A model generated the notes under the pieces. That model did not search any database. It was not told where the DNA came from and saw only the letters and a program-made list of their open reading frames with translations. This document shows positions 1 to 64,000 of a stretch of 64,000 nt of DNA, in pieces; position 1 is the first letter of the stretch, and each line of letters opens with the position of its first letter. Location of the stretch: the NCBI GenBank assembly GCA_965242925.1, contig CBDEUM010000012.1:64001-128000 (forward strand). The letters are read 5' to 3'. The DNA comes from Roseibacillus sp. GTDB lineage: Bacteria > Verrucomicrobiota > Verrucomicrobiia > Verrucomicrobiales > Akkermansiaceae. Both the position numbers and the translations under genes were made by a program.

Positions 1-167
1 TGCTCAGATCCCGATGGTTCGTCAACGGTCCGGCAAATGGGCAACGCCTGCCCACACACAATCTCTCTTCCACACTCTCCCCCGACACCGTGATCACCCT
101 CTGGCAAGCATCCCCACCCAGGCTGTCTGTGCTGGACACCAGGGCCTCAGGGCATACATTACCACAC

Positions 168-845
168 ATGAAAACATACATTCTGGCAGCCATGGTACTG
201 GCAGGCATCACCCAACTGAGCCTTGCAAACCTGAAAATCCCCCGTTCTGTCTATCAGGTTGAGGACATGGAGGAAGCCATGGCCACAGCCACCGAAAAGG
301 AGAAGCCTCTCATCTTTGTCTTCACTGACCCGGGCACCACATGAGGATCTTGCCTGGCCGCCAGTTCGGAGGCCTTCAAGTCGTTTAAGTCTGTCGGCGT
401 GGTTGTTTTTGCCAATTCGAGAACGGATTTCGGCAACCTTCCCGCTGGAGCCAGGGAAGTGCGCGCCAAGGGCGGCAACACCATTCCGATGGTGTTTGTC
501 ACAACCGCTGACGGACGGAAGGGCATTGACGCGATCCCCTACACCTCTCTGAAAAACGACATGCGGAAATCCGTGCGCACCCTCCGGACCACCCTGGAAA
601 ACGTCGATGTGCTGAATGGTGGCGCGGAAGCCGACCGCAAGACGACGGAAGATGATGCGACCTCTCCTGCCGCCGACCAGCCTGAGTTCACGGAATGGAA
701 GAACACTGCCGGGCGCGTCATCGAGGCCGCCGCCAGGGAAGTGAAGGGCGGCAAAGTCCTCTTCCTCCTCCCGAACGGAAAGACGGTCTGGTACGATATC
801 TCCAACCTTTCCAAGGCAAGCCGGAAGAAGCTCCCCGGGGAATAG
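168..845 (+). CDS. Exported thioredoxin-fold protein with C-terminal SHD1-like domain; probable selenoprotein (Sec at TGA 342-344, UxxC motif), 225 aa
   Basis: ORFs 90..344 and 399..845 share a frame and are separated only by TGA 342-344. The joined product is: signal peptide MKTYILAAMVLAGITQLSLA; Trx-like EEAMATATEKEKPLIFVFTDPGTT-U-GSC; cis-Pro-like TIPMVFVTTADG; SHD1-like tail FTEWKNTAGRVIEAAAREVKGGKVLFLLPNGKTVWYDISNLS. Confidence 0.85.
345..382 (+). promoter_or_regulatory. Putative bacterial SECIS element
   Basis: The upper stem GGCC-G-CC (356-362)/GG-A-GGCC (368-374) starts 11 nt after UGA and closes loop AGUUC. A lower stem CUUG (349-352)/CAAG (377-380) is also possible. The apical GU is at positions 23-24 counting the UGA U as 1, the same register as E. 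coli fdhF. Confidence 0.75.
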
Positions 846-870
846 AATTCCGGCAATTCGACAATTCCGG

Positions 871-909
871 AACGCCGCGACCTTGTTCCAGGTCACGGCG
901 TTTTCGTTT
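871..909 (+). terminator. Rho-independent terminator
   Basis: AACGCCG-C-GACCT / AGGTC-A-CGGCGTT hairpin followed by TTCGTTT, between convergent genes. Confidence 0.65.
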
Positions 910-943
910 CCATGAAGAACCGGCGGGATGCTCTGAACCGTCG

Positions 944-2416
944 CTACCGCGGGATCCTGACCAGGGTGTAGTAAGCCTCGGGATGCAGGAGCTTGGCACC
1001 GTCCCGGGCGATCAGATTGCTCATCACCAATTCGTGCACATACCCGGCCCGCATTCCGTCGAGGGTCAGGCGCACCGCCCTTCCCTCTTCCAGCACCTCG
1101 GCGGACTTGATGGCGACCGGTTGGGTGTCTGCCTCCGGCCCACCATAACGCGACTCCAGCTTGTAGGTGTAACTTTTCATAGCGTAGTTTTCCACCCTCC
1201 CGGCTGCCGCCATGTCCACCGGCTTGGTGAAAGTCAGGAGGAACCCGCCCTTCTGCACCTTCATGCTGTGAACCTCGAAGGGCAGCTTGCCCGTCCAGCG
1301 CAACCGCTGGAATCCCCAACCCTTGTTTCCCCGGCCTCCCCAGCCCGCATTCGACATCCCCACGAACATCGAGGCATCTTTACCGAAGGCCACGCGAATG
1401 ATTCCGCACTGGAACCCCTCACGAAACCGGAAGCATGCGCCCTGCCAGTGGCCTTCCACTTTTTCGAGAAACACCCGCATGACCCAGGCGTGGTGCTGAT
1501 CAGCCACAAAGAGCTGCCCCGCGAACGGACCAAACCCGCCCCCGGAGGTATCCCAGCACATCCCGCTCGGGCTCTTGCCCATCTTGTTGTAGGGAAACCA
1601 GACCGCCGGCATTTTCCACTGGGGGATCGTTTCATGAAGATCCTTCATGAAGGTCCCCGATTTGGGGCTGGGAATCTGATCGAAGGGGGATCCGGCCAGT
1701 TCCTTGCTCGGCAAGCCATGGGGATGTCCGTGAAATTCGCCCTTGGCGAGGTGCGATAGTTTGGAGGCGTTGCACCATTCACCCTGGTTGTCTGTGTAGA
1801 AGATCTCCCCATCGGGACTCGCTTCAACCCCGGCAGGTGAACGCAGGCCCGTGCACATGGGCTCCATCCTGCCCGTCCGGGGATCGATCCGAACGGCCCA
1901 CCCCCGCCAGTGAGCCCGTCCATAGGGCTGACCCCCGAAGGGCTTGTTGAGGGTAATCCACATCTTGCCGTCCTTGTCCATTCGTGGACCGAAATTGTAT
2001 TCATGATAGTTGCCGCTGATTTCCCAGTCGTCACAGACCGTGATGAACTCATCGGCTTTCCCGTCACCATCTGAATCCCGCATCCGGGTCAACTCGCCCC
2101 GCTGGGCGGTATAGACCCAGCCCTCGTGCTCCAGGAAGCCAAGGGGTTGAGCCAGCCCGCGTGCATATTTCCTGTAGGAAACCTTTTCCGGGTCATCCTC
2201 GTAGGCCCCCTCCGCGAAAAACACATCACCGGTGCGGGTTCCCAGCAGGATGCTCCCGTCCCCAAGTTTGGTCAGGGCACCTATTTCAAGTTTGAGCCCC
2301 CGGTCCGGGAAGGTGTCGATCCTGTAGAATTCATCCTCGGAATTCTGGGCTGCCGCCGAGAGACCGGCGACAGTGAAAAGGACAGGAAGAATGCGACGCA
2401 TCTGATGAGCTACCAT
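944..2416 (-). CDS. Secreted beta-propeller protein (sorbosone-dehydrogenase-like / DUF7133-like), partner of upstream multiheme protein
   Basis: 490-aa ORF with signal peptide (MRRILPVLFTVAGLSAAA; start may be 2401) and motifs DSDGDGKAD, GNYHEYNFG, GLRSPAG, TDNQGEW. Overlaps the stop of the upstream gene. Confidence 0.75.
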   Translation of the reverse strand: MVAHQMRRILPVLFTVAGLSAAAQNSEDEFYRIDTFPDRGLKLEIGALTKLGDGSILLGTRTGDVFFAEGAYEDDPEKVSYRKYARGLAQPLGFLEHEGWVYTAQRGELTRMRDSDGDGKADEFITVCDDWEISGNYHEYNFGPRMDKDGKMWITLNKPFGGQPYGRAHWRGWAVRIDPRTGRMEPMCTGLRSPAGVEASPDGEIFYTDNQGEWCNASKLSHLAKGEFHGHPHGLPSKELAGSPFDQIPSPKSGTFMKDLHETIPQWKMPAVWFPYNKMGKSPSGMCWDTSGGGFGPFAGQLFVADQHHAWVMRVFLEKVEGHWQGACFRFREGFQCGIIRVAFGKDASMFVGMSNAGWGGRGNKGWGFQRLRWTGKLPFEVHSMKVQKGGFLLTFTKPVDMAAAGRVENYAMKSYTYKLESRYGGPEADTQPVAIKSAEVLEEGRAVRLTLDGMRAGYVHELVMSNLIARDGAKLLHPEAYYTLVRIPR

Positions 2417-5340
2417 TTGATCCGAATGTTGAATTCCAGTTGATCTCCCGGGGCCAGAGAGAGCGGCACCATCAGCTCAAGGCCTCCCGATCCCTCACGA
2501 ACAGAAGGTTGCATCTCCTGGTTCCCTTCAATCCAGAGCGAAACCTTCTTGTCAACAGCCCATGATCCATCGTCCCGCTTCTCAATCGCCTGCCCTGTCG
2601 CGGCTATGAACGTCAGGCCCTTTCGCGCGAAGTCCTTCCCGGCCCTGAGCTTGAAGTGGCGCTGCAGGACGGCTCCTCCTGGCTGGAGAACCGGTTTGGG
2701 CTGCTCCTGGATGAGGCAGCCTCCAAGCTGATACTGAAAGACCGGTTCGCCATTAGATGTCAGGCGGTAACCCTGGAACTCACCACCCACGTCCCGATCT
2801 GTCTTGCCCACGGAGGGCCAGGGAGCGGCGGGCGTTTCCAGGAAGGCAAAGGCGGGCCCCGCCGGGAAATTGTAGATATCCGTCCCCAGAGGGCTGAAAA
2901 ACTTGTCGCTGCGACCGCTTGCCACCCCGGAAGAATCAAAAAAACGTCCCCTCCAGGTCTTCGCCAAGCGGGTGACATTGGCATCAAATGCCACGTGAAC
3001 CCGCTCCGGGAAGCCCGCCACGATGGCCCGGGGCCCCACGTCGGTCATGAAAGTACGGTGCACGATAGGCTCGAGGAGAGGCTTGAGTTCACTTCCTGTT
3101 CCCCCTTCTTCAGCTATTCCAGGCGGGGGAGGCATGGATTTACCGAGGGAGAGGTAGTTCCAGATTCCCTCAACCTGCCTGTTGGTATCGCCCCCTGCGA
3201 TTTTCTTGAAGGAGGCCACTCCACCAGGCCAGAACGCCGGCATGCGGGTGTCCCTGTTGAAAGCCTGAGGATTGTGAAGAAAACGGACGAACCAGCCCGG
3301 GGTGAGCCGCTGCTGCATTTCCGCAAGGTCAATGCCGGGAATTCCCACCGCCTGACGTCCTCCCACATTATGACAGGTGATACAGACGAGCCCACCCGTG
3401 CCAACCAGGGCCTGTCCGTCGCGGGCTGATCCATAGTTGAATTCAACAGCCCTGGCGTCATCAGGCCGGGCGTCGGCTTCAAGAAAGGCCGCCACCAGCG
3501 GCTCCAGGTTCTCCTTGCCGAAACCCGGCATGCGGGTGGACATGAATCGTCCCCGCACATGCATCTCACCGTGATAGAGGATTCGTTCCAGTGCTTCCTT
3601 GCGGAACTTGGATCCGGCCGTATCCAGGTTGGGGGGGATTTTCCCCTCCTCCCCCAGATCAATCTCCATCTTGGTTCCGAAGAACCCGCGACGCGAGTCA
3701 TCAGGTCCTCCCTGCCCCCCCCTCTGGTGGCAGGCATAACAGTTGAAGGAGGCCAGATGCTTCTGCACAATCTGCCCGGCCGTTAAAGGCTCCCGCCGCT
3801 CTTCCCTGAGTGCCAGAGCCTCCTTCAGCGCCGACCGCTGGACTTGCGAAAGATTGTAGTCTGGCGCGTTCGCCGGCACGTTCTCCGAAAGACAGCCCCG
3901 GTCAGGGACGAGATCCGCGAAAGGGTTTGCGCCTGGAGACGACTCCCGCCCGGGCAGAGAATGGCATGAAGCACAACCGCGGTTGACGAAAATCTTCGCC
4001 CCTCCTGCCACCTTTTGCTGATCGATCACCATGGTCTCGTGCCCAACCGGAGACATCGGATTCCCCCGCGGCAGGAAGAGGTTCCAGGAGGGAATACGTT
4101 GCTTGGGGACATCCGGCCCCTGCCATCCCACCCCAAAAATCGCACTATCCGTTTTTTGGAAGTAGCGCACGTCCAACTCGTGTTCACCCGCCTTCAGTTC
4201 CACCGAACCCGACACCTCCTTCCGGGTATGCACCCCATCACTGTCCACCACCGGCTCCCCATTAAGGAGCACCTGTGAGCCGTCATCCGAAACCGTGAAG
4301 AATGTCCACTTCCCGTCTTTCGGAACCTTGAGGATCGCACGCCAACGCATTGCGAAATCCTGGCGCCGCTTCTGGAAGCCCATGTTGAAGGTGATGGTTC
4401 CATGCGTTCCACTCTTCGTGGCCGTGAGTGTCTCGAAGTCAGGCAATCTGTCTCCCAGAGGCGCCTCGAAATACTCCCACCGCACACCCGGCTCCGCCTT
4501 GGTCTTTAACCCGGATTGATTCTTCAACTGGTCCCGAAGGAGATACACTGCCAGGGCATGCGCTTCATTCTCCGACAGCCACAACCTGGGCATGCGCCCG
4601 GACCTGCGAATCTTGAGAGGATCGAGAAGAAAGGCCGTCAAATGATCCACCGTGGTCTTCGCGGCCAGTTCCCCGAGAGGGATTGCCGAAGCCCCGGGAC
4701 CCTCTATCGGCATCTCCGGTTCGTGACAGGAAACACAGCCCACCGAGTGATACAAATCGCGGCCGCGCTCCACCAGACGCGCACTGCCACCACGCCCGGA
4801 GGATTGGATCCCACCCCCCTGCGATACCAGAAAATGCACCAGCGACTCGACTTCTGCCTGCCGGTCCCCGGCCGCTGTGCCATGAAAGAGGTCCGGCATG
4901 GTCGTGCCCGGCTTCACTTCGTGATTCTCCGAAAGAAACCTGCGCAGATAACCGGGAGTTACCCTGGCCCCGACGGCGGAGAGATCCGGCGCCCTCTTGG
5001 TCGCAACCACCGGAGTGTCCCCCTGCTGCTCGTGGCAGGAGAGACAGTTGAGTTCACCCAGGAGAAGTTCCCCTGCGGCGGCCTTTCCTTCCGGATCACC
5101 GTGCAGCAGATCAAAGGCGGGAACCACCGGTTCCCCGGAAATCAATCCGTGGCTGAGAACAGGAAAAACCGCAAACAGCAACAAGCGAGAAGGACCGCCT
5201 AAACTCACCCCCCGACTATGAGAAGCCGAACCATGGAGCGGCAAGCCGAATTGCACGATCCATCCCGGAAGACAGGGTGGTGAAGGTGGAACTACGCACT
5301 CCTCCCCGATCTCGCTCACCGTTAAGTGAGCGTCCGCCAC
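2410..5340 (-). CDS. Multiheme c-type cytochrome with PA14 domain
   Basis: Five CxxCH motifs (CLSCH, CVSCH, CASCH, CYACH, CITCH) and a PA14-like segment (WTFFTVSDDGSQVLLNG...DGVH...GEHELDVRYFQ). The true start may lie downstream of 5340. Confidence 0.8.
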   Translation of the reverse strand: MADAHLTVSEIGEECVVPPSPPCLPGWIVQFGLPLHGSASHSRGVSLGGPSRLLLFAVFPVLSHGLISGEPVVPAFDLLHGDPEGKAAAGELLLGELNCLSCHEQQGDTPVVATKRAPDLSAVGARVTPGYLRRFLSENHEVKPGTTMPDLFHGTAAGDRQAEVESLVHFLVSQGGGIQSSGRGGSARLVERGRDLYHSVGCVSCHEPEMPIEGPGASAIPLGELAAKTTVDHLTAFLLDPLKIRRSGRMPRLWLSENEAHALAVYLLRDQLKNQSGLKTKAEPGVRWEYFEAPLGDRLPDFETLTATKSGTHGTITFNMGFQKRRQDFAMRWRAILKVPKDGKWTFFTVSDDGSQVLLNGEPVVDSDGVHTRKEVSGSVELKAGEHELDVRYFQKTDSAIFGVGWQGPDVPKQRIPSWNLFLPRGNPMSPVGHETMVIDQQKVAGGAKIFVNRGCASCHSLPGRESSPGANPFADLVPDRGCLSENVPANAPDYNLSQVQRSALKEALALREERREPLTAGQIVQKHLASFNCYACHQRGGQGGPDDSRRGFFGTKMEIDLGEEGKIPPNLDTAGSKFRKEALERILYHGEMHVRGRFMSTRMPGFGKENLEPLVAAFLEADARPDDARAVEFNYGSARDGQALVGTGGLVCITCHNVGGRQAVGIPGIDLAEMQQRLTPGWFVRFLHNPQAFNRDTRMPAFWPGGVASFKKIAGGDTNRQVEGIWNYLSLGKSMPPPPGIAEEGGTGSELKPLLEPIVHRTFMTDVGPRAIVAGFPERVHVAFDANVTRLAKTWRGRFFDSSGVASGRSDKFFSPLGTDIYNFPAGPAFAFLETPAAPWPSVGKTDRDVGGEFQGYRLTSNGEPVFQYQLGGCLIQEQPKPVLQPGGAVLQRHFKLRAGKDFARKGLTFIAATGQAIEKRDDGSWAVDKKVSLWIEGNQEMQPSVREGSGGLELMVPLSLAPGDQLEFNIRIKW

Positions 5341-5350
5341 GGGATTTGCT

Positions 5351-6556
5351 CTACTTCGCTCCAGTCTTCCCCCAGTCCGGCACGGTCCCGTCTCCGGTCT
5401 CCTTGCCCCCGAGCACCCAGCTCAGGTTGAAGCGGGCCAGGGTGGATCCTCCCTTGGGGCCTCCCTCAAAATGGAGGAAGACCAGCCCCTCGGTTTTCGT
5501 CCCGGGACGTCCCGAGGTCATCGCGGAGTAGCCAAAGGCTCCTTGGAAAACGAGCCGTTTGATGGGCCAGGTCTTTCCGCCATCAAAGCTCGCCCAAACC
5601 GTGCCGAGCCTGCGGCCACCCGGACTGTCACAGTTACTGTAGAGGAGAATGTCGCGCCCCTTCACATTCAGCCGGGTCAACCCGGCCATGCACCCGTAGT
5701 TCGTATTCTGGGGACCGTCCGGGAGCACCTTGCAATAGGTCAGGTCTTTCCAGGTCTTGCCTCCATCCGTGCTTGTAGCCGTCCAGCGTCGGCGGGGATC
5801 AGCCCCTTCCTCCGCCCAGTGTCGGCGCGAATTATAATACACCGTGCCATCGCTCAGCTCCGCGATGGTGGCTTCACCTGTTCCCTTGGCTGGAAAAGGA
5901 TCACTGGTCTCCCAGGTCTTTCCCCCGTCGTCGCTGAAGACTGCATTGGTGTAATGCTCCGGCCATTTCTCCCGCGCATTTTTGCCGGCATACCAGCGCG
6001 AAGGACGGATAATCCTGCCCGCATGCTTGCCATGCCGCAGGGTGATTCCGTGATCATTCATGTGCATCGAGGGCACGTTCCCCTTCGAGTCCGGCTTGAT
6101 GATGGCCTCAACCTTCTCCCAGCTCTTACCGTGATCCCCGCTCTTGAAGACATGGAGAGGCGCGGGAGGATGACGCTCTTCCACGAAAGCGAAGATCTCA
6201 CCCGTTCCCTCGCTCACGGTGAGTCCCCCGCACTGGAATCCAGGCTTCGAAATGGTGATCTCCTCGCTCCAGGTGGCCCCGGCGTCCTGGCTGAGCCGGG
6301 CCCGCACGCTGCTGGTCCCGAAGGTGGCCACCACCGTGCCATCAACACCCACCACCACATTGGGAAATCGTTCCCCCCGGAAGACCTGGGTCAACTCCAA
6401 CGCGGCCTTGCCGAGGTGAGCGTCAAGTTTGCCTTCGGCCGGAAGTCCGGAGGCGGTTTGAGGTTCTGCTGCTGTTCCTATACTAGTCAGCGTCCAACCA
6501 CAGAGAGCGGTGAGAACGAGACCACGGGCCATCTTTTCAAAGGTATGTGCGCGCAT
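5351..6556 (-). CDS. Sialidase/neuraminidase-like (GH33/BNR Asp-box) protein
   Basis: ERFP (RIP-like) motif and five Asp boxes (SQDAGATW, SGDHGKSW, SDDGGKTW, STDGGKTW, SFDGGKTW). Signal peptide follows ATG 6556 or 6533; the ORF-track start at 6736 overlaps the divergent gene. Confidence 0.85.
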   Translation of the reverse strand: MRAHTFEKMARGLVLTALCGWTLTSIGTAAEPQTASGLPAEGKLDAHLGKAALELTQVFRGERFPNVVVGVDGTVVATFGTSSVRARLSQDAGATWSEEITISKPGFQCGGLTVSEGTGEIFAFVEERHPPAPLHVFKSGDHGKSWEKVEAIIKPDSKGNVPSMHMNDHGITLRHGKHAGRIIRPSRWYAGKNAREKWPEHYTNAVFSDDGGKTWETSDPFPAKGTGEATIAELSDGTVYYNSRRHWAEEGADPRRRWTATSTDGGKTWKDLTYCKVLPDGPQNTNYGCMAGLTRLNVKGRDILLYSNCDSPGGRRLGTVWASFDGGKTWPIKRLVFQGAFGYSAMTSGRPGTKTEGLVFLHFEGGPKGGSTLARFNLSWVLGGKETGDGTVPDWGKTGAK

Positions 6557-6617
6557 GGTGGCTTGGTATGTTGACAAGGAGCATGATCCCCATTGCAGTG
6601 GTCGTCGACTCCAATCA

Positions 6618-9600
6618 ATGAAGGCCCTAACACCCGGCCCCGGCACTGGCAAGCGGAAGAAGCTCACATCCCTGATCGCCCTGACGACATGTGGACTGGT
6701 CCTTGGGGGGACAATCAACGGTGCTGAAAAGAACACGCCCTTTCAATCACCTCCACTGGAGCTACGGGACGGATTCGAAATTACCCTCGCTGCCGCTCCC
6801 CCTCTTCTCAAGTATCCCATGATGGCCTGCCTCGACGACAAAGGCCGTCTTTATGTGGCCGAAAGCGACGGACGCAATCTCACCACCCGCAAGGAGATCG
6901 AAAAGGAACGCCCTCGCTTCGTGCGCCGCCTCACCGATACGGATGGCGACGGCGTCTTCGACCAGAGCACCATTTTTGCTGACAGAATGACCATGCCGGA
7001 GGGTGGCCTCTGGCACAACGGGGCCCTTTACATCGTCTCCGCCCCTTACCTCTGGAGACTGGAGGACACGGACGACGACGGCGTGGCCGACAAGCGTGAG
7101 AAAATCATCGGGGAGATGGAGTTCGATGGCCGGGCCAACCAGCACGGCCCCTACCTCGGCCCCAATGGTCGACTCTACTTCAGCGGCGGCCACTTCGGTT
7201 ATCAGTTTACCGGACCGGACGGCAGCAGGACCGGGCAGAGCCGGGCGGGCGGAATCTTCTCCTGTCGCCCGGACGGGAGCGACGTGCGAATCGACGGGCA
7301 GGGACCGATCAACCCGGTGGACATCGCCTTCACCAGGGAGGGCGAGGTTCTTTCCACCGCCGCCATCTACGACAGCTTCGGCGGCAAGCGCCATGACGCA
7401 CTCATTCACTGGTTTCCCCGCGGACTCACCCAGCGACTCTACGGACAACCCCTCCTCCCGGAAACCGGCCACCGCGTTCCCGCCACCATTCGCTGGGGAC
7501 AGGTCGCCCCGGCCGGCTTGATGCGTTACCGCGGAATGCAGTTCGGCGATGACTACCGTGACACCCTTTTCGCCTGCCACTTCAATTCCAACCGGGTGCG
7601 CCATATCAGACTCATCTCCGACGGCGCCACCTTCACTGCCAGGGACGGGGATTTCCTCACCTCCTCCAGCCGGGACTTTCATCCCACCGATATTCTGGAA
7701 GATGCGGATGGGAGTTTGCTCCTGTTGGACACGGGAGGCTGGTTGAGCTGGGGGTGTCCGCACTCCAAGGCCGCCAAGCCCGAGGTGCTCGGTGCGATCT
7801 ACCGGATCCGCAGGAAGGAGGGATCCTCCCCGACCGATCCCCGGGGCGCGAAGATCCAATGGGACCAATTGGCCGCCACAAACCTCGCCAAACTGCTTGG
7901 CGATCCCCGCCCTGCCGTGCGTGACCGGGCCCAGGCACAGCTCATCGCCCTGGGGGAACGGGCCTTCAAATCCCTCGCGCAACTCTGCTCTCCAAATCTC
8001 ACCAGGGATGCCGACGTTCGCAGAAGGGCCGTCTTCACCATCTCGCAACTGAGCGTTCCCGGGATCAGCCAGCAACTCCGTTCCTCCCTGGAGGACCCTT
8101 CCGTGGAAGTCCGGCGGGCAGCCGCGCGCTCCCTGGGAGAACTCCGGATCGGTGAAGCCGTACCAATTCTTGCAAAGGCCCTGACCGACCAGGATGCCGC
8201 CGTGCGCCGGGTGGCCGCCACTGCCCTGGGACGGATTGGCGACAGGGAAGCGATCGGGTTTCTCTTCCGTTCCCTGCAGGAGAATTCCCAGGCGGCCTTC
8301 CAACATGCCATCCGGTTGGCCCTGATCGAGATCGGGGACGCCAAGGGTTGCCTGCCCTGGCTCAAGGGCCCCGCCCCTCACCACCAGGCCACCGCCCTGC
8401 GCGTCATGGAGCAGATCAATCCCAAGTCTCTCGAACTGGAAACCGTGGTTCCCTTCCTGCGCTCCGCCCTCCCCGTGCTGCGCAACGAAGCGAGGCGTAT
8501 CGTGGCCCGGCGCCCCGACTGGAAGGAGTCAGTCTTCTTGCTCTTCCGTGAACTTCTTGGCGAGGAGCAGCAGGATCCTTCCTCGGCTCAGTTGGCGGAG
8601 GAGATCATGATGAGCTTCGCGACCGACGAAGAGTTTCACCGCATGCTCGCCCGCCTTCTCTCCGACCAGGCCGCCAGCGAATCCTCCAGGCACCTCCTCC
8701 TGTCCTGCCTGGGCTACCTCGAACAACTTCCCGCGGACACCGCCCCTGCGGTGGGCTCCCTTCTCGAGAGTCCCTCGCGCAAACTCCGCGGTGAAGCCAT
8801 TCGTCTCGTCGTCAACTCGAATTCCTACTCTGGCTTCCAGAAGGCAGTGGAAGCCATGGCGATCAAGCCCGGAGAACACCCGCTCATCCGGGCCACCGCT
8901 CTCGAGGGCATCGCAGGACACGGAGGCAGTCTCTCCAACGAGCAGTTCACGGTGGCGGAGGGGTTGCTGAGTGATCCCGAATCTGCTCCGGAAGTGAAGA
9001 GACAGGCCGCCCGGGCCCTCAGCCGACTCGCAGTCCGTCAGGAGTCTCCGGGCCAGGCCGCGGCTCTCGTCCGCCTCGTCGCCACCGCCGCACCCTTCCA
9101 CCTCGGACTCCTGCTCAAACCCTTCCAGCACCTCGATCCCGGACAGTGGCCGAACGAGGAGTTTGATGCCCTCGGCACCACCCTGGCCGGGGCTCTCAGG
9201 GAAAGCCCAGGGCGCAAGGGTCTCAGTGGGGATCAGCTCACCGCCCTGTCCGGCAGGTTCCCCCCGGCCTATCCACAGGCTCACCGCGCCTTTGACGAAT
9301 TCGCGCGCACGAATACCGCCGATTCGCGGCAGCGGGAAGAAACCCTTGCGCGGCTCCTCAAGGCGGCCGACCAGGGCAATGCTTCCCGGGGCCGCGTCCT
9401 TTTCCACGCCAATCGCTCAACCTGTTCACTCTGTCACCGCATTGACAACCGCGGTGGCACCCTGGGACCGAATCTGAGCAGGATCGGGGCGATCAGAAGC
9501 GCCAAGGATCTCCTTGAGGCCATCGTCTTTCCCAGCGCCACCGTGGTGAACGGATTTGAATCCTACCTCCTGGCGGACAACAGGGGCAACGCCCACACCG

Positions 9601-9791
9601 GACTCATCCACCGCGAGACAGCGGATGCGATCTACCTCCGCCAGGCCGATCAGCAGGTCATCCGTATTCCCCGCGGCGAGATAAAAACGCTCCTGCGTTC
9701 TCCCGTTTCACTCATGCCAGCCGGACTGGAGGGAATCCTGAGCGACCAGGATCTCGCCGACCTGGTGGCCTACCTGCAGGTCTGCAAATAG
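6618..9791 (+). CDS. PVC-type heme-binding CxxCH protein (dehydrogenase-like propeller + HEAT repeats + cytochrome c)
   Basis: N-terminal propeller (DTDGDGVFD, FHPTDILEDADGSLL), HEAT-like repeats (DPRPAVRDRA, DPSVEVRRAAARSLG), and a C-terminal CSLCH...GPNLS...SLMPAGL cytochrome domain. Confidence 0.85.
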   Translation: MKALTPGPGTGKRKKLTSLIALTTCGLVLGGTINGAEKNTPFQSPPLELRDGFEITLAAAPPLLKYPMMACLDDKGRLYVAESDGRNLTTRKEIEKERPRFVRRLTDTDGDGVFDQSTIFADRMTMPEGGLWHNGALYIVSAPYLWRLEDTDDDGVADKREKIIGEMEFDGRANQHGPYLGPNGRLYFSGGHFGYQFTGPDGSRTGQSRAGGIFSCRPDGSDVRIDGQGPINPVDIAFTREGEVLSTAAIYDSFGGKRHDALIHWFPRGLTQRLYGQPLLPETGHRVPATIRWGQVAPAGLMRYRGMQFGDDYRDTLFACHFNSNRVRHIRLISDGATFTARDGDFLTSSSRDFHPTDILEDADGSLLLLDTGGWLSWGCPHSKAAKPEVLGAIYRIRRKEGSSPTDPRGAKIQWDQLAATNLAKLLGDPRPAVRDRAQAQLIALGERAFKSLAQLCSPNLTRDADVRRRAVFTISQLSVPGISQQLRSSLEDPSVEVRRAAARSLGELRIGEAVPILAKALTDQDAAVRRVAATALGRIGDREAIGFLFRSLQENSQAAFQHAIRLALIEIGDAKGCLPWLKGPAPHHQATALRVMEQINPKSLELETVVPFLRSALPVLRNEARRIVARRPDWKESVFLLFRELLGEEQQDPSSAQLAEEIMMSFATDEEFHRMLARLLSDQAASESSRHLLLSCLGYLEQLPADTAPAVGSLLESPSRKLRGEAIRLVVNSNSYSGFQKAVEAMAIKPGEHPLIRATALEGIAGHGGSLSNEQFTVAEGLLSDPESAPEVKRQAARALSRLAVRQESPGQAAALVRLVATAAPFHLGLLLKPFQHLDPGQWPNEEFDALGTTLAGALRESPGRKGLSGDQLTALSGRFPPAYPQAHRAFDEFARTNTADSRQREETLARLLKAADQGNASRGRVLFHANRSTCSLCHRIDNRGGTLGPNLSRIGAIRSAKDLLEAIVFPSATVVNGFESYLLADNRGNAHTGLIHRETADAIYLRQADQQVIRIPRGEIKTLLRSPVSLMPAGLEGILSDQDLADLVAYLQVCK

Positions 9792-9838
9792 GAGTGCCCC
9801 CCTCCCTTAAGCCTCCCCGGACAAGTGCAGAATAATCC

Positions 9839-10195
9839 TTAATCGGCTATCCACGTTCCAAGCCAGGGGGTCGCAATCCTGAACAGGGCGATACTGAAGA
9901 CCAGGGAGAGGCCGTAGATGATCAGATACTGAGAAATTCTCTTTTTCCTGTAGCCATGGAAAATCACGAGTGGTCCAACGGCAAAACTCAGAATCATCAG
10001 GACGATGCTGAGGAAGGCAGGAATTCCTCCGAAGAAACCTTTTGGGTCATGCCCGCCCATCGGATCTGCCCACTCCCCCAGTGAAGCGCTTGCACACACA
10101 TAGAACAACAGAGTAACGGTGTAGTGAATCAACGGCGTGCCGCAGAGAAAGAGGGCAGGCCAGCTTGTTGATGGTGTGTCTGCTCGCTCACTCAT
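9839..10195 (-). CDS. Small integral membrane protein (about 3 TM), hypothetical
   Basis: Three hydrophobic stretches; ATG at 10195 lies just after the upstream gene stop. Confidence 0.6.
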   Translation of the reverse strand: MSERADTPSTSWPALFLCGTPLIHYTVTLLFYVCASASLGEWADPMGGHDPKGFFGGIPAFLSIVLMILSFAVGPLVIFHGYRKKRISQYLIIYGLSLVFSIALFRIATPWLGTWIAD

Positions 10196-10206
10196 GGGAC
10201 GGCACG

Positions 10207-11466
10207 TCAGGACCCGATGCAATAGAGCATGGAAAGCGAGCGCGCATAGATCCGTCCCCCGATCGGAGCGAGGCAGGCCCGGAAAATCTCGTCAACCTCC
10301 GCTCCCAGCACATTGGTTCTGATAACCTCGAAGCGCTTGCCGGGCTTGAGCACCACGGTCTTCCCTCCGTAAACGGACTGGATGAGAACCTGTCCGTCCA
10401 CCACAAGTGGTGCCGCGGCATATTCCCCCTTCACTCCAAGATGTTCCTGCCAGTGGATCCTGCCGGTCCCGGCGTCGTAACAGGAAGCCAATCCGGACAT
10501 CGATATGACAATCAGGAAATCGCCCACCACCACGGGGGAGGGCAGGTCCCGTCCACCCCGGCGCGGCGCATGCCACACCATGCGGGATTTGGTGACGTCC
10601 CCGGATCCCCCTGGTTTCACCGCATAGGTGTCGCCTGGTTTGCCGTTAACGACATAAAGGAGCCCGTTCGAAAAGTCCGGAACCGGTGAACCCCGTCCGT
10701 TGAAGCCCCGGCAGAACCAGAGCTCCTTCCCGTTCTTCGGATCATAACTCCGAACCCCGAGTTCTCCATTCAGCACCAGTTCCTTCTTTTCCCCCGTCTC
10801 GATCAGGACCGGTGTACTCCACCCGCCCCGCGGCTTGTCTTCGCGCGCCGTCTGCCACAATGGCTCACCGGTGCTCAGATCGAGCGCCACCAATGATGAT
10901 GCGCCCTCCGCATCACAGTTCTGGATCACCATGTTTCCCACGATGACCGGGGAGGCGGCCACGCCCCACGGCCCCGGAAAGTCGCCAAACTCCCTCGACC
11001 AGAGCTTCTGCCCTTCCAGATCGTAGCAATGCAGGCCGGCCGGACCGAAAAAAGCCACCACCCGCTCGCCATCAGTGGCGCAGGTCGGGGTAGCGTAGCT
11101 ATTCATGCGGTGGGGCTTCTCCGGAGAGGCGCATCCGATGGTCTTGTCCCAGAGGAGCTTTCCGCTCCTACCGTCCAGGCAGTAGAGGTAGCGCTCCCGA
11201 CCGTTATCGGAGGCTCCAGTGAGAAACAATTTTTGGCCCCAGTTCACCGGCGAGGACTGACCCTTCCCTTTCAGGGGAACCTTCCAGAGAACCGACTCGG
11301 CGGACCACTTGAGCGGCACATCCCTGGCAGTGGAGTGCCCTCTCCCGCTTGGACCACGAAACTGGGGCCAGTTCTCCTCGCCCTGCACTTTCGCATGAGG
11401 AAGAACAAACAGGCAAAGGACAAGAACCGGGAAGGAGTGAACTGAGGAATGGTGACTGATTCTCAT
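10207..11466 (-). CDS. PQQ-binding-like beta-propeller repeat protein (BamB-like, PVC-expanded family)
   Basis: Signal peptide, ENWPQFRGPSGRG, GxSSPV, repeated 'G..LW' motifs, terminal LYCIG. Confidence 0.85.
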   Translation of the reverse strand: MRISHHSSVHSFPVLVLCLFVLPHAKVQGEENWPQFRGPSGRGHSTARDVPLKWSAESVLWKVPLKGKGQSSPVNWGQKLFLTGASDNGRERYLYCLDGRSGKLLWDKTIGCASPEKPHRMNSYATPTCATDGERVVAFFGPAGLHCYDLEGQKLWSREFGDFPGPWGVAASPVIVGNMVIQNCDAEGASSLVALDLSTGEPLWQTAREDKPRGGWSTPVLIETGEKKELVLNGELGVRSYDPKNGKELWFCRGFNGRGSPVPDFSNGLLYVVNGKPGDTYAVKPGGSGDVTKSRMVWHAPRRGGRDLPSPVVVGDFLIVISMSGLASCYDAGTGRIHWQEHLGVKGEYAAAPLVVDGQVLIQSVYGGKTVVLKPGKRFEVIRTNVLGAEVDEIFRACLAPIGGRIYARSLSMLYCIGS

Positions 11467-11585
11467 GGCGCAGTGCTACTGGTTGGTCCGCGAATATTCG
11501 CGTTCTGTCGGGGCAGATTAAAGGGAAAACGACCTGATTCCTGAAATCGCCCCTGTTTTTCCGGTCCTTCATCATCGGCCCTTGC

Positions 11586-11928
11586 TTGTTCACCCTTCCA
11601 CTGCTCCTCATCCATCAACTCTACCTCCTGCAAGCGCCGCTGCTCCCTTTGGCCCTTGCCCAGTCCTCTTTCCTGGTGAGTTGTGCCACCCATGACGCCG
11701 GCAGGCCCGCCACCCGCTTCCAGTCCTCCGGCAAACTCCCTTCCCTCAACCTGTCTTACTGGTCAGCCGACGAGGGATCCGGCCCCGTCAAGGTGCACCT
11801 CAATCGAGGCAGGCAACGGCTCCAGGTGGGACGGAACGGTCAAGGTCGGCACCCCGGTCACCATCGAACGGGGCCACTCCGACCCCTGGATCGTCTGGCC
11901 TGCAGGGCATCCGCTTGCAGGACGATAG
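11586..11928 (+). pseudogene. Internally deleted L,D-transpeptidase (YkuD-like) lipoprotein relic
   Basis: One frame gives lipobox FLVSC and SYWSADEGSGPVKVHLNRGRQRLQV. After a frame change near 11830-11838 comes VKVGTPVTIE, the typical YkuD C-terminal strand. The catalytic His/Cys core is absent. Confidence 0.5.
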
Positions 11929-11948
11929 GGCCAGGACAGGCAGCCGGT

Positions 11949-13061
11949 TCAGACCGAAACCCAGCATCCTGCTTCCACCGACTGCGAGGCGGCATCGGTG
12001 AACTTCTGTGCGATCCAGCCGTCTTCCAGGCTGGGGTGTTCATTGGAACCGTCCTCTCCCCTGATAACAGGAGCCAGCGAAGGAAACACCCACCGGGAAA
12101 AACGGTTGCCGAAACCCTCATCCGGTTCGTTGGCAACAACCCGCTTCTCCTGATCGGGAGTCACCAGGATGACCTCCCCCGACCAACGATCGATGCTTAA
12201 GGAGGCCGAGGTCCCGTGTAGTTCCAGTTCCGGGGCCAGGTGCTTGCGCAGGAAGGTCGCATGGGAGAGCAGGTAGGTTCCCACCGCCCCGTTGGCATAA
12301 CGGCAGGACACGCTGGCATAATCAACTGTTTCACCCTGCCTCGAATGCTCCACTTCCTTCGTCCCCTCGTTGCCCCAGTCGATCGCCTCTCCCAAGTTGA
12401 TCTCTCCGAGATCCGCCTTGGAGGGAGTAAGGGTCTCGCCGTGCGCCAGGACACTGGTCGCTTCCGCCCCGATGATCCAACGCACCACGTCGTAGGCATG
12501 GGATCCCACGTCCGCAATCGTCCCCGCCGAGGACAACATGGGATCATCACGCCAGGTCAACGGCATGGCGGCGGGCCGCGGATTCTGCCAACGGAAGACG
12601 GTCGAGACGATCTCTCCCAGTTCGCCCGCGGTCACCATCTCCCGTGCGATCTCAAAGACCCGCACCATCCGCGTCCAAAAGGGCACGAAGTGGGCCAGAG
12701 CCGGGCGGGCATCCCGGTAGAGCCCCCACATCTCCTCTGCTTCCGCGGCGTTCATTCCCACCGGCTTTTCGCAGAGCAGGTGCTTCCCCTGCTCCGCACA
12801 GGCGAGCACGGCTTCGTGGTGCAGGGCATCAGGCGTTCCCACAATCACGAAATTCACCTCGGGGTGCTCAACCACTTCCCGCCAGTCCGGCGTGGCCAAC
12901 TGCGCACCATCCTCCTCTGCCGCCTTGGCCAGGAGATCTTTCCGCCGGGCACAAACCGCTACAATGTCTGCCTCTTCACACTCCCTGATCTCAGCGCGGT
13001 AGGGAGCTCCGATGAATCCGGTCGCACCCAGCACGCCCACCTTGAAGAGAGAATCCGCCAT
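11949..13061 (-). CDS. Gfo/Idh/MocA family oxidoreductase
   Basis: Rossmann GVLGATGFIG, TPDALH, HLLCEKP, DVGSHAYD. Confidence 0.9.
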   Translation of the reverse strand: MADSLFKVGVLGATGFIGAPYRAEIRECEEADIVAVCARRKDLLAKAAEEDGAQLATPDWREVVEHPEVNFVIVGTPDALHHEAVLACAEQGKHLLCEKPVGMNAAEAEEMWGLYRDARPALAHFVPFWTRMVRVFEIAREMVTAGELGEIVSTVFRWQNPRPAAMPLTWRDDPMLSSAGTIADVGSHAYDVVRWIIGAEATSVLAHGETLTPSKADLGEINLGEAIDWGNEGTKEVEHSRQGETVDYASVSCRYANGAVGTYLLSHATFLRKHLAPELELHGTSASLSIDRWSGEVILVTPDQEKRVVANEPDEGFGNRFSRWVFPSLAPVIRGEDGSNEHPSLEDGWIAQKFTDAASQSVEAGCWVSV

Positions 13062-13191
13062 GGCTGATGCCTTTAGCGGTCCAATTTGCCGTGGTCGATC
13101 CTCGATTGTATCCTTGCGCTCCCCGCAGGGGGATTTCTACTACCCTCAATTCCGATCCAAGTCCGACCTGTCCGCCTGAACTTCGAAGGCC

Positions 13192-13935
13192 ATGTTCAAG
13201 ATCCAAGTCCATGTTGCATCTCCCCGGCGGGCTCTCTATCTCGATGCAATTGCCCGGATGCCCGAGGTTGAGCTCGTCGAGGAGGGTGCCGATGCCCTTG
13301 TCACCGACACCGTCGGGGATCCATCTCTTCCCACCCTGCTCGATGCTCCGGAAGAAGGTGACCCCACCCGGTTGTCAAACCTCCAGGGGGCTCCCTTGAT
13401 GCCAGCTCATGAGTGGCGCTTCGCCCCCAATGTGATCCCGGTGCAGGAGAGCAGATCCCAGGGACAACTCGGCGAACCCGGTCTCCTGCGCATCCACTAC
13501 TGGCTGGCACAAAAGAAATGCCCCCGCACCGTGTCCTTCCACCAGATCGATCTCGCCCATTGGTTTTTCTCCTCCCCACCTGACTCGGTATACTGTCATG
13601 CCTGTCAGGATTACCTGCTGATTCATCTCGGCTACCCGGATGGCGGAATGGCACTCATCGATGTCGCCACCGACCGACCGGGCACCACGGATTACCACTC
13701 CATGCACCTGATCGGTTCCGATGGAGCAGCCTATGCGGATGACCACGAAAATACCCATCTCCTCCTTGGAAAAGCGGAAGCGACAGCCCTCATCCAACCG
13801 GTCAATGCCATCCTCACAATCCAGAACATGCTCGAGGAGTTTGTGGCGGGGATTCGTGAAAGCCGTCCCTGGAGCGTGAATCTGCAGGACACCCTCCATG
13901 TTCTCGCAACCCTGAAGGAGGTCTCCCATGCCTGA
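13192..13935 (+). CDS. Gfo/Idh/MocA-like protein with degenerate N-terminal Rossmann domain
   Basis: C-terminal half RFAP...GQLGEPGLLRIH...HQIDLAHWFF; no GxG or EKP motif. Stop overlaps the next ATG. Confidence 0.7.
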   Translation: MFKIQVHVASPRRALYLDAIARMPEVELVEEGADALVTDTVGDPSLPTLLDAPEEGDPTRLSNLQGAPLMPAHEWRFAPNVIPVQESRSQGQLGEPGLLRIHYWLAQKKCPRTVSFHQIDLAHWFFSSPPDSVYCHACQDYLLIHLGYPDGGMALIDVATDRPGTTDYHSMHLIGSDGAAYADDHENTHLLLGKAEATALIQPVNAILTIQNMLEEFVAGIRESRPWSVNLQDTLHVLATLKEVSHA

Positions 13936-15025
13936 ACATGTCTACCGCGCCCTCGTCCTGAGCGTTGTCAAACACGACTACCTGCCCAACGCGGTGGCGT
14001 CCCATCCCCGTTTCCAGTTGGTGGCGGTGGCCGACGACCCCGACTGCCCCGACTGGATTCACGAGCGCAATCAACTCTTCGCGGACCAGCACGGCATTCC
14101 CTACCACCGGGATGTGGAGGCAGCCCTCACCGATTGCGACCTGGTGGTGGTCAGCCCGGAAGCCGAGCGCCACTGTGATCTCGCCCGGCGGGCCGCCCGG
14201 GCCGGCAAGCACATCGTGGTGGACAAACCGCTCTCGCCCAGACTGGCAGAATGCGATGCTCTCGTTGCGGCGGTGGCGGAGAATCAGGTGAAATGCCTCG
14301 TCTGGAACCGGAACTTCCTCCCCTCCCTCGTGAAAACCCGGGCAACGCTGGAAAGCGGAGCCATCGGCACCCTGCAGGCCATCCACTGCGACTTCTATTT
14401 TTCCAAGGACGCTGGACCTCCGAAGGGTTCGCGTGGACCCGACGACCCACCCATCAACTGGCTCGAGCGCCAGTTGGAGGCTCACGCCGATGGCTCGGAC
14501 GGTGGCGTGGGAACCGAGCCCCTCGGTGAACTGCAGATCGAGGGCATCTACCCCCTCGCCTACATCCACATGCTTATCAATTCACCCGTCGAACGCGTCT
14601 TTGCCCGGACCACCGCTCACTTTCACCAGGCCAATGTCGACAACGATGTCGATGACCTTGCCACCGTCACACTGGAAATGGCCAATGGCTGCGTGGGATC
14701 CCTTTCCATCGGTCGGATCGGCGCTGCGGCCCACCCCGACATCGGGGAAATCAAACTGCACCTCCTGGGAAGCGAGGGATCGCTGGTCATCAGCGAGGCC
14801 CGGCCCGAGGTAGCTGTCTACGCCCGCAACCAGCCACCTGCCGAGTTCAGGCACCGGCGGATCGCTGACGAAAACAACTACCTCCTCATGCAGAACTTCG
14901 CTGAGGCCCTCGATCACGATAAAGACACCATTCTCAATGCCCGCGATGCACGGGATATTGCGGCCACCGTGCAGGCCGCCCTTGAGAGCGCCAAATCGGG
15001 AACCGTTATCGAAACTGCCAGATGA
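13928..15025 (+). CDS. Gfo/Idh/MocA family oxidoreductase
   Basis: GKHIVVDKPL, GAIG, DDLATVTLEMANG. ATGA coupling with the next gene. Confidence 0.85.
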   Translation: MPEHVYRALVLSVVKHDYLPNAVASHPRFQLVAVADDPDCPDWIHERNQLFADQHGIPYHRDVEAALTDCDLVVVSPEAERHCDLARRAARAGKHIVVDKPLSPRLAECDALVAAVAENQVKCLVWNRNFLPSLVKTRATLESGAIGTLQAIHCDFYFSKDAGPPKGSRGPDDPPINWLERQLEAHADGSDGGVGTEPLGELQIEGIYPLAYIHMLINSPVERVFARTTAHFHQANVDNDVDDLATVTLEMANGCVGSLSIGRIGAAAHPDIGEIKLHLLGSEGSLVISEARPEVAVYARNQPPAEFRHRRIADENNYLLMQNFAEALDHDKDTILNARDARDIAATVQAALESAKSGTVIETAR

Positions 15026-15837
15026 CCGCCAACGAACTCAAATCGATCCTGCATGGCGGCGAGCGCGTCGTCCTGGGAACCTGCCTCGTCTCACCCTCGC
15101 CCAAATGGCCACCGGTTTTGCGGAACTGCGATCTCGATTTCGTCTTCATCGACACCGAGCACATCGCCATCAACCGTGAAACGGTTTCCTGGATGTGCCG
15201 CACCTACAGCGCGATGGGAATTCCTCCCCTCGTCCGCATCCCGACCCAGGACCCCGATGACGCCACGGTCGTCCTGGACGACGGCGCTGCCGGCGTCATC
15301 GTGCCCTACGTCGAAAACCCCGAGGTCGTTCGGGCAATGGTGGGCGCAACGAAGCTGCGACCCCTCAAGGGTGAACGTGCCCGCCAAGCCCTCGACGGAG
15401 AGGCCCTCGAACCGGAACTGCGGAGCTACATAGACGACCATAATTCCGATCACATCCTGCTCACCAACATTGAGAGCGTACCGGCCATGGAAAACCTGGA
15501 TCAAATCCTGGAGGAGCAGGGACTCGACTGCGCCCTTATCGGTCCGCACGACCTGTCCACCAGCCTCGGAGTCCCCGAACAATACGACCACCCGAAATTC
15601 CTTGAAGCCTGCGCCTTCATCCTGGGCAAGGCCCGCGCGGCCGGGATCGGCGCCGGCATCCATCACTGGCTCGCTCCAGAAAAGCAGGTCCAGTTCGTCG
15701 AGATGGGTGCCAACCTCCTGATCCACAAGGCCGACGCCATTTTCCTCTCCGAGGGCCTTCAGACACAACTCCGGGAAATCCGGGAACGGCTGGGACAGGA
15801 AGATCAGACCGGGGATGCCGGTCAGGTCACGATCTGA
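15022..15837 (+). CDS. HpcH/HpaI aldolase family protein
   Basis: DFVFIDTEH, PLVRIP, GVIVPYVE, NIES, IGPHDLS motifs. Confidence 0.9.
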   Translation: MTANELKSILHGGERVVLGTCLVSPSPKWPPVLRNCDLDFVFIDTEHIAINRETVSWMCRTYSAMGIPPLVRIPTQDPDDATVVLDDGAAGVIVPYVENPEVVRAMVGATKLRPLKGERARQALDGEALEPELRSYIDDHNSDHILLTNIESVPAMENLDQILEEQGLDCALIGPHDLSTSLGVPEQYDHPKFLEACAFILGKARAAGIGAGIHHWLAPEKQVQFVEMGANLLIHKADAIFLSEGLQTQLREIRERLGQEDQTGDAGQVTI

Positions 15838-15881
15838 AACGGATTCCGGCGCCGCGACAGGATCCTCGTCTACCCCGGAAC

Positions 15882-18800
15882 TCAGTTCCAGACCCGAAGA
15901 CGGGCGAAGAGCCGGGCCCCTGCCGGGTCGGGGGAATCCGCGCGCCAGGTTTCAATCACCAGTCCGTCGTTATTTCCGCTCGGCGTCTGACTCACCAGGA
16001 CTCCTCCCGCCGTCCAGGTCACGAGATCAGAGGAAAACTCGACCGCGTAGTTCAGTTCATCCGCGGCCACCTCCCGGGTGAAGGTCAAGGTGAGAAACGA
16101 CTCCTCGCCGTTGTCCATCGTAAAAATCCCGGCCCCGGCCACCGGCAGAAACTCCTCGGAGGCCACCATGGGATCTCCCCCGAGGAAGAACTCCAGCATG
16201 GTCACCATCCCGTCGTCGTCTCCATCCCCGAAATCCTCGGAAACCTCGTGATGCTCTTTCCAGGCGGCGTAATCCAAGGTGTCATCGTCTCCCGGTGTTC
16301 CTTCAGGATAACGACTGATGCGCCAGTTGGCCGGGTCATTGTGATCCGGCCTGAGAATTTCGTCCACATTCCGGAGCACCAGACTGAATTCACCATCCCC
16401 GCCAGGAGGCCAGGGAAGCTTATCGGCATACTCGTCAATGTCATGAATGGTGGTGCCTGCTCCAAAGGAGAGTTTCAGGCGCTCGCCACTGTTGCGCAGG
16501 TTGTCATTGGGATATTCCCCGGCAATGGGCAGTCCTGCCCCATAACGCACCTCAAAGGCGGCCCGATTCTTAACCACCAGGACGTATTCTCCCGGCTCCA
16601 GCGTCTCCATCCCGCTGCCCCCGAAGTCAAAGTCGATCCCCTTGGTAAAGCGAACGTTGCGCAGGTCGAGGGCGGTGGGTCCGACATTCTTCAGTTCCAG
16701 ATACTCGAACTCGTCCCGGTTGGTGGAAATGAGGCGCTCTTCTCCCACTGGCTCGGGCGGGTGGTACATGAATTCCGAGATGCGCAGGTCACGCAGATGA
16801 TCGGAGATATTGGGCGCAGTGGCCTGGAACTCCACGGGCTGGGACCAATGGCTCCACCGGCCGGCGGCATCCTTCATCCGCACCCGCGCCCGGTAGGTCC
16901 TGCCCACCCTGACCGCCAGGGGAGGAAACTGGTAGGCCCCATCAAAGGCTGCCAACTCCCCCGACTTGAAGCCCCCTCGATCTCGTAGATGTTGGGCCGG
17001 GCAGGATCGTAATCCGCCACCGCCGGATTGTGGACCTCGGCCAAGCGCCACTCCATGGCCGCGAAACGCGACCGACTGGGGCTGGAAAAGGTGCTGCAGT
17101 TGAAGGTCAGTCCGTCCGACGGATAGCCTTCCGGCCCGGTATAGGTGATCGTCGGTTTTCGGGGGACATCGTCCTCCTGGCTCAGAAGCGTCCTGGACAT
17201 CCAGTTCCCCCGCGATGTGATCCATGTCTTCACGACGCGCACCATCCCGGCAAAATCCCTGGTGGAGGAGATATCGTAGTAGCGGTCCTTGTGATTCAGA
17301 CGCGGGTGATTATCCCACATGCGCCGATCGACATCCACGAGGGAGGGCTCTTCCGGGGTGTAGACGAACTTCATGGTCTCATCCACCAGCTTGTAGCCCT
17401 CGTCACGATTGAAGAGCAGGTCGAGAATCTCGCGCACACGGTTCTGGTAGTCGGTATTGAAGGCCGGATTCTGGGCCACCTTCGATTTGAAATCGTGATT
17501 CCCATTGCCATACATGTTGTTGGCGAAGGTGAGATCAAGATCCCAGGGGAGGAGCTCGAATTTGTCGGTCTCCGGGTTGTGGTAGTAGAAATAGTTCTTA
17601 CCGTAGGCGATATCGTAATGGTGAATGGCTTCCACCACCGTGCGATAGCTGAAGTATTTCTCGATGTTGAAATTATCCTGCCACCATTGCGCCGAGGGAT
17701 TCCTGCCGCGGTAACCGCTGATAAACGCGGAAACATCGGAGCGGTTTTTGACCTGGGTGGGGCCCTGGTTGTTGGATTCCCCGCTGTGTCCCTCGATCTT
17801 GTAGAGATTGCCGTCAGGCAGACCGTGCTCGTCCAGAAACTGCCCGTCCAACTGTTCGACGGCGAGGAAGAGCCCATAATAATCTGTCCCATACTGCGAG
17901 CGCTCCGGACGGGACTGGTCAATGACGTAGAACTGCACGTGATGGGTCTTGCTGGCTTCCACTCCGCAGAGCTCAAAGAGACGGAATCCCACTCCCTCGA
18001 AGAGTCCCTGCTCTCCCCGGTGCTGAAAATTCACCTGCTGAACGATGGAGGAGAAATTCAGTTTGCTCCACTTGGTGTCGTACTCGTTTCCGTATTCATC
18101 CCGGGCCTGGAATCGGTGCCCGCGATTGAAATCAAACTTCCAGAAATTCTTGCCGAACTGGAAGCGGTGCACTCCTCCCCGGGGCCGGTAACGGATATGG
18201 TCGTAGACCCTCCCTTCGTAGACAAGCGTCCCGGGCCAGAGATATTCCGATCCTCCGTATCCCCCAAACTGCGATTCGTCCACCCAGGAGGACTTGCTCA
18301 GCAGGAAGTAGGTCGGGATACTGGACATCAGTTCTCCCGGATAAGTCACCGGGGGGTCTCCCTCCCGGATCCCACCCCTCCAGTCGGGGGTCCCATTATA
18401 GACAAAGTAGGCGAAGTTGGATTGCGGATCATCCTCGTAGGGAACCTGCACCGAGCTTCCTCCGGCATCCTCTACCGTGATGCGATAACGTACCAGGTAG
18501 CGGTTCCGGTTCACATTGAAAGGCACGGTCCCGGTATAGACGCCGTCCCCGGCCTCTTCATCGTCGCCCTGGCCATCATCGGTCATGGGCAGATCCACCC
18601 ATCCACGGTCATAGGCCGGATCAAGGTTTGCCGTCCCGTTCTGGCTATACTTGAGGTAACGGCCGAAATAAGCCCCGGCTCTCACCAGCTGGTAGGACAG
18701 CGTCACGGAGTCCACCCCATCCGGATCAGTCACCTGGGCCGTGATCACGACCGGTTCGTTGGAAACCGGTTGCCGGGGAGAGTGGGAGACCTGCCTCGTC

Positions 18801-19366
18801 TGGGGCGGCGCCTCGGTGGAGTAGGTCACATTCCGCAGACCCGGGCTGGGTCGCCCGGATCTCCAACTCCCGCCCAGATCGGTTTCCAGGGCCGGATGAA
18901 TCAACTGGATGGACGGGCTCACTCCTGCCACCAGGTCCCCGACGGTGGGCCAGGGAAACCCCAGACGATAATCCACCTGGCTCACCACCGCACCTTCCGG
19001 ATCCCGCAGGTTCACCGTCTCCCCGCTGTTGCGGAGTCTGCCACTCCACGGCCCGAGCGCTCCACCCCGCCGGAACTTGCTCTCGATGGTCACCGGATCC
19101 TGGGCGATGATCAGATACGCTCCGCTCTCAATCCTGGTGGCCGGCGGAAAGAGGAAATCGACCCCTCCGGATATTTCCCAGCCCTCGAGACTGACTGCAG
19201 ATTCAGTGGGATTGAATACTTCAATAAACTCCGCCGTCACCGTCTTATCGGCCTCGTCGTAGTGAATTTCGTTGATGACGAGCGAAGGCACGTCGAGTTG
19301 AGCGAAGGCACTCTGGACTGCGGTCAGCAGGCCGACGACATAAAGGATACGGCGGACGGATTGCAT
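15882..19366 (-). CDS. CotH kinase-like / lamin-tail domain secreted protein, frameshifted at ~16972-16976 (about 1160 aa when joined)
   Basis: ORF 16874..19480 has a signal peptide from ATG 19366, LTD VINEIHY and CotH motifs KNYFYY and LPWDLDLTF. ORF 15882..17225 has LTD ISEFMYHP and the C-terminal domain. Adding one G to a G5 run joins them as IYEIEGGFKSGEL. Confidence 0.8.
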
Positions 19367-19518
19367 GGATCGGGGGTATGGGGAAATACAACCTGCCCCG
19401 GCCTCTGCGTCAAAGCAAACCCTGTCACGCATAAAATCCGGCCCGTCGTCCCATGCACTTTTGACTGTAGAAAGATGCATTCCGAGGTTAAAGGAGTGGA
19501 TCCGGAAGCTCTGAATCC

Positions 19519-22512
19519 GTGAATTACTGCTCTAACAAATTCCCTTCCCGAGGGCTGATGGCTGGCCTCGCTGTAGTCCTCATGGGATTGCTTGCTACCC
19601 AGGCACGAAGCGATTCACGGGATCACGAACAGGGCCTGCAATTCTTCGAGCGCAGGATTCGCCCCGCCCTGGTGACGCACTGCTACGAGTGTCACTCCGC
19701 AGGTTCCAAGAAGGTGGGCGGCAAGCTCTACCTGGATCATGCAGGGGGGCTCCTGCGGGGTGGCGAGTCCGGCCCTGCGATTGTCCCCGGCCGCCCCGGG
19801 GAGAGCCTTTTCATCCGGGCGATCCGGAAAGAGAATGACGACCTCGTCATGCCCCCGGACGACAAACCTTCCCTGCCGGAAGCTGTCGTTAACGATCTTG
19901 TCGAGTGGGTGAGACGCGGGGCTCCCGACCCCCGTGCCTCACCTGGCGGAAAGAGCCCACAGGAAGTAATGCCCGATGAGGCCGCCCTCTGGTCCTTCCA
20001 GCCACTCGGAAAACCAACTCCCCCTCCGCTACGCGACCAGGACTGGCCCAGGAATGACATCGACCGGTTCCTCCTTGCCCAACTGGAGTCCCGGGAATTC
20101 CGGCCCGCCGATGATGCCCCGCCCGAAACGCTGATCCGTCGACTCTACTGCGACCTCGTCGGATTGGCTCCGACCTACGACGAGATCGGTGAATTCCTCA
20201 GCGCCTGCCAGCAGAACAGGCAGTCTGCAGTGGAGGCCCTGGTCGATCGCCTCCTGGCCTCGCCTCATTTCGGTGAACGCTGGGGCCGGCACTGGCTGGA
20301 TGTTGGGCGTTACGGCGAATCGAATGGCAACGATGGACTGGGGCGCAATCCGACCTTCCCCCACGCCTGGCGATACCGGGACTACGTCATCCAGGCCTTC
20401 AACGACGACGTCCCCTACGATCTCTTTCTGAAGCAGCAGATCGCCGGGGACCTCCTCCCCTCCTCCTCCCCCGGGGAACGCCACCGCAACCTGACCGCCA
20501 CCGGCTTCCTCGCCATTGGACACAAACCGGCTGCTGCCATGAACGAGAACTTCGCCATGGACGTGGTGGACGACCAGATCAACACCGTGGCTACCGCGAC
20601 GATGGGACTGAGCGTCGCTTGCGCGCGCTGTCACGACCATAAACACGACCCCATCTCAACCCGGGACTACTACGCCCTCGCCGGGATCTTCAGGAGCACC
20701 GAGACGCTCTGGGGAAAAGCGGCCAACGAGAAACTCACCGCGCCAGCTACCCCCCTCCATGACCTGCAGGTCAAGACCGGGAAACCAGAGGAGAAGTCGG
20801 CTCCGGAATTTGCCAAGGGTTACGGCGAGGCGATCAATGCATTAAAGCCCGTCCTCTACGCGTCCCTGTCGGGTCCGGCGGAAAACCTCGTAATCGAGAA
20901 AGGGGTGACGCTCGCGCCAGGGACTTTTGCCAGGACGGAGGAAGGTCGTCTGCAAGCCGGGTCCGCCCTTCCGGTCAACAGCTATTCCGTCTCCTTCTGG
21001 TTCCGCAATGATCTCGGTAATAGCACGCGGGCCATTACCGCCTACCTCTTCTCCCATGCCGTGCTCGGTGACAAGGAACAGAAGGGAGATCACCTTGGAA
21101 TTGGTGGCACCCATGACCCGGGCCGGTCCGGCAAACTCTTCCTCTGGAACGGCACCAGGCAGAACGAGGGCGCAGCCGGCACCAGGGTCCTCGCTCCCGG
21201 CAACTGGAATCATGTGGTTCTTGCCCGCGACGGCAAGCGCATGCGCCTCTACCTGAACGGAGACCCCAAGCCCGAAATTGATGCCGAGATGCAGGTGGCC
21301 GCCCCTGTAAACGGGACCATCTCCATCGGCGCCCGCAATGACCGCTTCGCTCCTCTCAAGGGTTTCCTCGCTCACCTGGCGGTCTTCGATCGGAGCCTGG
21401 GGCCGGGTGAGGCCAACCGTCTACATGCCGCATCCGGCCAGAAACCGGGAACCCGGGAAGCACCTAGACCAGCTTTCGCGATGGGAGTAAGGGAGGGCAA
21501 GGCGATCACAGACTGCAAGATCAACATCGACGGCAACTCAAAGAAACTTGGATCCAGCGTCCCCCGGGGATTTCTTCCTGCCTGCTCGACGGAACTCAGT
21601 CCCCCCATCATCGGAACGGAGGCGAGCGGACGTCTGCAACTGGCGGACTGGCTCACCCGGGGCGACCACCCGCAGACTGCCCGCGTGATGGCCAATCGGA
21701 TCTGGCTTCATCTCTTCGGCCGTGGTCTGGTGACCACTCCTGATGATTTCGGCGTCTACGGAGCCCGCCCCTCTCATCCCGAACTCCTTGACCACCTCGC
21801 CCGGCGCTTCATGGAGGACGGCTGGTCGACAAAGAAACTGATCCGCACCATTACCCTCAGCCGCAGCTACCAGCTCGACAGCTCCTGCCAGGATAATCGG
21901 TTACTGGAAGCCGACCCGGCAAACGTCCTGGCCGGAAGACACCAGCGTCGAAGCCTCGACGCGGAGTCCCTGCGCGACCGCATCCTGCAGGCTGGCGGCA
22001 CGCTTGACCTGGAACCCGCCCGGGGCTCCGCGATCGATGATCTCGATATCCTCCTCAACTGGCCGCCGGGAGAGGCCAAGTATCTCCATGAACCAAGCAC
22101 CCACCGCAGTGTGTATCTCTGCATGCTGCGCAATGCGTTGCCAAAGGAACTGAGCTCCTTCAACTTCCCTGATGGCATGACCGTGACAGGCCAGCGCAGC
22201 ACGGCCACTCCGCCTACCCAGGCCCTCTTCTTCCTGAACAATCCCCTGCTCATCGCCCAGGCCCGATCCCTGGCCGAACGGATTCTCGCTCAGTCGGTTC
22301 TCTCCGACCAGCAGGCTAATCTCGAATCCAGAGTCACCACCGCCTATCGACAAATCCTGCAGCGGAATCCTTCCAGGGAGGAAGTGACCCGCGCCCTCTC
22401 GCACGTGCACGATCAGGAAGTGGACCTCTCCGGGGCTGGCTCAACCCTCCGGGCGTGGGCAAGTTTTTGCCAAGCGTTATTGGCAAGTAACGAGTTTCGT
22501 TATATTGACTAG
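19519..22512 (+). CDS. PSD1/DUF1553-DUF1549 planctomycete cytochrome c domain protein with inserted LamG-like domain
   Basis: CYECH, GERWGRHWLDVGRY, CARCHDHK, TARVMANRIW, PSHPELLD. LamG-like insert (WNHVVLARDG..RLYLNG). Confidence 0.9.
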   Translation: MNYCSNKFPSRGLMAGLAVVLMGLLATQARSDSRDHEQGLQFFERRIRPALVTHCYECHSAGSKKVGGKLYLDHAGGLLRGGESGPAIVPGRPGESLFIRAIRKENDDLVMPPDDKPSLPEAVVNDLVEWVRRGAPDPRASPGGKSPQEVMPDEAALWSFQPLGKPTPPPLRDQDWPRNDIDRFLLAQLESREFRPADDAPPETLIRRLYCDLVGLAPTYDEIGEFLSACQQNRQSAVEALVDRLLASPHFGERWGRHWLDVGRYGESNGNDGLGRNPTFPHAWRYRDYVIQAFNDDVPYDLFLKQQIAGDLLPSSSPGERHRNLTATGFLAIGHKPAAAMNENFAMDVVDDQINTVATATMGLSVACARCHDHKHDPISTRDYYALAGIFRSTETLWGKAANEKLTAPATPLHDLQVKTGKPEEKSAPEFAKGYGEAINALKPVLYASLSGPAENLVIEKGVTLAPGTFARTEEGRLQAGSALPVNSYSVSFWFRNDLGNSTRAITAYLFSHAVLGDKEQKGDHLGIGGTHDPGRSGKLFLWNGTRQNEGAAGTRVLAPGNWNHVVLARDGKRMRLYLNGDPKPEIDAEMQVAAPVNGTISIGARNDRFAPLKGFLAHLAVFDRSLGPGEANRLHAASGQKPGTREAPRPAFAMGVREGKAITDCKINIDGNSKKLGSSVPRGFLPACSTELSPPIIGTEASGRLQLADWLTRGDHPQTARVMANRIWLHLFGRGLVTTPDDFGVYGARPSHPELLDHLARRFMEDGWSTKKLIRTITLSRSYQLDSSCQDNRLLEADPANVLAGRHQRRSLDAESLRDRILQAGGTLDLEPARGSAIDDLDILLNWPPGEAKYLHEPSTHRSVYLCMLRNALPKELSSFNFPDGMTVTGQRSTATPPTQALFFLNNPLLIAQARSLAERILAQSVLSDQQANLESRVTTAYRQILQRNPSREEVTRALSHVHDQEVDLSGAGSTLRAWASFCQALLASNEFRYID

Positions 22513-22524
22513 GAGAACGAGGCG

Positions 22525-23865
22525 ATGCGAACACTCTCTCGACGTAGATTGCTCCAGGCCACCGGTTGTGGCTTCGGTTCCCTCGCCCTCAATGCCCTCT
22601 GTGGAACCAGCGCCTCCGCAGGGAGCCTCCACCGCAAGACGCCTCCCATCCCGGCTCGGGCCAGACGCGTCATCTTTCTCTGCATGCCGGGTGGACCGGC
22701 TCACCTCGACACCTTTGACTACAAGCCACAGACCGGCAAAACGGAGCATCCGGGATCCGCTTTCCAGTTCAGCCAGCACGGCGAAAGTGGCCTCTGGGTT
22801 TCTGAACTCTATCCCGAAGTGGCCCGGCATGCCGACAATCTCTGCGTGCTCAACGGGATGTATGCCGACACCGGGAATCACGCGCAGTCCTTCCGGCAGA
22901 TGGTCACCGGCGAACGACTGCGCCCTCGCCCCAGCCTGGGCTCATGGGTGAGCTACGGCCTCGGGACTGAGAACGGGAACCTTCCAGGCTTCGTCAGCCT
23001 CAACGCTCACGAGCAGTACGTGTCCTCCGGGGAGTTTCTTCCCGCCCAGTTCACAGGCACTCCCATCGGAACCAACGGTGAGGACATGTCCCTGGCCACC
23101 ATCTCCGATGTGGGCAGCGACCACCTCTCCCAGCGAGCCAAGCGACGCCAACTCGATCTCATCCAGGCCATGAACCACGGTCACCTTGAAGCTCGCGCCG
23201 ATGACCCAAGACTGGAGAGCGTGATCGAATCGATGGAGCTTGGCTTCCGGATGCAGGCCCTCGCCCCCTCTCTGCTTGACGTGAGCACCGAATCCCAAGC
23301 CACCCTCGCGCGCTACCGGGTCGGCAGGAATATCAAGGTGGGCACCTGTCGGCCGTCCGACTTCGGACGCCAGTGCCTCCTGGCCCGCCGCTTTGCGGAA
23401 GCGGGCGTGCGCTTCATCCAAGTTTCCCACAACGGCTGGGATCAGCACAAGAACCACCGCCGCGACCTCAAGGCCAATTGCGAATCGACTGACGCCCCCA
23501 TTGCCGCGCTCCTTGGGGACCTTGATCATCGCGGACTCCTCGACGACACCCTCGTGGTGTGGGGCGGAGAATTCGGGCGTCCCGGCCTCAAACCATCCGA
23601 CAAGAAGGACGAGACGGGTCATCAACCGGCCGGATTCACCTTCTGGCTGGCGGGCGGTGGAGTGAAGCGCGGACTGGCCTACGGCGGGACCGACGGCACC
23701 GGTTCCAAGGCGGTGGAGGGAAAGATTCACTTCCGCGACCTGCACGCCACCATCCTGCACCTCCTCGGTCTGGAACACGACAAACTCACCTTCCCGCATC
23801 AGGGTCGCCTCCACCGTCTTACCGGGCCGGAAGGCGGAAAGGTGGTGAGCGAAATCCTTGCCTAG
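22525..23865 (+). CDS. DUF1501 domain protein (Tat-exported)
   Basis: SRRRLL Tat-like motif, [36 protein letters not shown]. Confidence 0.9.
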
Positions 23866-24013
23866 GTGACCCGCTATAAGAAGAAAAACAGAGAATTCCG
23901 CGTCCGCCCCTCCGGTCTCCTTCCCAGAAATTGTCCGGACCACGTCACGTTTCGACACTCCGTTCCCGCTCTTGCTGGCCCCATCGCGTCTGCTACGGTT
24001 TTGTTCTGGAACA

Positions 24014-27000
24014 ATGAAACGCACGGTCACCACCCGCCTCTCGTGCACGCACGGCCTGGGACTCCTCCTCGGCCTGGCGATCCTGTTCAGCGCCTGCAAC
24101 GAGAACGGTGGCAACTCCGGGAACGAACCTGCTCCTCCAGCGCGCCAACCGCCCCAACCGGACAAGGGCGCCGCACAAGCTCCTCCCTCTTCTTCGGACG
24201 CCACCCCCAACCCCGTGATTCCTCCCAGCCCCGCCGTGAAGGCTGGCCCCGCGGAAACGGCTCCCGGCCTGGGCCAGGGGAACCTCATTGCTCCTCTCCG
24301 CGATGCCTACGAACGGATGGATCCGGGCAAGGACGGCTGGGCCTCCGAGGCATTCAGCGCCTCGGCCAGCGAACAGTTGCACCTTCTCGAAGACCTCCTC
24401 GGAGGCCCCGATGACATCACGGCTGCCTCCCTGGGAGAACTAGCGGTGGCGGAGGTATCGACCACCGCCCTGCGGCCAGAGAACCTGTCACTCACTTTCG
24501 ACGACGGCCGCTTCCTCGTCCGGCGTCCCCCTGCCTTGCCGGGCCATAATACACCCGGGATCGCAGCCCTCTCCGCCACCCTGAACAAGCTGCGCCCCGA
24601 GGAGGGCTCCATCGATCCCCACATGAAAATCTTCCGCGTTTTCCCCGGGGAAAAAGGCACGGCCAAATGCCTGGTGCTGGTGGACATCCTCAACCATAGC
24701 GGGCAGTCGCGAACCCAGATCAATGCGACCTGGTCCTGCAACTGGAGGCTTTCCCCCGACCAGTCCCCGCTCCTGACCTCGATCGCGCTCACCAGATACG
24801 AGGAAATCACGCAATCCGTCGACTCCCGGCCCCTTTTCGCCGATGCCACCCGGACCCTCCTCGACCGGGAGGATGCATATCACAAACAGTTCCTCCATTC
24901 CTCGGACCACTGGCGGGCCCACCTGCCCCGCGAACTGGGACTCGACCCGGTGGCCAATCATGGCCTTGCCATTGGCGACATCAACGGTGACGGCCTCGAC
25001 GATCTCTATGTATGCCAGCAGGGGGGCCTTCCCAACCGGATGTTCCTCCAGAATCCAGACGGCACCCTGCGCGACATCACCCGGACCAGTGGTGCCGGAT
25101 GGCTTGAATACTGTGCTGCAGCGCTCCTCGTCGATCTCGACAATGACGGCGACCGTGACCTGATCGTTTCACAGGACTTTCGGGTGATGGTCATGGCCAA
25201 TGATGGCAACGGGGCCTTCACCCTTGCCTTCGGTTCCTCCACCAAGGCCCAGTCATTCTCACTGGCAGCTGCCGACTATGACAACGACGGCCTCGTCGAT
25301 TTCTACATCTGCGGATACAACCCGTCCCAGTCCAAACTGCGGGGCGGAGCGATGGGAGAGCCCATGCCTTTTCACGATGCCAACAACGGCGGACCCAACA
25401 TGCTGTGGCGCAACGAGGGCAACCTGGGATTCAAGGACGTCACCGGAGTCACCGGCATGAACGCAAACAACACCCGCTACTCCTTTGCCGCCTCGTGGGA
25501 AGACTACGACAACGACGGTGACCAGGACCTTTACGTTGCCAATGACTATGGTCGAAACTGCCTTTACCGCAACGACGGTGGTTCCTTCTCTGAAATTGCA
25601 GCCGGGCTGCACCTTGAGGACACCTCTTCCGGCATGTCGGTGAGCTGGGCCGACTTCAACCTCGATGGCCAGATGGACGTCTACACCAGCAACATGTTCT
25701 CCAGTGCCGGAAACCGCATTACCTACCAGAAACAGTTCAAGTCCGACCTGCCCGAGGACGTTCGGAAACAATTCCAGCATCTTGCAATCGGGAACTCCTT
25801 GTTTGAGGGCGTTGCCAATAAGCCCTTCAAGGACGTGGGGATCGGAGCCGGGGTCAACATGGGCCGCTGGGCCTGGGGCTCAAAGTTCGTCGATTTCAAC
25901 AACGACGGCCGGGACGATATCCTGGTCGCCAATGGCTTCATCACCACTGCGGACACCGGCGACTTGTGAAGTGTCTACTGGCGGCAGGTCGTGTCGCAAT
26001 CCCCCGTCGATGATTTCTCCGAACCCGCCATCGCCTCCTACAAGCAGGGATGGCGGGCGCTGAGCCGTCTCCTGCACGAGGACCGCAGCTTCAGCGGCAA
26101 CGAACGCCACTGCGCCTTCCTCAACACCGGTAGCGAAGAGGCGAGCTTTGCGGATGTATCAGCTCTCACCGGATTCGGTTTTTCTGACGATGGTCGCGGC
26201 CTTGCCACGGTCGACTGGGACTTTGACGGGGATCTCGACGTCTGGATGACAAACCGCAACGCCCCTCGGGTGCGTTTTCTCACCAATCACACGCCGCCCG
26301 GCCAGAAGTTCATTGCCATTAAGCTCCGCGGGAACGGCAGGACCTGCAACCGTGACGCCATCGGGGCGCGCCTGGAGCTAACCCTCGAAGGGGTGGCACC
26401 AGCCACCCGCATCCGCACCCTGCGCTGCGGGGAGGGCTTCCTCTCCCAGTCCAGCAACTGGGTTCACTTCGGCATCGGTAAAGCCACCGGAATCACCAGC
26501 CTGGTAGTCAAATGGCCTGCCGGACCGGCCGAGAGCTTCACCGGCCTGCAGGCGGGTACATTCTGCCTCATCCAGCAGGGCACCGGGGCGTCTCGCCTCT
26601 TCTCCCCACCAGAACAGCGCGTTGTCTTGACTCCGCGGGAACAGACTCCCCTTCCTCCCACCGGAAACACACGTACCATCGCTCCCGCAGGACTTCCCCT
26701 GCCCCGGCTGGAAGTGATCGGGGAAAACGGGGAACTGCAACCTTACGCCCCCGACGGAAAACGTCCCCTCGCCATCAATATCTGGTCAAGTATCTGCGCA
26801 GCATGTGTGGCCGAACTATCCGAGTGGTCAGAGCACCGTGACGATTTGGCAGGAGCGGGCCTCGACGTGCTCACGCTCAGTACCGACCACCTCGATGGCG
26901 CGGCTCCACCGGAAGCGACGCGGGCCGCCCTTGCCAGGACCAGTTCCCCCTTCCCCAACCTGTCCATCTCGGAAGCCGCCCTCAAGGGTCTCGACTTCCT

Positions 27001-28069
27001 GCAGCGCTCCGTCCTCGATCGCAGGACCCCCCTCCCCGTTCCGAGCACTTTCCTGATCAACACCGACGGGGAACTGGTGGCCTTCTATCGGGGGCCGGTT
27101 GCCGTCAACCAGCTCCTCCAGGATCTGCGCCTGACGGGAACAGAGCAGCCCCCTGATGCCCGACGCAATGCCGCCATCCCCTTCCCCGGGCGCTGGATCG
27201 GCAAGGCCGTCCCGGGACGACCCAATCGCGTCGCTTCGATCATGGCTGACCACGATGAAGTCGAACTCGGGGCTGCCTACCTGGAACACTGTGCTTCCCT
27301 CCTCGAATCAAAAGCAGATGATCCAGACAGCAGACGCAATCTCGGTGATATCTACTACGTCGCCGGACTGCTGAACGGACTCAAGTCCGATCGCCGCGAA
27401 CTCGCCATCGAGCAACTCTCCCGCGCTCGTGAGCTGATGCCGCAGGACGTTCGCATCCGTTTGGAACTGGGGCGTCAATTCTTCCTGGCGGGACAATTGC
27501 ACAACGCCGAGCAGGAGATGGGCAAGGCTGCCGAGATCAACCCCGGTGACCTGGCACTGCTCATGGATCTCGGGTTGATGCGTTTTCGCCTGGGAGAATA
27601 CGAGAAATCACATGAGGTTTACAGGAACGTCATCCGGGCCACGCCCCGCAACGGTCTGGCCCGCTATCACCTGGCCAATAATGAAGTCCGGCTCAGGCGA
27701 TTGCCAGAAGCCATCGAAAACTATCGCAGGGCTCTTGCTCGTATTCCGGATCTCACCGAGGCCGCCAACAACCTGGCATGGATCCTCGCCAGTCATCCCA
27801 ATGAGAATCTTCGATCCCCGGAAGAAGCGCTCACCATCACCACCCGCCTCTGCCAACAAACCCGGGAGCGATCCCCGCTCTATCTGGACACCCATTCGAT
27901 CGCCCTGGCCAATCTCGGGAGGTTCCAGGATGCCATCGCGACCGCCAACAAGGCGATTGCGCTCATCCCTCCACGGAACGCGTCCGCGATCGATGGCATC
28001 CGCGGACGCATCTCCCTCTACGCCGCCAGCAAGCCCTACCGTGAACGTGGATGGAAAATGGAAGATTGA
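24014..28069 (+). CDS. CRTAC1-like lipoprotein: FG-GAP repeats + ASPIC/UnbV + CxxC redoxin + TPR; probable selenoprotein (Sec at TGA 25967-25969), about 1351 aa
   Basis: ORFs 23972..25969 and 25991..28069 are in frame and joined by TGA-AGT-GTC-TAC-TGG-CGG-CAG-GTC (DTGDL-U-SVYWRQVVSQSP). Lipobox LFSAC. DxNxDG repeats occur on both sides of the TGA. Also NRDAIGA and GEGFLSQ..VHFGIG (ASPIC), WSSICAAC (redoxin) and TPRs. Confidence 0.85.
25970..25999 (+). promoter_or_regulatory. Putative bacterial SECIS element
   Basis: 11 nt after UGA: stem GCGGCA (25981-86)/UGUCGC (25992-97) with loop GGUCG. It contains GCAGGUC, as in the E. coli fdhF SECIS apex. Confidence 0.75.
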
Positions 28070-28329
28070 TGAATCTTTCGAAATATCTTTGTCGGTTTAA
28101 TTTCTAGCTTTGCGCAGAACAGATAGCGTCTTGCCCTTACTGACTTACTGATTAACAAAGCAGGATCCTGGAACCTGGATTACTGGTGATTCCCGTTGAC
28201 CCGGACCTGCCAGTGAACAACATGTGAGATAGCCCAAGGCCCTTGTTGATAACTTGGCCGCAACCCCTGCCCCCATTGGGCAGCCTCCTCTACAACTGCA
28301 GAATCCAAGAACAGAACCCAGATATTACG
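28042..28329 (+). repeat. Conserved upstream region, copy 1 (homologous to 33001-33324); includes candidate promoter TTGACC-N16-CAACAT (28196-28223)
   Basis: Alignable by eye with 33001-33324: gtggatggaaaatgga, gaaatatctt, ttgcgcaga, ccgttgacc, ccagtgaacaacat, gccgcaaccc, tccaagaac. Confidence 0.8.
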
Positions 28330-31300
28330 ATGAAGGCCCACACCTTATTCACTTCTCTTTCCATCCTGGCCGGCGGTGCAACCATCGCAGGCGCAGCCAC
28401 CATAATAGGCGACGGCGCAGCCCGCCCATTCGCCAGCGGGGGAAGTCCCGATGGCTGGTCCGGGGTCAGCGTGCTCGAAACCGCCATCATCGACTCTACC
28501 ACCGTAGACGGCGTGGGGACCCTTGTCGAAATTACGGAGGTCTCGATGTTGGCCGGGGCTGATCGCGCTGGCGGAGTTCACCACTTTGCACCCATCCTCA
28601 TCGACTCCTCAAACCAAATCGCCTGGATCGGTCCTGAGCTCACCCCGACGCAGCCCGGCCACAATGTCTTTCCCATTACCGGAGCGGAGCTGATTGATGT
28701 CACCTACCGAAACCTACCGACTCGGCGTCTGGCAGTGGAATGAGGGTGTTGATGACAACGCCGGGGGGACCGTCGCCTTCGCCGGAGGTGGCGGCGGCGG
28801 GATGTTCCAGCAGAATCTCAATGGAACTCTCGGTGCCGATGCCATTTCGATCGGCCACGATGTTTCGGGGGGGGAACAACATGCCTCTGGTCCCGGTGGT
28901 CGCGACTACCAGATCGATGTGGTGGCCACCCGTGTTGCAAGCGCCGATGGCGACGGCGACGGGTTGCCGGATTCATGGGAAACCGCCAACAACCTCGATC
29001 CGACCGACAACGGCCAAGATCCGAATAACAACGGTGTTGCGGGCGATCCGGACCAAGGCGCTGACGGCGACCCGGACAACGACAATCTGACGAATCTGGA
29101 GGAGTTCGAGCTCCACACCGATCCCACCGATGATGATTCGGATGATGACGGTCTCACCGATGGCGCGGAAGCCACTGCCGGCACTGACCCGCTCGATGCC
29201 GACAGCGATGGAGACGGCCTGCCCGACGGGGTGGAAACCGGCACCGGCACCTTTGTCGACGCCAACGACACCGGCACCGACCCCCTCGATGTCGACAGTG
29301 ACGACGACGGGGTGGGTGACCAAGCCGAGATCGCATTTAATACCGATCCCAATGATGCCGCCTCAAAACCGGACGGCATCGCCGAGCTCGACACCCTGAG
29401 CATACTGCCTACCGGCAACTACGCGTTCCTGGGTGGCGGGCAAATCGTCAACGGCTACGTCGAGAACGATGGCACCCACAGCTGGCTGCTGGTTGGGCGG
29501 GGCCGCGAGGGCTGGACCTGGAACGCAGCCGGCCAGGGATCGGCAAACAACGTGAGCCAGGATATCGGAACCCCTGACGCGTTCGCGCCGGCCACCTACA
29601 GCACGGCTTTCATCAACGACCTGATCAGCGGATCGGGCGCTGATCTGACCGGAGTGGAGATTCGTATCAAGCGTGCAAGTAACCCGGAAGGCTCCGCCTA
29701 CGAGGAAGGGCGCTGGCGTCCGATTACTGAAAGCGCATGGCGATGGAACTTTGATGCCGCCATGCAGGTCGAGTATGAAGTGGTGGCCACCAACGGTGTC
29801 CAGGGTGGACAGCTTGGAACCCAGAACCGCGACACCCGTGACGGTGAGCTTGGCGGCAACGACGGGGACCGCATCTTCACCTGGAACTGGGGTGACCATG
29901 GGGTCATGGGCTTCAGTTTCGGCAGCCTGGTCGGTAACGGCTCGACCGATGCAACCAGCTTTCTCTGGGAGAATGGTAATGAGAACCACGCCATTCCCTA
30001 CGCCGAAATCTACATCCGCCTTGAGAACCCGGGTCAGGTTCCCGGTGATGATACTGATGGTGACGGCATCGTTGATATCGTCGAGGTGGCACTTGTGGGC
30101 AACCTGGATGACCTCACTGCCGGCGATGACGACGGTGACGGCCTTGACAGTCCTGACGAGATCTCCACCCACGGCACCGACCCCAATGATCCCGACACCG
30201 ACGGTGACGGACTGGATGATGGAGCCGAGATCGCCGCTGGAGCCGACCCGCTGAATACCGACAGCGACGGCGACGGCCTGCTCGATGGCGTGGAGACCGG
30301 CACCGGCATCTTTGTCGATGCCAACAACACCGGCACCGACCCCCTCGACATCGACAGTGATGGCGACGGTGCCAGTGACTCGTTCGAGATCAGCGAGAAC
30401 ACCGATCCGAACGATGCCGGCAGCACTCCGTCCTTCCCGATCGTGCAGCCCTCCTTCGTTCCCATCAATGAACTGGCCCCCGGCTCCTACGGGCCGGACT
30501 TCGCCCAGAGAGGAGTGAACTACCAGGAGAACCACTACGGCGGCGGTGTCATCTTCAACAACAACGCCCTGGGCAACTACAACGTGCACACCTCGGGAGT
30601 TCCGGCCCCCACCGCCTCCTTCGATGCCATCGAACCCCTGACCGCCCATGGTAATGGCGGGGGAACCATCTCCATCCACAACCGCCCCTGGCTCGACGCT
30701 GGCGGGGAGAACTTCACGGCGCGCTACAACGGCTACCTCGACATGACGGCCTTCAACCCGGGGACCTACAAGATCCACCTCGGGGCCGATGACACCAACT
30801 ACTTCATCATGAACACCGCAGACGGCGATGTCATCTCACAGCACAACTGCTGCCCGGCGAACCAGGAGCACACCTTCACCATGAACATCCCCGGCATGTT
30901 CCCCTTCGACAACGTCTTCGGGGAGCAGGGCGGCGGCGACTGGACCGAAGTCGGCATCAGCGGCCCCGGCATCCCCGGGATCGTGGCCCTCGGTGACACC
31001 GCCAACGGCAGCCCCCCGGTTTATCCCATCGGAGCGGATGCAGAGGACAGTGACGGCGACGATCTCCCGGACGCCTGGGAGACCGCTTGGGTCGCCATCA
31101 ACGACCTGACCCAGTTGTCCGATACAGGGGACTTCGACGCCGACGGGCTCACCGACCTGGAGGAACTCGCCGCCGGCACCAATCCCACCGACACCGACAG
31201 CGACGGCGACGGGATCTCTGACGGGGCCGAAACCAACACCGGCACCTTTGTCAACGCCAGTGACACCGGAACCAATCCTCGCGATGCCGACACCGATGGT

Positions 31301-32851
31301 GACGGCCTCAACGACGGCGAGGAGATCACCGAAGGAGCGGACGGATTCATTACCAATCCGACGGACACCGATACCGATGGGGATCAGATTCAGGATGGCA
31401 GTGATTCCCACCCCACCGATCCCACTCTCCCCGAGAAAGGCAATTTCTTCGCAATCGAATTCTTCGGGCCCGATGACCTCTTTGTCTCGGGCGATTCCGA
31501 GCTCGATCCCGGCAAGGTCGTCATCGCCGTCAACGTCTTCGGCAACAACGACTCCAATGTGAACGGTGTGACCTTCTTCACCGACCGCGCCGGCCTCGGT
31601 GACGCGGTCACCAATGAAGGAGTGGTCACCTCGGACGGCGTGACCGTGACTTCCAGTTCGACCCACACCATCGACGGCTGGAGTCTTCCCGCGCCCAGCT
31701 TCACCGGCGGCACCCCCGGATCCGCGGGCAATTTGAGCGAAATCATGGCCGACATCAGGTGGTCGGCAGCCCCCAGTCCCCTTCCTGTCGACATCGATGG
31801 TCTCGAACCCGGCCAGGAGTACATCGTCGATCTGCTGACTTACGAGGGCGCGGATCGCACCCGCTTCTGGGACATCAGTGTCAATGGGATCCTGGAATTC
31901 GACAACTATTCGTCCGAGGGCGACACCAACCTCGGCCATACCTGGGGCCCCGACAAGGCGCATGGACTTCGTGGAACAGTGAAGGCCACTCCGCAGGGTA
32001 GCATCAACATCATCATGCAGCAGCAACTTGGCGGTGATCCGCCCTTCCCGAACGACAACAACCCCATCCTCCAGGCCGTGATCGTCAGAAAGGGTGGGCC
32101 GACAATTAAGGAGCGACTGTGGGTTGAGCGCGATGGCGCCGGCAACCTCGTCCTGAATTGGAACAGCCAGATCGGCCGGCTCTATGACATTCGTTCGACA
32201 GATGATCCGGTGGCCAATCAGGATCCCACGCTCTGGCCCATCATCCTGACCGACATTGAATCCACACCTCCAGTCAACATGGAGACCATCCCCTTCCCGG
32301 GAGATGACAAACGATTCTATGTCTTCGAGGAGAAACCGGTTCCCCCCTTCTTCTCGGAGGACTTCGAATCAGGTGCGGGTGACTGGGTTGCGGTTGTCAA
32401 TGACGCCAGTAACAACACCCTCTGGGAATTGGGCACGCCTTCCGGCAGCACGGGCCCGATCACGGGAGCCGACGAATCGGCCAACGCCTTCTCCACCAAC
32501 CTGGGAGACTACGGAACGGACTCCGACATCTCGCTCTTCTCACCGCCCCTCGACTTCAGTGGTTTACCAGACGCTGAGTTGACCTTCGAGGCCTTCCGGG
32601 ATGCCGACGGCTTCGGGGACACCGCGACTGTCCGCTTCCGCCGGGTCGGTGACGATGTGCAACTGGGACCGGACCATGACTTCGACATGACCGTCTTCGA
32701 TACCGACTACACCAGCATCAGTGTCCCGGTCCCGGTCGAGGCCCTTGGCGAGAATGTTCGCATCGAGTTCAACTTTGTCAGCGATGGAACCGCGGACGCC
32801 TTCAGCGGTCTCTCCATCGACAACGTGAACGTGGAAGTAGCCGCGCCCTAG
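28330..32851 (+). CDS. Large secreted acidic multidomain protein with Ca-binding DxDGDG (TSP3-like) repeats and PA14-like domain; frameshifted near 28702-28720
   Basis: Signal peptide [22 protein letters not shown] in ORF 28243..28743; continues in ORF 28694..32851 after a +1 shift. Many D(T/S)DGDGLxDGxE...GTDP repeats. Confidence 0.8.
30245..31315 (+). repeat. Near-identical internal block, copy 1 (copy 2 at ~34213-35283, offset 3968)
   Basis: Long stretches are identical at nucleotide level. Identical 68-aa shadow ORFs at 30799..31005 and 34767..34973 confirm the offset. Confidence 0.95.
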
Positions 32852-32904
32852 ACCGGATCACTCAATTCTCCAGGCGGTGAGGCCCCTGTGGCTTCACCGC
32901 CTTT
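32348..32904 (+). repeat. Highly similar C-terminal domain + terminator block, copy 1 (copy 2 at ~36403-36959, offset 4055)
   Basis: [34 protein letters not shown]...IDNVNVE..AP* and the downstream noncoding sequence are shared. Confidence 0.95.
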
Positions 32905-32910
32905 TTGTTT
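32872..32910 (+). terminator. Rho-independent terminator
   Basis: AGGCGGTGAGGCC-CCTGT-GGCTTCACCGCCT followed by TTTTGTTT. Confidence 0.85.
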
Positions 32911-33000
32911 CCGTGCGCAGGTATGTGAAGGCTGGTGACAGATTTCAGGGAGGGAGGCCTCAACCTCCTTCCTGTCTTCTGGTGTCATCAATCCATCCTG

Positions 33001-33324
33001 TGAAGGTGGATGGAAAATGGAGGATCGATAAACCTTTTGAAATATCTTGGTTTGTTCGACTTCTTGCCTTGCGCAGAGCAAACATCTTCTTGCGCTTGAT
33101 CGCTTAAGGAAGCAGAGCCCTGGGATCTGGCTTGCTGGCGATTGCCGTTGACCGGAATCCACCAGTGAACAACATCGGAACAACTAATAATCCAATTCGT
33201 TGATCCCGGATCAACGACCACCATCAGTTGAAACCCTTGCTGAAGCTTTGCCGCAACCCTTCCCCCGGTTGAGCCGCCTCCTTGGCCGACGCCTCCAAGA
33301 ACCGAATCCACAAAACCCAAACCA
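33001..33324 (+). repeat. Conserved upstream region, copy 2; candidate promoter TTGACC-N16-CAACAT (33148-33175) and a copy-specific 21-bp palindrome (33197-33217)
   Basis: Homologous to 28042-28329. TCGTTGATCC-C-GGATCAACGA is present only here. Confidence 0.8.
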
Positions 33325-36300
33325 ATGATCATGAAGAAAAACCCACTGAAACTTCTTGTCCTCGCCTCGGGAACGCTCGCTCTGGCCACCATGTCGGCGA
33401 GCTCTGGCACTGTGCCAACCTGGAACTTTGGAAATAATGGTGATGGCACCAACCAGGGATGGACGGTGACCGCTGGCCATTTCGCTAACGATGGCAACGG
33501 CATTGAGCCCGCCCAGGCAAATGGTACCAGGGCTCACGACGCCGCCCACCCGGTTGCGGTCCTCACCTCCCCGACCGTCAATTTCAGCCTCGTCAATGTG
33601 AGTGATACCGACAATGTGATCGATATTCTCTGGGAAGGTGGACAGGGAAACCAGAACGGCTCCCCCAACCCCACGAACCTGGCGGCGGTGATGGACTATA
33701 ACGGCGGCAACACGAACCAAGGCGGTCAGAAAGGCCTCGGCTTCCGCAACCTGACCACCGGGGAATATGATTTTGTCAGCTACGACACCACCGACGGTGG
33801 TGGAATCCAGACGGATTCATTCACCCAGCCTGACCTGGTCGCCAACGGCATCGATCCCGGCGCCAGTTATGAATTGGATTTCTTCACCACCGACGATAGT
33901 GGTTGGGGCTGGACTCGATTGAACGAGGTCAACCTCGATGCCGGTGCGATCGGGCCCGCTGTCCCGCCCTCAGACGACGACAATGACACCCTCTTCGATC
34001 ACTGGGAGCAGGACCTGACGGGCAACCTGACCGACCTGGACGGAACGGCCTGGGACGGCAATGGCGTGACCCCCGGACCCGGCGCGGGAACAGGTGACTT
34101 CGATGGAGATGGCAGCAGCGACAGCCAGGAGCAGGAGGGTGGCACCGATCCCACCGATGATGATTCGGATGATGACGGCCTCACCGATGGGGAGGAAGCC
34201 ACCCTTGGTACCGACCCGCTTAATACCGACAGCGATGAAGACGGCCTGCTCGATGGCGTAGAGACCGGCACCGGCATCTTTGTCGATGCCAACGACACCG
34301 GCACCGACCCCCTCGACACCGACAGTGATGGCGACAATGCCACCGACGGGTTTGAGGTGGGTGAAAACACCGACCCGAACGATGCCGCCAGCACTCCGTC
34401 AGTCCCGGTCATCCAGCCCTCCTTCGTTCCCATCAATGAACTGGCCCCCGGCGCCTACGGACCGGACTTCACCCAGAGAGGAGTGAACTACCAGGAGAAC
34501 CACTACGGCGGCGGCGTCATCTTCAACAACAACGCCCTGAGCAACTACACCGTGCACACCTCGGGAGTTCCGGCCCCCACCGCCTCCTTCGATGCCATTG
34601 AACCCCTGACCGCCCATGGTAATGGCGGGGGAACCATCTCCATCCACAACCGCCCCTGGCTCGACGCTGGCGGGGAGAACTTCACGGCGCGCTACAACGG
34701 CTACCTCGACATGACGGCCTTCAACCCGGGGACCTACAAGATCCACCTCGGGGCCGATGACACCAACTACTTCATCATGAATACCGCAGACGGCGATGTC
34801 ATCTCACAGCACAACTGCTGCCCGGCGAACCAGGAGCACACCTTCACCATGAACATCCCCGGCATGTTCCCCTTCGACAACGTCTTCGGGGAGCAGGGCG
34901 GCGGCGACTGGACCGAAGTCGGCATCAGCGGCCCCGGCATCCCCGGAATCGTGGCCCTCGGTGACACCGCCAACGGCAGCCCCCCGGTTTATCCCATCGG
35001 AGCGGATGCGGAGGACAGTGACGGCGACGATCTCCCGGACGCGTGGGAGACCTCCTGGGCCGCCATCAACGACCTGACCCAGTTGTCCGACACAGGGGAC
35101 TTCGACGCCGACGGGCTCACCGACCTGGAGGAACTCGCCGCCGGAACCAATCCCACCAATGCCGATACCGACGACGACGGGATCGCTGACGGGGCCGAAA
35201 CCAACACCGGCACCTTTGTCAACGCCAGTGACACCGGAACCAATCCTCGCGATGCCGACACAGATGGTGACGGCCTGAGCGACGGAGTGGAGACTGGCAC
35301 CGGCACCTTTGTCAGTGCCACTGACACCGGAACCGATCCGCTCAATACGGACTCCGACAACGATCTCATCAACGACTTTGACGAGACCAACAGCCCGACC
35401 CGGGATCCCAATGTCTCCGAAGCTCCTCAAGCTGGCGACCTCGCCGAGCATCTCACGGTCTACTATAACTTTGATGAGAACCTCCAGGACCAGGCCCACC
35501 TCATCCCGGGGACCGCCAGCACCGCAGCTGACGATCTGGAATTCATCGCACCCCACCCGGGAACCTACGATCCCGGACTCTTCGGAGGGGGCGGCTATTT
35601 CGGAGCGGGCCAGGGTGGCGGTCATGCCCAGACCGCCTTCAGTCCCGATGTCGATGGGGATATCGCCGGGCCCACCCAGGAAATCACCGTGGCGTGGTGG
35701 GGACGGGTCGACGCCTTCACTACCAGCTGGCAGATCGGAGTGGGTCGCGGTGAAGGAAGCAACTGGCGCTTCCACCGCTGGGGCACCAACCCGACCATGG
35801 CCTGGCAGGGAGGCAACAACGACATCCATGCCAACCCCGCGGAATTCAATATTGACGACGGTGAATGGCACCACTTCGTGGGAACCTCCAATGGGGTGGC
35901 CAATGTACGTGCCCTCTGGATCGACGGACAGGAGACGGTTTCCACCACGCTCTCCGGCCCTCTGAATTCCGACCCAAATCTCCCCCTGATGATTGGGGAG
36001 AACCCGGGGGCTCTCAACCGCCAATGGAATGGCGGGATCGACGATGTCGCGATCTGGCGACGCGCGCTGACCGGGGAGCAGATCCAATCTCTCTACCTCG
36101 CCGGCACCAACGGGGAGAGCCTGGGAGACCTCATCAACGGTCCTGGACTTGATCCGCTCGGACTCACGGTCAGCCTCGCCAGCAACGATCCCCTGACCAT
36201 CCGCGCCGAGTTCAATACCCAGGTCGCGAGACAGTATGACCTCCTGGTCAGTCCCGACCTCAACTCTCCGCGTGAATCGTGGACGGAACTGGCCGGGTTC

Positions 36301-36906
36301 CAGGATATTCCGACCGATCCATCCGGACGGGCCAGCGTGGACTTCCCCGCCCCCTACGCGGGAACCGGTTTCATCGCAGTCCGCGAGGAGAGCCTCCCCG
36401 CCTTCTTCTCGGAGGACTTCGAATCAGGTGAGGGTGACTGGGTCGCGGTTGTCAATGACGCCAGTAACAACACCGTCTGGGAACTGGGCACCCCTTCCGG
36501 CAGCACGGGACCGCTCACGGGAGCCAACGAATCGGCCAACGCCTGGTCCACCAACCTGGGGGACTACGGAATGGACTCCGACATCTCCCTCTTCTCCCCA
36601 CCTCTCGACTTCAGCGGTTTACCGGGTGCGGAGTTGACCTTCGAGGCCTTTCGGGATGCCGACGGTTTCGGGGATACCGCGGTTGTCCGTTTTTACCGGG
36701 TCGCTGACGAAGTGCAACTGGGGCCTGACCATGAACTCGACCTGACCGTCTTCGATACAGACTACACCAGCATCAGTGTCCCGGTCCCGGCCGAGGTCAT
36801 TGGCGAGAATGTTCGTATCGAGTTCAACTTTATCAGCGATGGAACCGCGGACGCCTTCAGCGGTCTCACCATCGACAACGTGAACGTGGAAATAGTCGCG
36901 CCCTAG
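33325..36906 (+). CDS. Large secreted acidic multidomain protein (TSP3-like repeats, PA14-like, LamG-like), paralog of 28330-32851
   Basis: 1193-aa ORF with signal peptide, DxDGDG repeats, and LamG motifs DGEWHHFVG and GGIDDVAIWRRALT. Confidence 0.9.
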   Translation: MIMKKNPLKLLVLASGTLALATMSASSGTVPTWNFGNNGDGTNQGWTVTAGHFANDGNGIEPAQANGTRAHDAAHPVAVLTSPTVNFSLVNVSDTDNVIDILWEGGQGNQNGSPNPTNLAAVMDYNGGNTNQGGQKGLGFRNLTTGEYDFVSYDTTDGGGIQTDSFTQPDLVANGIDPGASYELDFFTTDDSGWGWTRLNEVNLDAGAIGPAVPPSDDDNDTLFDHWEQDLTGNLTDLDGTAWDGNGVTPGPGAGTGDFDGDGSSDSQEQEGGTDPTDDDSDDDGLTDGEEATLGTDPLNTDSDEDGLLDGVETGTGIFVDANDTGTDPLDTDSDGDNATDGFEVGENTDPNDAASTPSVPVIQPSFVPINELAPGAYGPDFTQRGVNYQENHYGGGVIFNNNALSNYTVHTSGVPAPTASFDAIEPLTAHGNGGGTISIHNRPWLDAGGENFTARYNGYLDMTAFNPGTYKIHLGADDTNYFIMNTADGDVISQHNCCPANQEHTFTMNIPGMFPFDNVFGEQGGGDWTEVGISGPGIPGIVALGDTANGSPPVYPIGADAEDSDGDDLPDAWETSWAAINDLTQLSDTGDFDADGLTDLEELAAGTNPTNADTDDDGIADGAETNTGTFVNASDTGTNPRDADTDGDGLSDGVETGTGTFVSATDTGTDPLNTDSDNDLINDFDETNSPTRDPNVSEAPQAGDLAEHLTVYYNFDENLQDQAHLIPGTASTAADDLEFIAPHPGTYDPGLFGGGGYFGAGQGGGHAQTAFSPDVDGDIAGPTQEITVAWWGRVDAFTTSWQIGVGRGEGSNWRFHRWGTNPTMAWQGGNNDIHANPAEFNIDDGEWHHFVGTSNGVANVRALWIDGQETVSTTLSGPLNSDPNLPLMIGENPGALNRQWNGGIDDVAIWRRALTGEQIQSLYLAGTNGESLGDLINGPGLDPLGLTVSLASNDPLTIRAEFNTQVARQYDLLVSPDLNSPRESWTELAGFQDIPTDPSGRASVDFPAPYAGTGFIAVREESLPAFFSEDFESGEGDWVAVVNDASNNTVWELGTPSGSTGPLTGANESANAWSTNLGDYGMDSDISLFSPPLDFSGLPGAELTFEAFRDADGFGDTAVVRFYRVADEVQLGPDHELDLTVFDTDYTSISVPVPAEVIGENVRIEFNFISDGTADAFSGLTIDNVNVEIVAP
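34213..35283 (+). repeat. Near-identical internal block, copy 2
   Basis: See 30245-31315. Confidence 0.95.
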
Positions 36907-36959
36907 ACCGGATCAATCAATTCTCCAGGCGGTGAGGCCCCTGTGGCTTCACCGCCTTT
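36403..36959 (+). repeat. C-terminal domain + terminator block, copy 2
   Basis: See 32348-32904. Confidence 0.95.
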
Positions 36960-36965
36960 CCTTTT
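36927..36965 (+). terminator. Rho-independent terminator (duplicate of 32872-32910)
   Basis: Identical hairpin followed by TTCCTTTT. Confidence 0.8.
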
Positions 36966-37332
36966 GCCCGGCACCCGCACTCCGTTACTCAGTTGGATCC
37001 GGGCGCCGTGACGGAAGGGAATTGGCACCTCGTTACAGGTTGGCCGGCATCAACAGAACCGAAAGACAATCGCCTGCCTCGCTCTCCTCGCGGCCCGGCA
37101 TCTGGAGTGCGCCAACTGAATCTCCTTCCCGCTCTTACCGGCGAGGGAATCGACAACACGTCCGGACATTGGAATCCTGCCCTGAAGAACTCCCCGCCTT
37201 GCGAAAATCGGTGAGGTCTTCCTCCCAATCAGGGAGAACCCCTCTACCCCATGACCAATAATCGGGATCACATGACCTGACCTCACCTCTTTGTTTCCGT
37301 GACCCCTCGCAACCTTCTTCCTATTCTGGCAC

Positions 37333-39747
<2,415 letters not shown>

Positions 39748-39799
39748 CGCATTCCCCCGATGCGATCAGCACGCGGGAACATCACACCACTTCACAATC

Positions 39800-41236
39800 A
39801 TGCCAGATCTTCTCTCCGCCACCACCGACCTGCAGTCGCGTCGTTCCTTCCTCCTCAACTCGGGGATGGGCCTGGGAACAACCGCCCTGGCCTCGCTCCT
39901 TCCGCAGATCGGGGGCGCTGCCTCCAAGGGCCTCCATCACACTGCCAGGGCCAAGCGCATCATCTTCCTCTTCATGGCCGGCGCTCCCAGCCAGGTCGAT
40001 CTCTTCGACCACAAGCCGGACCTGCACAAACTCTTCCGGACGGAACTGCCCAAGTCAGTGACCAAGGGCCAGCGGGTCACCACCATGACCCGGGGACGAC
40101 AGCAATTGGTGGCCCCCACCATGTTCAAGTTCGCGCAGCAGGGAAAGAGCGGAGTCTGGATGAGCGAACTCCTGCCTCACCTCTCCAAGGCGGCTGACGA
40201 CCTCTGCTTCATCCACTCCTTCAACACCAACGCCATCAATCACGACCCCGGAAAGACCTCCTTCTGCACCGGTTCCGAGATTCCGGGCAAACCGAGCATG
40301 GGCGCCTGGCTCAGCTACGGACTGGGCTCCCTCAACAGGGATCTTCCGGACTTCGTGGTGGTCCCCTCCGCATTCTGGAGTGGCCGCGTGAACGTGCAGG
40401 CTCTCTACTCCCGCCTGTGGGGGAGTGGATTCCTTCCCTCCCAACACCAGGGAACTTCCCTGCAGACCGCCGGAGACCCTGTTCTTTTTCTCTCCAATCC
40501 CAGAGGAATCGATGCCGAGGTAAGACGGCGCATGCTCGACACCCTTGGCAAGATGAACGGCAAGCATCATGAGGAAATCGGCGATCCCGAGATTCAGACC
40601 ACCATAGCCCAGCAGGAGATGGCCTTCCGCATGCAGAAGTCCGTACCGGAATTGGCCGACATCTCCGGGGAACCGAAGGATGTTCTCGAAAAGTATGGGC
40701 CGGAAGTGAGTAAACCCGGCTCCTACGCGCGGAACTGTCTCCTCGCCCGGCGCATGGCGGAACGAAATGTCCGCTTCATTCAACTTTTCCACCGGGGCTG
40801 GGATCACCACTCCAGCCTTCCCGGTAATATGCGCGGTCAGTGCCAGGACGTCGATCAACCCACCGCCGCTCTGCTCTCCGATCTGAAAACACGCGGCCTC
40901 CTGGAGGACACCCTCGTCGTCTTCGCCGGGGAATTCGGCCGCACCGTCTTCGGACAGGGTAACATCACCCGCGACAATTACGGGCGCGACCACCATCCAC
41001 GCTGTTTCTCGGGCTGGCTCGCCGGTGGCGGCATCAAGGGCGGCATGCACTACGGCAGGACCGACGATTTCAGCTACAACGTGGTGGAAGATCCGGTCAA
41101 TGTGCGCGATCTGCACGCCACCATGCTGCACCTCCTCGGAGTCGATCACCGCCGCCTGAATTTCTCCTTCCAGGGACTGGACCAACGCCTCACCGGCGTA
41201 GAGGAGTCCCGGGTGATCAAGGAGATCATCACCTGA
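39800..41236 (+). CDS. DUF1501 domain protein (Tat-exported)
   Basis: SRRSFL, GAPSQVDLFDHKP, GWDHH, GEFGRT, GRDHHP. Confidence 0.92.
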   Translation: MPDLLSATTDLQSRRSFLLNSGMGLGTTALASLLPQIGGAASKGLHHTARAKRIIFLFMAGAPSQVDLFDHKPDLHKLFRTELPKSVTKGQRVTTMTRGRQQLVAPTMFKFAQQGKSGVWMSELLPHLSKAADDLCFIHSFNTNAINHDPGKTSFCTGSEIPGKPSMGAWLSYGLGSLNRDLPDFVVVPSAFWSGRVNVQALYSRLWGSGFLPSQHQGTSLQTAGDPVLFLSNPRGIDAEVRRRMLDTLGKMNGKHHEEIGDPEIQTTIAQQEMAFRMQKSVPELADISGEPKDVLEKYGPEVSKPGSYARNCLLARRMAERNVRFIQLFHRGWDHHSSLPGNMRGQCQDVDQPTAALLSDLKTRGLLEDTLVVFAGEFGRTVFGQGNITRDNYGRDHHPRCFSGWLAGGGIKGGMHYGRTDDFSYNVVEDPVNVRDLHATMLHLLGVDHRRLNFSFQGLDQRLTGVEESRVIKEIIT

Positions 41237-41419
41237 TCCGCCCATCCGGGACAGCAGCACCCCTGCCCCCCAACTGTGGTAGCTCGCACAGCCACCGGGA
41301 TGAACCGGCCCAGTGGCAGGGGGCATGAACCTCGTTCTGGAGCGGCATATTTTGGATGTCTCCTCCTTTGTAATTGGTATAGTCCCTGACCCCCCCACTG
41401 CAACGCACGAACAAAACCC

Positions 41420-44400
41420 ATGACGCTCTTCAGTCGTTCCGCACCAACTCTCTGCCTCCTCGCCATCGGACTCCTGATGGCTTCGCCAGCCTCTGCTCGA
41501 CTCTACATCACGGAGTTCATGGCAAACAACAGGGCAACCATCGAGGATGAGGATGGTGATGCCACTGACTGGATAGAGATCTTTAATTCCGGAACTGAAT
41601 CCGTGAACCTTGAGGGTTACTTCCTCACTGACGCGGCGGATACACTCACCATGTGGAGTTTCCCGGCAGTCGAGATTGCCGAAAACGGCTTCCTGCTGGT
41701 ATTTGCCTCGGAAAAGGATCGTCGTAACCCCGGCTCAGAACTCCATACTAACTTCAGGCTTTCCAGCGATGGGGATTACCTGGCCCTTGTCAACCCGGAC
41801 GGCACTTCAATCGTTGCGGAATTCGGCAGCGAGGAAAACCCTGTTCCTGAACAGTTTGAGGATTCCTCCTACGGCCTCATGCAGGGAGGCGGCCTGACGC
41901 CCACCGTGTTCATCGGTCCGACGCAACAGGCCAGGGTCATCATTCCCGCGGATGACTCACTCGGAGGAGACTGGACCGTGCAGGAATTTGATGACTCCGG
42001 GTGGCCAGCCGCCCAAATGGGGATCGGCTACGACGAGAACAGCACCTATAATCAGGAGTTCGGGACAAATGGCGATCTCGATGATGATTTCAATGGCGTG
42101 AACACATCGGTCTATATCCGTGTTCCCTTCGAGGTCAGCGACCCGTCAACGGTCACCAACCTCACCCTGAAGATGAAATACGATGACGGGTTTGTTGCCT
42201 ACCTCAATGACACCCTGGTTGCCGATGCCAACGCGCCCGGTGGATTAACCTGGAATTCCGAGGCAACAGGCAACCACTCGGACGGCGAGGCGGTGACCTT
42301 CTTGGACTGGAACATCACCTCTTTTGTGAACAGACTAACCGTCGGCACGAATGTCCTCGCCATTCACGGTCTTAATGACGGCCTCACCAGTTCAGACATG
42401 CTGATCACCGCAGAACTCCGCGGCACAAGGATCACCGACCCGTCACTCGGAGGTCCCGGTTACCTGGCCACCCCCTCACCTCGCACCTTCAACGGCGACA
42501 CTTTCGACGGATTTGTCGGTGATACTGCATTTAATATTGACCGCGGCTTCTTCGAGGAACCCTTTGACCTTGAAATCACCTCCTCCACCGAGAGGGCTGA
42601 GATTCGTTACACGCTGGACGGGAGCCCTCCAAGCCCCACAAGCGGACTGGTATACACCGGGCCCATCTCGATAACCGAAACAACAGTGGTGCGTGCCATG
42701 GCTCACCTTGCCGGATTAAGACCGACCAATGTCGACACCCAGACCTACCTCTTTCCCGAGGACGTTGTCAACCAGCCACGCATGCGTACCTCCGTTACCC
42801 GGTCAGCAACCCTTGGTCCCCAAATGGTCAACTCCCTGAAGGCAGTGCCTACCGTCTCAATCGTCACGGACAATCCCGGTCCGTTCCAGAATGAGGGAGG
42901 CAGCAATATCCGCAGTGAGTCGCCGACGTCCGTGGAAATGATCTTTCCCGACGGCAGACCCGGCTTCCAGGAAAACGCCGGGTTAAAGCACTTCGGGGGT
43001 TACTACACTAATTTCCGGAAGAAGAGCTTCCGTATCGGCTTCCGCTCGCAATACGGCGCCACCAAGGTCAACTATCCCCTCTTCGACGGCTTCGAATACA
43101 AGCACTACCCGCCGACCGACCGCTTTGACATCATGGACCTGCGCAGCGGTTCCCACGACATGAGCTCACGCGGTGCCTACATGTCCAACCGATTCACGGA
43201 CGACTCCATGCTGGATATGGGCAACCTTGCTCCGCACGGACGCTTTGTGCATGTCTACCTCAACGGCAGTTACTGGGGACAATACCACCTGCGGGAGCGC
43301 TGGAATGCCGACATGGCTTCAAGCTATTTTGGAGGCCCCAAGGCGGACTATGACGCGGTCAACCTTAATGACGGGTTCCGCAATGATGAGAAAGTCTATG
43401 ACGGTAACGGCGTCTTCTGGAATGAGGCAAAGGCACTGGCATCAGGGTCCAATCCATGGGCAAACAACAATACCAACATCGATGTCGCCAACCTCATCGA
43501 CTTCATGCTGCTGTGGGTAAGCGGCAATTCGGAAAGCGAAGTCAGGCTGCTCGGCTCCAAGGCCCAGGGACAACCCTTCCGCTTCCAGATGAAGGACGCA
43601 GACGGCTACCTGCGCAGCACAAATCGCTCAGTCAGCAGTTCCGGCCCCCTGGATTTGATGTCACGACTGCGCAACGGCAACACGGACTTTGCCATGCTGG
43701 TCGCCGACCGTATCCACATGCACTTCTTCAATGACGGGGCATTGACACCGTCACAAAACATCGAGCGCCTGCAAAAGCGTGTCGATGAAGCCCGGCCGGG
43801 ATTTATTGCCGAGTCCGCGCGCTGGGGCAATCGCTTTCGCGAATATCAGGACTGGCTCAATTACCAGCAGAACCTGGTAAACAACCACTTCAGGGGGCTC
43901 ACCAACACCATGATCGGACGCTTCAGATCTCAGGGAATGTATCCCGACATCATTGCACCGGTGTTCAGCCAGCATGGCGGATCCGTCCTCCCTGCTACCC
44001 CCGTCACCATGTCAACGGATGCGGACACGATCTACTACACCCTGGACGGAAGCGACCCCCGCCTCCCCGGAGGAGTTCCCAACCCCACCGCCTCCCTTGC
44101 CTCCTTCGGTGGCGGGAATCCAGCTGATCCTCCCCAGACCTTCATCACCTCCGGACACGTATGGAAATTCCTCGATGACGGCAGCAACCAGGGCACAGCC
44201 TGGCGCCAGAACGGGTTCGATGACTCCTCCTGGTCCCAAGGTCCCTCCGAACTCGGCTACGGCGACGACGGAGAGGGATCGGGCACGACCCTCTCCTATG
44301 GACCGAGCAACAGCAACAAATACGCCACCACCTACTTCCGGACCGACGTGGACATCCCCGACCCCTCCAGGTTCCTCCGCTTCACGCTCCGGTTGAAGTA

Positions 44401-45709
44401 CGACGACGCGGCCGCGGTCTACCTCAGCGGAGCCGAGATCATCCGCACGCCCAATCTCTCGGCCAATGCCACCTCCAACCAGTACGCCACCAGCACCACC
44501 AGCAGCGAGGAGTCGTGGTTCGACTACACCATCCCGATCAGTTCGTTCCACCCCGGAACAAACAATATTGCTGTTGAGATCCACCAGGGCAGTGGCACCA
44601 GTTCGGACATGCGCATGGACATGATCCTCCGTGGAGAGACCACCGCTGGAGGAGGAGGCGGAGGAGACAACACCTCCAACCCCATACACTTCAATGACCC
44701 AGCCAAACTGCGGGCCCGGGCCTATAACAACGGCACGGGGGAGTGGAGCGCCCTCAACGAAGCCCTCTTCACCATCGACACGGAACCGGCAGCCCCCGGC
44801 AATCTCGTCATTGCCGAAATGCACTATCATCCCACCAACCCGGGCACCGCCGCCGAGTCTGCAGTGAGCGCGGACCGTGACGACTACGAGTTTCTCGAGT
44901 TCCTGAACATCGGATCAAGAAACATCGACCTCACCGGCGTCCGCTTCAACGAAGGTGTCAACTTCACCTTCCCCGATAATACCGTCCTTGCTCCCGGGGC
45001 CCGCCTTCTTCTCCTCCGCAATCACCTCGCCTACGAGGCGCGCTACGGTTCCCTTCCAGGCATCCAGTGGTTCGAATACACCGGTCGTCTCAGCAACGAC
45101 GGCGAAGCCATCGTCCTCTCGGGCGCCAATCTCGAACCCATCCTCGAATTTTTCTACAACGACCAGCTCCCCTGGTCCACTGCTGCCGACGGGACGGGAC
45201 CCAGCCTGGTTCTGGTCAATCCCTTTAACGATCCGGACCACGGCCAGGCTGCCAGCTGGACCGCCAGCCGGAACCCGGGCGGTTCTCCCGGAACAACGGA
45301 ACCCACCGGAGTGGACTACGCCACCTGGGCCGCCACCAGCAATGTTCAGGGAGGGCCCAGCGCTGACGATGACCACGACACCGTCAGCAACTTCATGGAG
45401 TTTCTCCATGGTTCACGCCCGGATGCAGCCGGCGAGGCCCCCGAACTGCAGATCAGCGTAGAGAGCCTTGAGATCAATGGTCTGGTCGACGACTATCTCA
45501 TCATCACCTACCAGAAGAATCTCAATGCGCTGGGCACTCTTACCATCGAACTCTCCAGCGACCTCGTCACCTGGACCTCCGATCCCAACCAAATCGAACC
45601 TCTCACGCAGGTCGACAATGGAAACGGCACCGCCACCGTAACGGTACGCCCGGAGAACCCGGTGAGCGCTCAGGGCAACATCTTCTTTGCCCGGTTGCGG
45701 GGAGAGTGA
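41420..45709 (+). CDS. Lamin-tail / FN3-associated / CotH kinase-like secreted protein
   Basis: Signal peptide, ITEFMANN..DWIEIFN (LTD), IRYTLDGSPP, VYLNGSYWGQYHLRER (CotH-like), second LTD IAEMHYHP, C-terminal SSDLVTWT...FARLR. Confidence 0.88.
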   Translation: MTLFSRSAPTLCLLAIGLLMASPASARLYITEFMANNRATIEDEDGDATDWIEIFNSGTESVNLEGYFLTDAADTLTMWSFPAVEIAENGFLLVFASEKDRRNPGSELHTNFRLSSDGDYLALVNPDGTSIVAEFGSEENPVPEQFEDSSYGLMQGGGLTPTVFIGPTQQARVIIPADDSLGGDWTVQEFDDSGWPAAQMGIGYDENSTYNQEFGTNGDLDDDFNGVNTSVYIRVPFEVSDPSTVTNLTLKMKYDDGFVAYLNDTLVADANAPGGLTWNSEATGNHSDGEAVTFLDWNITSFVNRLTVGTNVLAIHGLNDGLTSSDMLITAELRGTRITDPSLGGPGYLATPSPRTFNGDTFDGFVGDTAFNIDRGFFEEPFDLEITSSTERAEIRYTLDGSPPSPTSGLVYTGPISITETTVVRAMAHLAGLRPTNVDTQTYLFPEDVVNQPRMRTSVTRSATLGPQMVNSLKAVPTVSIVTDNPGPFQNEGGSNIRSESPTSVEMIFPDGRPGFQENAGLKHFGGYYTNFRKKSFRIGFRSQYGATKVNYPLFDGFEYKHYPPTDRFDIMDLRSGSHDMSSRGAYMSNRFTDDSMLDMGNLAPHGRFVHVYLNGSYWGQYHLRERWNADMASSYFGGPKADYDAVNLNDGFRNDEKVYDGNGVFWNEAKALASGSNPWANNNTNIDVANLIDFMLLWVSGNSESEVRLLGSKAQGQPFRFQMKDADGYLRSTNRSVSSSGPLDLMSRLRNGNTDFAMLVADRIHMHFFNDGALTPSQNIERLQKRVDEARPGFIAESARWGNRFREYQDWLNYQQNLVNNHFRGLTNTMIGRFRSQGMYPDIIAPVFSQHGGSVLPATPVTMSTDADTIYYTLDGSDPRLPGGVPNPTASLASFGGGNPADPPQTFITSGHVWKFLDDGSNQGTAWRQNGFDDSSWSQGPSELGYGDDGEGSGTTLSYGPSNSNKYATTYFRTDVDIPDPSRFLRFTLRLKYDDAAAVYLSGAEIIRTPNLSANATSNQYATSTTSSEESWFDYTIPISSFHPGTNNIAVEIHQGSGTSSDMRMDMILRGETTAGGGGGGDNTSNPIHFNDPAKLRARAYNNGTGEWSALNEALFTIDTEPAAPGNLVIAEMHYHPTNPGTAAESAVSADRDDYEFLEFLNIGSRNIDLTGVRFNEGVNFTFPDNTVLAPGARLLLLRNHLAYEARYGSLPGIQWFEYTGRLSNDGEAIVLSGANLEPILEFFYNDQLPWSTAADGTGPSLVLVNPFNDPDHGQAASWTASRNPGGSPGTTEPTGVDYATWAATSNVQGGPSADDDHDTVSNFMEFLHGSRPDAAGEAPELQISVESLEINGLVDDYLIITYQKNLNALGTLTIELSSDLVTWTSDPNQIEPLTQVDNGNGTATVTVRPENPVSAQGNIFFARLRGE

Positions 45710-45955
45710 TCCTGCAGATTCAAAAAGTCTTCGGGAGAAGGAGCTTGCCATTTTATGAGGCTGCCCTGACCCGGAGGGATCTCCCCCCTCCCGGCAGCCT
45801 GGTCCCGGAACCGGAATGACCTTGAGGAAGGGTTCACGATCCGGCTGGCCATACCGCCGTTATCAGGCAACGTCATGAAACAGGCCTGCGCTTTGCCATG
45901 ACAGGACTGCGTGATTGAAAGAGGCCCGGATTTCTGCGGTAACTTCGCGAAGCAC

Positions 45956-48166
45956 ATGATGATTCACCCTGCCGGCGCTATCCTTGCCCTCCTCATCGGC
46001 ACCCTCGCGATCACCCACGCCGACATCTACAAGATTCGCATGGACCCGCACTGGGCTCCCGATGGCTCCTGGATGTGGTATCGCAACGATCTGGCAAAGG
46101 GCGAACGCGAGTTCATCCTGGTCGACCTGAAAAAAGGGCTGCGCCAGCGAGCCTTCGATCACGACAAGTTGGCCGCCGCCCTCAAGGAAACCGGTGCGGG
46201 TGAACCCGGGGCCACTCAACTGCCACTTGAAGATCTGAGCTTTGATCTGCGGAACGGAACCACCTCATTCCGCATGCAGGGGAAATGGTACCGGTCCGAC
46301 CTCGGGAACTACCGGATTGAATCCATCGAGAAACCACAGGTTCCAGCCCCTGCGCCCAAGGAGGGGGAGAAAGAGGATCCACCTCAAGGCAAACCCTACC
46401 GTGCAAGCCGCGAAGTCTCTCCGGACGGCCGGTGGCGGGCCTACGTCAAGGACCACAACCTCTGGGTCCGCGCCAGGGAGGAGGAATCCGAAGAGATCCA
46501 ACTCTCCACCGACGGAGCAGCCGGGAACAGCTACCAGGCTCCTTTCTGGGCTCCCAACTCAAACAACCTGGCAGCCTTTCGCGTCCAACCGGGTAAAGTG
46601 GGCGAGGTTCACATGGTCGAATCCTCTCCCCGAAAAGGGGGCCGGGCCAACCTGCATACCCGCCGCTACGCTCTGCCCGGCGACAAGTTCCCCATTCACG
46701 AGCTCAACTGGTTTGACCTCGCCGGGCGCGAGCACCGGAAACCGGAAGTGGACCTCATCGACTTCCACGGCCCTCATCTTCGCTGGACCGAAGACGGCCG
46801 GCATTTCCGCTATGAGAAAATCGATCGTGGTCATCAGAGGTTTCGCATTATCGAAGTGGATCTCTTCACAGGCGAACACCGGAACATCATCGACGAGCAG
46901 ACCAAGACTTTCATCTGGACAGAACACGCATTGAGACTGGGAATGCCACGGATCAATTGGCTCCAGCGCACGAAGGAGATACTCTATCTTTCCGAGAAGG
47001 ACGGCCACCGGCACATCTACCTTGTCGACATCGCAACCGGCACGATGAAATCGGTCACCACGGGCGAATTTGTGGTGCGTTACGTGGACAAGGTGGACGA
47101 GGAAAAACGACAGATCTGGTTCCGCGCAAGCGGAAGGCACAAGGATCAGGACCCCTACCTCAAACACTTCTACCGCGTCAATTTCGACGGGACCGGTTTT
47201 ACGGCTCTCACTGAGAGCGATGGTGATCATGAAATCCGTTATTCGCCGGATCGGAAGTTCATCATCGATACCTATTCCCGGATCGATCGTGCTCCCGCCC
47301 ACGAGTTGCGCCGCGTTTCCGACGGCAAGCTCGTCTGCAAACTGGAGGAAACTGATATCAGCGAACTGGTGGCCACTGGATGGGAGCCACCTGAGGTCTT
47401 CTCCGCCAAGGGCCGCGACGGAACAACCGACATCTGGGGAATCGTGTGCAAGCCCGCCGATTTCGACCCCTCCGTGAAATATCCGATCCTTGAGGACATG
47501 TATGCCGGTCCTCACGACTCCTACGTTCCCAAGCGCTGGAACCCGGGTCGGCGCTACTCGGGATGGACCGATATGGGATTCGTCGTTATCAAGGTGGACG
47601 GGATGGGAACTGCCAATCGCTCCAAGGCCTTTCACGACATGTGCTGGAAGAATCTGAAGGATGCCGGATTCCCCGATCGCATTCTCTGGCACAAAGCCTA
47701 CGCAAAGGAGAATCCCTGGTACGATATCACGCGGGTGGGCATCTATGGCGGATCGGCTGGCGGACAGAGTTCCACCGGCGCCCTCCTCTTCCATCCGGAC
47801 TTTTACAAGGTGGCCGTCTCATCCTGTGGCTGTCACGACAACCGCATGGACAAGGCCTCCTGGAATGAGCAGTGGATGGGCTATCCTGTTGGACCTCACT
47901 ACGCGGAATCCTCCAACATCGATAACGCCAACCGCCTGGAAGGGCGACTCCTCCTTATTGTAGGAGAACTCGATCGCAACGTCCCTCCCGAGTCGACCTT
48001 GCGACTGGCCGACGCCCTCATCCGCGCCAACAAGGACTTTGATCTGATTGTCGTCCCCAACGGGGGCCACGGGGGCGGAGGACGTCATGGCGACCGGCGT
48101 CGGAAGGATTTCTTCCGCAAGCACCTCCTTGGAATAGAACCTCCCAATTACAATACCTCGAAGTAA
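45956..48166 (+). CDS. S9 family (dipeptidyl-peptidase IV-like) peptidase
   Basis: DPPIV_N propeller, nucleophile motif GGSAGG, D(RNV) and H(GG) of the catalytic triad. Signal peptide follows ATG 45956. Confidence 0.9.
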   Translation: MMIHPAGAILALLIGTLAITHADIYKIRMDPHWAPDGSWMWYRNDLAKGEREFILVDLKKGLRQRAFDHDKLAAALKETGAGEPGATQLPLEDLSFDLRNGTTSFRMQGKWYRSDLGNYRIESIEKPQVPAPAPKEGEKEDPPQGKPYRASREVSPDGRWRAYVKDHNLWVRAREEESEEIQLSTDGAAGNSYQAPFWAPNSNNLAAFRVQPGKVGEVHMVESSPRKGGRANLHTRRYALPGDKFPIHELNWFDLAGREHRKPEVDLIDFHGPHLRWTEDGRHFRYEKIDRGHQRFRIIEVDLFTGEHRNIIDEQTKTFIWTEHALRLGMPRINWLQRTKEILYLSEKDGHRHIYLVDIATGTMKSVTTGEFVVRYVDKVDEEKRQIWFRASGRHKDQDPYLKHFYRVNFDGTGFTALTESDGDHEIRYSPDRKFIIDTYSRIDRAPAHELRRVSDGKLVCKLEETDISELVATGWEPPEVFSAKGRDGTTDIWGIVCKPADFDPSVKYPILEDMYAGPHDSYVPKRWNPGRRYSGWTDMGFVVIKVDGMGTANRSKAFHDMCWKNLKDAGFPDRILWHKAYAKENPWYDITRVGIYGGSAGGQSSTGALLFHPDFYKVAVSSCGCHDNRMDKASWNEQWMGYPVGPHYAESSNIDNANRLEGRLLLIVGELDRNVPPESTLRLADALIRANKDFDLIVVPNGGHGGGGRHGDRRRKDFFRKHLLGIEPPNYNTSK

Positions 48167-48184
48167 GCTCCCCTTCTCCCGATC

Positions 48185-50017
48185 ATGAATGCACGTCCAT
48201 ACCTGCTCCCCTTGACTCTGCCCCTCTTAGGAGCCGCTCTTCTCCAGGCCCAGGTTTCCACCAACGGTCCACGCTACACCCCCCCGGAAGGCCACGAGAT
48301 CGCCACCGCTCACACCAACGATTTCCGCGATCTGCTGGACCGCTACCCCCGGGACCGGGAGACCTTCCAGCGCGAATTCCCATCCCGGTTGGAGGAGAAA
48401 CGAATCGCAGGACTGGAGAAATTCTTTGAGGCCTGGCACCGCGTCCTTCTTGAAATGGACTTCGATAAGATGAATCGATCGGGCCAGGTCGATTACATCC
48501 TCTTTCGCCATCGCCTGGAGCGGGACCAGGAACAGTTTGCCAGGGAGGCAGCTCATTTGCGGACCATTGCCACCCTCCTTCCCTTCGTGGAGGAGATCAC
48601 GGCCCTGGAATACCAAAGGCGATCCCAGGATAAGCACGACCCGCAGAAGCTCGCGCCGGAACTCGAGAAACTGGCAGGGTCCATCGACGAAAAACGTCGG
48701 GAGGTGGAAGAGATTGTGGCCGGGAGCCGCGAGCGACAGCGGGAAGAAGGCCGAGACGAGATGGCCGAGAAAAACTTCAAGACCGCCGAGGAGGCGTCCC
48801 GCGAACTGCAGCGGGTGGTCGAGAACTGGTTCAACTACTACCGTGGCTACGATCCCCTCCTCACCTGGTGGATCACCGCTCCAAGCAAGAAGCTGTCCAC
48901 CTCGCTCGGCGCTTACGCCGATGTCTTCAAGCCCGACCCCAAACACAAACCCAAGCCGATCCAGAAACCGAAGAAGAAAGGATTCAACGGTGAGAATCAT
49001 GCCTCCCCGGTCGGCGAGGAACAGCTTGCCACGTTGCTGCGGCAGGAAATGATCCCCTACCCCGCCGCCGAGTTGATTCGTCTTGGAAAACGGGAACTGG
49101 CCTGGTGCGTCGAGGAACAGAAGAAAGTGGCCGCGGAACTCGGATTCGGAAACGATGTTTCGGCTGCCCTGGAACAGGTGAAGAAAAAGCACGTTCCACC
49201 GGGAGAACAATCAGCCGTCATCCGCCGCCTGGCCCTGGAAGCCATTGCTTACCTCGAGAAACACTCCCTGGTCACCATCCCGCAACTGGCCAAGGACAGC
49301 TGGCGGGTGAACATGATGTCGCCGGGTCGTCAGCGCTTCAACCCCTTCTTCACAGGAGGGTCCACCATCAGCGTCTCCTATCCTCACCAGGACATGGAGC
49401 ATGCCGACAAGCTCATGAGCATGCGGGGAAACAATCCGCACTTCTCGGCAGCGACCGTGCATCACGAACTCATCCCCGGACACCACCTGCAGGACTTCAT
49501 GACCTCGCGCTACAACACTCACCGGAGAATGTACAACACTGTCTTCTGGACCGAGGGCTGGGCTCTCTACTGGGAAATGCTGCTCTGGGATCGCGGCTTC
49601 CCCAGGACTCCCGAGGACAGGATGGGTTTTCTCTTCTGGCGCATGCACCGCTGCGTCCGCATCATCTTCTCCCTCGGTTACCACCTCGGCGAGTTCACTC
49701 CCCAGGAATGCGTGGATCTCCTGGTCGACGTGGTCGGTCATGAACGATCCCATGCAGAGGGGGAGGTGCGCCGCTCTCTGGCCCCGGGCACCCCCGTGCT
49801 TTACCAGTGCGCCTACATGCTGGGAGGGATGCAGTTCCATGTTCTTCACCGGGAACTGGTTGCCTCCGGCAAGATGACTGCACGCGAGTTTCACGACCGC
49901 ATTCTGCGGGGCAATCGCATTCCGGTGGAAATGGTCCGGGCCGAAATTTCCGATGTTCCGCTCACCCGTGACTACACCACCCACTGGCGTTTCGCCGAGC
50001 AGTTCAGGCACAAGTGA
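48185..50017 (+). CDS. DUF885 family protein
   Basis: HHELIPGHHLQ, EGWALYWE, FHDRIL motifs; signal peptide. Confidence 0.88.
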   Translation: MNARPYLLPLTLPLLGAALLQAQVSTNGPRYTPPEGHEIATAHTNDFRDLLDRYPRDRETFQREFPSRLEEKRIAGLEKFFEAWHRVLLEMDFDKMNRSGQVDYILFRHRLERDQEQFAREAAHLRTIATLLPFVEEITALEYQRRSQDKHDPQKLAPELEKLAGSIDEKRREVEEIVAGSRERQREEGRDEMAEKNFKTAEEASRELQRVVENWFNYYRGYDPLLTWWITAPSKKLSTSLGAYADVFKPDPKHKPKPIQKPKKKGFNGENHASPVGEEQLATLLRQEMIPYPAAELIRLGKRELAWCVEEQKKVAAELGFGNDVSAALEQVKKKHVPPGEQSAVIRRLALEAIAYLEKHSLVTIPQLAKDSWRVNMMSPGRQRFNPFFTGGSTISVSYPHQDMEHADKLMSMRGNNPHFSAATVHHELIPGHHLQDFMTSRYNTHRRMYNTVFWTEGWALYWEMLLWDRGFPRTPEDRMGFLFWRMHRCVRIIFSLGYHLGEFTPQECVDLLVDVVGHERSHAEGEVRRSLAPGTPVLYQCAYMLGGMQFHVLHRELVASGKMTAREFHDRILRGNRIPVEMVRAEISDVPLTRDYTTHWRFAEQFRHK

Positions 50018-50128
50018 TCCTTACCACCGGAACTACAGCGAATTATTCGATCAGGGACTCCAGAACTGTCCCTTGCAGAGCGTCACTCTGCCTGTTCCAG
50101 CTCGCCGGGATCCAGCCCGGAAACCATC

Positions 50129-52180
50129 TCACCTGTCGGGCATGCGCCACCCCGGAATACCAACCCGATCGTAAGTGACCGTGGTGGTCACGTCTTCCAG
50201 CTGGGAGCAGGCCGGCAGGCCGGCGTAGACAACCTCACCCAGGTCGATTTCAACGGACCCGAGGTCTTTCCAGTTGAGTCCATCATGCGACATGTAGCCG
50301 GTGAAGATGTCATGCAGACGAACCAACCTCACCCAGTAGGGAGTGCTGAGCCTGTTCTTCTTGATGACGTGAGCCTCGCCAAGCGGGTGCGGTTTACCGA
50401 TGGAGGTATCGCCCCCCTTTTGGCTCCGCGAAACCAGGACTCCGCTCCAATGCGGCTGCAGTAAGACCGAGACGTGCGGGGAATCCGCATCGAGGGATTT
50501 CCGCATCATCACGCCGGGCTTTGTCCACTGGGAGCTCATCGGACGCCTGATGCGCGCCGTGATGGTGCCGTCACCGGAAATACGGACATGGAGATAGTGC
50601 AACTCGTCGGTCCTGCCGCCGATGTCGTGTCCCTCTCCCTCCAGAGTGAACACCTTGCCATCGTACCCGGCATGACCGGAAATGGAAATCCTGCCGATAT
50701 CCACAGTCCGCCAGGGACCCGGCAACCCCGCATTGGCGGCGATCTCGGCGGACGGTGCGCTCGAGCCGACTGTATTCCCGGCCGTGACGATGTAATAATA
50801 GAGCTCTCCCGTTTTCGCAGTCGTATCAAGGAAGTCGGAGGTCTCGAGATCGGCGGCAACCTTTTCGTACGGCCCCCCGGACTTGATCGCCCGAAACACC
50901 TCATAACTGGTCGCATCACTGCAACCGATCGGATCAACGGAACCCGCCCAGGAAAGCCGGGTCCCTCCCTTCTGACTTCTGGCAACGAAACCGGACGGCA
51001 CACCCGGGGGACCAGCCGCCACCGGTCTGCCGACCACTTCACGCCGGTGGGTAAGGGTTCCAAGCCCGATATGGTCATTATTGAAGCCCTCGGGTTCCTT
51101 CATGGCCACCACCCGGGCCGAATACGGCGCGGGGACCCCACGGCGGTTGGAGTAATGATTGAGAGCTCGCTCGAAAATCGGTCCGAAGCTGCCGCGGCTG
51201 ATGGGGGAGATCCCGGTATAGTCATGGTGTCTCCCACCTCGACCATACTTGCCGGTTCGATCGAGGTAGTGTCGGAAAGGAACCTCCTCGCCCAGTCCAT
51301 ACTTTGCGGTGTACTCGTAGCCCCTCAGGATTCGGTTGTCTCCCCAGCCGTAAAGGTCGACACCCTGGTTCCAGGCAACCTCCGCGGCACAACCCAGCAG
51401 GCCAAGCCCCAGCTGCACGTAGTGCTGGGCCCTGGTCGTCTCCTGGCACTGGCCACTCGGGTAGACAATCATATGCGGAATACTACCGTTTCCGGCCCCG
51501 GCAACCGCATACCGGATCGTCTCCTCGAACATCTGCCTCTCATTACAGTAAACCGCGATAGCCATGCGGGTCTGCAGAGCAGCAGTTTCCCAGTTTCCAT
51601 TAGCGAAGTATGCATAGTGCTCAATGGTCGGATCCCATACATCGAGAAACCACTGACCACAGCGTTTCGCCTCCGTCTCGGACCAACCCGAGTCGGTATG
51701 GCGCAGGAGTTCGGCCGCGTTGACAAACATGAACCCCTGCAGACCGGAAGCCAGCACTCCATCAATCCCGGAGACCTTCTTGAGTGAGCCTGTCCACGAG
51801 TTCAGGATGTGGATCGCCCTCTCCGCATGGGCCTTCTTCCCGGTAATGGCCCACATCAGTGCGTTTTGATAAACGGCGAGAGCATCGCTTTCCGTTTCAC
51901 CCTTGCGAATGTTGGGAGCCCGTCCCCACTCGGCAAAGGGACCCCGCATCCTGTAATCCGCCCTGGCGTACGGGCTGTCCTCCAGAATCTTGAAACCCTC
52001 ATATATGGGCCCCTTCTTCGCCGCTACCCCCGTTCGAATGCGTTCAAGGTCCGATCTGCTGTGAAGCAGGCCGGGATGGATGAACCGACCCTGAGCCAGA
52101 CTGCCCAGCACAGCGAATCCAAGGAATACCCCTGATGAAACGTGAAATTTTATCCACCTCGAAAGGGTAGCTCGTGACAT
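50129..52180 (-). CDS. Alginate lyase family-like protein with FN3 and C-terminal beta-sandwich domains
   Basis: FIHPGLLH, NGNWE, GQCQETTRAQHY, AWNQGVDLY. FN3 (YYYIVTAGN.VGSS) and a DUF1349-like tail. Confidence 0.8.
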   Translation of the reverse strand: MSRATLSRWIKFHVSSGVFLGFAVLGSLAQGRFIHPGLLHSRSDLERIRTGVAAKKGPIYEGFKILEDSPYARADYRMRGPFAEWGRAPNIRKGETESDALAVYQNALMWAITGKKAHAERAIHILNSWTGSLKKVSGIDGVLASGLQGFMFVNAAELLRHTDSGWSETEAKRCGQWFLDVWDPTIEHYAYFANGNWETAALQTRMAIAVYCNERQMFEETIRYAVAGAGNGSIPHMIVYPSGQCQETTRAQHYVQLGLGLLGCAAEVAWNQGVDLYGWGDNRILRGYEYTAKYGLGEEVPFRHYLDRTGKYGRGGRHHDYTGISPISRGSFGPIFERALNHYSNRRGVPAPYSARVVAMKEPEGFNNDHIGLGTLTHRREVVGRPVAAGPPGVPSGFVARSQKGGTRLSWAGSVDPIGCSDATSYEVFRAIKSGGPYEKVAADLETSDFLDTTAKTGELYYYIVTAGNTVGSSAPSAEIAANAGLPGPWRTVDIGRISISGHAGYDGKVFTLEGEGHDIGGRTDELHYLHVRISGDGTITARIRRPMSSQWTKPGVMMRKSLDADSPHVSVLLQPHWSGVLVSRSQKGGDTSIGKPHPLGEAHVIKKNRLSTPYWVRLVRLHDIFTGYMSHDGLNWKDLGSVEIDLGEVVYAGLPACSQLEDVTTTVTYDRVGIPGWRMPDR

Positions 52181-52456
52181 TTGAATCTCTGCTTTTATTG
52201 TTGGTGGGAACTATATGCTCCCACCCTGACTCAGGAAAGTTCAGAGAAAGAATCGCGCTCCCATGACGACGCCACTGAAATGGAGCCCATTATCCATGGG
52301 ATCATCTGGGCTCAAGCCTCTCCTGAAAAGGCCATGAAGAAAACTGTTCATCCAGAGCAACCACCGGCAAAGGACATCCCAAGATCTCGTTCCCGTGAAA
52401 TCTCCGCCCCGTTCCGACAGAAGCACGCCCGACTCTCCCCCCTGCTCCCATTCACC

Positions 52457-54727
52457 ATGCACACCCCGGGTTTTCGACTGGAACTGGTGCTCCTGACCTT
52501 GCTGCTTGCCAGTCCGGTCCGAACCGAGGCGGATCGCCTTCCCCCTGCCTCCCGCCTCACCCTTGAACGGATCCACGGTACCGAGGAATTCAAGGGAAAA
52601 CAATTTGAACTGCGCTGGCTGGAGGATGGCGAACGCTACACCTTCCTCAGGAAGATCACGGAGGGTGATCACGAGGGAAAGAGGGAGATCCGGCTCGCAA
52701 CGGCCGGAAAGAATGAGCAATCCCAACTTCTCGTCGCCGCCGGGGACCTGGTGCCCGAGGGTGCTGAACAACCGTTGACCATCGATGGATACTCCTTTTC
52801 TTCCGATCTTTCCCTGCTCCTGCTCTACACCAATTCGAAACGGGTCTGGCGCCGGAAATCCCGTGGTGATTACTGGATCTTCAACCGCACCAGCAAGAGC
52901 CTGCGCCAACTGGGCGGCGAGGACTCTGCTCCTTCCTCCCTCATGTTTGCCAAGCTCAGCCCGGACGGAAAGCACGTGGCCTATGTCCGTGGTCCTGACA
53001 TTCACCTGGAGTCGCTGCCCGATCACACGATCCGCACCCTCACCACCAGCAACTCCAATCAGATTTTCAACGGACGCTTCGACTGGGTCTATGAGGAAGA
53101 ACTGGGAGTCCGGGATGGCTTCCGCTGGAGCCCCGACAGCCACGCCATCGCCTACTGGCAGTTTGACGAGAGCGGTGTCCGCCGGCACACCATGCTGGAC
53201 CACGTCTCCGGCCGCTACCCCGGGGTGACCAGGTTCGCCTATCCCAAGGTGGGACAGAAGAACGCTGCCTGTCGCGGGGGCGTGGTTGAGATCGACAGTG
53301 GAAAGACCATCTGGCTCCAGATCCCCGGAGATCCCCGCGAACATTACCTTGCACGGATGGAATGGGCCGGACCGGACGACTCCACCGAGCTGATCCTCCA
53401 GCAATTGAACCGGGCTCAGGACACAAAACTCGTCATGCTCGCGCAACGGCGGGACGGATCAGTGAGAACCATCCTCAAGGAGCACGACCCTGCCTGGGTC
53501 GTCATGCACAACGACCTCCACTGGGACCCCAAGGGAGCGAGCTTCACCTGGACAAGCGAGCGGGACGACTGGGAGCAGCTCTACCGCGTCTCCCGGGACG
53601 GAAAGGAGATCACCAAGCTCACCCCCGACGCATTCGACGTCGATCTCCAGCAGGTCGACCGGGACGGACACTGGGCCTATTTTCTCGCCTCTCCGGACAA
53701 TCCAGCGCAACGCTTTCTCTATCGGGTCGGCCTCAACGGCCAGGGGTTGACGCGGTTGACTCCCGGGAAGGAGAAGCGCGGAACGCACTCTTATCGGATT
53801 TCACCCACTGGAGCCTTTGCAGTCTGGACCCGTTCCGATGCCGATACGCCATCGGTAACCCGCCTCATCAGCCTGCCTGATCACAAGGTGATCAAGGTCC
53901 TGGAGGACAACGCCGATCTCCACCGCAGGGTGGACGCTCTCAAACTCGCTCCCGTCGAGTTCTTCCAGGTCGAGATCGCGGAAGGCATTCGCCTTCCTGC
54001 CCGATGCATCAGGCCTTCCAACCTCGACCAAAAGCACAAGTACCCGCTCCTCATCTACGTCTACGGAGAACCGGCCGGACAGGTGGTGCGCGACAGCTGG
54101 GGGGGACTCTGGCATCACATGCTGGCTCAGCAGGGGTACGTCATCATGAGTTTCGACAACCGGGGCAGCCGATCTCCCCTCGGTCGCACCTGGCGTCGCG
54201 AGGCCTTCCGCAAGATCGGAATCCTTCCTCCCCGTGATCAGGCTGCCGCGGTGCGGAGTGTCCTCAGGAAACGCCCCTGGCTCGACCCCGAACGGGTGGG
54301 GTCCTGGGGATGGAGCGGGGGTGGCTCAATGAGCCTCAACGCCATCTTCAAATTCCCCGACCTCTACCAGACCGCTATCGCGGTAGCCTCCGTCCCGGAC
54401 CAGCGGCACTACGACACCATCTATCAGGAACGCTACATGGGCCTGCCCACTGAAAACAGGAAGGCATTCCAGGAGGGTTCCCCGATCAACTTCGCCCAGA
54501 ACCTCAAGGGGAACCTTCTCCTCATCCATGGAGCCGCCGACGACAACTGCCATTACCAGACCTACCTGAAACTGGTCGACAAGCTCATCGAGCACAACAA
54601 GCCCTTTTCCATGATGACCTATCCTCGTGGCACCCACTCCATCAACGAAGGCAAGAATGCACGTCGTCACGTTTACGAGACCATGACGCGTTTTCTGCAC
54701 GCAAAAATGCCCCCGGGACCACGCTGA
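52457..54727 (+). CDS. S9 family dipeptidyl-peptidase IV
   Basis: DWVYEEE, GWSGGG, HGAADDNCH, GTH. Signal peptide follows ATG 52457; the ORF-track TTG at 52181 is unlikely. Confidence 0.92.
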   Translation: MHTPGFRLELVLLTLLLASPVRTEADRLPPASRLTLERIHGTEEFKGKQFELRWLEDGERYTFLRKITEGDHEGKREIRLATAGKNEQSQLLVAAGDLVPEGAEQPLTIDGYSFSSDLSLLLLYTNSKRVWRRKSRGDYWIFNRTSKSLRQLGGEDSAPSSLMFAKLSPDGKHVAYVRGPDIHLESLPDHTIRTLTTSNSNQIFNGRFDWVYEEELGVRDGFRWSPDSHAIAYWQFDESGVRRHTMLDHVSGRYPGVTRFAYPKVGQKNAACRGGVVEIDSGKTIWLQIPGDPREHYLARMEWAGPDDSTELILQQLNRAQDTKLVMLAQRRDGSVRTILKEHDPAWVVMHNDLHWDPKGASFTWTSERDDWEQLYRVSRDGKEITKLTPDAFDVDLQQVDRDGHWAYFLASPDNPAQRFLYRVGLNGQGLTRLTPGKEKRGTHSYRISPTGAFAVWTRSDADTPSVTRLISLPDHKVIKVLEDNADLHRRVDALKLAPVEFFQVEIAEGIRLPARCIRPSNLDQKHKYPLLIYVYGEPAGQVVRDSWGGLWHHMLAQQGYVIMSFDNRGSRSPLGRTWRREAFRKIGILPPRDQAAAVRSVLRKRPWLDPERVGSWGWSGGGSMSLNAIFKFPDLYQTAIAVASVPDQRHYDTIYQERYMGLPTENRKAFQEGSPINFAQNLKGNLLLIHGAADDNCHYQTYLKLVDKLIEHNKPFSMMTYPRGTHSINEGKNARRHVYETMTRFLHAKMPPGPR

Positions 54728-54792
54728 ATCACAGCACCACTGCCATTCCATCCAGCCCTTCCTCAGGCCGGCGGATCGGATTGAGGGCTCGC

Positions 54793-54820
54793 TTGCAACA
54801 TTCCGCGTGGTATGTAAGGT
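54793..54820 (+). promoter_or_regulatory. Sigma70-like promoter with overlapping TetR-type operator
   Basis: TTGCAA (54793-98)-N16-TAAGGT (54815-20). Imperfect palindrome ACATTCCGCGTGGTATGT (54798-54815). ATG begins 8 nt after the -10 box. Confidence 0.6.
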
Positions 54821-54827
54821 TCCGGCC

Positions 54828-55448
54828 ATGCCCCGCGTACGTGATCCCAAACGGACCCGACGCAAGGTGCTGGAAGCCAGCTACCGCGAATTTTACCGGC
54901 ACGGGTTCCAGGGCGGGAGCATCAATCGCATCGTGACGGCAGCAGGTATCACCAAGGGTGCCCTGTTCCATCACTTTGCGGGCAAGAACGAGTTGGGTTA
55001 TGCCGTTCTGGACGAATTCCTCACCCCCGCTGTCAACAACTGGTGGGTGGAACCCCTGCACGATGCCGGAGATCCGGTTCAGGCGCTGCGCAACATCCTC
55101 AAGCGATTTCTCAAACGAATCGAGGAGGAGGATCCGGAGGCTGGCTTTCTCTTCAACGGTTGCCCGATCTGCAATTTAGCGGTGGAAATGTCTCCTCTCG
55201 ACGAAGGGTTCCGCGAACGTCTTGGCACCATCTACGACACCTGGCATTGTGCCATTTCCGAGGCACTGGAACGTGGCCAGGCAACTGCAGTGGTCCGGTC
55301 GGATATCAACCCGACTGCGGAAGCCTCCTTCCTCGTTTCCATCATGGCGGGCAGTGCCAGCGTGGGAAAGGTGACCCAGCAAATGGCATTCTTCCGAAAC
55401 TGCATCAAGGTCGCTCAAATCCACGTCGAGAGTCTGGTCCCGTCCTGA
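54828..55448 (+). CDS. TetR/AcrR family transcriptional regulator
   Basis: HTH FYRHGFQGGSINRIVTAAGITKGALFHHFAGKNEL; C-terminal GCPICNLAVEMS. Confidence 0.92.
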   Translation: MPRVRDPKRTRRKVLEASYREFYRHGFQGGSINRIVTAAGITKGALFHHFAGKNELGYAVLDEFLTPAVNNWWVEPLHDAGDPVQALRNILKRFLKRIEEEDPEAGFLFNGCPICNLAVEMSPLDEGFRERLGTIYDTWHCAISEALERGQATAVVRSDINPTAEASFLVSIMAGSASVGKVTQQMAFFRNCIKVAQIHVESLVPS

Positions 55449-55469
55449 CCGGGAAGGAAATGCCGGAAG

Positions 55470-57053
55470 CTACCGCACAAGTTTCTCAACCGCCTCGGCA
55501 CACTTCCGTCCGTCCAGGGCAGCCGATACGATCCCTCCGGCGTAACCCGCACCTTCACCACAGGGAAAGAGTCCGACCACTCCCGGGTGTTGCAGGCTTG
55601 AGGCGTCCCGCGGAATACGCACCGGAGAGCTGCTTCGGGTCTCGAAACCCACCAGAAGGGCCTCCTCACTGAGATAGCCCTTCATCGACTTACCGAAGCG
55701 ACGCAACCCCTCCCGCAATCGAAGACCGATGAATTCCGGCAGGAGCTCTTCCAACCGGGCAGATCGCACCCCGGGATAGTAACTCGTCCCGGGCAGATTC
55801 TCAGACTCGCGCCTCTTGAGGAAATCCACCAGCCGCTGCGCGGGCGCAACTTGCCCTCCTCCCCCCGCTTTCTTGGCGGATTTCTCCACTTCCCGTTGCA
55901 GGGCCGGGCCAGCCAGCACTCCATGTTCGGCTCTCCAGGGAACGGTGTCTTCAGGCTCGATCCCGACCACGATCCCGCTGTTAGCATAGGGCGAGTCCCG
56001 CCGCGAGAGTGACATGCCGTTCACCACCACCTCGTCGTTGGCAGTGGCACAGGGCACGATGAAGCCCCCGGGGCACATGCAGAACGAGTGCACGCTGCGA
56101 CCCTCCACCGTAGTGGCAAGCCGGTAGCGGGCAGCAGGAAGCGCCCCGGAGCGTTCCCTGCCGAGGTCGAGATGATACTGAATGCTGTCGATGAGCGGTT
56201 GAGGATGCTCGATACGCACTCCCATCGCGAAGGCCTTCTGTTCCAGAGACACCGCGTGTCGCAGCAGGAGGAGGTAGATGTCCCGGGCCGAATGTCCGGT
56301 CGCAAGGATCACACCCTCGCCACGAAACTCACGCCCGTCCGCCGTGGTCACTCCCTCCAGACGCGACCCGGCATCGTCGAGAATGAGTTCTTCCACTCTG
56401 CTCTGGAAATGCACCTCACCCCCTGCCGCCAGGATGGTCTCCCGCAATGCCTTCACCACCTTCGGGAGAAGGTTCGAGCCAATGTGGGGATGCGCCTCGG
56501 TGAGAATCCCTGTGGGAGCCCCGTGAGCGACCAGAATCTCGTAGATCTCGCGCACCGGCCCGCGCTTGGTTGCACGGGTATAGAGCTTCCCGTCCGAAAA
56601 GGCACCCGCCCCGCCCTCTCCGAAGCAGTAATTCGAATCCTCGATCACGCGCCCCTCGCGCAGAACAGGGGCAAGATCAAAGCGCCGGGCGGATACATCC
56701 TTACCCTGTTCCAGGATGATCGGGCACAGGCCCAGTTGAATACAACGGAGGGCTGCAAAGATTCCTGCGGGTCCGCAACCCACGATCACAACCCGTCTGG
56801 CCTGCGGGGAAAGGACCGAAAAAGAAGGCGGAGCCGGTTTCTCCGGCCGCAACGGAGAATCGATCCCCACCAGCAGCCGAAGGCGAAAACGAACAGGCGC
56901 CTTGCGGGCATCGACGGACCTCTTGAGCAGTTCCACGCTCGCCACCCGGGCCGGCGGAAAATTCAACCTCCGGGCCACCGCCCGACGCCAGGCCTCCTGA
57001 TCGTCCCCCTTGTCGACAGCGAGAGTGATATCAACTTCGCACGAATCTCCCAT
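55470..57053 (-). CDS. NAD(P)/FAD-dependent oxidoreductase (uncharacterized FAD-dependent dehydrogenase family)
   Basis: GCGPAG, FGEGGAGAFSDGKL, ATGHSARD, FCMCPGG, GEGAGYAGGIVSAALDG. Confidence 0.9.
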   Translation of the reverse strand: MGDSCEVDITLAVDKGDDQEAWRRAVARRLNFPPARVASVELLKRSVDARKAPVRFRLRLLVGIDSPLRPEKPAPPSFSVLSPQARRVVIVGCGPAGIFAALRCIQLGLCPIILEQGKDVSARRFDLAPVLREGRVIEDSNYCFGEGGAGAFSDGKLYTRATKRGPVREIYEILVAHGAPTGILTEAHPHIGSNLLPKVVKALRETILAAGGEVHFQSRVEELILDDAGSRLEGVTTADGREFRGEGVILATGHSARDIYLLLLRHAVSLEQKAFAMGVRIEHPQPLIDSIQYHLDLGRERSGALPAARYRLATTVEGRSVHSFCMCPGGFIVPCATANDEVVVNGMSLSRRDSPYANSGIVVGIEPEDTVPWRAEHGVLAGPALQREVEKSAKKAGGGGQVAPAQRLVDFLKRRESENLPGTSYYPGVRSARLEELLPEFIGLRLREGLRRFGKSMKGYLSEEALLVGFETRSSSPVRIPRDASSLQHPGVVGLFPCGEGAGYAGGIVSAALDGRKCAEAVEKLVR

Positions 57054-57057
57054 CGCC

Positions 57058-57408
57058 TCACATCCCGATCACCGCCTTCTCCCCGTTCTCATCCACGTTC
57101 ACGAAGGTGACCCGGGTAGTGAAAATGGGGTCGCCATCGCCTGCCTTGCCGAGGCACACCGTCACTTCATAGGTGACCGAGGTCGATCCCGCCTGTTGTT
57201 TCTCAGATCGGATGGAGAGAATCGTCCCATCGCGCACACTGTGACGGAAGACCACCTCATCCATCCCGATCGTGACAAAGCGGCAGGCCGGAAAATCGAG
57301 ACTGGCGGCGATCCAGCTCGCCTCGTCAACCCAGCGCAGCAGACGCCCGCCGAAGAGAAACCCATAGTGGTTGAGATCCTCGGGAAGAACGAGACGATAC
57401 GTTTCCAT
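57058..57408 (-). CDS. Acyl-CoA thioesterase (hotdog fold)
   Basis: VLPEDLNHYGFLFGGRLLRWVDE, TFVNVDENG. Confidence 0.9.
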   Translation of the reverse strand: METYRLVLPEDLNHYGFLFGGRLLRWVDEASWIAASLDFPACRFVTIGMDEVVFRHSVRDGTILSIRSEKQQAGSTSVTYEVTVCLGKAGDGDPIFTTRVTFVNVDENGEKAVIGM

Positions 57409-57471
57409 TCGGTTGCGAAAGGCTCCTACTTTTTGGTCCCTGTTCCGCCACGCAAAGGCGATTTCGAAGCT

Positions 57472-57924
57472 TCAGGAGACTGGCCGGATGAGGATGCGTT
57501 TGAGGCGCTCATCGCTCCTCGGCGAAACAGTCTCCACCTCATCGTCATCGACCAGGGCATTGTGCACGATCCGACGGTGGTAGGCATTGAGGGGCCGCAT
57601 CTTCATTGATTTTCCGCTGTCCTTTGCCTGGTCGGCCAGTTCCCGCGCGGTGGTGATAAGTTTTTCCTCCTGGCGCACGCGGAAATGATCGCAGTCGATC
57701 CGGATACGGGGCGGATCCTGCATCTTCTTCTGCAGGATCCGATTGACGAGATACTGCAGGTCGTCGAGTCGATCCCCGTGCTTGCCGATGAGGAGACCGC
57801 TCTCCTCGGTAAGAACCTGCAGGCAGGCCCCTTCCTGGCTTTCTTCCTCCTCGATGGTCACCTCATACCCAAGATGAGTAACCATTGACTCAAGAATCTG
57901 GTGGGCTTCGGAGAGAGCTTCCAT
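57472..57924 (-). CDS. jag: Jag/KhpB-like RNA-binding protein (KH + R3H)
   Basis: GLLIGKHG..LDDLQYLVN and RRIVH motifs; located after yidC. Confidence 0.88.
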   Translation of the reverse strand: MEALSEAHQILESMVTHLGYEVTIEEEESQEGACLQVLTEESGLLIGKHGDRLDDLQYLVNRILQKKMQDPPRIRIDCDHFRVRQEEKLITTARELADQAKDSGKSMKMRPLNAYHRRIVHNALVDDDEVETVSPRSDERLKRILIRPVS

Positions 57925-58016
57925 GGGGACAGCTTAGGAGGAGGGGCCGCCCGGTCAAGCCGGGTGTCGCGCTTCTCCCGCCCGGAGTCCCATCAAGCCC
58001 TGCACGCGGGGCACTC

Positions 58017-59903
58017 TTATCCTCCCGTCCGTGGGCCGCGTTTCTTGGGCTTCTTGGGTCCGGGTCCACCCATCTGCTTCGCGCGCATCTCCTTCTGTGT
58101 CTTCTGGGCCACCTCGGCGCGCTCCTGGAGCCGCTGGAAGAATCCCTTCTTCTTCCCTCCCTTCTTCTTGAGTTCCGGTTCCGGCAGGCGCCGGGTGATC
58201 AGCATTTGCACGATCGCGAAGATATTGGAGGTGGTCCAGTAGAGCGCCAGAGCGGAGGCAAAATTGTAGCAGAAGAAGAAGAAGATAATGGGCATCATCA
58301 TGAAGAGACGCCGTTGCATCTTATCACCCGTCTTGGGCGTGAGGGCCATCTGCAGCACCATCGTGACCGCCATCACGGTGGGAAGGAGGTTCACCCCATC
58401 CCCGAGAAAGGGCAGTGAAAAGGGCAAGGTGGCCACCGTGTCCGGAAGGGCAAGGTCCTCAACCCAGAGGAACGATTGCTGGCGAAGCTCCACTGCATAC
58501 TGCAGCATGATGTAGAAACCGAAAAAGATGGGGATCTGCACCAGCAGGGGCAGGCACCCACCCAGCGGGTTGATTCCGTACTCCCGGTACATCTTCATCA
58601 TCTCCTGGTTCATGCGCCCGGGATCGTCGGCATACTTCTCGCGAAGTTCCTTCATTTCCGGCTGCAGCTTGGACATGCGCTTCATGGCGCGAGTCGACTT
58701 GTTCTGCAGAGGCCACATGACAGCCCGGATGATGATAGTGAGTGTCACAATGGCAAAACCCCACCCCCAGGCATCGAACATCTTGGAGAACAGTCCCGAA
58801 AAGAGCCCGTTCAGGAGCCAGCTAAGAACATAGCTGATCCCCCCGAAAATGCCGTAATTCATCACCTCCCCATAGTCCTCACCGATCTTGCGCAGCAGGA
58901 GGTTATCCTTGGGACCGAGGTAGAGATTGAAGGTCAATGACTCCTTGTTGTCCCCCTTCACACTGAGGGTCTCCTCCGGCAGGCTCATCCCCATCCGAAT
59001 AGCTTCCCCGGACCCACCACCAGCGATCTCGGGCAACTGAACCGCCCGACGGTCCCCCCAGATCCAGGCGTCGTAGGCGGTTTCGGGCTCGATAATGGTG
59101 GCAAAGAACTGGTTGCTTACTCCCGCAAAACCAAGGATGCCCCCGTCCCCCCTGAAGGGAGGCTTCTTCCCCTTCTTGAACTTGAGGACCCGTCGCTTCT
59201 TGTAGTCCCCGTCCTTTTGATAAAAGAGGGTGATGTGGCGATCCCATTCCCCCTTCCAGAGCGGAGCAGCCGACCCAGCAAAGAGGCCGTAATCACTTAA
59301 CTGGACCGGGTTCTCGCCGTGATTTTCAAATTCCAGATCGAGCTTGAGCCTGTAGGACTGACCTGCCACTTCATTCTCTTCGAGGGTCCATCGCTTCCTG
59401 ATGATGAGCCCGCCCTTCGTCTGGCCTATGAAGGAAATGCTGTTTGAGGTATCGCGCTCTTTCTCGTGCCGATAAACGATATCCAGATACTCGTCCACCC
59501 CGCTGGTCAGGCGGCCGACAGGCTGAGGCTCATCCTTGTTGAGGCTCACCAGGTTCTCCTTGTCCTTCACGGCATACTGGCCGCTGATCTCGGCATGCTT
59601 GATCCCCCCCCCAAAGGTGGTGAAGGTATAGACGACATCCCCGGACCTCAGGATCGGCGTCTCTTCTTCCACCACCGGATCGGGTTCGGGTTCCAGCGGC
59701 GTTACCAACGGTTCCTCTGTCTCTTCAGACTGGGGATCTCCCTCGGGCCCCTTCTCCTTTTCTTCAGCCGCCTGCGCCTGCTCGGCCTCTTTCCGCTCGC
59801 GCTCCTGCTCCAGCAGAGTCTCGCGGTTCTTCCCACTGAAATACAGATTTACGGCCAACCCCAGGCAGCACAACACGATGACGATCCAAGCCTTACGATC
59901 CAA
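58017..59903 (-). CDS. yidC: Membrane protein insertase YidC
   Basis: WGFAIVTLTIIIR, LQPEMKELREKY, NPLGGCLPLLVQIPIF, LYWTTSN; TTG start. Confidence 0.97.
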   Translation of the reverse strand: MDRKAWIVIVLCCLGLAVNLYFSGKNRETLLEQERERKEAEQAQAAEEKEKGPEGDPQSEETEEPLVTPLEPEPDPVVEEETPILRSGDVVYTFTTFGGGIKHAEISGQYAVKDKENLVSLNKDEPQPVGRLTSGVDEYLDIVYRHEKERDTSNSISFIGQTKGGLIIRKRWTLEENEVAGQSYRLKLDLEFENHGENPVQLSDYGLFAGSAAPLWKGEWDRHITLFYQKDGDYKKRRVLKFKKGKKPPFRGDGGILGFAGVSNQFFATIIEPETAYDAWIWGDRRAVQLPEIAGGGSGEAIRMGMSLPEETLSVKGDNKESLTFNLYLGPKDNLLLRKIGEDYGEVMNYGIFGGISYVLSWLLNGLFSGLFSKMFDAWGWGFAIVTLTIIIRAVMWPLQNKSTRAMKRMSKLQPEMKELREKYADDPGRMNQEMMKMYREYGINPLGGCLPLLVQIPIFFGFYIMLQYAVELRQQSFLWVEDLALPDTVATLPFSLPFLGDGVNLLPTVMAVTMVLQMALTPKTGDKMQRRLFMMMPIIFFFFCYNFASALALYWTTSNIFAIVQMLITRRLPEPELKKKGGKKKGFFQRLQERAEVAQKTQKEMRAKQMGGPGPKKPKKRGPRTGG

Positions 59904-59918
59904 AACGAGAGTCCTTTG

Positions 59919-60236
59919 CTACTTGAGGTGGGGTTCAGAGTCGAGAACGGAAGGGCGGGGACGGGATTCACCGGAGCGGGTACTGCCAGAGTCTATCGCA
60001 TCCACCACGACCGGCGGAACGGGGTCATACCCACAGCCCCCCCACGGATGACAGCGCAAAATTCTGCAAATCCCCAACCAGCTCCCCTTGAATGATCCAT
60101 GCCGCTCCACTGCCTCCAGGAAGTAATGCGAGCAACTGGGATCATAGCGGCAGTTCGCTCCCCCTGAAACAGCATGCAAAACCGGACGCAGAAACTTCTG
60201 GTAACCACGAATGCCGATCCGAATGACGCACTTCAT
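59919..60236 (-). CDS. yidD: Membrane protein insertion efficiency factor YidD
   Basis: [27 protein letters not shown]; start at ATG 60236. Confidence 0.95.
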
Positions 60237-60255
60237 CTGATTCTCGAGTTCCCCC

Positions 60256-60633
60256 TCAATCCGGGTTCTGTTCCATAGGCTGATCCTCCTGCAGGATACC
60301 AAGCCGCCGGGCCAAACGCAGCCAGTCGGCCTCCAGTTCCTGAAAGCTGGCTTCACCAGCCTTGCGGCGGGCGACCATGACAAGATACCGTCCGGATTCC
60401 AGTTTGTCACCGTGGTTGATCAGGATGGCCCGCAGGTGCCGACGAATCCGGTTACGATCCACTGCTCTCCGGGCAGCCCGACGGGAGGTGATCAGGCCGA
60501 ACTTGATAATCCCTGAATGGGAATGAGGCAGGGTCGCCATGACGAAATTGCGGGTGGCCAGAGACTCCCCGCTCTTCCTCACCGCGGCGAATTCTTCGCG
60601 CCGCGTCATGCTCAATCGGCGCGGCAGTCGCAT
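60256..60633 (-). CDS. rnpA: Ribonuclease P protein component
   Basis: [17 protein letters not shown] (RNR motif); operon position. Confidence 0.93.
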
Positions 60634-60684
60634 GATTTCAGGGCGGACATGGCCCCGGTGCGGGCTCTCGGCCCGGACGGACCG

Positions 60685-60870
60685 TTACTTCCCGTGCTGA
60701 ACGGTGTGACGCTTGTATGGCAGTTCCGCCCCCTTGGGCAGCAGGCGCTTACGGCCCCTCTGGCGGCGACGCTTGAGAATGCCCCGACCTGCCTTGGTGG
60801 CCATGCGAGCCCGGAAGCCGTGTTGGCGCTTGCGGACACGTTTGGAGGGTTGATATGTACGCTTGCTCAT
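60685..60870 (-). CDS. rpmH: 50S ribosomal protein L34 (with C-terminal extension)
   Basis: [36 protein letters not shown]. Confidence 0.97.
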
Positions 60871-60916
60871 GGTTTTCAGGCGGTTCTGGGGCTGAGAACG
60901 CTACCGGGGGGGCGGG

Positions 60917-60944
60917 AGACTATCTGCAGTTCCCCATTTGTCAA
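60917..60944 (-). promoter_or_regulatory. Sigma70 promoter of the rpmH operon
   Basis: Minus strand TTGACA-N16-TAGTCT, ending 46 nt upstream of the rpmH ATG. Confidence 0.7.
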
Positions 60945-61134
60945 TGCGTCAGGAGACTTTCCGGCTTCAAAACACCAAAAAAACCTGCCCCGGGTCCATC
61001 CCCTGTTAGCGATGGACAAATTCTCCCGAGACTCCCCGATCAAAGCTCCGTCCCGGGGGGCCGGGCGAGAAATCCCGATTGGTGGAAGAAGCAGGCCGCA
61101 GGCCGGCAACCCTGGCGAACATTACGCGTCCCGG

Positions 61135-62334
61135 TCACTCCTCCCTGAGGAAGCGACAGGCCTGTTCCAGGTCCTTATCACCACGTCCCGAGAGGTTTGC
61201 TATGATCACATCGCTCGCCGGTAGTTGCGGAGCGACCTTTGCAACATAGGCAATGGCATGAGCGCTCTCCAGAGCCGGGATGATTCCCTCGATCTCGGAA
61301 AGTTCCTTGAACCCGGCCAGCGCCTCGTCATCGGTGGCATAGGTGTATTCAACCCGTCCAAGTTCCTTGAGGAAAGCGTGCTCGGGACCCACCGCGGCGT
61401 AGTCCAGTCCGGCACTCACGGAATGAGTAAGCTCTATTTGTCCGTCATCATCCGCCAGGAGCCAGGTCTTGGTCCCCTGCAGGACACCCAGTTTTCCACC
61501 CTGAAAACGCGCGGCATGTTTCTCGGGCAGAATCCCCTCCCCGCCCGCTTCCACCCCCACCATGCGGACCTCCTCGTCCTCCAGGAAGGGATGAAAAAGC
61601 CCGATTGCATTGGACCCCCCCCCAACACAGGCGACCAGAAGATCGGGCAGGCGGCCTTCCTTGGCCAGAATCTGCTCGCGGGCCTCCCGGCCGATCACCC
61701 GGTGAAAATCCCTCACCATCATGGGAAATGGATGAGAGCCCAGGGCCGAGCCGAGAATGTAGTGCGTGTTCTCCACGGTCGCGGTCCAGTCACGCATTGC
61801 CTCGCTCACCGCCTCCTTGAGGGTGGCCTGGCCCGCGCTGACAGGAACCACTTTGGCCCCGAGCAGTTCCATGCGCTGCACATTGGGCGCCTGCCGCTCC
61901 ATGTCGACCCGCCCCATGTAAACGGTACAGTCAAGTCCGAACCTGGCGCACACCGTGGCGGTGGCCACCCCGTGCTGCCCGGCACCAGTTTCTGCGATAA
62001 TGCGCTTCTTACCCAGCCGCCTTGCCATGAGCGCCTGACCGATTGCGTTATTGATCTTGTGGGCCCCGGTGTGAAGGAGATCCTCCCGTTTGAGGTACAC
62101 CTTTGCCCCGCCCATCATCTCACTCCACCGTCGAGCGTGGTAAAGCGGAGTGGGCCGCCCGCAGTAATCCGTCAGGAGGGACTCGAATTCACGCTGAAAT
62201 TCGTCGTCGACCCGCGCCCGTTCATACTCCTCCGCCAGTTCCTGCAGAGGCGCCATCAGGGTCTCCGGCACGAACATGCCGCCATACTGCCCAAAGTGAC
62301 CGGTGGCGTCCGGGACGGATGGGAGCGAGCTCAT
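61135..62334 (-). CDS. trpB: Tryptophan synthase beta chain
   Basis: [50 protein letters not shown]. Confidence 0.98.
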
Positions 62335-62401
62335 GATGGAAGCGTGCCGCGGCAGATCAAAAAGTCAAAGGTGGAAACTTCCACGGGGACCCGGGCTCCG
62401 C

Positions 62402-63070
62402 TTATCTCGTGTCGGAGTCACTCCGCGACCCCTCCAGAAACTCCTCCACGAAGACGTTGCCTTGAAAATCATCATCGTTCTCCAGGCAGTGGACCGGGAC
62501 AGTGAGAAACTCGTTCAGGATACGACGATTGGTAGTCATTGCTACATGATGTTCCTCGGTCAGGTGGTTGAGAATCACCGCCAAAATCTCCAGGCCCCGA
62601 TCCTGAATGGCACGCTCCGTCAGAAGAGTGTGATTGAGTGCTCCCAGGCGGTTGGCGGCCACCAGGATGACCGGCCACCCGAGAGCCTGGGCCAGATCAG
62701 AAAAAGTCTCCGTCCTGGTCATGGGCACTTCCCACCCTCCGACACCCTCCATCAGGAGAACGTCATGGCGCTCCGCCAGGGCCTCGGCATGGGCCTGGAT
62801 TTCGTCCAGACTCACCGGCTTACCCTCAAGTTCAGCCGCTACCGCAGGCGTGACCGGAGCCTGGTACCAGATCGGGTTGAGCGCCTCAATGGGCTCCGCA
62901 TTTTCCGAGGCGGCCACCAGCAGTTCCGCATCAGTCCGTTCACCACAGCACACCGACTTGTAACCCACCGCGTCCACCCCCGCTTTCCGCAGTGCGCGCA
63001 CAAGCTGGCAGGTGACGTAGGTCTTGCCGACTCCTGTGTCTGTCCCGGTGACAAGAAAGGCATTTGGCAT
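62402..63070 (-). CDS. bioD: Dethiobiotin synthase
   Basis: VTGTDTGVGKT, EGVGG, LGALNHTLLT. Confidence 0.95.
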   Translation of the reverse strand: MPNAFLVTGTDTGVGKTYVTCQLVRALRKAGVDAVGYKSVCCGERTDAELLVAASENAEPIEALNPIWYQAPVTPAVAAELEGKPVSLDEIQAHAEALAERHDVLLMEGVGGWEVPMTRTETFSDLAQALGWPVILVAANRLGALNHTLLTERAIQDRGLEILAVILNHLTEEHHVAMTTNRRILNEFLTVPVHCLENDDDFQGNVFVEEFLEGSRSDSDTR

Positions 63071-63166
63071 GGCTGAGGTGAATTTGTGGAGTGAAAACGG
63101 GGAGAGGTCGGAAGCAGTCCGGGTTCGATGCGGTGCGCCCTGATCCCTTCGCGCACCAGGCGGAGG

Positions 63167-63319
63167 TCAATCCCGGGTCTCCTCGACCGGGTCGCCCATG
63201 ACGGCGTCGTTCTTCTGGTATCCGTTAATCAGAAACCAGAGAGCGATCGCTGCCAGGAGCGACGCTATCTTGGGTATCCAATTGTTCCGGAACAACCTCT
63301 TCAGTAGCCTCTTGTTCAT
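63167..63319 (-). CDS. Small single-TM protein resembling the CdaR/YbbR N-terminal anchor
   Basis: MNKRLLKRLFRNNWIPKIASLLAAIALWFLI (NNW..K..SL..A..LW pattern) overlapping the 3' end of cdaA. Confidence 0.6.
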   Translation of the reverse strand: MNKRLLKRLFRNNWIPKIASLLAAIALWFLINGYQKNDAVMGDPVEETRD

Positions 63320-64000
63320 CACTATCGCCTTCCCTGTCGCTGAGGAAAATTTCTTCCAGCCGGTCACGGAACCCATCTTCGTCCATGTTTCTCTCGATCC
63401 TGCCGTCCACACATATGGAGACCGCTCCCGTTTCTTCACTCACCACGATGCTCACCGCATCGCTCTCTTCGGTGAGTCCGATCGCAGCCCGATGACGCAG
63501 TCCCATGGAACGATCTCCGATCTCGGTCTGGCTCACCGAAAAGACGCAGGATGCTGCCACGATGCGCTCGCCGGAGAGGACCACACCCCCATCATGCAGG
63601 GCCGTTTTGGGATGGAAAATGGTGAGCGCCAGCTCGGAACTCAGATCCCCGTTGATCTTCACCCCTGTTTCGATCTGATCCTTGAGATCGATACTCCGCT
63701 CAATGGCGAAGAGGGCCCCATAGCGCTTCTTGGAAAGCTGCCACACCGCATCCGCCACACTACTGAGAAACTCCTCCTGCTGGGTAATGTTGAAGGACCA
63801 CAGCCGGGAGCTCCCCAGACGGGCCAGAGCCATCCGCAATTCAGGCTGAAAAATGATCAGGAGAGCGAGGGCGGCCACCACTGCAACCCGCGTGATAATG
63901 AATTGCATCACCTCCAACTGGAGAAGTTGGGACGCAAGGGTAAGAGCCACGAAAATCATGGCCAGGCCCACCAGGATACGCGCTCCGCGGGTGGCCCGGA
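63225..64000 (-). CDS. cdaA: Diadenylate cyclase CdaA (5' end outside window)
   Basis: TM helices, IIFQPELR, LHDGG, GLRHRAA, VVSEETG. The frame stays open to the window edge. Confidence 0.93.
   Translation of the reverse strand, partial: RATRGARILVGLAMIFVALTLASQLLQLEVMQFIITRVAVVAALALLIIFQPELRMALARLGSSRLWSFNITQQEEFLSSVADAVWQLSKKRYGALFAIERSIDLKDQIETGVKINGDLSSELALTIFHPKTALHDGGVVLSGERIVAASCVFSVSQTEIGDRSMGLRHRAAIGLTEESDAVSIVVSEETGAVSICVDGRIERNMDEDGFRDRLEEIFLSDREGDSDEQEATEEVVPEQLDTQDSVAPGSDRSLVSD

Follow-up and report, generated by a model that had tools for sequence, protein, structure and literature searches.

An unannotated thioredoxin-fold UxxC selenoprotein with an SHD1-like domain in Roseibacillus

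Thioredoxin-fold proteins with a UxxC motif and an in-frame SECIS are the commonest class of bacterial selenoprotein. In Escherichia coli fdhF, the UGA codon is followed by a mini-SECIS that is bound by SelB, with a spacing of 11 nt and G23 and U24 in the loop. SHD1 in Sla1 is an adaptor module of eukaryotic endocytosis that works in the cytosol and binds NPFxD signals.

The described UxxC proteins of the thioredoxin fold include Sec-containing thioredoxin (PF00085), thiol:disulfide interchange protein (PF13098), and DsbA-like and DsbG-like proteins (Table 1, PMC13188914), within a prokaryotic selenoproteome counted as 119 families in a 2026 review (PMC13188914). The gene analyzed here, at positions 168–845 of a 64,000-nt stretch of Roseibacillus sp. 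DNA (the window), resembles them in having Sec, at the N-terminal end of helix 1, where a CxxC motif would have its first Cys, in having Cys homologs and in carrying a hairpin within the coding sequence after the UGA; some of the described families are likewise exported. It differs from them in lacking a Trp before the motif, which reads T-T-U-G-S/P-C in the family, and in its C-terminal SHD1-like domain, which occurs in no entry of the table (PMC13188914). The Trx-SHD1 architecture is absent from the 119-family table, and SHD1, PF03983 and PF13899 have 0 occurrences each in the text of that review (PMC13188914). None of 20 family members matches PF00085, PF13098 or the NCBIfam selenoprotein models at E ≤ 0.1. 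We conclude that the locus encodes a real, unannotated thioredoxin-fold UxxC selenoprotein, whose biochemical function we infer. The whole family, including its Cys forms, is labelled ‘hypothetical’, and the gene adds an uncatalogued family or architecture to the prokaryotic selenoproteome.

Gene structure and the in-frame UGA

Positions 168–845 of the plus strand form a single reading frame, with an ATG at 168, an in-frame TGA at 342–344 and a TAG stop at 843–845. Under translation table 11 this frame appears as two ORFs, the first ending at 344 and the second spanning 399–845. With TGA read as U, it is a complete selenoprotein coding sequence of 225 codons plus the stop, with one Sec codon, and the motif lies in the context KPLIFVFTDPGTT-U-GSC (U59 and C62). 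The coordinates confirm the original prediction that two same-frame ORFs split by one TGA make up one 225-codon gene. The protein aligns over its full length with homologs from 20 other genomes, and M1 and K2 are invariant in all 20 aligned homologs. Among 11 sequences of the genus, differences at codon positions 1, 2 and 3 number 232, 288 and 792 for codons 22–58 and 718, 498 and 2297 for codons 60–145; this third-position bias both upstream and downstream of the TGA indicates that the sequence is coding on both sides.

Standard annotation does split the gene, as had been anticipated: a search with the joined query retrieved 75 database proteins, every one of them cut at the TGA; none spans it and each covers at most 72% of the query. 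These gene calls would be expected if the TGA had arisen by nonsense mutation or were a genuine stop, leaving a pseudogene or two small genes of which only the downstream ORF (GTG 399–845 in the database annotation) or neither is made, and one congener (G014, locus L037) does have a broken copy, frameshifted after about residue 70. However, nonsense mutations would not fall on one column in 21 genomes, and TGA is found at the U59 column in 21 loci from as many genomes, with proteins 94 to 21% identical to that of the window. The upstream part has a coding substitution pattern, and both its signal peptide and its strand 1 are conserved. Without it, the downstream piece would be missing these two elements and the first active-site residue of the structural model. 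The Cys forms are called as full-length proteins. We regard the reading as a pseudogene or split gene as extremely improbable. One intact monocistronic gene encoding a 225-residue selenoprotein is the best explanation of the locus.

A promoter-like site (TGGACA, 16 nt, TACATT; plus strand) was located at 133–160 by a consensus scan that found one such site against 0.1 expected. It ends 8 nt ahead of the ATG at 168, and a short-leader or leaderless start at 168 is possible. Downstream, a 98-nt gap separates the gene from a convergent gene on the minus strand (944–2416). Within this gap, folding identifies a terminator-like GC-rich hairpin at 868–906 (plus strand), followed by UUUCGUUU, with a free energy of −22.1 kcal/mol (z = −4.0; 1 of 200 shuffles folds equally well). 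A simple terminator scan did not include this hairpin among its calls and found none.

The TGA itself is retained in independent assemblies. A 5,534-nt DNA contig from one run, covering positions 100–900, and contigs of two RNA-library runs, one of them 976 nt long and spanning 180–900 across the codon, all from other studies, show no difference at 342–344 while differing at 6–11 positions elsewhere. Misreading or misassembly of a TGC or TGT codon as TGA was already refuted by these contigs and by the 20 other genomes with TGA at the same column, and we consider sequencing error excluded. Transcription of 168–845 is likely; we do not take it as proven, because RNA-library contigs can contain DNA. 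Runs from 16 studies contain the stretch; almost all carry a marine or seawater metagenome label, and six of the runs are metatranscriptomes. The gene bears on selenium use by marine Verrucomicrobia. RNA-library contigs from three runs start at 180, 185 and 187, where the DNA contig continues, which is a weak hint only in favour of the promoter-like site at 133–160.

Assignment of the UGA at 342–344 (plus strand) as selenocysteine (Sec59) draws on conservation of the column, on Cys relatives and on the independent contigs. The 24 loci analyzed were drawn from 61 related genomes and comprise 21 with TGA at the U59 column, one with Cys (CPKT), one with Ser and one with TGA in a different, redoxin-like WGTR-U-GPC domain joined to the same C-terminal domain. 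In the alignment of 20 loci (A1), 18 carry TGA at the U59 column; locus L039 has TGC there, with the motif CPKT. This alignment omits a locus followed by a run of N (L026), one that holds X (L034), the broken copy (L037), one with a different thioredoxin-type domain (L046) and one whose match is to the C-terminal part only (L042). A locus flagged as ‘1 TGA’ (L052) gave no blastp match and was excluded from the analysis.

More distant relatives support the same assignment. The U59 column is covered by 94 family representatives, and in 70 of them the residue is Cys (CGLC in 22, CPLC in 13, CPKC in 7), so that homologs have Cys or TGA at this column much as the original prediction expected. Other members have CxxT/S/A or no redox residue at this position. 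Just past the column is where 49 of 143 newly analyzed matches begin, the pattern expected of gene calls truncated at a TGA. In a phylum-wide draw, 26 of 301 genomes match at E ≤ 1e-10 and no additional Sec form was found among the 301; two genomes other than the window's that were flagged as ‘1 TGA’ (G344 and G085) were rejected as Sec forms, their TGA codons being terminal stops of redox-dead forms. On a quick, weakly resolved tree, the Sec label needs 8 changes, of which at least 3 are forced by well-supported branches, suggesting at least three Sec/Cys switches within the family. The presence of Sec, Cys and redox-dead forms in one family makes it a clean natural experiment.

The original prediction named the motif as UGSC. 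This is correct for the window's copy and does not extend to the family, in which the motif is U-G-(S/P)-C, with UGPC in most congeners and in a strain variant (T348C). The ‘UGSC-containing protein’ family NF041046 (Table 1, PMC13188914) was considered and rejected: it shares the letters U-G-S-C with the window's copy, whereas Ser is not conserved in the window's family, and its model matched neither the protein and 20 family members (E ≤ 0.1) nor the genome (E ≤ 1).

The SECIS-type hairpin and the Sec machinery

A SECIS-type hairpin lies at 356–374 on the plus strand (GGCC-G-CC / AGUUC / GG-A-GGCC), following an 11-nt spacer (345–355) after the UGA. It is composed of 4 bp, a 1×1 mismatch, 2 bp and the loop AGUUC, in which G364 and U365 are nt 23 and 24 counting from U342. 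The 11-nt spacer, the GC-rich upper stem-loop and the placement of GU at nt 23–24 are shared with E. coli fdhF. The window's family differs in having a loop of 3–5 nt and a 1×1 mismatch instead of a bulged U, and its binding by SelB is a prediction.

The hairpin is present at the same distance in 21/21 TGA forms, compensatory changes included, and G23 and U24 are invariant in all of them, confirming the hairpin and GU placement that had been noticed in the window's sequence. In one subfamily the hairpin is one codon farther from the UGA and the GU is at nt 26–27. The peptide encoded over the hairpin varies despite the conserved structure (e.g. LAASSEAF, NAASLAAF, SGTVSLAV). Paired cells make up 79.4% of the hairpin positions versus 25.6–53.5% in slid controls, both-side changes occur in 5 of the 8 pairs, and the covariation score was reached by 0 of 500 shuffles. 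Folding of the window's sequence by itself (342–420, 79 nt) gave no significant signal, with z = −0.14 and 80 of 200 shuffles at least as stable, so the hairpin signal rests on comparative analysis. The window's own copy has a mismatch at two of the eight positions.

The hairpin also leaves an RNA-level signature in one codon. The loop GU belongs to a Ser codon, AGU, in 20 of the 21 TGA forms; Ser at that codon in Cys forms is AGC in 4/4, all without such a hairpin, and no such hairpin was seen in any of the six Cys forms examined. A lower stem pairing nt 8–11 with 36–39, which appears in the window's minimum-energy fold, was judged by eye on alignment A2 not to be conserved among congeners, and the upper hairpin alone was counted as the SECIS-type element. 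An Rfam scan at E ≤ 10 returned three unrelated matches, all sub-threshold (a Moco riboswitch at 19.6 bits, snoU83B and Ms_AS-1), which we take as chance; Rfam contains no bacterial SECIS model with which the hairpin could be scored.

The genome encodes most of the machinery expected for Sec incorporation. Its selB is full-length (287.5 bits, above the cut-off) with SelB-wing_2/3 winged-helix domains, its selD (366.6 bits) has its own in-frame TGA within the motif CAG-U-ASK, and a tRNA-Sec with anticodon tca was found; an ARAGORN scan placed no tRNA inside the window. Searches for selA (TIGR00474, PF03841) found none in the assembly to which the window belongs, which is 89.87% complete, so that its absence there is no proof of absence from the organism. 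Among 15 further genomes of the genus, 14 have selA, as do 5/5 more distant genomes with homologs of the protein. The check on sel genes called for by the original prediction was therefore borne out for selB, selD and tRNA-Sec and, as regards selA, only in the relatives. The refuting conditions set out with that prediction all turned out in its favour except for one, which was neutral.

The missing selA, together with the 5 of 94 covering representatives that show Trp at the U59 column in W-x-x-C motifs, as a gene caller translating TGA as Trp would print, could be taken to mean that a standard amino acid (Trp, Cys or Gly) is placed at the UGA by readthrough or reassignment, without selenocysteine. 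Nevertheless, 6 intact homologs of the gene end with TGA as their normal stop, which shows that the codon has not been reassigned. U59 occupies the place of the nucleophilic Cys of CxxC, where Cys/Sec exchange is the rule, and the covarying hairpin, with GU invariant in its loop, is at the place expected of a bacterial SECIS and was not seen in six Cys forms. With selB, a Sec-containing selD and tRNA-Sec all present, we judge readthrough or reassignment without selenocysteine to be very unlikely, and hold with high confidence that 168–845 is a real selenoprotein gene that is read through at 342–344.

By analogy with E. coli fdhF, a ribosome arriving at the UGA at 342–344 would meet SelB carrying Sec-tRNA(Sec), whose winged-helix end would bind the hairpin at 356–374. 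The loop would present G364 and U365 to SelB, and selenocysteine would be inserted in place of termination.

Domain organization of the protein

The N-terminus (residues 1–20, MKTYILAAMVLAGITQLSLA; 168–227, plus strand) resembles a signal peptide, with K/R followed by a hydrophobic stretch. This pattern, with a 12-residue stretch of mean Kyte-Doolittle value above 1.7, is found in 20/20 aligned homologs. Cleavage by signal peptidase I after S-L-A20 is likely, and on reading the N-terminus we found no lipobox Cys and no twin-arginine motif. The protein had been described as secreted; the signal-peptide-like N-terminus stands, and it is from this segment that we infer export, the predicted Sec-type signal peptide presumably directing the protein over the inner membrane.

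Residues 23–147 (234–608, plus strand) form a predicted thioredoxin-fold domain, identified from an AlphaFold2 model, Foldseek and VIA-align. The mean pLDDT of the model is 81, with values of 85–95 in the thioredoxin-fold blocks, and its elements are strands 48–53, 78–83, 108–112 and 119–123 and helices 60–75, 93–102 and 132–144. In the model, the redox motif U59-G-S-C62 follows strand 48–53 and lies at the N-terminus of helix 1 (60–75). Pro107, at the cis-Pro position, is invariant in 20/20 homologs. The modelled β-α-β-α-β-β-α order, with the motif at the head of helix 1 and Pro107 in the putative cis-Pro loop, defines the domain as a thioredoxin fold. The best Foldseek matches in the PDB are thioredoxins, DsbH and disulfide isomerases, and VIA-align matches to thioredoxin folds include 3ira and 3d21 (Z 10.2 for each).

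Sequence searches place this domain less readily. Pfam Thioredoxin_7 (PF13899) aligns with residues 33–64 only, below threshold (E 0.25; 11.9 bits against a cut-off of 27), a genome scan for the same model at E ≤ 1 does not list the locus, and Pfam and NCBIfam searches gave nothing above cut-off for the window's protein. A PDB sequence-profile search returned weak matches only (2kuc, E 0.069; 2hbp, E 0.14). Exported proteins of the Thioredoxin_7 or DsbH type (2ju5 DsbH, 3fk8, 3f9u and 3ira) are among the best structural matches to residues 20–154; the window's protein differs from them in its sub-threshold Thioredoxin_7 score and in its use of Sec.

A low-complexity linker (residues 148–171; 609–680, plus strand) connects the two domains. 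It is probably disordered, with pLDDT below 50 at residues 152–170, and its length and sequence differ among homologs.

The C-terminal residues 172–225 (681–842, plus strand) are predicted to form an SHD1-like small β-barrel, identified by VIA-align and by Pfam matches within the family. Superposition on the SHD1 of Sla1 (2hbp) gives a Z of 7.8, with 54 of 66 residues aligned at an rmsd of 1.6 Å; a Z below 8 may by itself reflect a common arrangement, and here the rmsd and domain coverage are good. The modelled segment thus has the SHD1 fold. Structure model and fold searches together support the combination of a thioredoxin fold and an SHD1-like domain that was originally predicted. In the Pfam search with SHD1 (PF03983), the window's protein is not listed at E ≤ 1, and 4 of 20 family members match, with a best E of 1.5e-4. 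A locus elsewhere in the same genome (C4:78425-78637) matches residues 151–222 at E 3e-7 and reaches the Pfam SHD1 cut-off of 23.7 bits. The genome also encodes a paralog in which a Pfam Thioredoxin_2/Thioredoxin_7 domain accompanies an SHD1-like stretch (E 0.014 against residues 170–219). The yeast Sla1 domain (2hbp; PF03983) has the fold of residues 172–225 and weak sequence similarity to them, but it is a cytosolic eukaryotic module, whereas the bacterial protein is predicted to be exported. This raises the question of the role of a eukaryote-type SHD1 fold outside the bacterial cytoplasm.

The Cys forms, annotated as ‘hypothetical protein’ in Akkermansiaceae and Verrucomicrobiales MAGs, match the family profile at E values down to 8.5e-58. 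They have the same arrangement of signal peptide, thioredoxin-like domain, linker and SHD1-like domain, and differ in having Cys motifs (CGLC, CPLC, CPKC) at the Sec column and in the absence of the hairpin noted above.

Proposed function and genomic context

The mature protein would comprise a thioredoxin-fold domain, whose selenol/thiol pair U59-G-S-C62 would face Pro107, a flexible linker and the SHD1-like barrel. Analogy with other proteins of this fold suggests that it is most likely an extracytoplasmic thiol-disulfide oxidoreductase cycling via a Se–S bond, an assignment that we hold with far less confidence than that of the gene. The protein's CGPC-like motif points to reductase or isomerase activity rather than to the role of a DsbA-type oxidant. 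As a module for peptide binding or docking, the SHD1-like domain might bring the redox centre close to a partner or substrate.

Several redox heads are seen with the SHD1-like barrel: Sec- and Cys-thioredoxin-like domains, the redoxin-type WGTR-U-GPC domain and Planctomycete-type cytochrome c. We offer as a speculation, more probably wrong than right, that in Verrucomicrobia and their relatives the barrel serves outside the cytoplasm as a docking module that has gone unrecognised, tethering these heads to a single partner or substrate motif that they share in the envelope. In that case the gene described here would supply the selenium-dependent branch of a network of exported redox proteins, expressed in surface seawater and missed by standard annotation.

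We observed a PDZ/DUF6288 neighbour adjoining the gene in 10/10 congener loci tested. Its side and orientation vary, and we therefore claim no operon or functional link. A downstream DUF7133 gene is common only to the window and its closest relative.

Gene structure and conservation of the TGA codon

Positions 168–845 of the window (+ strand) are, with high confidence, a genuine selenoprotein gene. The case is built on a conserved UGA, relatives with Cys in its place, a covarying hairpin at the spacing of a SECIS, selB, selD and selC, the folds of the product and contigs from RNA libraries. The frame, as read from the sequence, runs from an ATG at 168 through an in-frame TGA at 342–344 to a TAG at 843–845. 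Because the TGA lies inside one continuous frame, translation table 11 yields two ORFs in the same frame, the first ending at 344 and the second spanning 399–845. With TGA read as selenocysteine (U59), the product has 225 residues, starting with MKTYILAAMVLAGITQLSLA and continuing with KPLIFVFTDPGTT-U-GSC. The gene stands alone between a divergent PDZ/DUF6288 gene, which starts outside the window, ~6 nt before position 1, and a convergent gene for a DUF7133 protein (944–2416, − strand). A consensus scan places a promoter-like site at 133–160 (+), and a strong hairpin with a U-rich tail follows the gene at 868–906 (+; fold z = −4.0).

A PDZ/DUF6288 gene adjoins the selenoprotein gene in all 10 congener loci tested for it, on differing sides and in differing orientations. 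In this assembly it is split into two overlapping frames (locus L019, 1–1327, − strand), one for a signal peptide and PDZ domain (677–1327) and one for DUF6288 (1–873), which could reflect a frameshift, an assembly error or a pseudogene. On the other side, 944–2416 (−) encodes a 490-residue DUF7133/SGL-like β-propeller protein, and its start is overlapped by a gene at 2410–5340 (−), whose 976-residue product combines a PA14 domain with several cytochrome c domains. The two resemble an exported, haem-dependent dehydrogenase set, which is not connected with the selenoprotein finding.

A six-frame search of 61 related genomes with the joined protein, stops read through, gave matches in 38 at E ≤ 0.001, many via the C-terminal domain alone. 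Among the 24 loci analysed, 21 (in 21 genomes) carry TGA at the U59 column; of the remaining three, one has Cys (CPKT) and one Ser, and the third joins the same C-terminal domain to a different, redoxin-like domain that holds the TGA (WGTR-U-GPC). Eleven of the 21 TGA-carrying genomes, including the window's own, belong to its genus. A twelfth genus genome has a broken copy (L037), in which the match moves to another frame beyond residue ~70 and additional TGAs come later; it retains the first TGA and most of the hairpin described below. In an alignment of 20 family proteins, TGA occupies one column in 18 rows, at identities to the window's protein of 94 to 21%, and the invariant residues include M1, K2, P25, P107 and W177. 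Within the genus the redox motif is U-G-S/P-C; a second subfamily has U-(G/P/A)-(T/I)-C-S-G-T-V-S. Across 11 sequences of the genus, differences at codon positions 1/2/3 number 232/288/792 in codons 22–58, before the TGA, and 718/498/2297 in codons 60–145, after it, third positions carrying most of the differences on both sides. Six intact homologs of the gene themselves terminate with TGA, which rules out a genome-wide reassignment of the codon.

A profile built from the 20-protein alignment matched 3,241 of 1.84 billion cluster representatives at E ≤ 0.001 (some in the SHD1-like domain only), 610 at ≤ 1e-10 and 83 at ≤ 1e-30. Seven of the best 150 of these 3,241 were already known from a word-index search, four beginning at profile position 63 and three later. 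When the other 143 were aligned, 49 had nothing upstream of the U59 column and 94 spanned it, with Cys in 70 (most commonly CGLC, 22; CPLC, 13; CPKC, 7), Trp within W-x-x-C in five and another residue or a gap in 19. The Trp rows are known as protein calls only and most simply reflect gene prediction with a TGA=Trp code; two of the five fall within an otherwise nearly all-Sec clade of a quick tree. The word-index search with the joined protein itself gave 75 proteins, each with query coverage of at most 72%, and the few named ones are ‘hypothetical protein’ entries from MAGs of Akkermansiaceae, Verrucomicrobiales or Verrucomicrobiota. The original proposal that the split ORFs are one gene is borne out; homologs, which it suggested checking at this column, mostly have TGA or Cys there, with Trp in 5 and another residue or a gap in 19 of the 94 spanning rows.

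The downstream hairpin

An 11-nt spacer (345–355) separates the TGA from a hairpin at 356–374 (+; GGCC-G-CC / AGUUC / GG-A-GGCC), in which G364 and U365 are nucleotides 23 and 24 counted from U342. The SECIS of E. coli fdhF likewise combines an 11-nt spacer with loop G23/U24. The stability of the 79-nt fold alone is unremarkable (z = −0.14). In a nucleotide alignment of 60 nt from the TGA at the 21 loci, the invariant positions are T1, G2, A3, G23 and T24, as the original placement of the hairpin and its loop GU would have it. The 8-bp helix is paired in 79.4% of cells, against 25.6–53.5% in controls with the 3′ strand shifted by 1–3 columns. Both sides change in five of eight helix pairs (reached by 8 of 500 shuffles), and neither the double changes in 11 cells nor the covariation score of 0.247 was reached in any of 500 shuffles. 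The helix is kept while the encoded peptide varies (LAASSEAF, LAACEVAL, NAASLAAF, SGTVSLAV); in the second subfamily it lies one codon farther from the TGA, with GU at nucleotides 26–27.

As a negative control, the same stretch was folded in six Cys forms, and none has the hairpin; their minimum free energies average −7.3 kcal/mol versus −11.0 for the 21 TGA forms. The Ser codon at the loop is AGC in all four Cys forms that keep Ser and AGU in 20 of the 21 TGA forms, the remaining one supplying the loop GU through a UGU codon. Judged from these alignments, the hairpin behaves as a SECIS. The selD gene of the same genome has a 7-bp GC-rich stem with a GUC loop 3′ of its own UGA, similar in kind but farther from the codon.

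Selenocysteine machinery and independent contigs

The window's genome contains selB (287.5 bits; cut-off 242.25), a 653-residue ORF with GTPase, β-barrel, SelB-wing_2 and SelB-wing_3 domains; selD (366.6 bits), with one in-frame TGA in the motif SSCAG-U-ASK; and tRNA-Sec (selC), anticodon tca. Of the machinery looked for, selA alone was not found: neither TIGR00474 nor PF03841 matched the assembly (42 contigs, 89.87% complete). It is over cut-off in 14 of 15 other genus genomes searched, the sole one without it being 70% complete, and in all five more distant genomes that hold homologs of the selenoprotein. We tentatively attribute the gap to assembly incompleteness.

Among the matches listed, 20 public runs from 16 studies contain all or part of the stretch. 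Almost all of them carry a marine or seawater metagenome label; six are metatranscriptomes. Four runs were compared with positions 100–900. A 5,534-nt DNA contig spans the whole region with 11 differences, a 976-nt RNA-library contig spans 180–900 with nine, and a 207-nt contig from another RNA library spans 185–391; the TGA at 342–344 is unchanged in all three, which argues against a sequencing error. RNA libraries may contain DNA, which limits these contigs as a sign of transcription. Three RNA-library contigs start at 180–187; since contigs need not show true ends, this hints only weakly at a 5′ end close to the promoter-like site. Two RNA-library contigs carry the strain variant T348C, which changes Ser61 (TCT) to Pro (CCT) and UGSC to UGPC, as in most congeners.

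Domain architecture and relatives

An AlphaFold2 model built from the protein alignment (mean pLDDT 81, pTM 0.58) and structure searches show both folds originally proposed, a thioredoxin fold and an SHD1-like domain. The N-terminal part comprises a helix (31–43), a strand (48–53) and the loop DPGTT, with U59 at the start of helix 60–75, so modelled at the nucleophile position. The remaining thioredoxin-fold elements follow, with P107 immediately before strand 108–112. Residues 152–170 have pLDDT below 50, and residues 175–220 form a five-stranded barrel with a short helix. Foldseek against the PDB returned thioredoxins, YphP, DsbH and disulfide isomerases at the top (E 4.9e-4 and weaker). VIA-align, run over 48,161 chains, matched residues 21–154 to 3ira and 3d21 (both Z 10.2) and residues 172–225 to the Sla1 SHD1 domain (2hbp; Z 7.8, rmsd 1.6 Å, 54 residues aligned). 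Sequence profiles lend the domains of the window's copy weak support: Thioredoxin_7 gives E 0.25, the profile against 2hbp gives E 0.14, and Pfam SHD1 matches four of 20 family members (best E 1.5e-4); residues 151–222 match a locus in the same genome at E 3e-7 that is itself over the Pfam SHD1 cut-off, a transitive link. A basic residue and then a hydrophobic 12-mer open all 20 aligned homologs, so that the part of the original description calling the protein secreted stands as a prediction from sequence.

The 2026 review PMC13188914 lists 119 prokaryotic selenoprotein families or subfamilies in its Table 1, with no entry naming an SHD1 fusion or Thioredoxin_7, and its text has no occurrence of SHD1, PF03983, PF13899, DsbH or Verrucomicrob*. 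Its ‘UGSC-containing protein’ (NF041046) does not match the window's protein despite the shared UGSC letters, and none of the 20 family members matches a selenoprotein model of NCBIfam. We found no paper on a Sec-thioredoxin-SHD1 architecture in the open-access literature and bioRxiv. We take this to be an unannotated selenoprotein whose kind is well known and whose domain architecture is new. It is not surprising in kind; we regard the finding as solid and useful.

We hold any specific biochemical role with much less confidence than the gene itself. SelB would bind the hairpin and bring Sec-tRNA to 342–344, and the product would be exported by the Sec pathway and cut after A20. U59 and C62 may then cycle between selenol/thiol and selenenylsulfide; judging by their CGPC-like spacing, the protein may be a reductase or isomerase. 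The SHD1-like barrel may bind a peptide motif of a partner.

When 301 genomes sampled evenly across the phylum were searched with the family profile at E ≤ 1e-10, 26 had a match, several being thioredoxin-only forms of ~150–160 residues, with no Sec form outside the window's genome. In the samples searched, Sec forms were seen in the window's own order. On the quick tree (114 rows, 137 columns, poorly resolved), the Sec label requires eight changes, at least three of them forced by well-supported branches; for instance, one Sec and one Cys form pair as sisters with 96% support.

The SHD1-like module recurs elsewhere, with nine Pfam SHD1 matches at E ≤ 0.01 in the window's genome. One protein there (L021, 1474–2025, contig C33) has a Planctomycete cytochrome c domain (PSCyt1) followed by an SHD1-like stretch (E 4.2e-6). 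Another (L022, 733–1689, contig C4) has a Thioredoxin_2/Thioredoxin_7 domain with S-P-L-C replacing CxxC and a weakly matching SHD1-like C-terminal end (E 0.014); the ORF right after it is thioredoxin reductase-like by eye. A further paralog is thioredoxin only and Cys-less. In a congener, a candidate selenoprotein (L046, 1462–2175, −) has a redoxin-like EYWGTR-U-GPC head and ends in the same domain, so Sec heads of more than one kind appear to occur with the SHD1-like module. A Thioredoxin_7 scan of the window's genome (E 0.0027) found a second candidate selenoprotein (contig C9, 2170–3123, +), exported-looking, with one TGA, in EMDGHPLGCT-U-NNG, and no Pfam family at E ≤ 0.001. Also on C4 (L020, ~1300–1560), a tandem 15-nt-type repeat giving PGSDE and PMSLG runs in two frames directly precedes an SHD1-like stretch.

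Follow-up and report, generated by a model that had tools for sequence, protein, structure and literature searches.

An in-frame UGA followed by an fdhF-type SECIS hairpin is conserved in CRTAC1-like propeller lipoproteins, a barely documented family of predicted bacterial selenoproteins

In the SECIS of Escherichia coli fdhF, an in-frame UGA is separated by an 11-nt spacer from a hairpin with the apex GCA-GGUC; in E. coli K-12 (NC_000913), the TGA is followed, after these 11 nt, by GGTTGCAGGTCTGCACC, which includes GCAGGTC. The gene described here has the same arrangement of UGA, spacer and apex, although its protein is unrelated to formate dehydrogenase, its stem is just 6 bp long with a loop of 5 nt, no bulged base is seen, and the hairpin is made from the codons of the conserved peptide W-R-Q-V-V-S. 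As regards the protein, CRTAC1 is not known to contain selenocysteine or TPR, to be fused to a thioredoxin domain or to have a lipid anchor. The murine crystal structure of CRTAC1 (PDB 9etn) and our protein have in common a propeller with an UnbV fold and the Pfam pair FG-GAP and UnbV_ASPIC, at an identity of 16%; a literature search on the crystal structure of the CRTAC1 propeller found no paper. The ResA/TlpA oxidoreductases have the thioredoxin fold that is also found here, with a CxxC and then a Glu three residues past the second Cys, but in our case the fold follows a propeller as a fused domain and presumably acts on a Sec of its own chain. We take the position of this Glu to be that of Glu80 of ResA.

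Genes of this kind have been listed before. Kim et al. 2016 (PLoS One, PMC4807772, Table S9) give four of them as selenoprotein candidates, with the same domain description and with two gene calls split at a single in-frame UGA; the closest match has Gly as its homologous residue, and a SECIS is entered as 'yes' for three of the four. The terms ASPIC and UnbV have no occurrence in the main text of that paper. It should be noted that we liken our locus to these candidates by description, and that our own set contains planctomycete loci that share this TGA and hairpin. Searches of the literature on bacterial selenoproteins with FG-GAP, ASPIC or CRTAC1, or on those of Verrucomicrobia, returned nothing on the family; it was only the literature on Planctomycetes that led to Kim et al. 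2016. The family-wide conservation, the covariation, the paralog expansion, the structure and the CxxC link reported below go beyond that study, which just lists four gene pairs.

The window analysed here is a stretch of 64,000 nucleotides from a draft bin (89.9% complete, 3.2% contamination) of a Roseibacillus-like verrucomicrobium, and the features of the locus are collected in Table 1. The two ORFs (23972..25969 and 25991..28069) lie in a common frame and are parted by nothing but the TGA, which is codon 652 counted from the ATG at 24014. The read-through peptide across it is ...TGDL-U-SVYWRQVVSQSP..., and another FG-GAP-type repeat (TVDWDFDGDLDVW) lies beyond the Sec site. A preliminary description of the locus had stated that the TGA interrupts an FG-GAP series in a frame that stays open, which is borne out by the ORF reading and the downstream repeat, and that the downstream ORF has no signal peptide, with which its start agrees: read directly, a separate ORF would begin VVSQSPVDD and has no such peptide. 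The N-terminus of the whole protein reads, at residues 20-28, ...GLAILFSA-C. Phe is a non-textbook residue at position -3 of a lipobox; a hydrophobic N-terminal stretch ending in Cys was found by direct reading in 9 of 13 paralogs. The protein database holds 120 fused full-length homologs. In NCBIfam, the propeller part is covered by no model, and there were just TPR matches and weak thioredoxin-type matches far under the cut-offs. The window has further pairs of long ORFs divided by an in-frame TGA, none of which is gene-like as judged by ORF lengths and positions.

Table 1. Features of the predicted selenoprotein locus (positions within the 64,000-nt window)
Feature	Position	Strand	Remarks
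Whole predicted selenoprotein gene	24014..28069	+	1351 codons plus TGA stop; table 11 splits it into two ORFs
Signal peptide	24014..24097	+	Ends lipobox-like, ...LFSA-C (Cys28); predicted lipoprotein, by direct reading
FG-GAP beta-propeller, CRTAC1-like	24947..26296	+	Pfam FG-GAP_3, 9.3e-39, 132 bits, above cut-off; Sec site in helical insert
In-frame UGA, predicted selenocysteine codon	25967..25969	+	Residue 652; same-column TGA in paralogs and homologs
Predicted SECIS hairpin	25981..25997	+	6-bp stem GCGGCA/UGUCGC, loop GGUCG, 11 nt past the UGA
UnbV_ASPIC domain	26357..26557	+	Pfam PF07593, 5.2e-15, 55.5 bits, above cut-off; residues 796-862 of P0001
ResA/TlpA-like thioredoxin-fold domain	26735..27121	+	Pfam AhpC-TSA, 22.8 bits, under the cut-off of 26; Foldseek TM 0.69-0.83; WSSICAAC at 26783-26806, CxxC (C-A-A-C) at 26795-26806, Glu at 26813-26815
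C-terminal TPR repeats	27383..27826	+	Pfam TPR_2, TPR_11, TPR_16 and others; residues 1138-1285 of P0001

Judged from the comparison of homologous sites, the TGA is a conserved recoding site and not a defect. Within the same genome, 13 of the 15 family matches, the gene described here being one of the 13, have a TGA in the same column (DL-U-S..W), and the conserved in-frame TGA that the preliminary description proposed to look for is found at 140 of 152 homologous sites from Verrucomicrobiota, Planctomycetota and Acidobacteriota, in 119 distinct 39-nt contexts; at the 80 named genome loci the codon is TGA in 79 and TGC in one. The family is present in 31 of 61 related genomes, with up to 27 matches per genome, and the matches listed there each have exactly one TGA, down to an identity of 44%. 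When 400 genomes were drawn evenly from the same phylum, 28 of them belonging to one small-genome genus, there was no match with E <= 1e-20 besides G000; within the phylum the family may be restricted to this order, or the draw may have passed it by. Ser+1, Trp+4 and Val+7 are invariant across 25 diverse members. A metagenome contig covers 25700-26300 with the TGA intact, which shows that the codon is truly present in the DNA. The site is also flanked by contigs of two oligo-dT RNA libraries, one of them crossing the TGA by just 14 nt; since this is no true bridging of the TGA, and since DNA carry-over is possible, we do not take them as expression. Cys- or Ser-containing fused homologs had also been proposed as a check, and continuous sense-codon homologs do exist: the residue at the Sec column in the 120 database homologs is Ser in 34, Ala in 29, Asn in 25 and Gly in 19, among others, but Cys in just 4, among them the two closest. 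Cys is likewise found at only one of 39 distinct sense-codon DNA sites, and such rarity, as far as these alignments go, is atypical for catalytic Sec sites.

The hairpin GCGGCA-GGUCG-UGUCGC, placed by the preliminary description 11 nt past the TGA and likened by it to fdhF because of the string GCAGGUC, is found at that place, and the string is indeed present in E. coli K-12. Its conservation is evident from several comparisons. Over 119 distinct sequences, 94.1% of cells are paired, compared with at most 66.9% when the partner strand is slid, and loop positions G22 and U23 are invariant (119/119). The pair 18-28 occurs as six pair types (GU 54, AU 40, CG 14, GC 2, UA 2 and UG 1; other, 6), and the covariation score of 0.167 exceeds that of shuffled alignments (0.081 +/- 0.008), being equalled by 0 of 500 shuffles. 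Pairing is also specific to the TGA forms: where the peptide after the codon is the identical S..WRQVV, pairing is full in 92 of 98 TGA forms versus 1 of 33 sense-codon forms. The codon choice differs in the same comparison, with GTC as the first Val codon in 95 of 98 versus 10 of 33, and GTG as the second in 97 of 98 versus 15 of 33. In the same genome, selD has an in-frame TGA and then the hairpin CGCGCAGGUCCUGCGCG, with the GCAGGUC core in common. Folded alone, the segment 25960-26040 is not more stable than its shuffles (z +1.28; 185 of 200 shuffles at least as stable), so that the hairpin is validated through the comparison of homologs only; a Rfam search of 25800-26200 gave nothing near a gathering score (best 17.2 bits, E about 1). 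Its assignment as an fdhF-type SECIS with a GGUC loop is strongly supported by this covariation among homologs.

The structure model has a pLDDT of 93.0 and a pTM of 0.94. Its top Foldseek match, for the propeller plus UnbV part, is murine CRTAC1 (9etn_A; E 7.2e-26, TM 0.71 target-normalised, rmsd 3.6 over 598 columns), and the Foldseek matches of the thioredoxin part are chains of ResA and TlpA, including TlpA complexes with ScoI and CoxB (4txo, 4txv). The preliminary description had located the Sec in a loop of a Ca-binding propeller; in the model, the Sec (model residue 371) is not in a Ca-binding FG-GAP loop but in the opening turn of a short helix, predicted at model residues 370-377, which belongs to a helical insert in the propeller. 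It had rightly put the Sec outside a CxxC motif, the CxxC belonging to the separate thioredoxin-fold domain. Redox-active Cys or Sec residues are usually found at the N-terminus of a helix.

Recycling of the Sec by this CxxC in the same chain had been suggested as well. The raw co-occurrence agrees with it: a CxxC is present at the thioredoxin-fold site in 130 of 136 assessable TGA forms, with CxxS in one more, but in just 13 of 116 non-Cys sense-codon proteins, most of which have xxxC or are without both Cys residues. The Glu three residues past the second Cys behaves in the same way (100% of 84 Sec forms versus 11% of 116 sense forms). When corrected for kinship, however, the link is not significant in a test that is underpowered, with 8 independent Sec/sense contrasts (sign test p about 0.25): in about 3.3 of them the CxxC changes in the same direction, in 0 it changes in the opposite one, and about 4.7 show no change. 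Four TGA forms are without any thioredoxin domain, and three of these have a Cys two residues past the Sec (U-S-C), which, in sequence terms, suits a local resolving thiol. Cys714 (motif ER[HN]C) occurs in 85% of Sec forms versus 9% of sense forms; it is missing in several TGA forms and confounded by kinship, and we do not claim it as a resolving Cys. A DsbD_TM protein is encoded in the genome.

As to the selenium machinery, whose co-occurrence with the family had been proposed as a further check, the genome has selB (287.5 bits, cut-off 242), a selD (366.6 bits) that itself contains a TGA, and a tRNA-Sec with the anticodon tca, but a search for selA found none in the assembly, which is 89.9% complete; 11 of 12 congeners have the gene. 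Among the relatives, selB is present in 28 of 31 with the family and missing from 22 of 30 without it. Sense-codon forms also occur in genomes with selB (24/49).

Other readings of the TGA have to be weighed against these data. The Cys in the two closest database homologs, together with the draft state of the bin, could point to a recent nonsense mutation (pseudogene) or to a Cys codon (TGC/TGT) that was misread in sequencing or assembly; this is effectively refuted by the conservation of the TGA across three phyla and in 13 own paralogs, strong protein constraint persists on both its flanks, and the independent metagenome contig retains it, so we regard the probability as negligible. That near-cognate decoding or a reassigned code has the UGA read as Trp, Cys or Gly is extremely improbable. 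UGA-to-Trp reassignment is said to occur in some Verrucomicrobiota (PMC13462651), but here TGA also terminates the gene itself and 8 of 13 paralogs, and there is thus no genome-wide reassignment; moreover, the covarying SECIS follows the codon in the TGA forms only, tRNA-Sec, selB and the TGA-containing selD are all present, and none of the 120 database homologs has Trp at the Sec column. The idea that the gene makes two products, mostly a lipoprotein of ~650 aa ending at the UGA and for the rest a second polypeptide re-initiated at GTG 25991, or isoforms that depend on selenium, a speculation of the preliminary description, draws on the presence of that GTG 8 codons past the TGA and on gene callers splitting the family (footnote of Table S9, Kim et al. 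2016, PMC4807772). Against it, the conserved motif DL-U-SFFWRQVV crosses the TGA unbroken, the sense-codon homologs are continuous, the downstream piece is without a signal peptide, a cut at this point would split what is modelled as a folded propeller, and the GTG is codon V2 of the 39-mer alignment, a part of the hairpin. We consider two products quite improbable.

A different matter is what the residue does once it is inserted. The Sec might be a ligand for a metal or metalloid that is kept reduced, as in the case of TlpA with copper sites, or a sensor, and not a catalytic centre recycled by the CxxC, with the thioredoxin domain serving other substrates. The fold similarity to TlpA in its complexes with ScoI and CoxB, the S/A/N/G instead of Cys in sense-codon homologs, the non-significant kin-corrected link and the four TGA forms lacking the thioredoxin domain are in line with such a role, whereas the raw co-occurrence of CxxC, the U-S-C in three of those four forms and the modelled position of the Sec at a helix N-terminus speak for a redox centre. 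On balance, the ligand or sensor role seems unlikely to us.

Based on the conservation of the TGA, the covariation of the hairpin and the Sec machinery, we infer that the locus encodes one lipoprotein of ~1351 aa, as the preliminary description had proposed, in which the UGA is read as Sec via an fdhF-like SECIS and the Sec lies outside a CxxC; this core is strongly supported at the sequence level. The protein would be an exported lipoprotein composed, starting at the N-terminus, of a CRTAC1-like FG-GAP propeller, UnbV/ASPIC, a ResA/TlpA-like CxxC domain and TPR, with the UGA, on the strength of the comparison of homologs, almost certainly decoded as Sec by SelB and tRNA-Sec as directed by the hairpin. 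Its function is likely an extracytoplasmic Sec/CxxC redox relay. The Sec at the N-terminus of the short helix would serve as the reactive centre for extracytoplasmic redox chemistry on a peroxide-, sulfoxide- or disulfide-type substrate. Once oxidised to a selenenic acid or selenenylsulfide, it would be returned to the reduced state by the first, nucleophilic Cys of the fused CxxC domain, and this domain in turn by a CcdA/DsbD-type membrane protein. The explanation as a whole, i.e. a single gene for a Sec-containing exported lipoprotein together with a proposed Sec/CxxC redox relay, appears to us highly probable. More tentatively, an intramolecular selenenylsulfide relay may run between the Sec and the first of the two CxxC cysteines, which would make CRTAC1-like propellers extracytoplasmic selenoenzymes, with the module being lost as a unit where Sec is replaced by S/A/N/G; we offer this as a possibility that we do not favour strongly. 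On this relay reading, the SECIS would have arisen within the codons of a W-R-Q-V-V peptide that was already there and for which synonymous choices alone suffice to give an fdhF-like loop.

In summary, as judged from the sequences compared here, the family is a widespread, much-duplicated and barely documented group of selenoproteins of marine and soil bacteria. In marine Verrucomicrobiota and Planctomycetota, and in some Acidobacteriota, no other selenoprotein family may be as prominent, so that it may be the dominant one there. If the relay reading is true, the 13 TGA copies in this genome and the up to 27 matches per relative would be among the largest single-family expansions of bacterial selenoproteins. 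The SECIS overlapping a strongly conserved peptide provides a clean natural system, and a propeller Sec that lies outside thioredoxin-type motifs but has an apparent tie to a fused CxxC domain would offer a first chemical clue to what bacterial ASPIC/UnbV (CRTAC1-like) proteins do. Because annotation pipelines halve these genes, the family has been hidden, and the selenium demand of these abundant heterotrophs is therefore probably underestimated.

Judged by sequence comparison, the in-frame TGA at 25967-25969 is a real selenocysteine (Sec) codon. This single TGA divides two ORFs (23972..25969 and 25991..28069) that share one frame, as the preliminary description had stated, and read through to one protein of 1351 residues from the ATG at 24014, with Sec as residue 652 and an N-terminal hydrophobic signal ending in ...LFSA-C. 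The alternative that UGA has been reassigned does not apply to this genome, because TGA is also the terminal stop of the selenoprotein gene itself and of 8 of its 13 paralogs. For a 601-nt stretch around the site, 14 DNA runs are listed (share 0.92-0.95) in 10 marine or seawater metagenome studies, and one metagenome contig, possibly from the source sample, spans it with the TGA intact. RNA-library contigs flank the site on both sides, and none bridges it by the rule applied.

A conserved in-frame TGA, which the preliminary description had suggested looking for, was indeed found. In the window's own genome (G000; 4.58 Mb, 42 contigs, 89.9% complete), TGA lies at exactly the Sec column in 13 of 15 family matches. 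The family is present in 31 of 61 related genomes, with up to 27 matches per genome, and every match listed (about 150 of about 370), down to 44% identity, contains exactly one TGA. A one-genome-per-species scan gave 79 TGA and one TGC at 80 named loci; one of its two patterns was written with Cys, and the scan is therefore not biased towards TGA. The pooled set, from which loci in unpublished genomes were left out, has TGA at 140 of 152 sites. The nearest relatives (95% and 92% identity) are Roseibacillus and Akkermansiaceae bins, and further carriers are bins of Verrucomicrobiales, Limisphaerales, Pirellulaceae, Planctomycetaceae, Phycisphaerae and Acidobacteriota. Of 201 genomes sampled evenly across the Acidobacteriota-type phylum to which locus L092 belongs, 33 carry the family, and the 40 matches listed contain one TGA in 28 cases and none in 12 (27 and 11 without the unpublished genomes G504 and G607, one row of each kind). 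One order of this phylum has the family in 49 of 151 genomes, and all 51 matches listed there are uninterrupted, two of them being from unpublished genomes (G665 and G669). The flanks of the Sec column are also highly conserved (DL-x-SFFWRQVV.SP) in 120 full-length, uninterrupted protein-database homologs, in which x is S (34), A (29), N (25), G (19), C (4), E (4), Y (2) or Q, H or R (1 each); the two closest of these homologs have Cys.

Some paralogs in G000 deserve separate mention. Those at C12:51079 (on the window's contig, some 13 kb before the window begins) and C17:49805 are near-identical to each other and divergent, reading DL-U-SNLWRTVV, with 30% identity to the query piece; they share one 39-nt TGA context and may represent a double assembly of a single gene or a strain variant within the bin. 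The copy at C37:896 (minus strand) differs at one position from the C28:4493 paralog over the first 70 residues; its frame breaks roughly 50 codons 3' of the TGA, at which point tblastn splits the match in two. The copy may be the duplicated end of a contig, the product of faulty assembly or a genuine pseudogene.

Eleven bases 3' of the TGA lies the predicted SECIS hairpin GCGGCA-GGUCG-UGUCGC (25981-25997). Its noted likeness to the SECIS of E. coli fdhF is confirmed: NC_000913 has, after the fdhF TGA, a spacer of likewise 11 nt and then GGTTGCAGGTCTGCACC. On its own, the local RNA folds with no unusual stability (z +1.28). The expected conservation of the hairpin is borne out by 119 distinct stretches of 39 nt, each beginning with the TGA; they align without gaps, with T13-G15, G22 and T23 invariant. 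The helix 15-20/26-31 is paired in 94.1% of cells, compared with at most 66.9% when the partner strand is slid, and the covariation score (0.167 vs 0.081 +/- 0.008 in shuffles) was matched by 0 of 500 shuffles. Pair 18-28, in which the Arg wobble base is joined to the first position of the variable codon next but three, occurs as GU (54), AU (40), CG (14), GC (2), UA (2), UG (1) and other types (6), and divergent members with other peptides (WRTVVR, WSTVVL, WRRVAS) keep a hairpin via coordinated changes or a shifted register. The decisive control for coding constraint compared only genes encoding the same S..WRQVV peptide: the hairpin is fully paired in 92 of 98 TGA forms (98.6% of cells) and in 1 of 33 sense forms (51.5%), the first Val codon is GTC in 95/98 vs 10/33, and the second is GTG in 97/98 vs 15/33. 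Synonymous codon choice is nearly frozen in TGA forms only, and by these comparisons the hairpin is under selection as RNA. Contigs of other runs match only window positions 25961-25997 (37 nt, UGA plus SECIS core) at >=95% and then continue as the C30:153375 paralog; the SECIS core is therefore nearly identical even where the paralogous proteins share only about 50% identity. A sense-codon homolog with GAG (Glu), L163 in genome G541, retains a full canonical hairpin, GCGCCA-GGUCG-UGGCGC, and may represent a recent replacement of Sec.

Co-occurrence with selABCD had been proposed as a check. G000 has selB (287.5 bits vs a cut-off of 242), a tRNA-Sec with anticodon tca, and selD (366.6 bits; C14:573853-574776) with one in-frame TGA, followed by CGCGCAGGUCCUGCGCG, in which the GCAGGUC core is the same as in the family hairpin; selA was not found in this 89.9% complete assembly and is present in 11 of 12 congeners. 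The selD gene is itself a selenoprotein gene (...SSCAG-U-ASKLG), with a 7-bp hairpin, CGCGCAG-GUC-CUGCGCG, starting about 28 nt after the UGA. Among relatives, selB is above the cut-off in 28 of 31 family carriers, the other three being two incomplete congeners and one genome with a weak (1e-6) match, and it is absent from 22 of 30 genomes without the family. The converse does not hold: in the order with sense forms only, selB occurs in 24 of 49 carriers (two of the 24 being unpublished genomes). By comparison, the data as a whole show SelB/SECIS-directed Sec insertion.

The structure model covers residues 296-1085 and drew on 65 homologs (22 rows in all, query included, read with TGA as Cys; pLDDT 93.0, pTM 0.94). 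The Sec had been placed in a Ca-binding propeller loop, and the model does not bear this out: Sec (model residue 371) is predicted in the first turn of helix 370-377, which is inserted, together with a second helix (389-407), between propeller strands, and the predicted site therefore lies outside any Ca-binding FG-GAP loop. In Foldseek, the propeller plus UnbV part resembles murine CRTAC1 (9etn_A, E 7.2e-26), and the C-terminal domain of the model matches the ResA/TlpA fold.

A thioredoxin domain with CxxC can be aligned for 123 of the 140 TGA sites, and in 7 more CxxC lies where expected, 257-281 residues beyond Sec; the remainder comprise one CxxS, one with unread bases, four loci too short and four ending after UnbV without a thioredoxin domain. 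Three of these last four carry U-S-C, and this Cys at Sec+2 may serve as a local resolving thiol. Among 116 protein-database homologs with a non-Cys sense residue, CxxC occurs in 13, the second Cys only in 67 and neither Cys in 30; the first Cys and a Glu at position +3 from the second Cys are found in 100% of 84 Sec forms vs 11% of the 116 sense forms, raw counts that include traits shared through kinship. A FastTree built from the propeller after removal of the Sec column gives 13 changes of the Sec state and 12 of the CxxC state. Across 8 independent contrasts, CxxC shifts in parallel with Sec in about 3.3, against it in 0 and stays constant in about 4.7 (sign test, p about 0.25). The direction of these contrasts is consistent with, and does not establish, a loss of Sec first and a later decay of CxxC.

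Coordinates of the selenoprotein domains, neighbouring genes and short family members
Feature	Location	Strand
FG-GAP repeats, UnbV_ASPIC, weak AhpC/TSA-type thioredoxin fold with C-A-A-C, and TPR repeats (domains of the readthrough protein)	window 24014-28069	+
Two tandem PSCyt1/DUF1549/DUF1553 + DUF1501 gene pairs, typical of the PVC group	window 19519-23865 and 37333-41236	
Large secreted-looking proteins with bacterial TSP3 repeats, one with LamG, directly downstream of the selenoprotein gene	window 28694-32851 and 33325-36906	
Two large, secreted-looking CotH-kinase/lamin-tail-domain proteins	window 16874-19480 and 41420-45709	minus (16874-19480)
Short family members (815-820 aa) ending right after UnbV, no thioredoxin/TPR, with U-S-C	G000:C13:146637, G000:C34:106360, also L042	

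The neighbouring DUF1549/DUF1553/DUF1501 pairs and TSP3-repeat, LamG, CotH and LTD proteins give no clue to the substrate; the first DUF pair ends 148 nt before the selenoprotein ATG. No account of the family emerged from literature searches that combined selenoproteins or selenocysteine with FG-GAP, ASPIC, CRTAC1 or Verrucomicrobia, and NCBIfam has no model for it. Four such gene pairs are listed as selenoprotein candidates in Table S9 of Kim et al. 2016 (PMC4807772), whose main text makes no mention of the family's candidate genes.

We propose that Sec would act as an extracytoplasmic redox centre, which the first, nucleophilic Cys of the fused ResA/TlpA-like domain, or the vicinal Cys in the short forms, would regenerate. 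Electrons would be supplied by a CcdA/DsbD-type protein; a DsbD_TM gene is present in G000 at C4:127864-128520. The family is a widespread, expanded and essentially uncharacterised selenoprotein family, whose function we can only infer.
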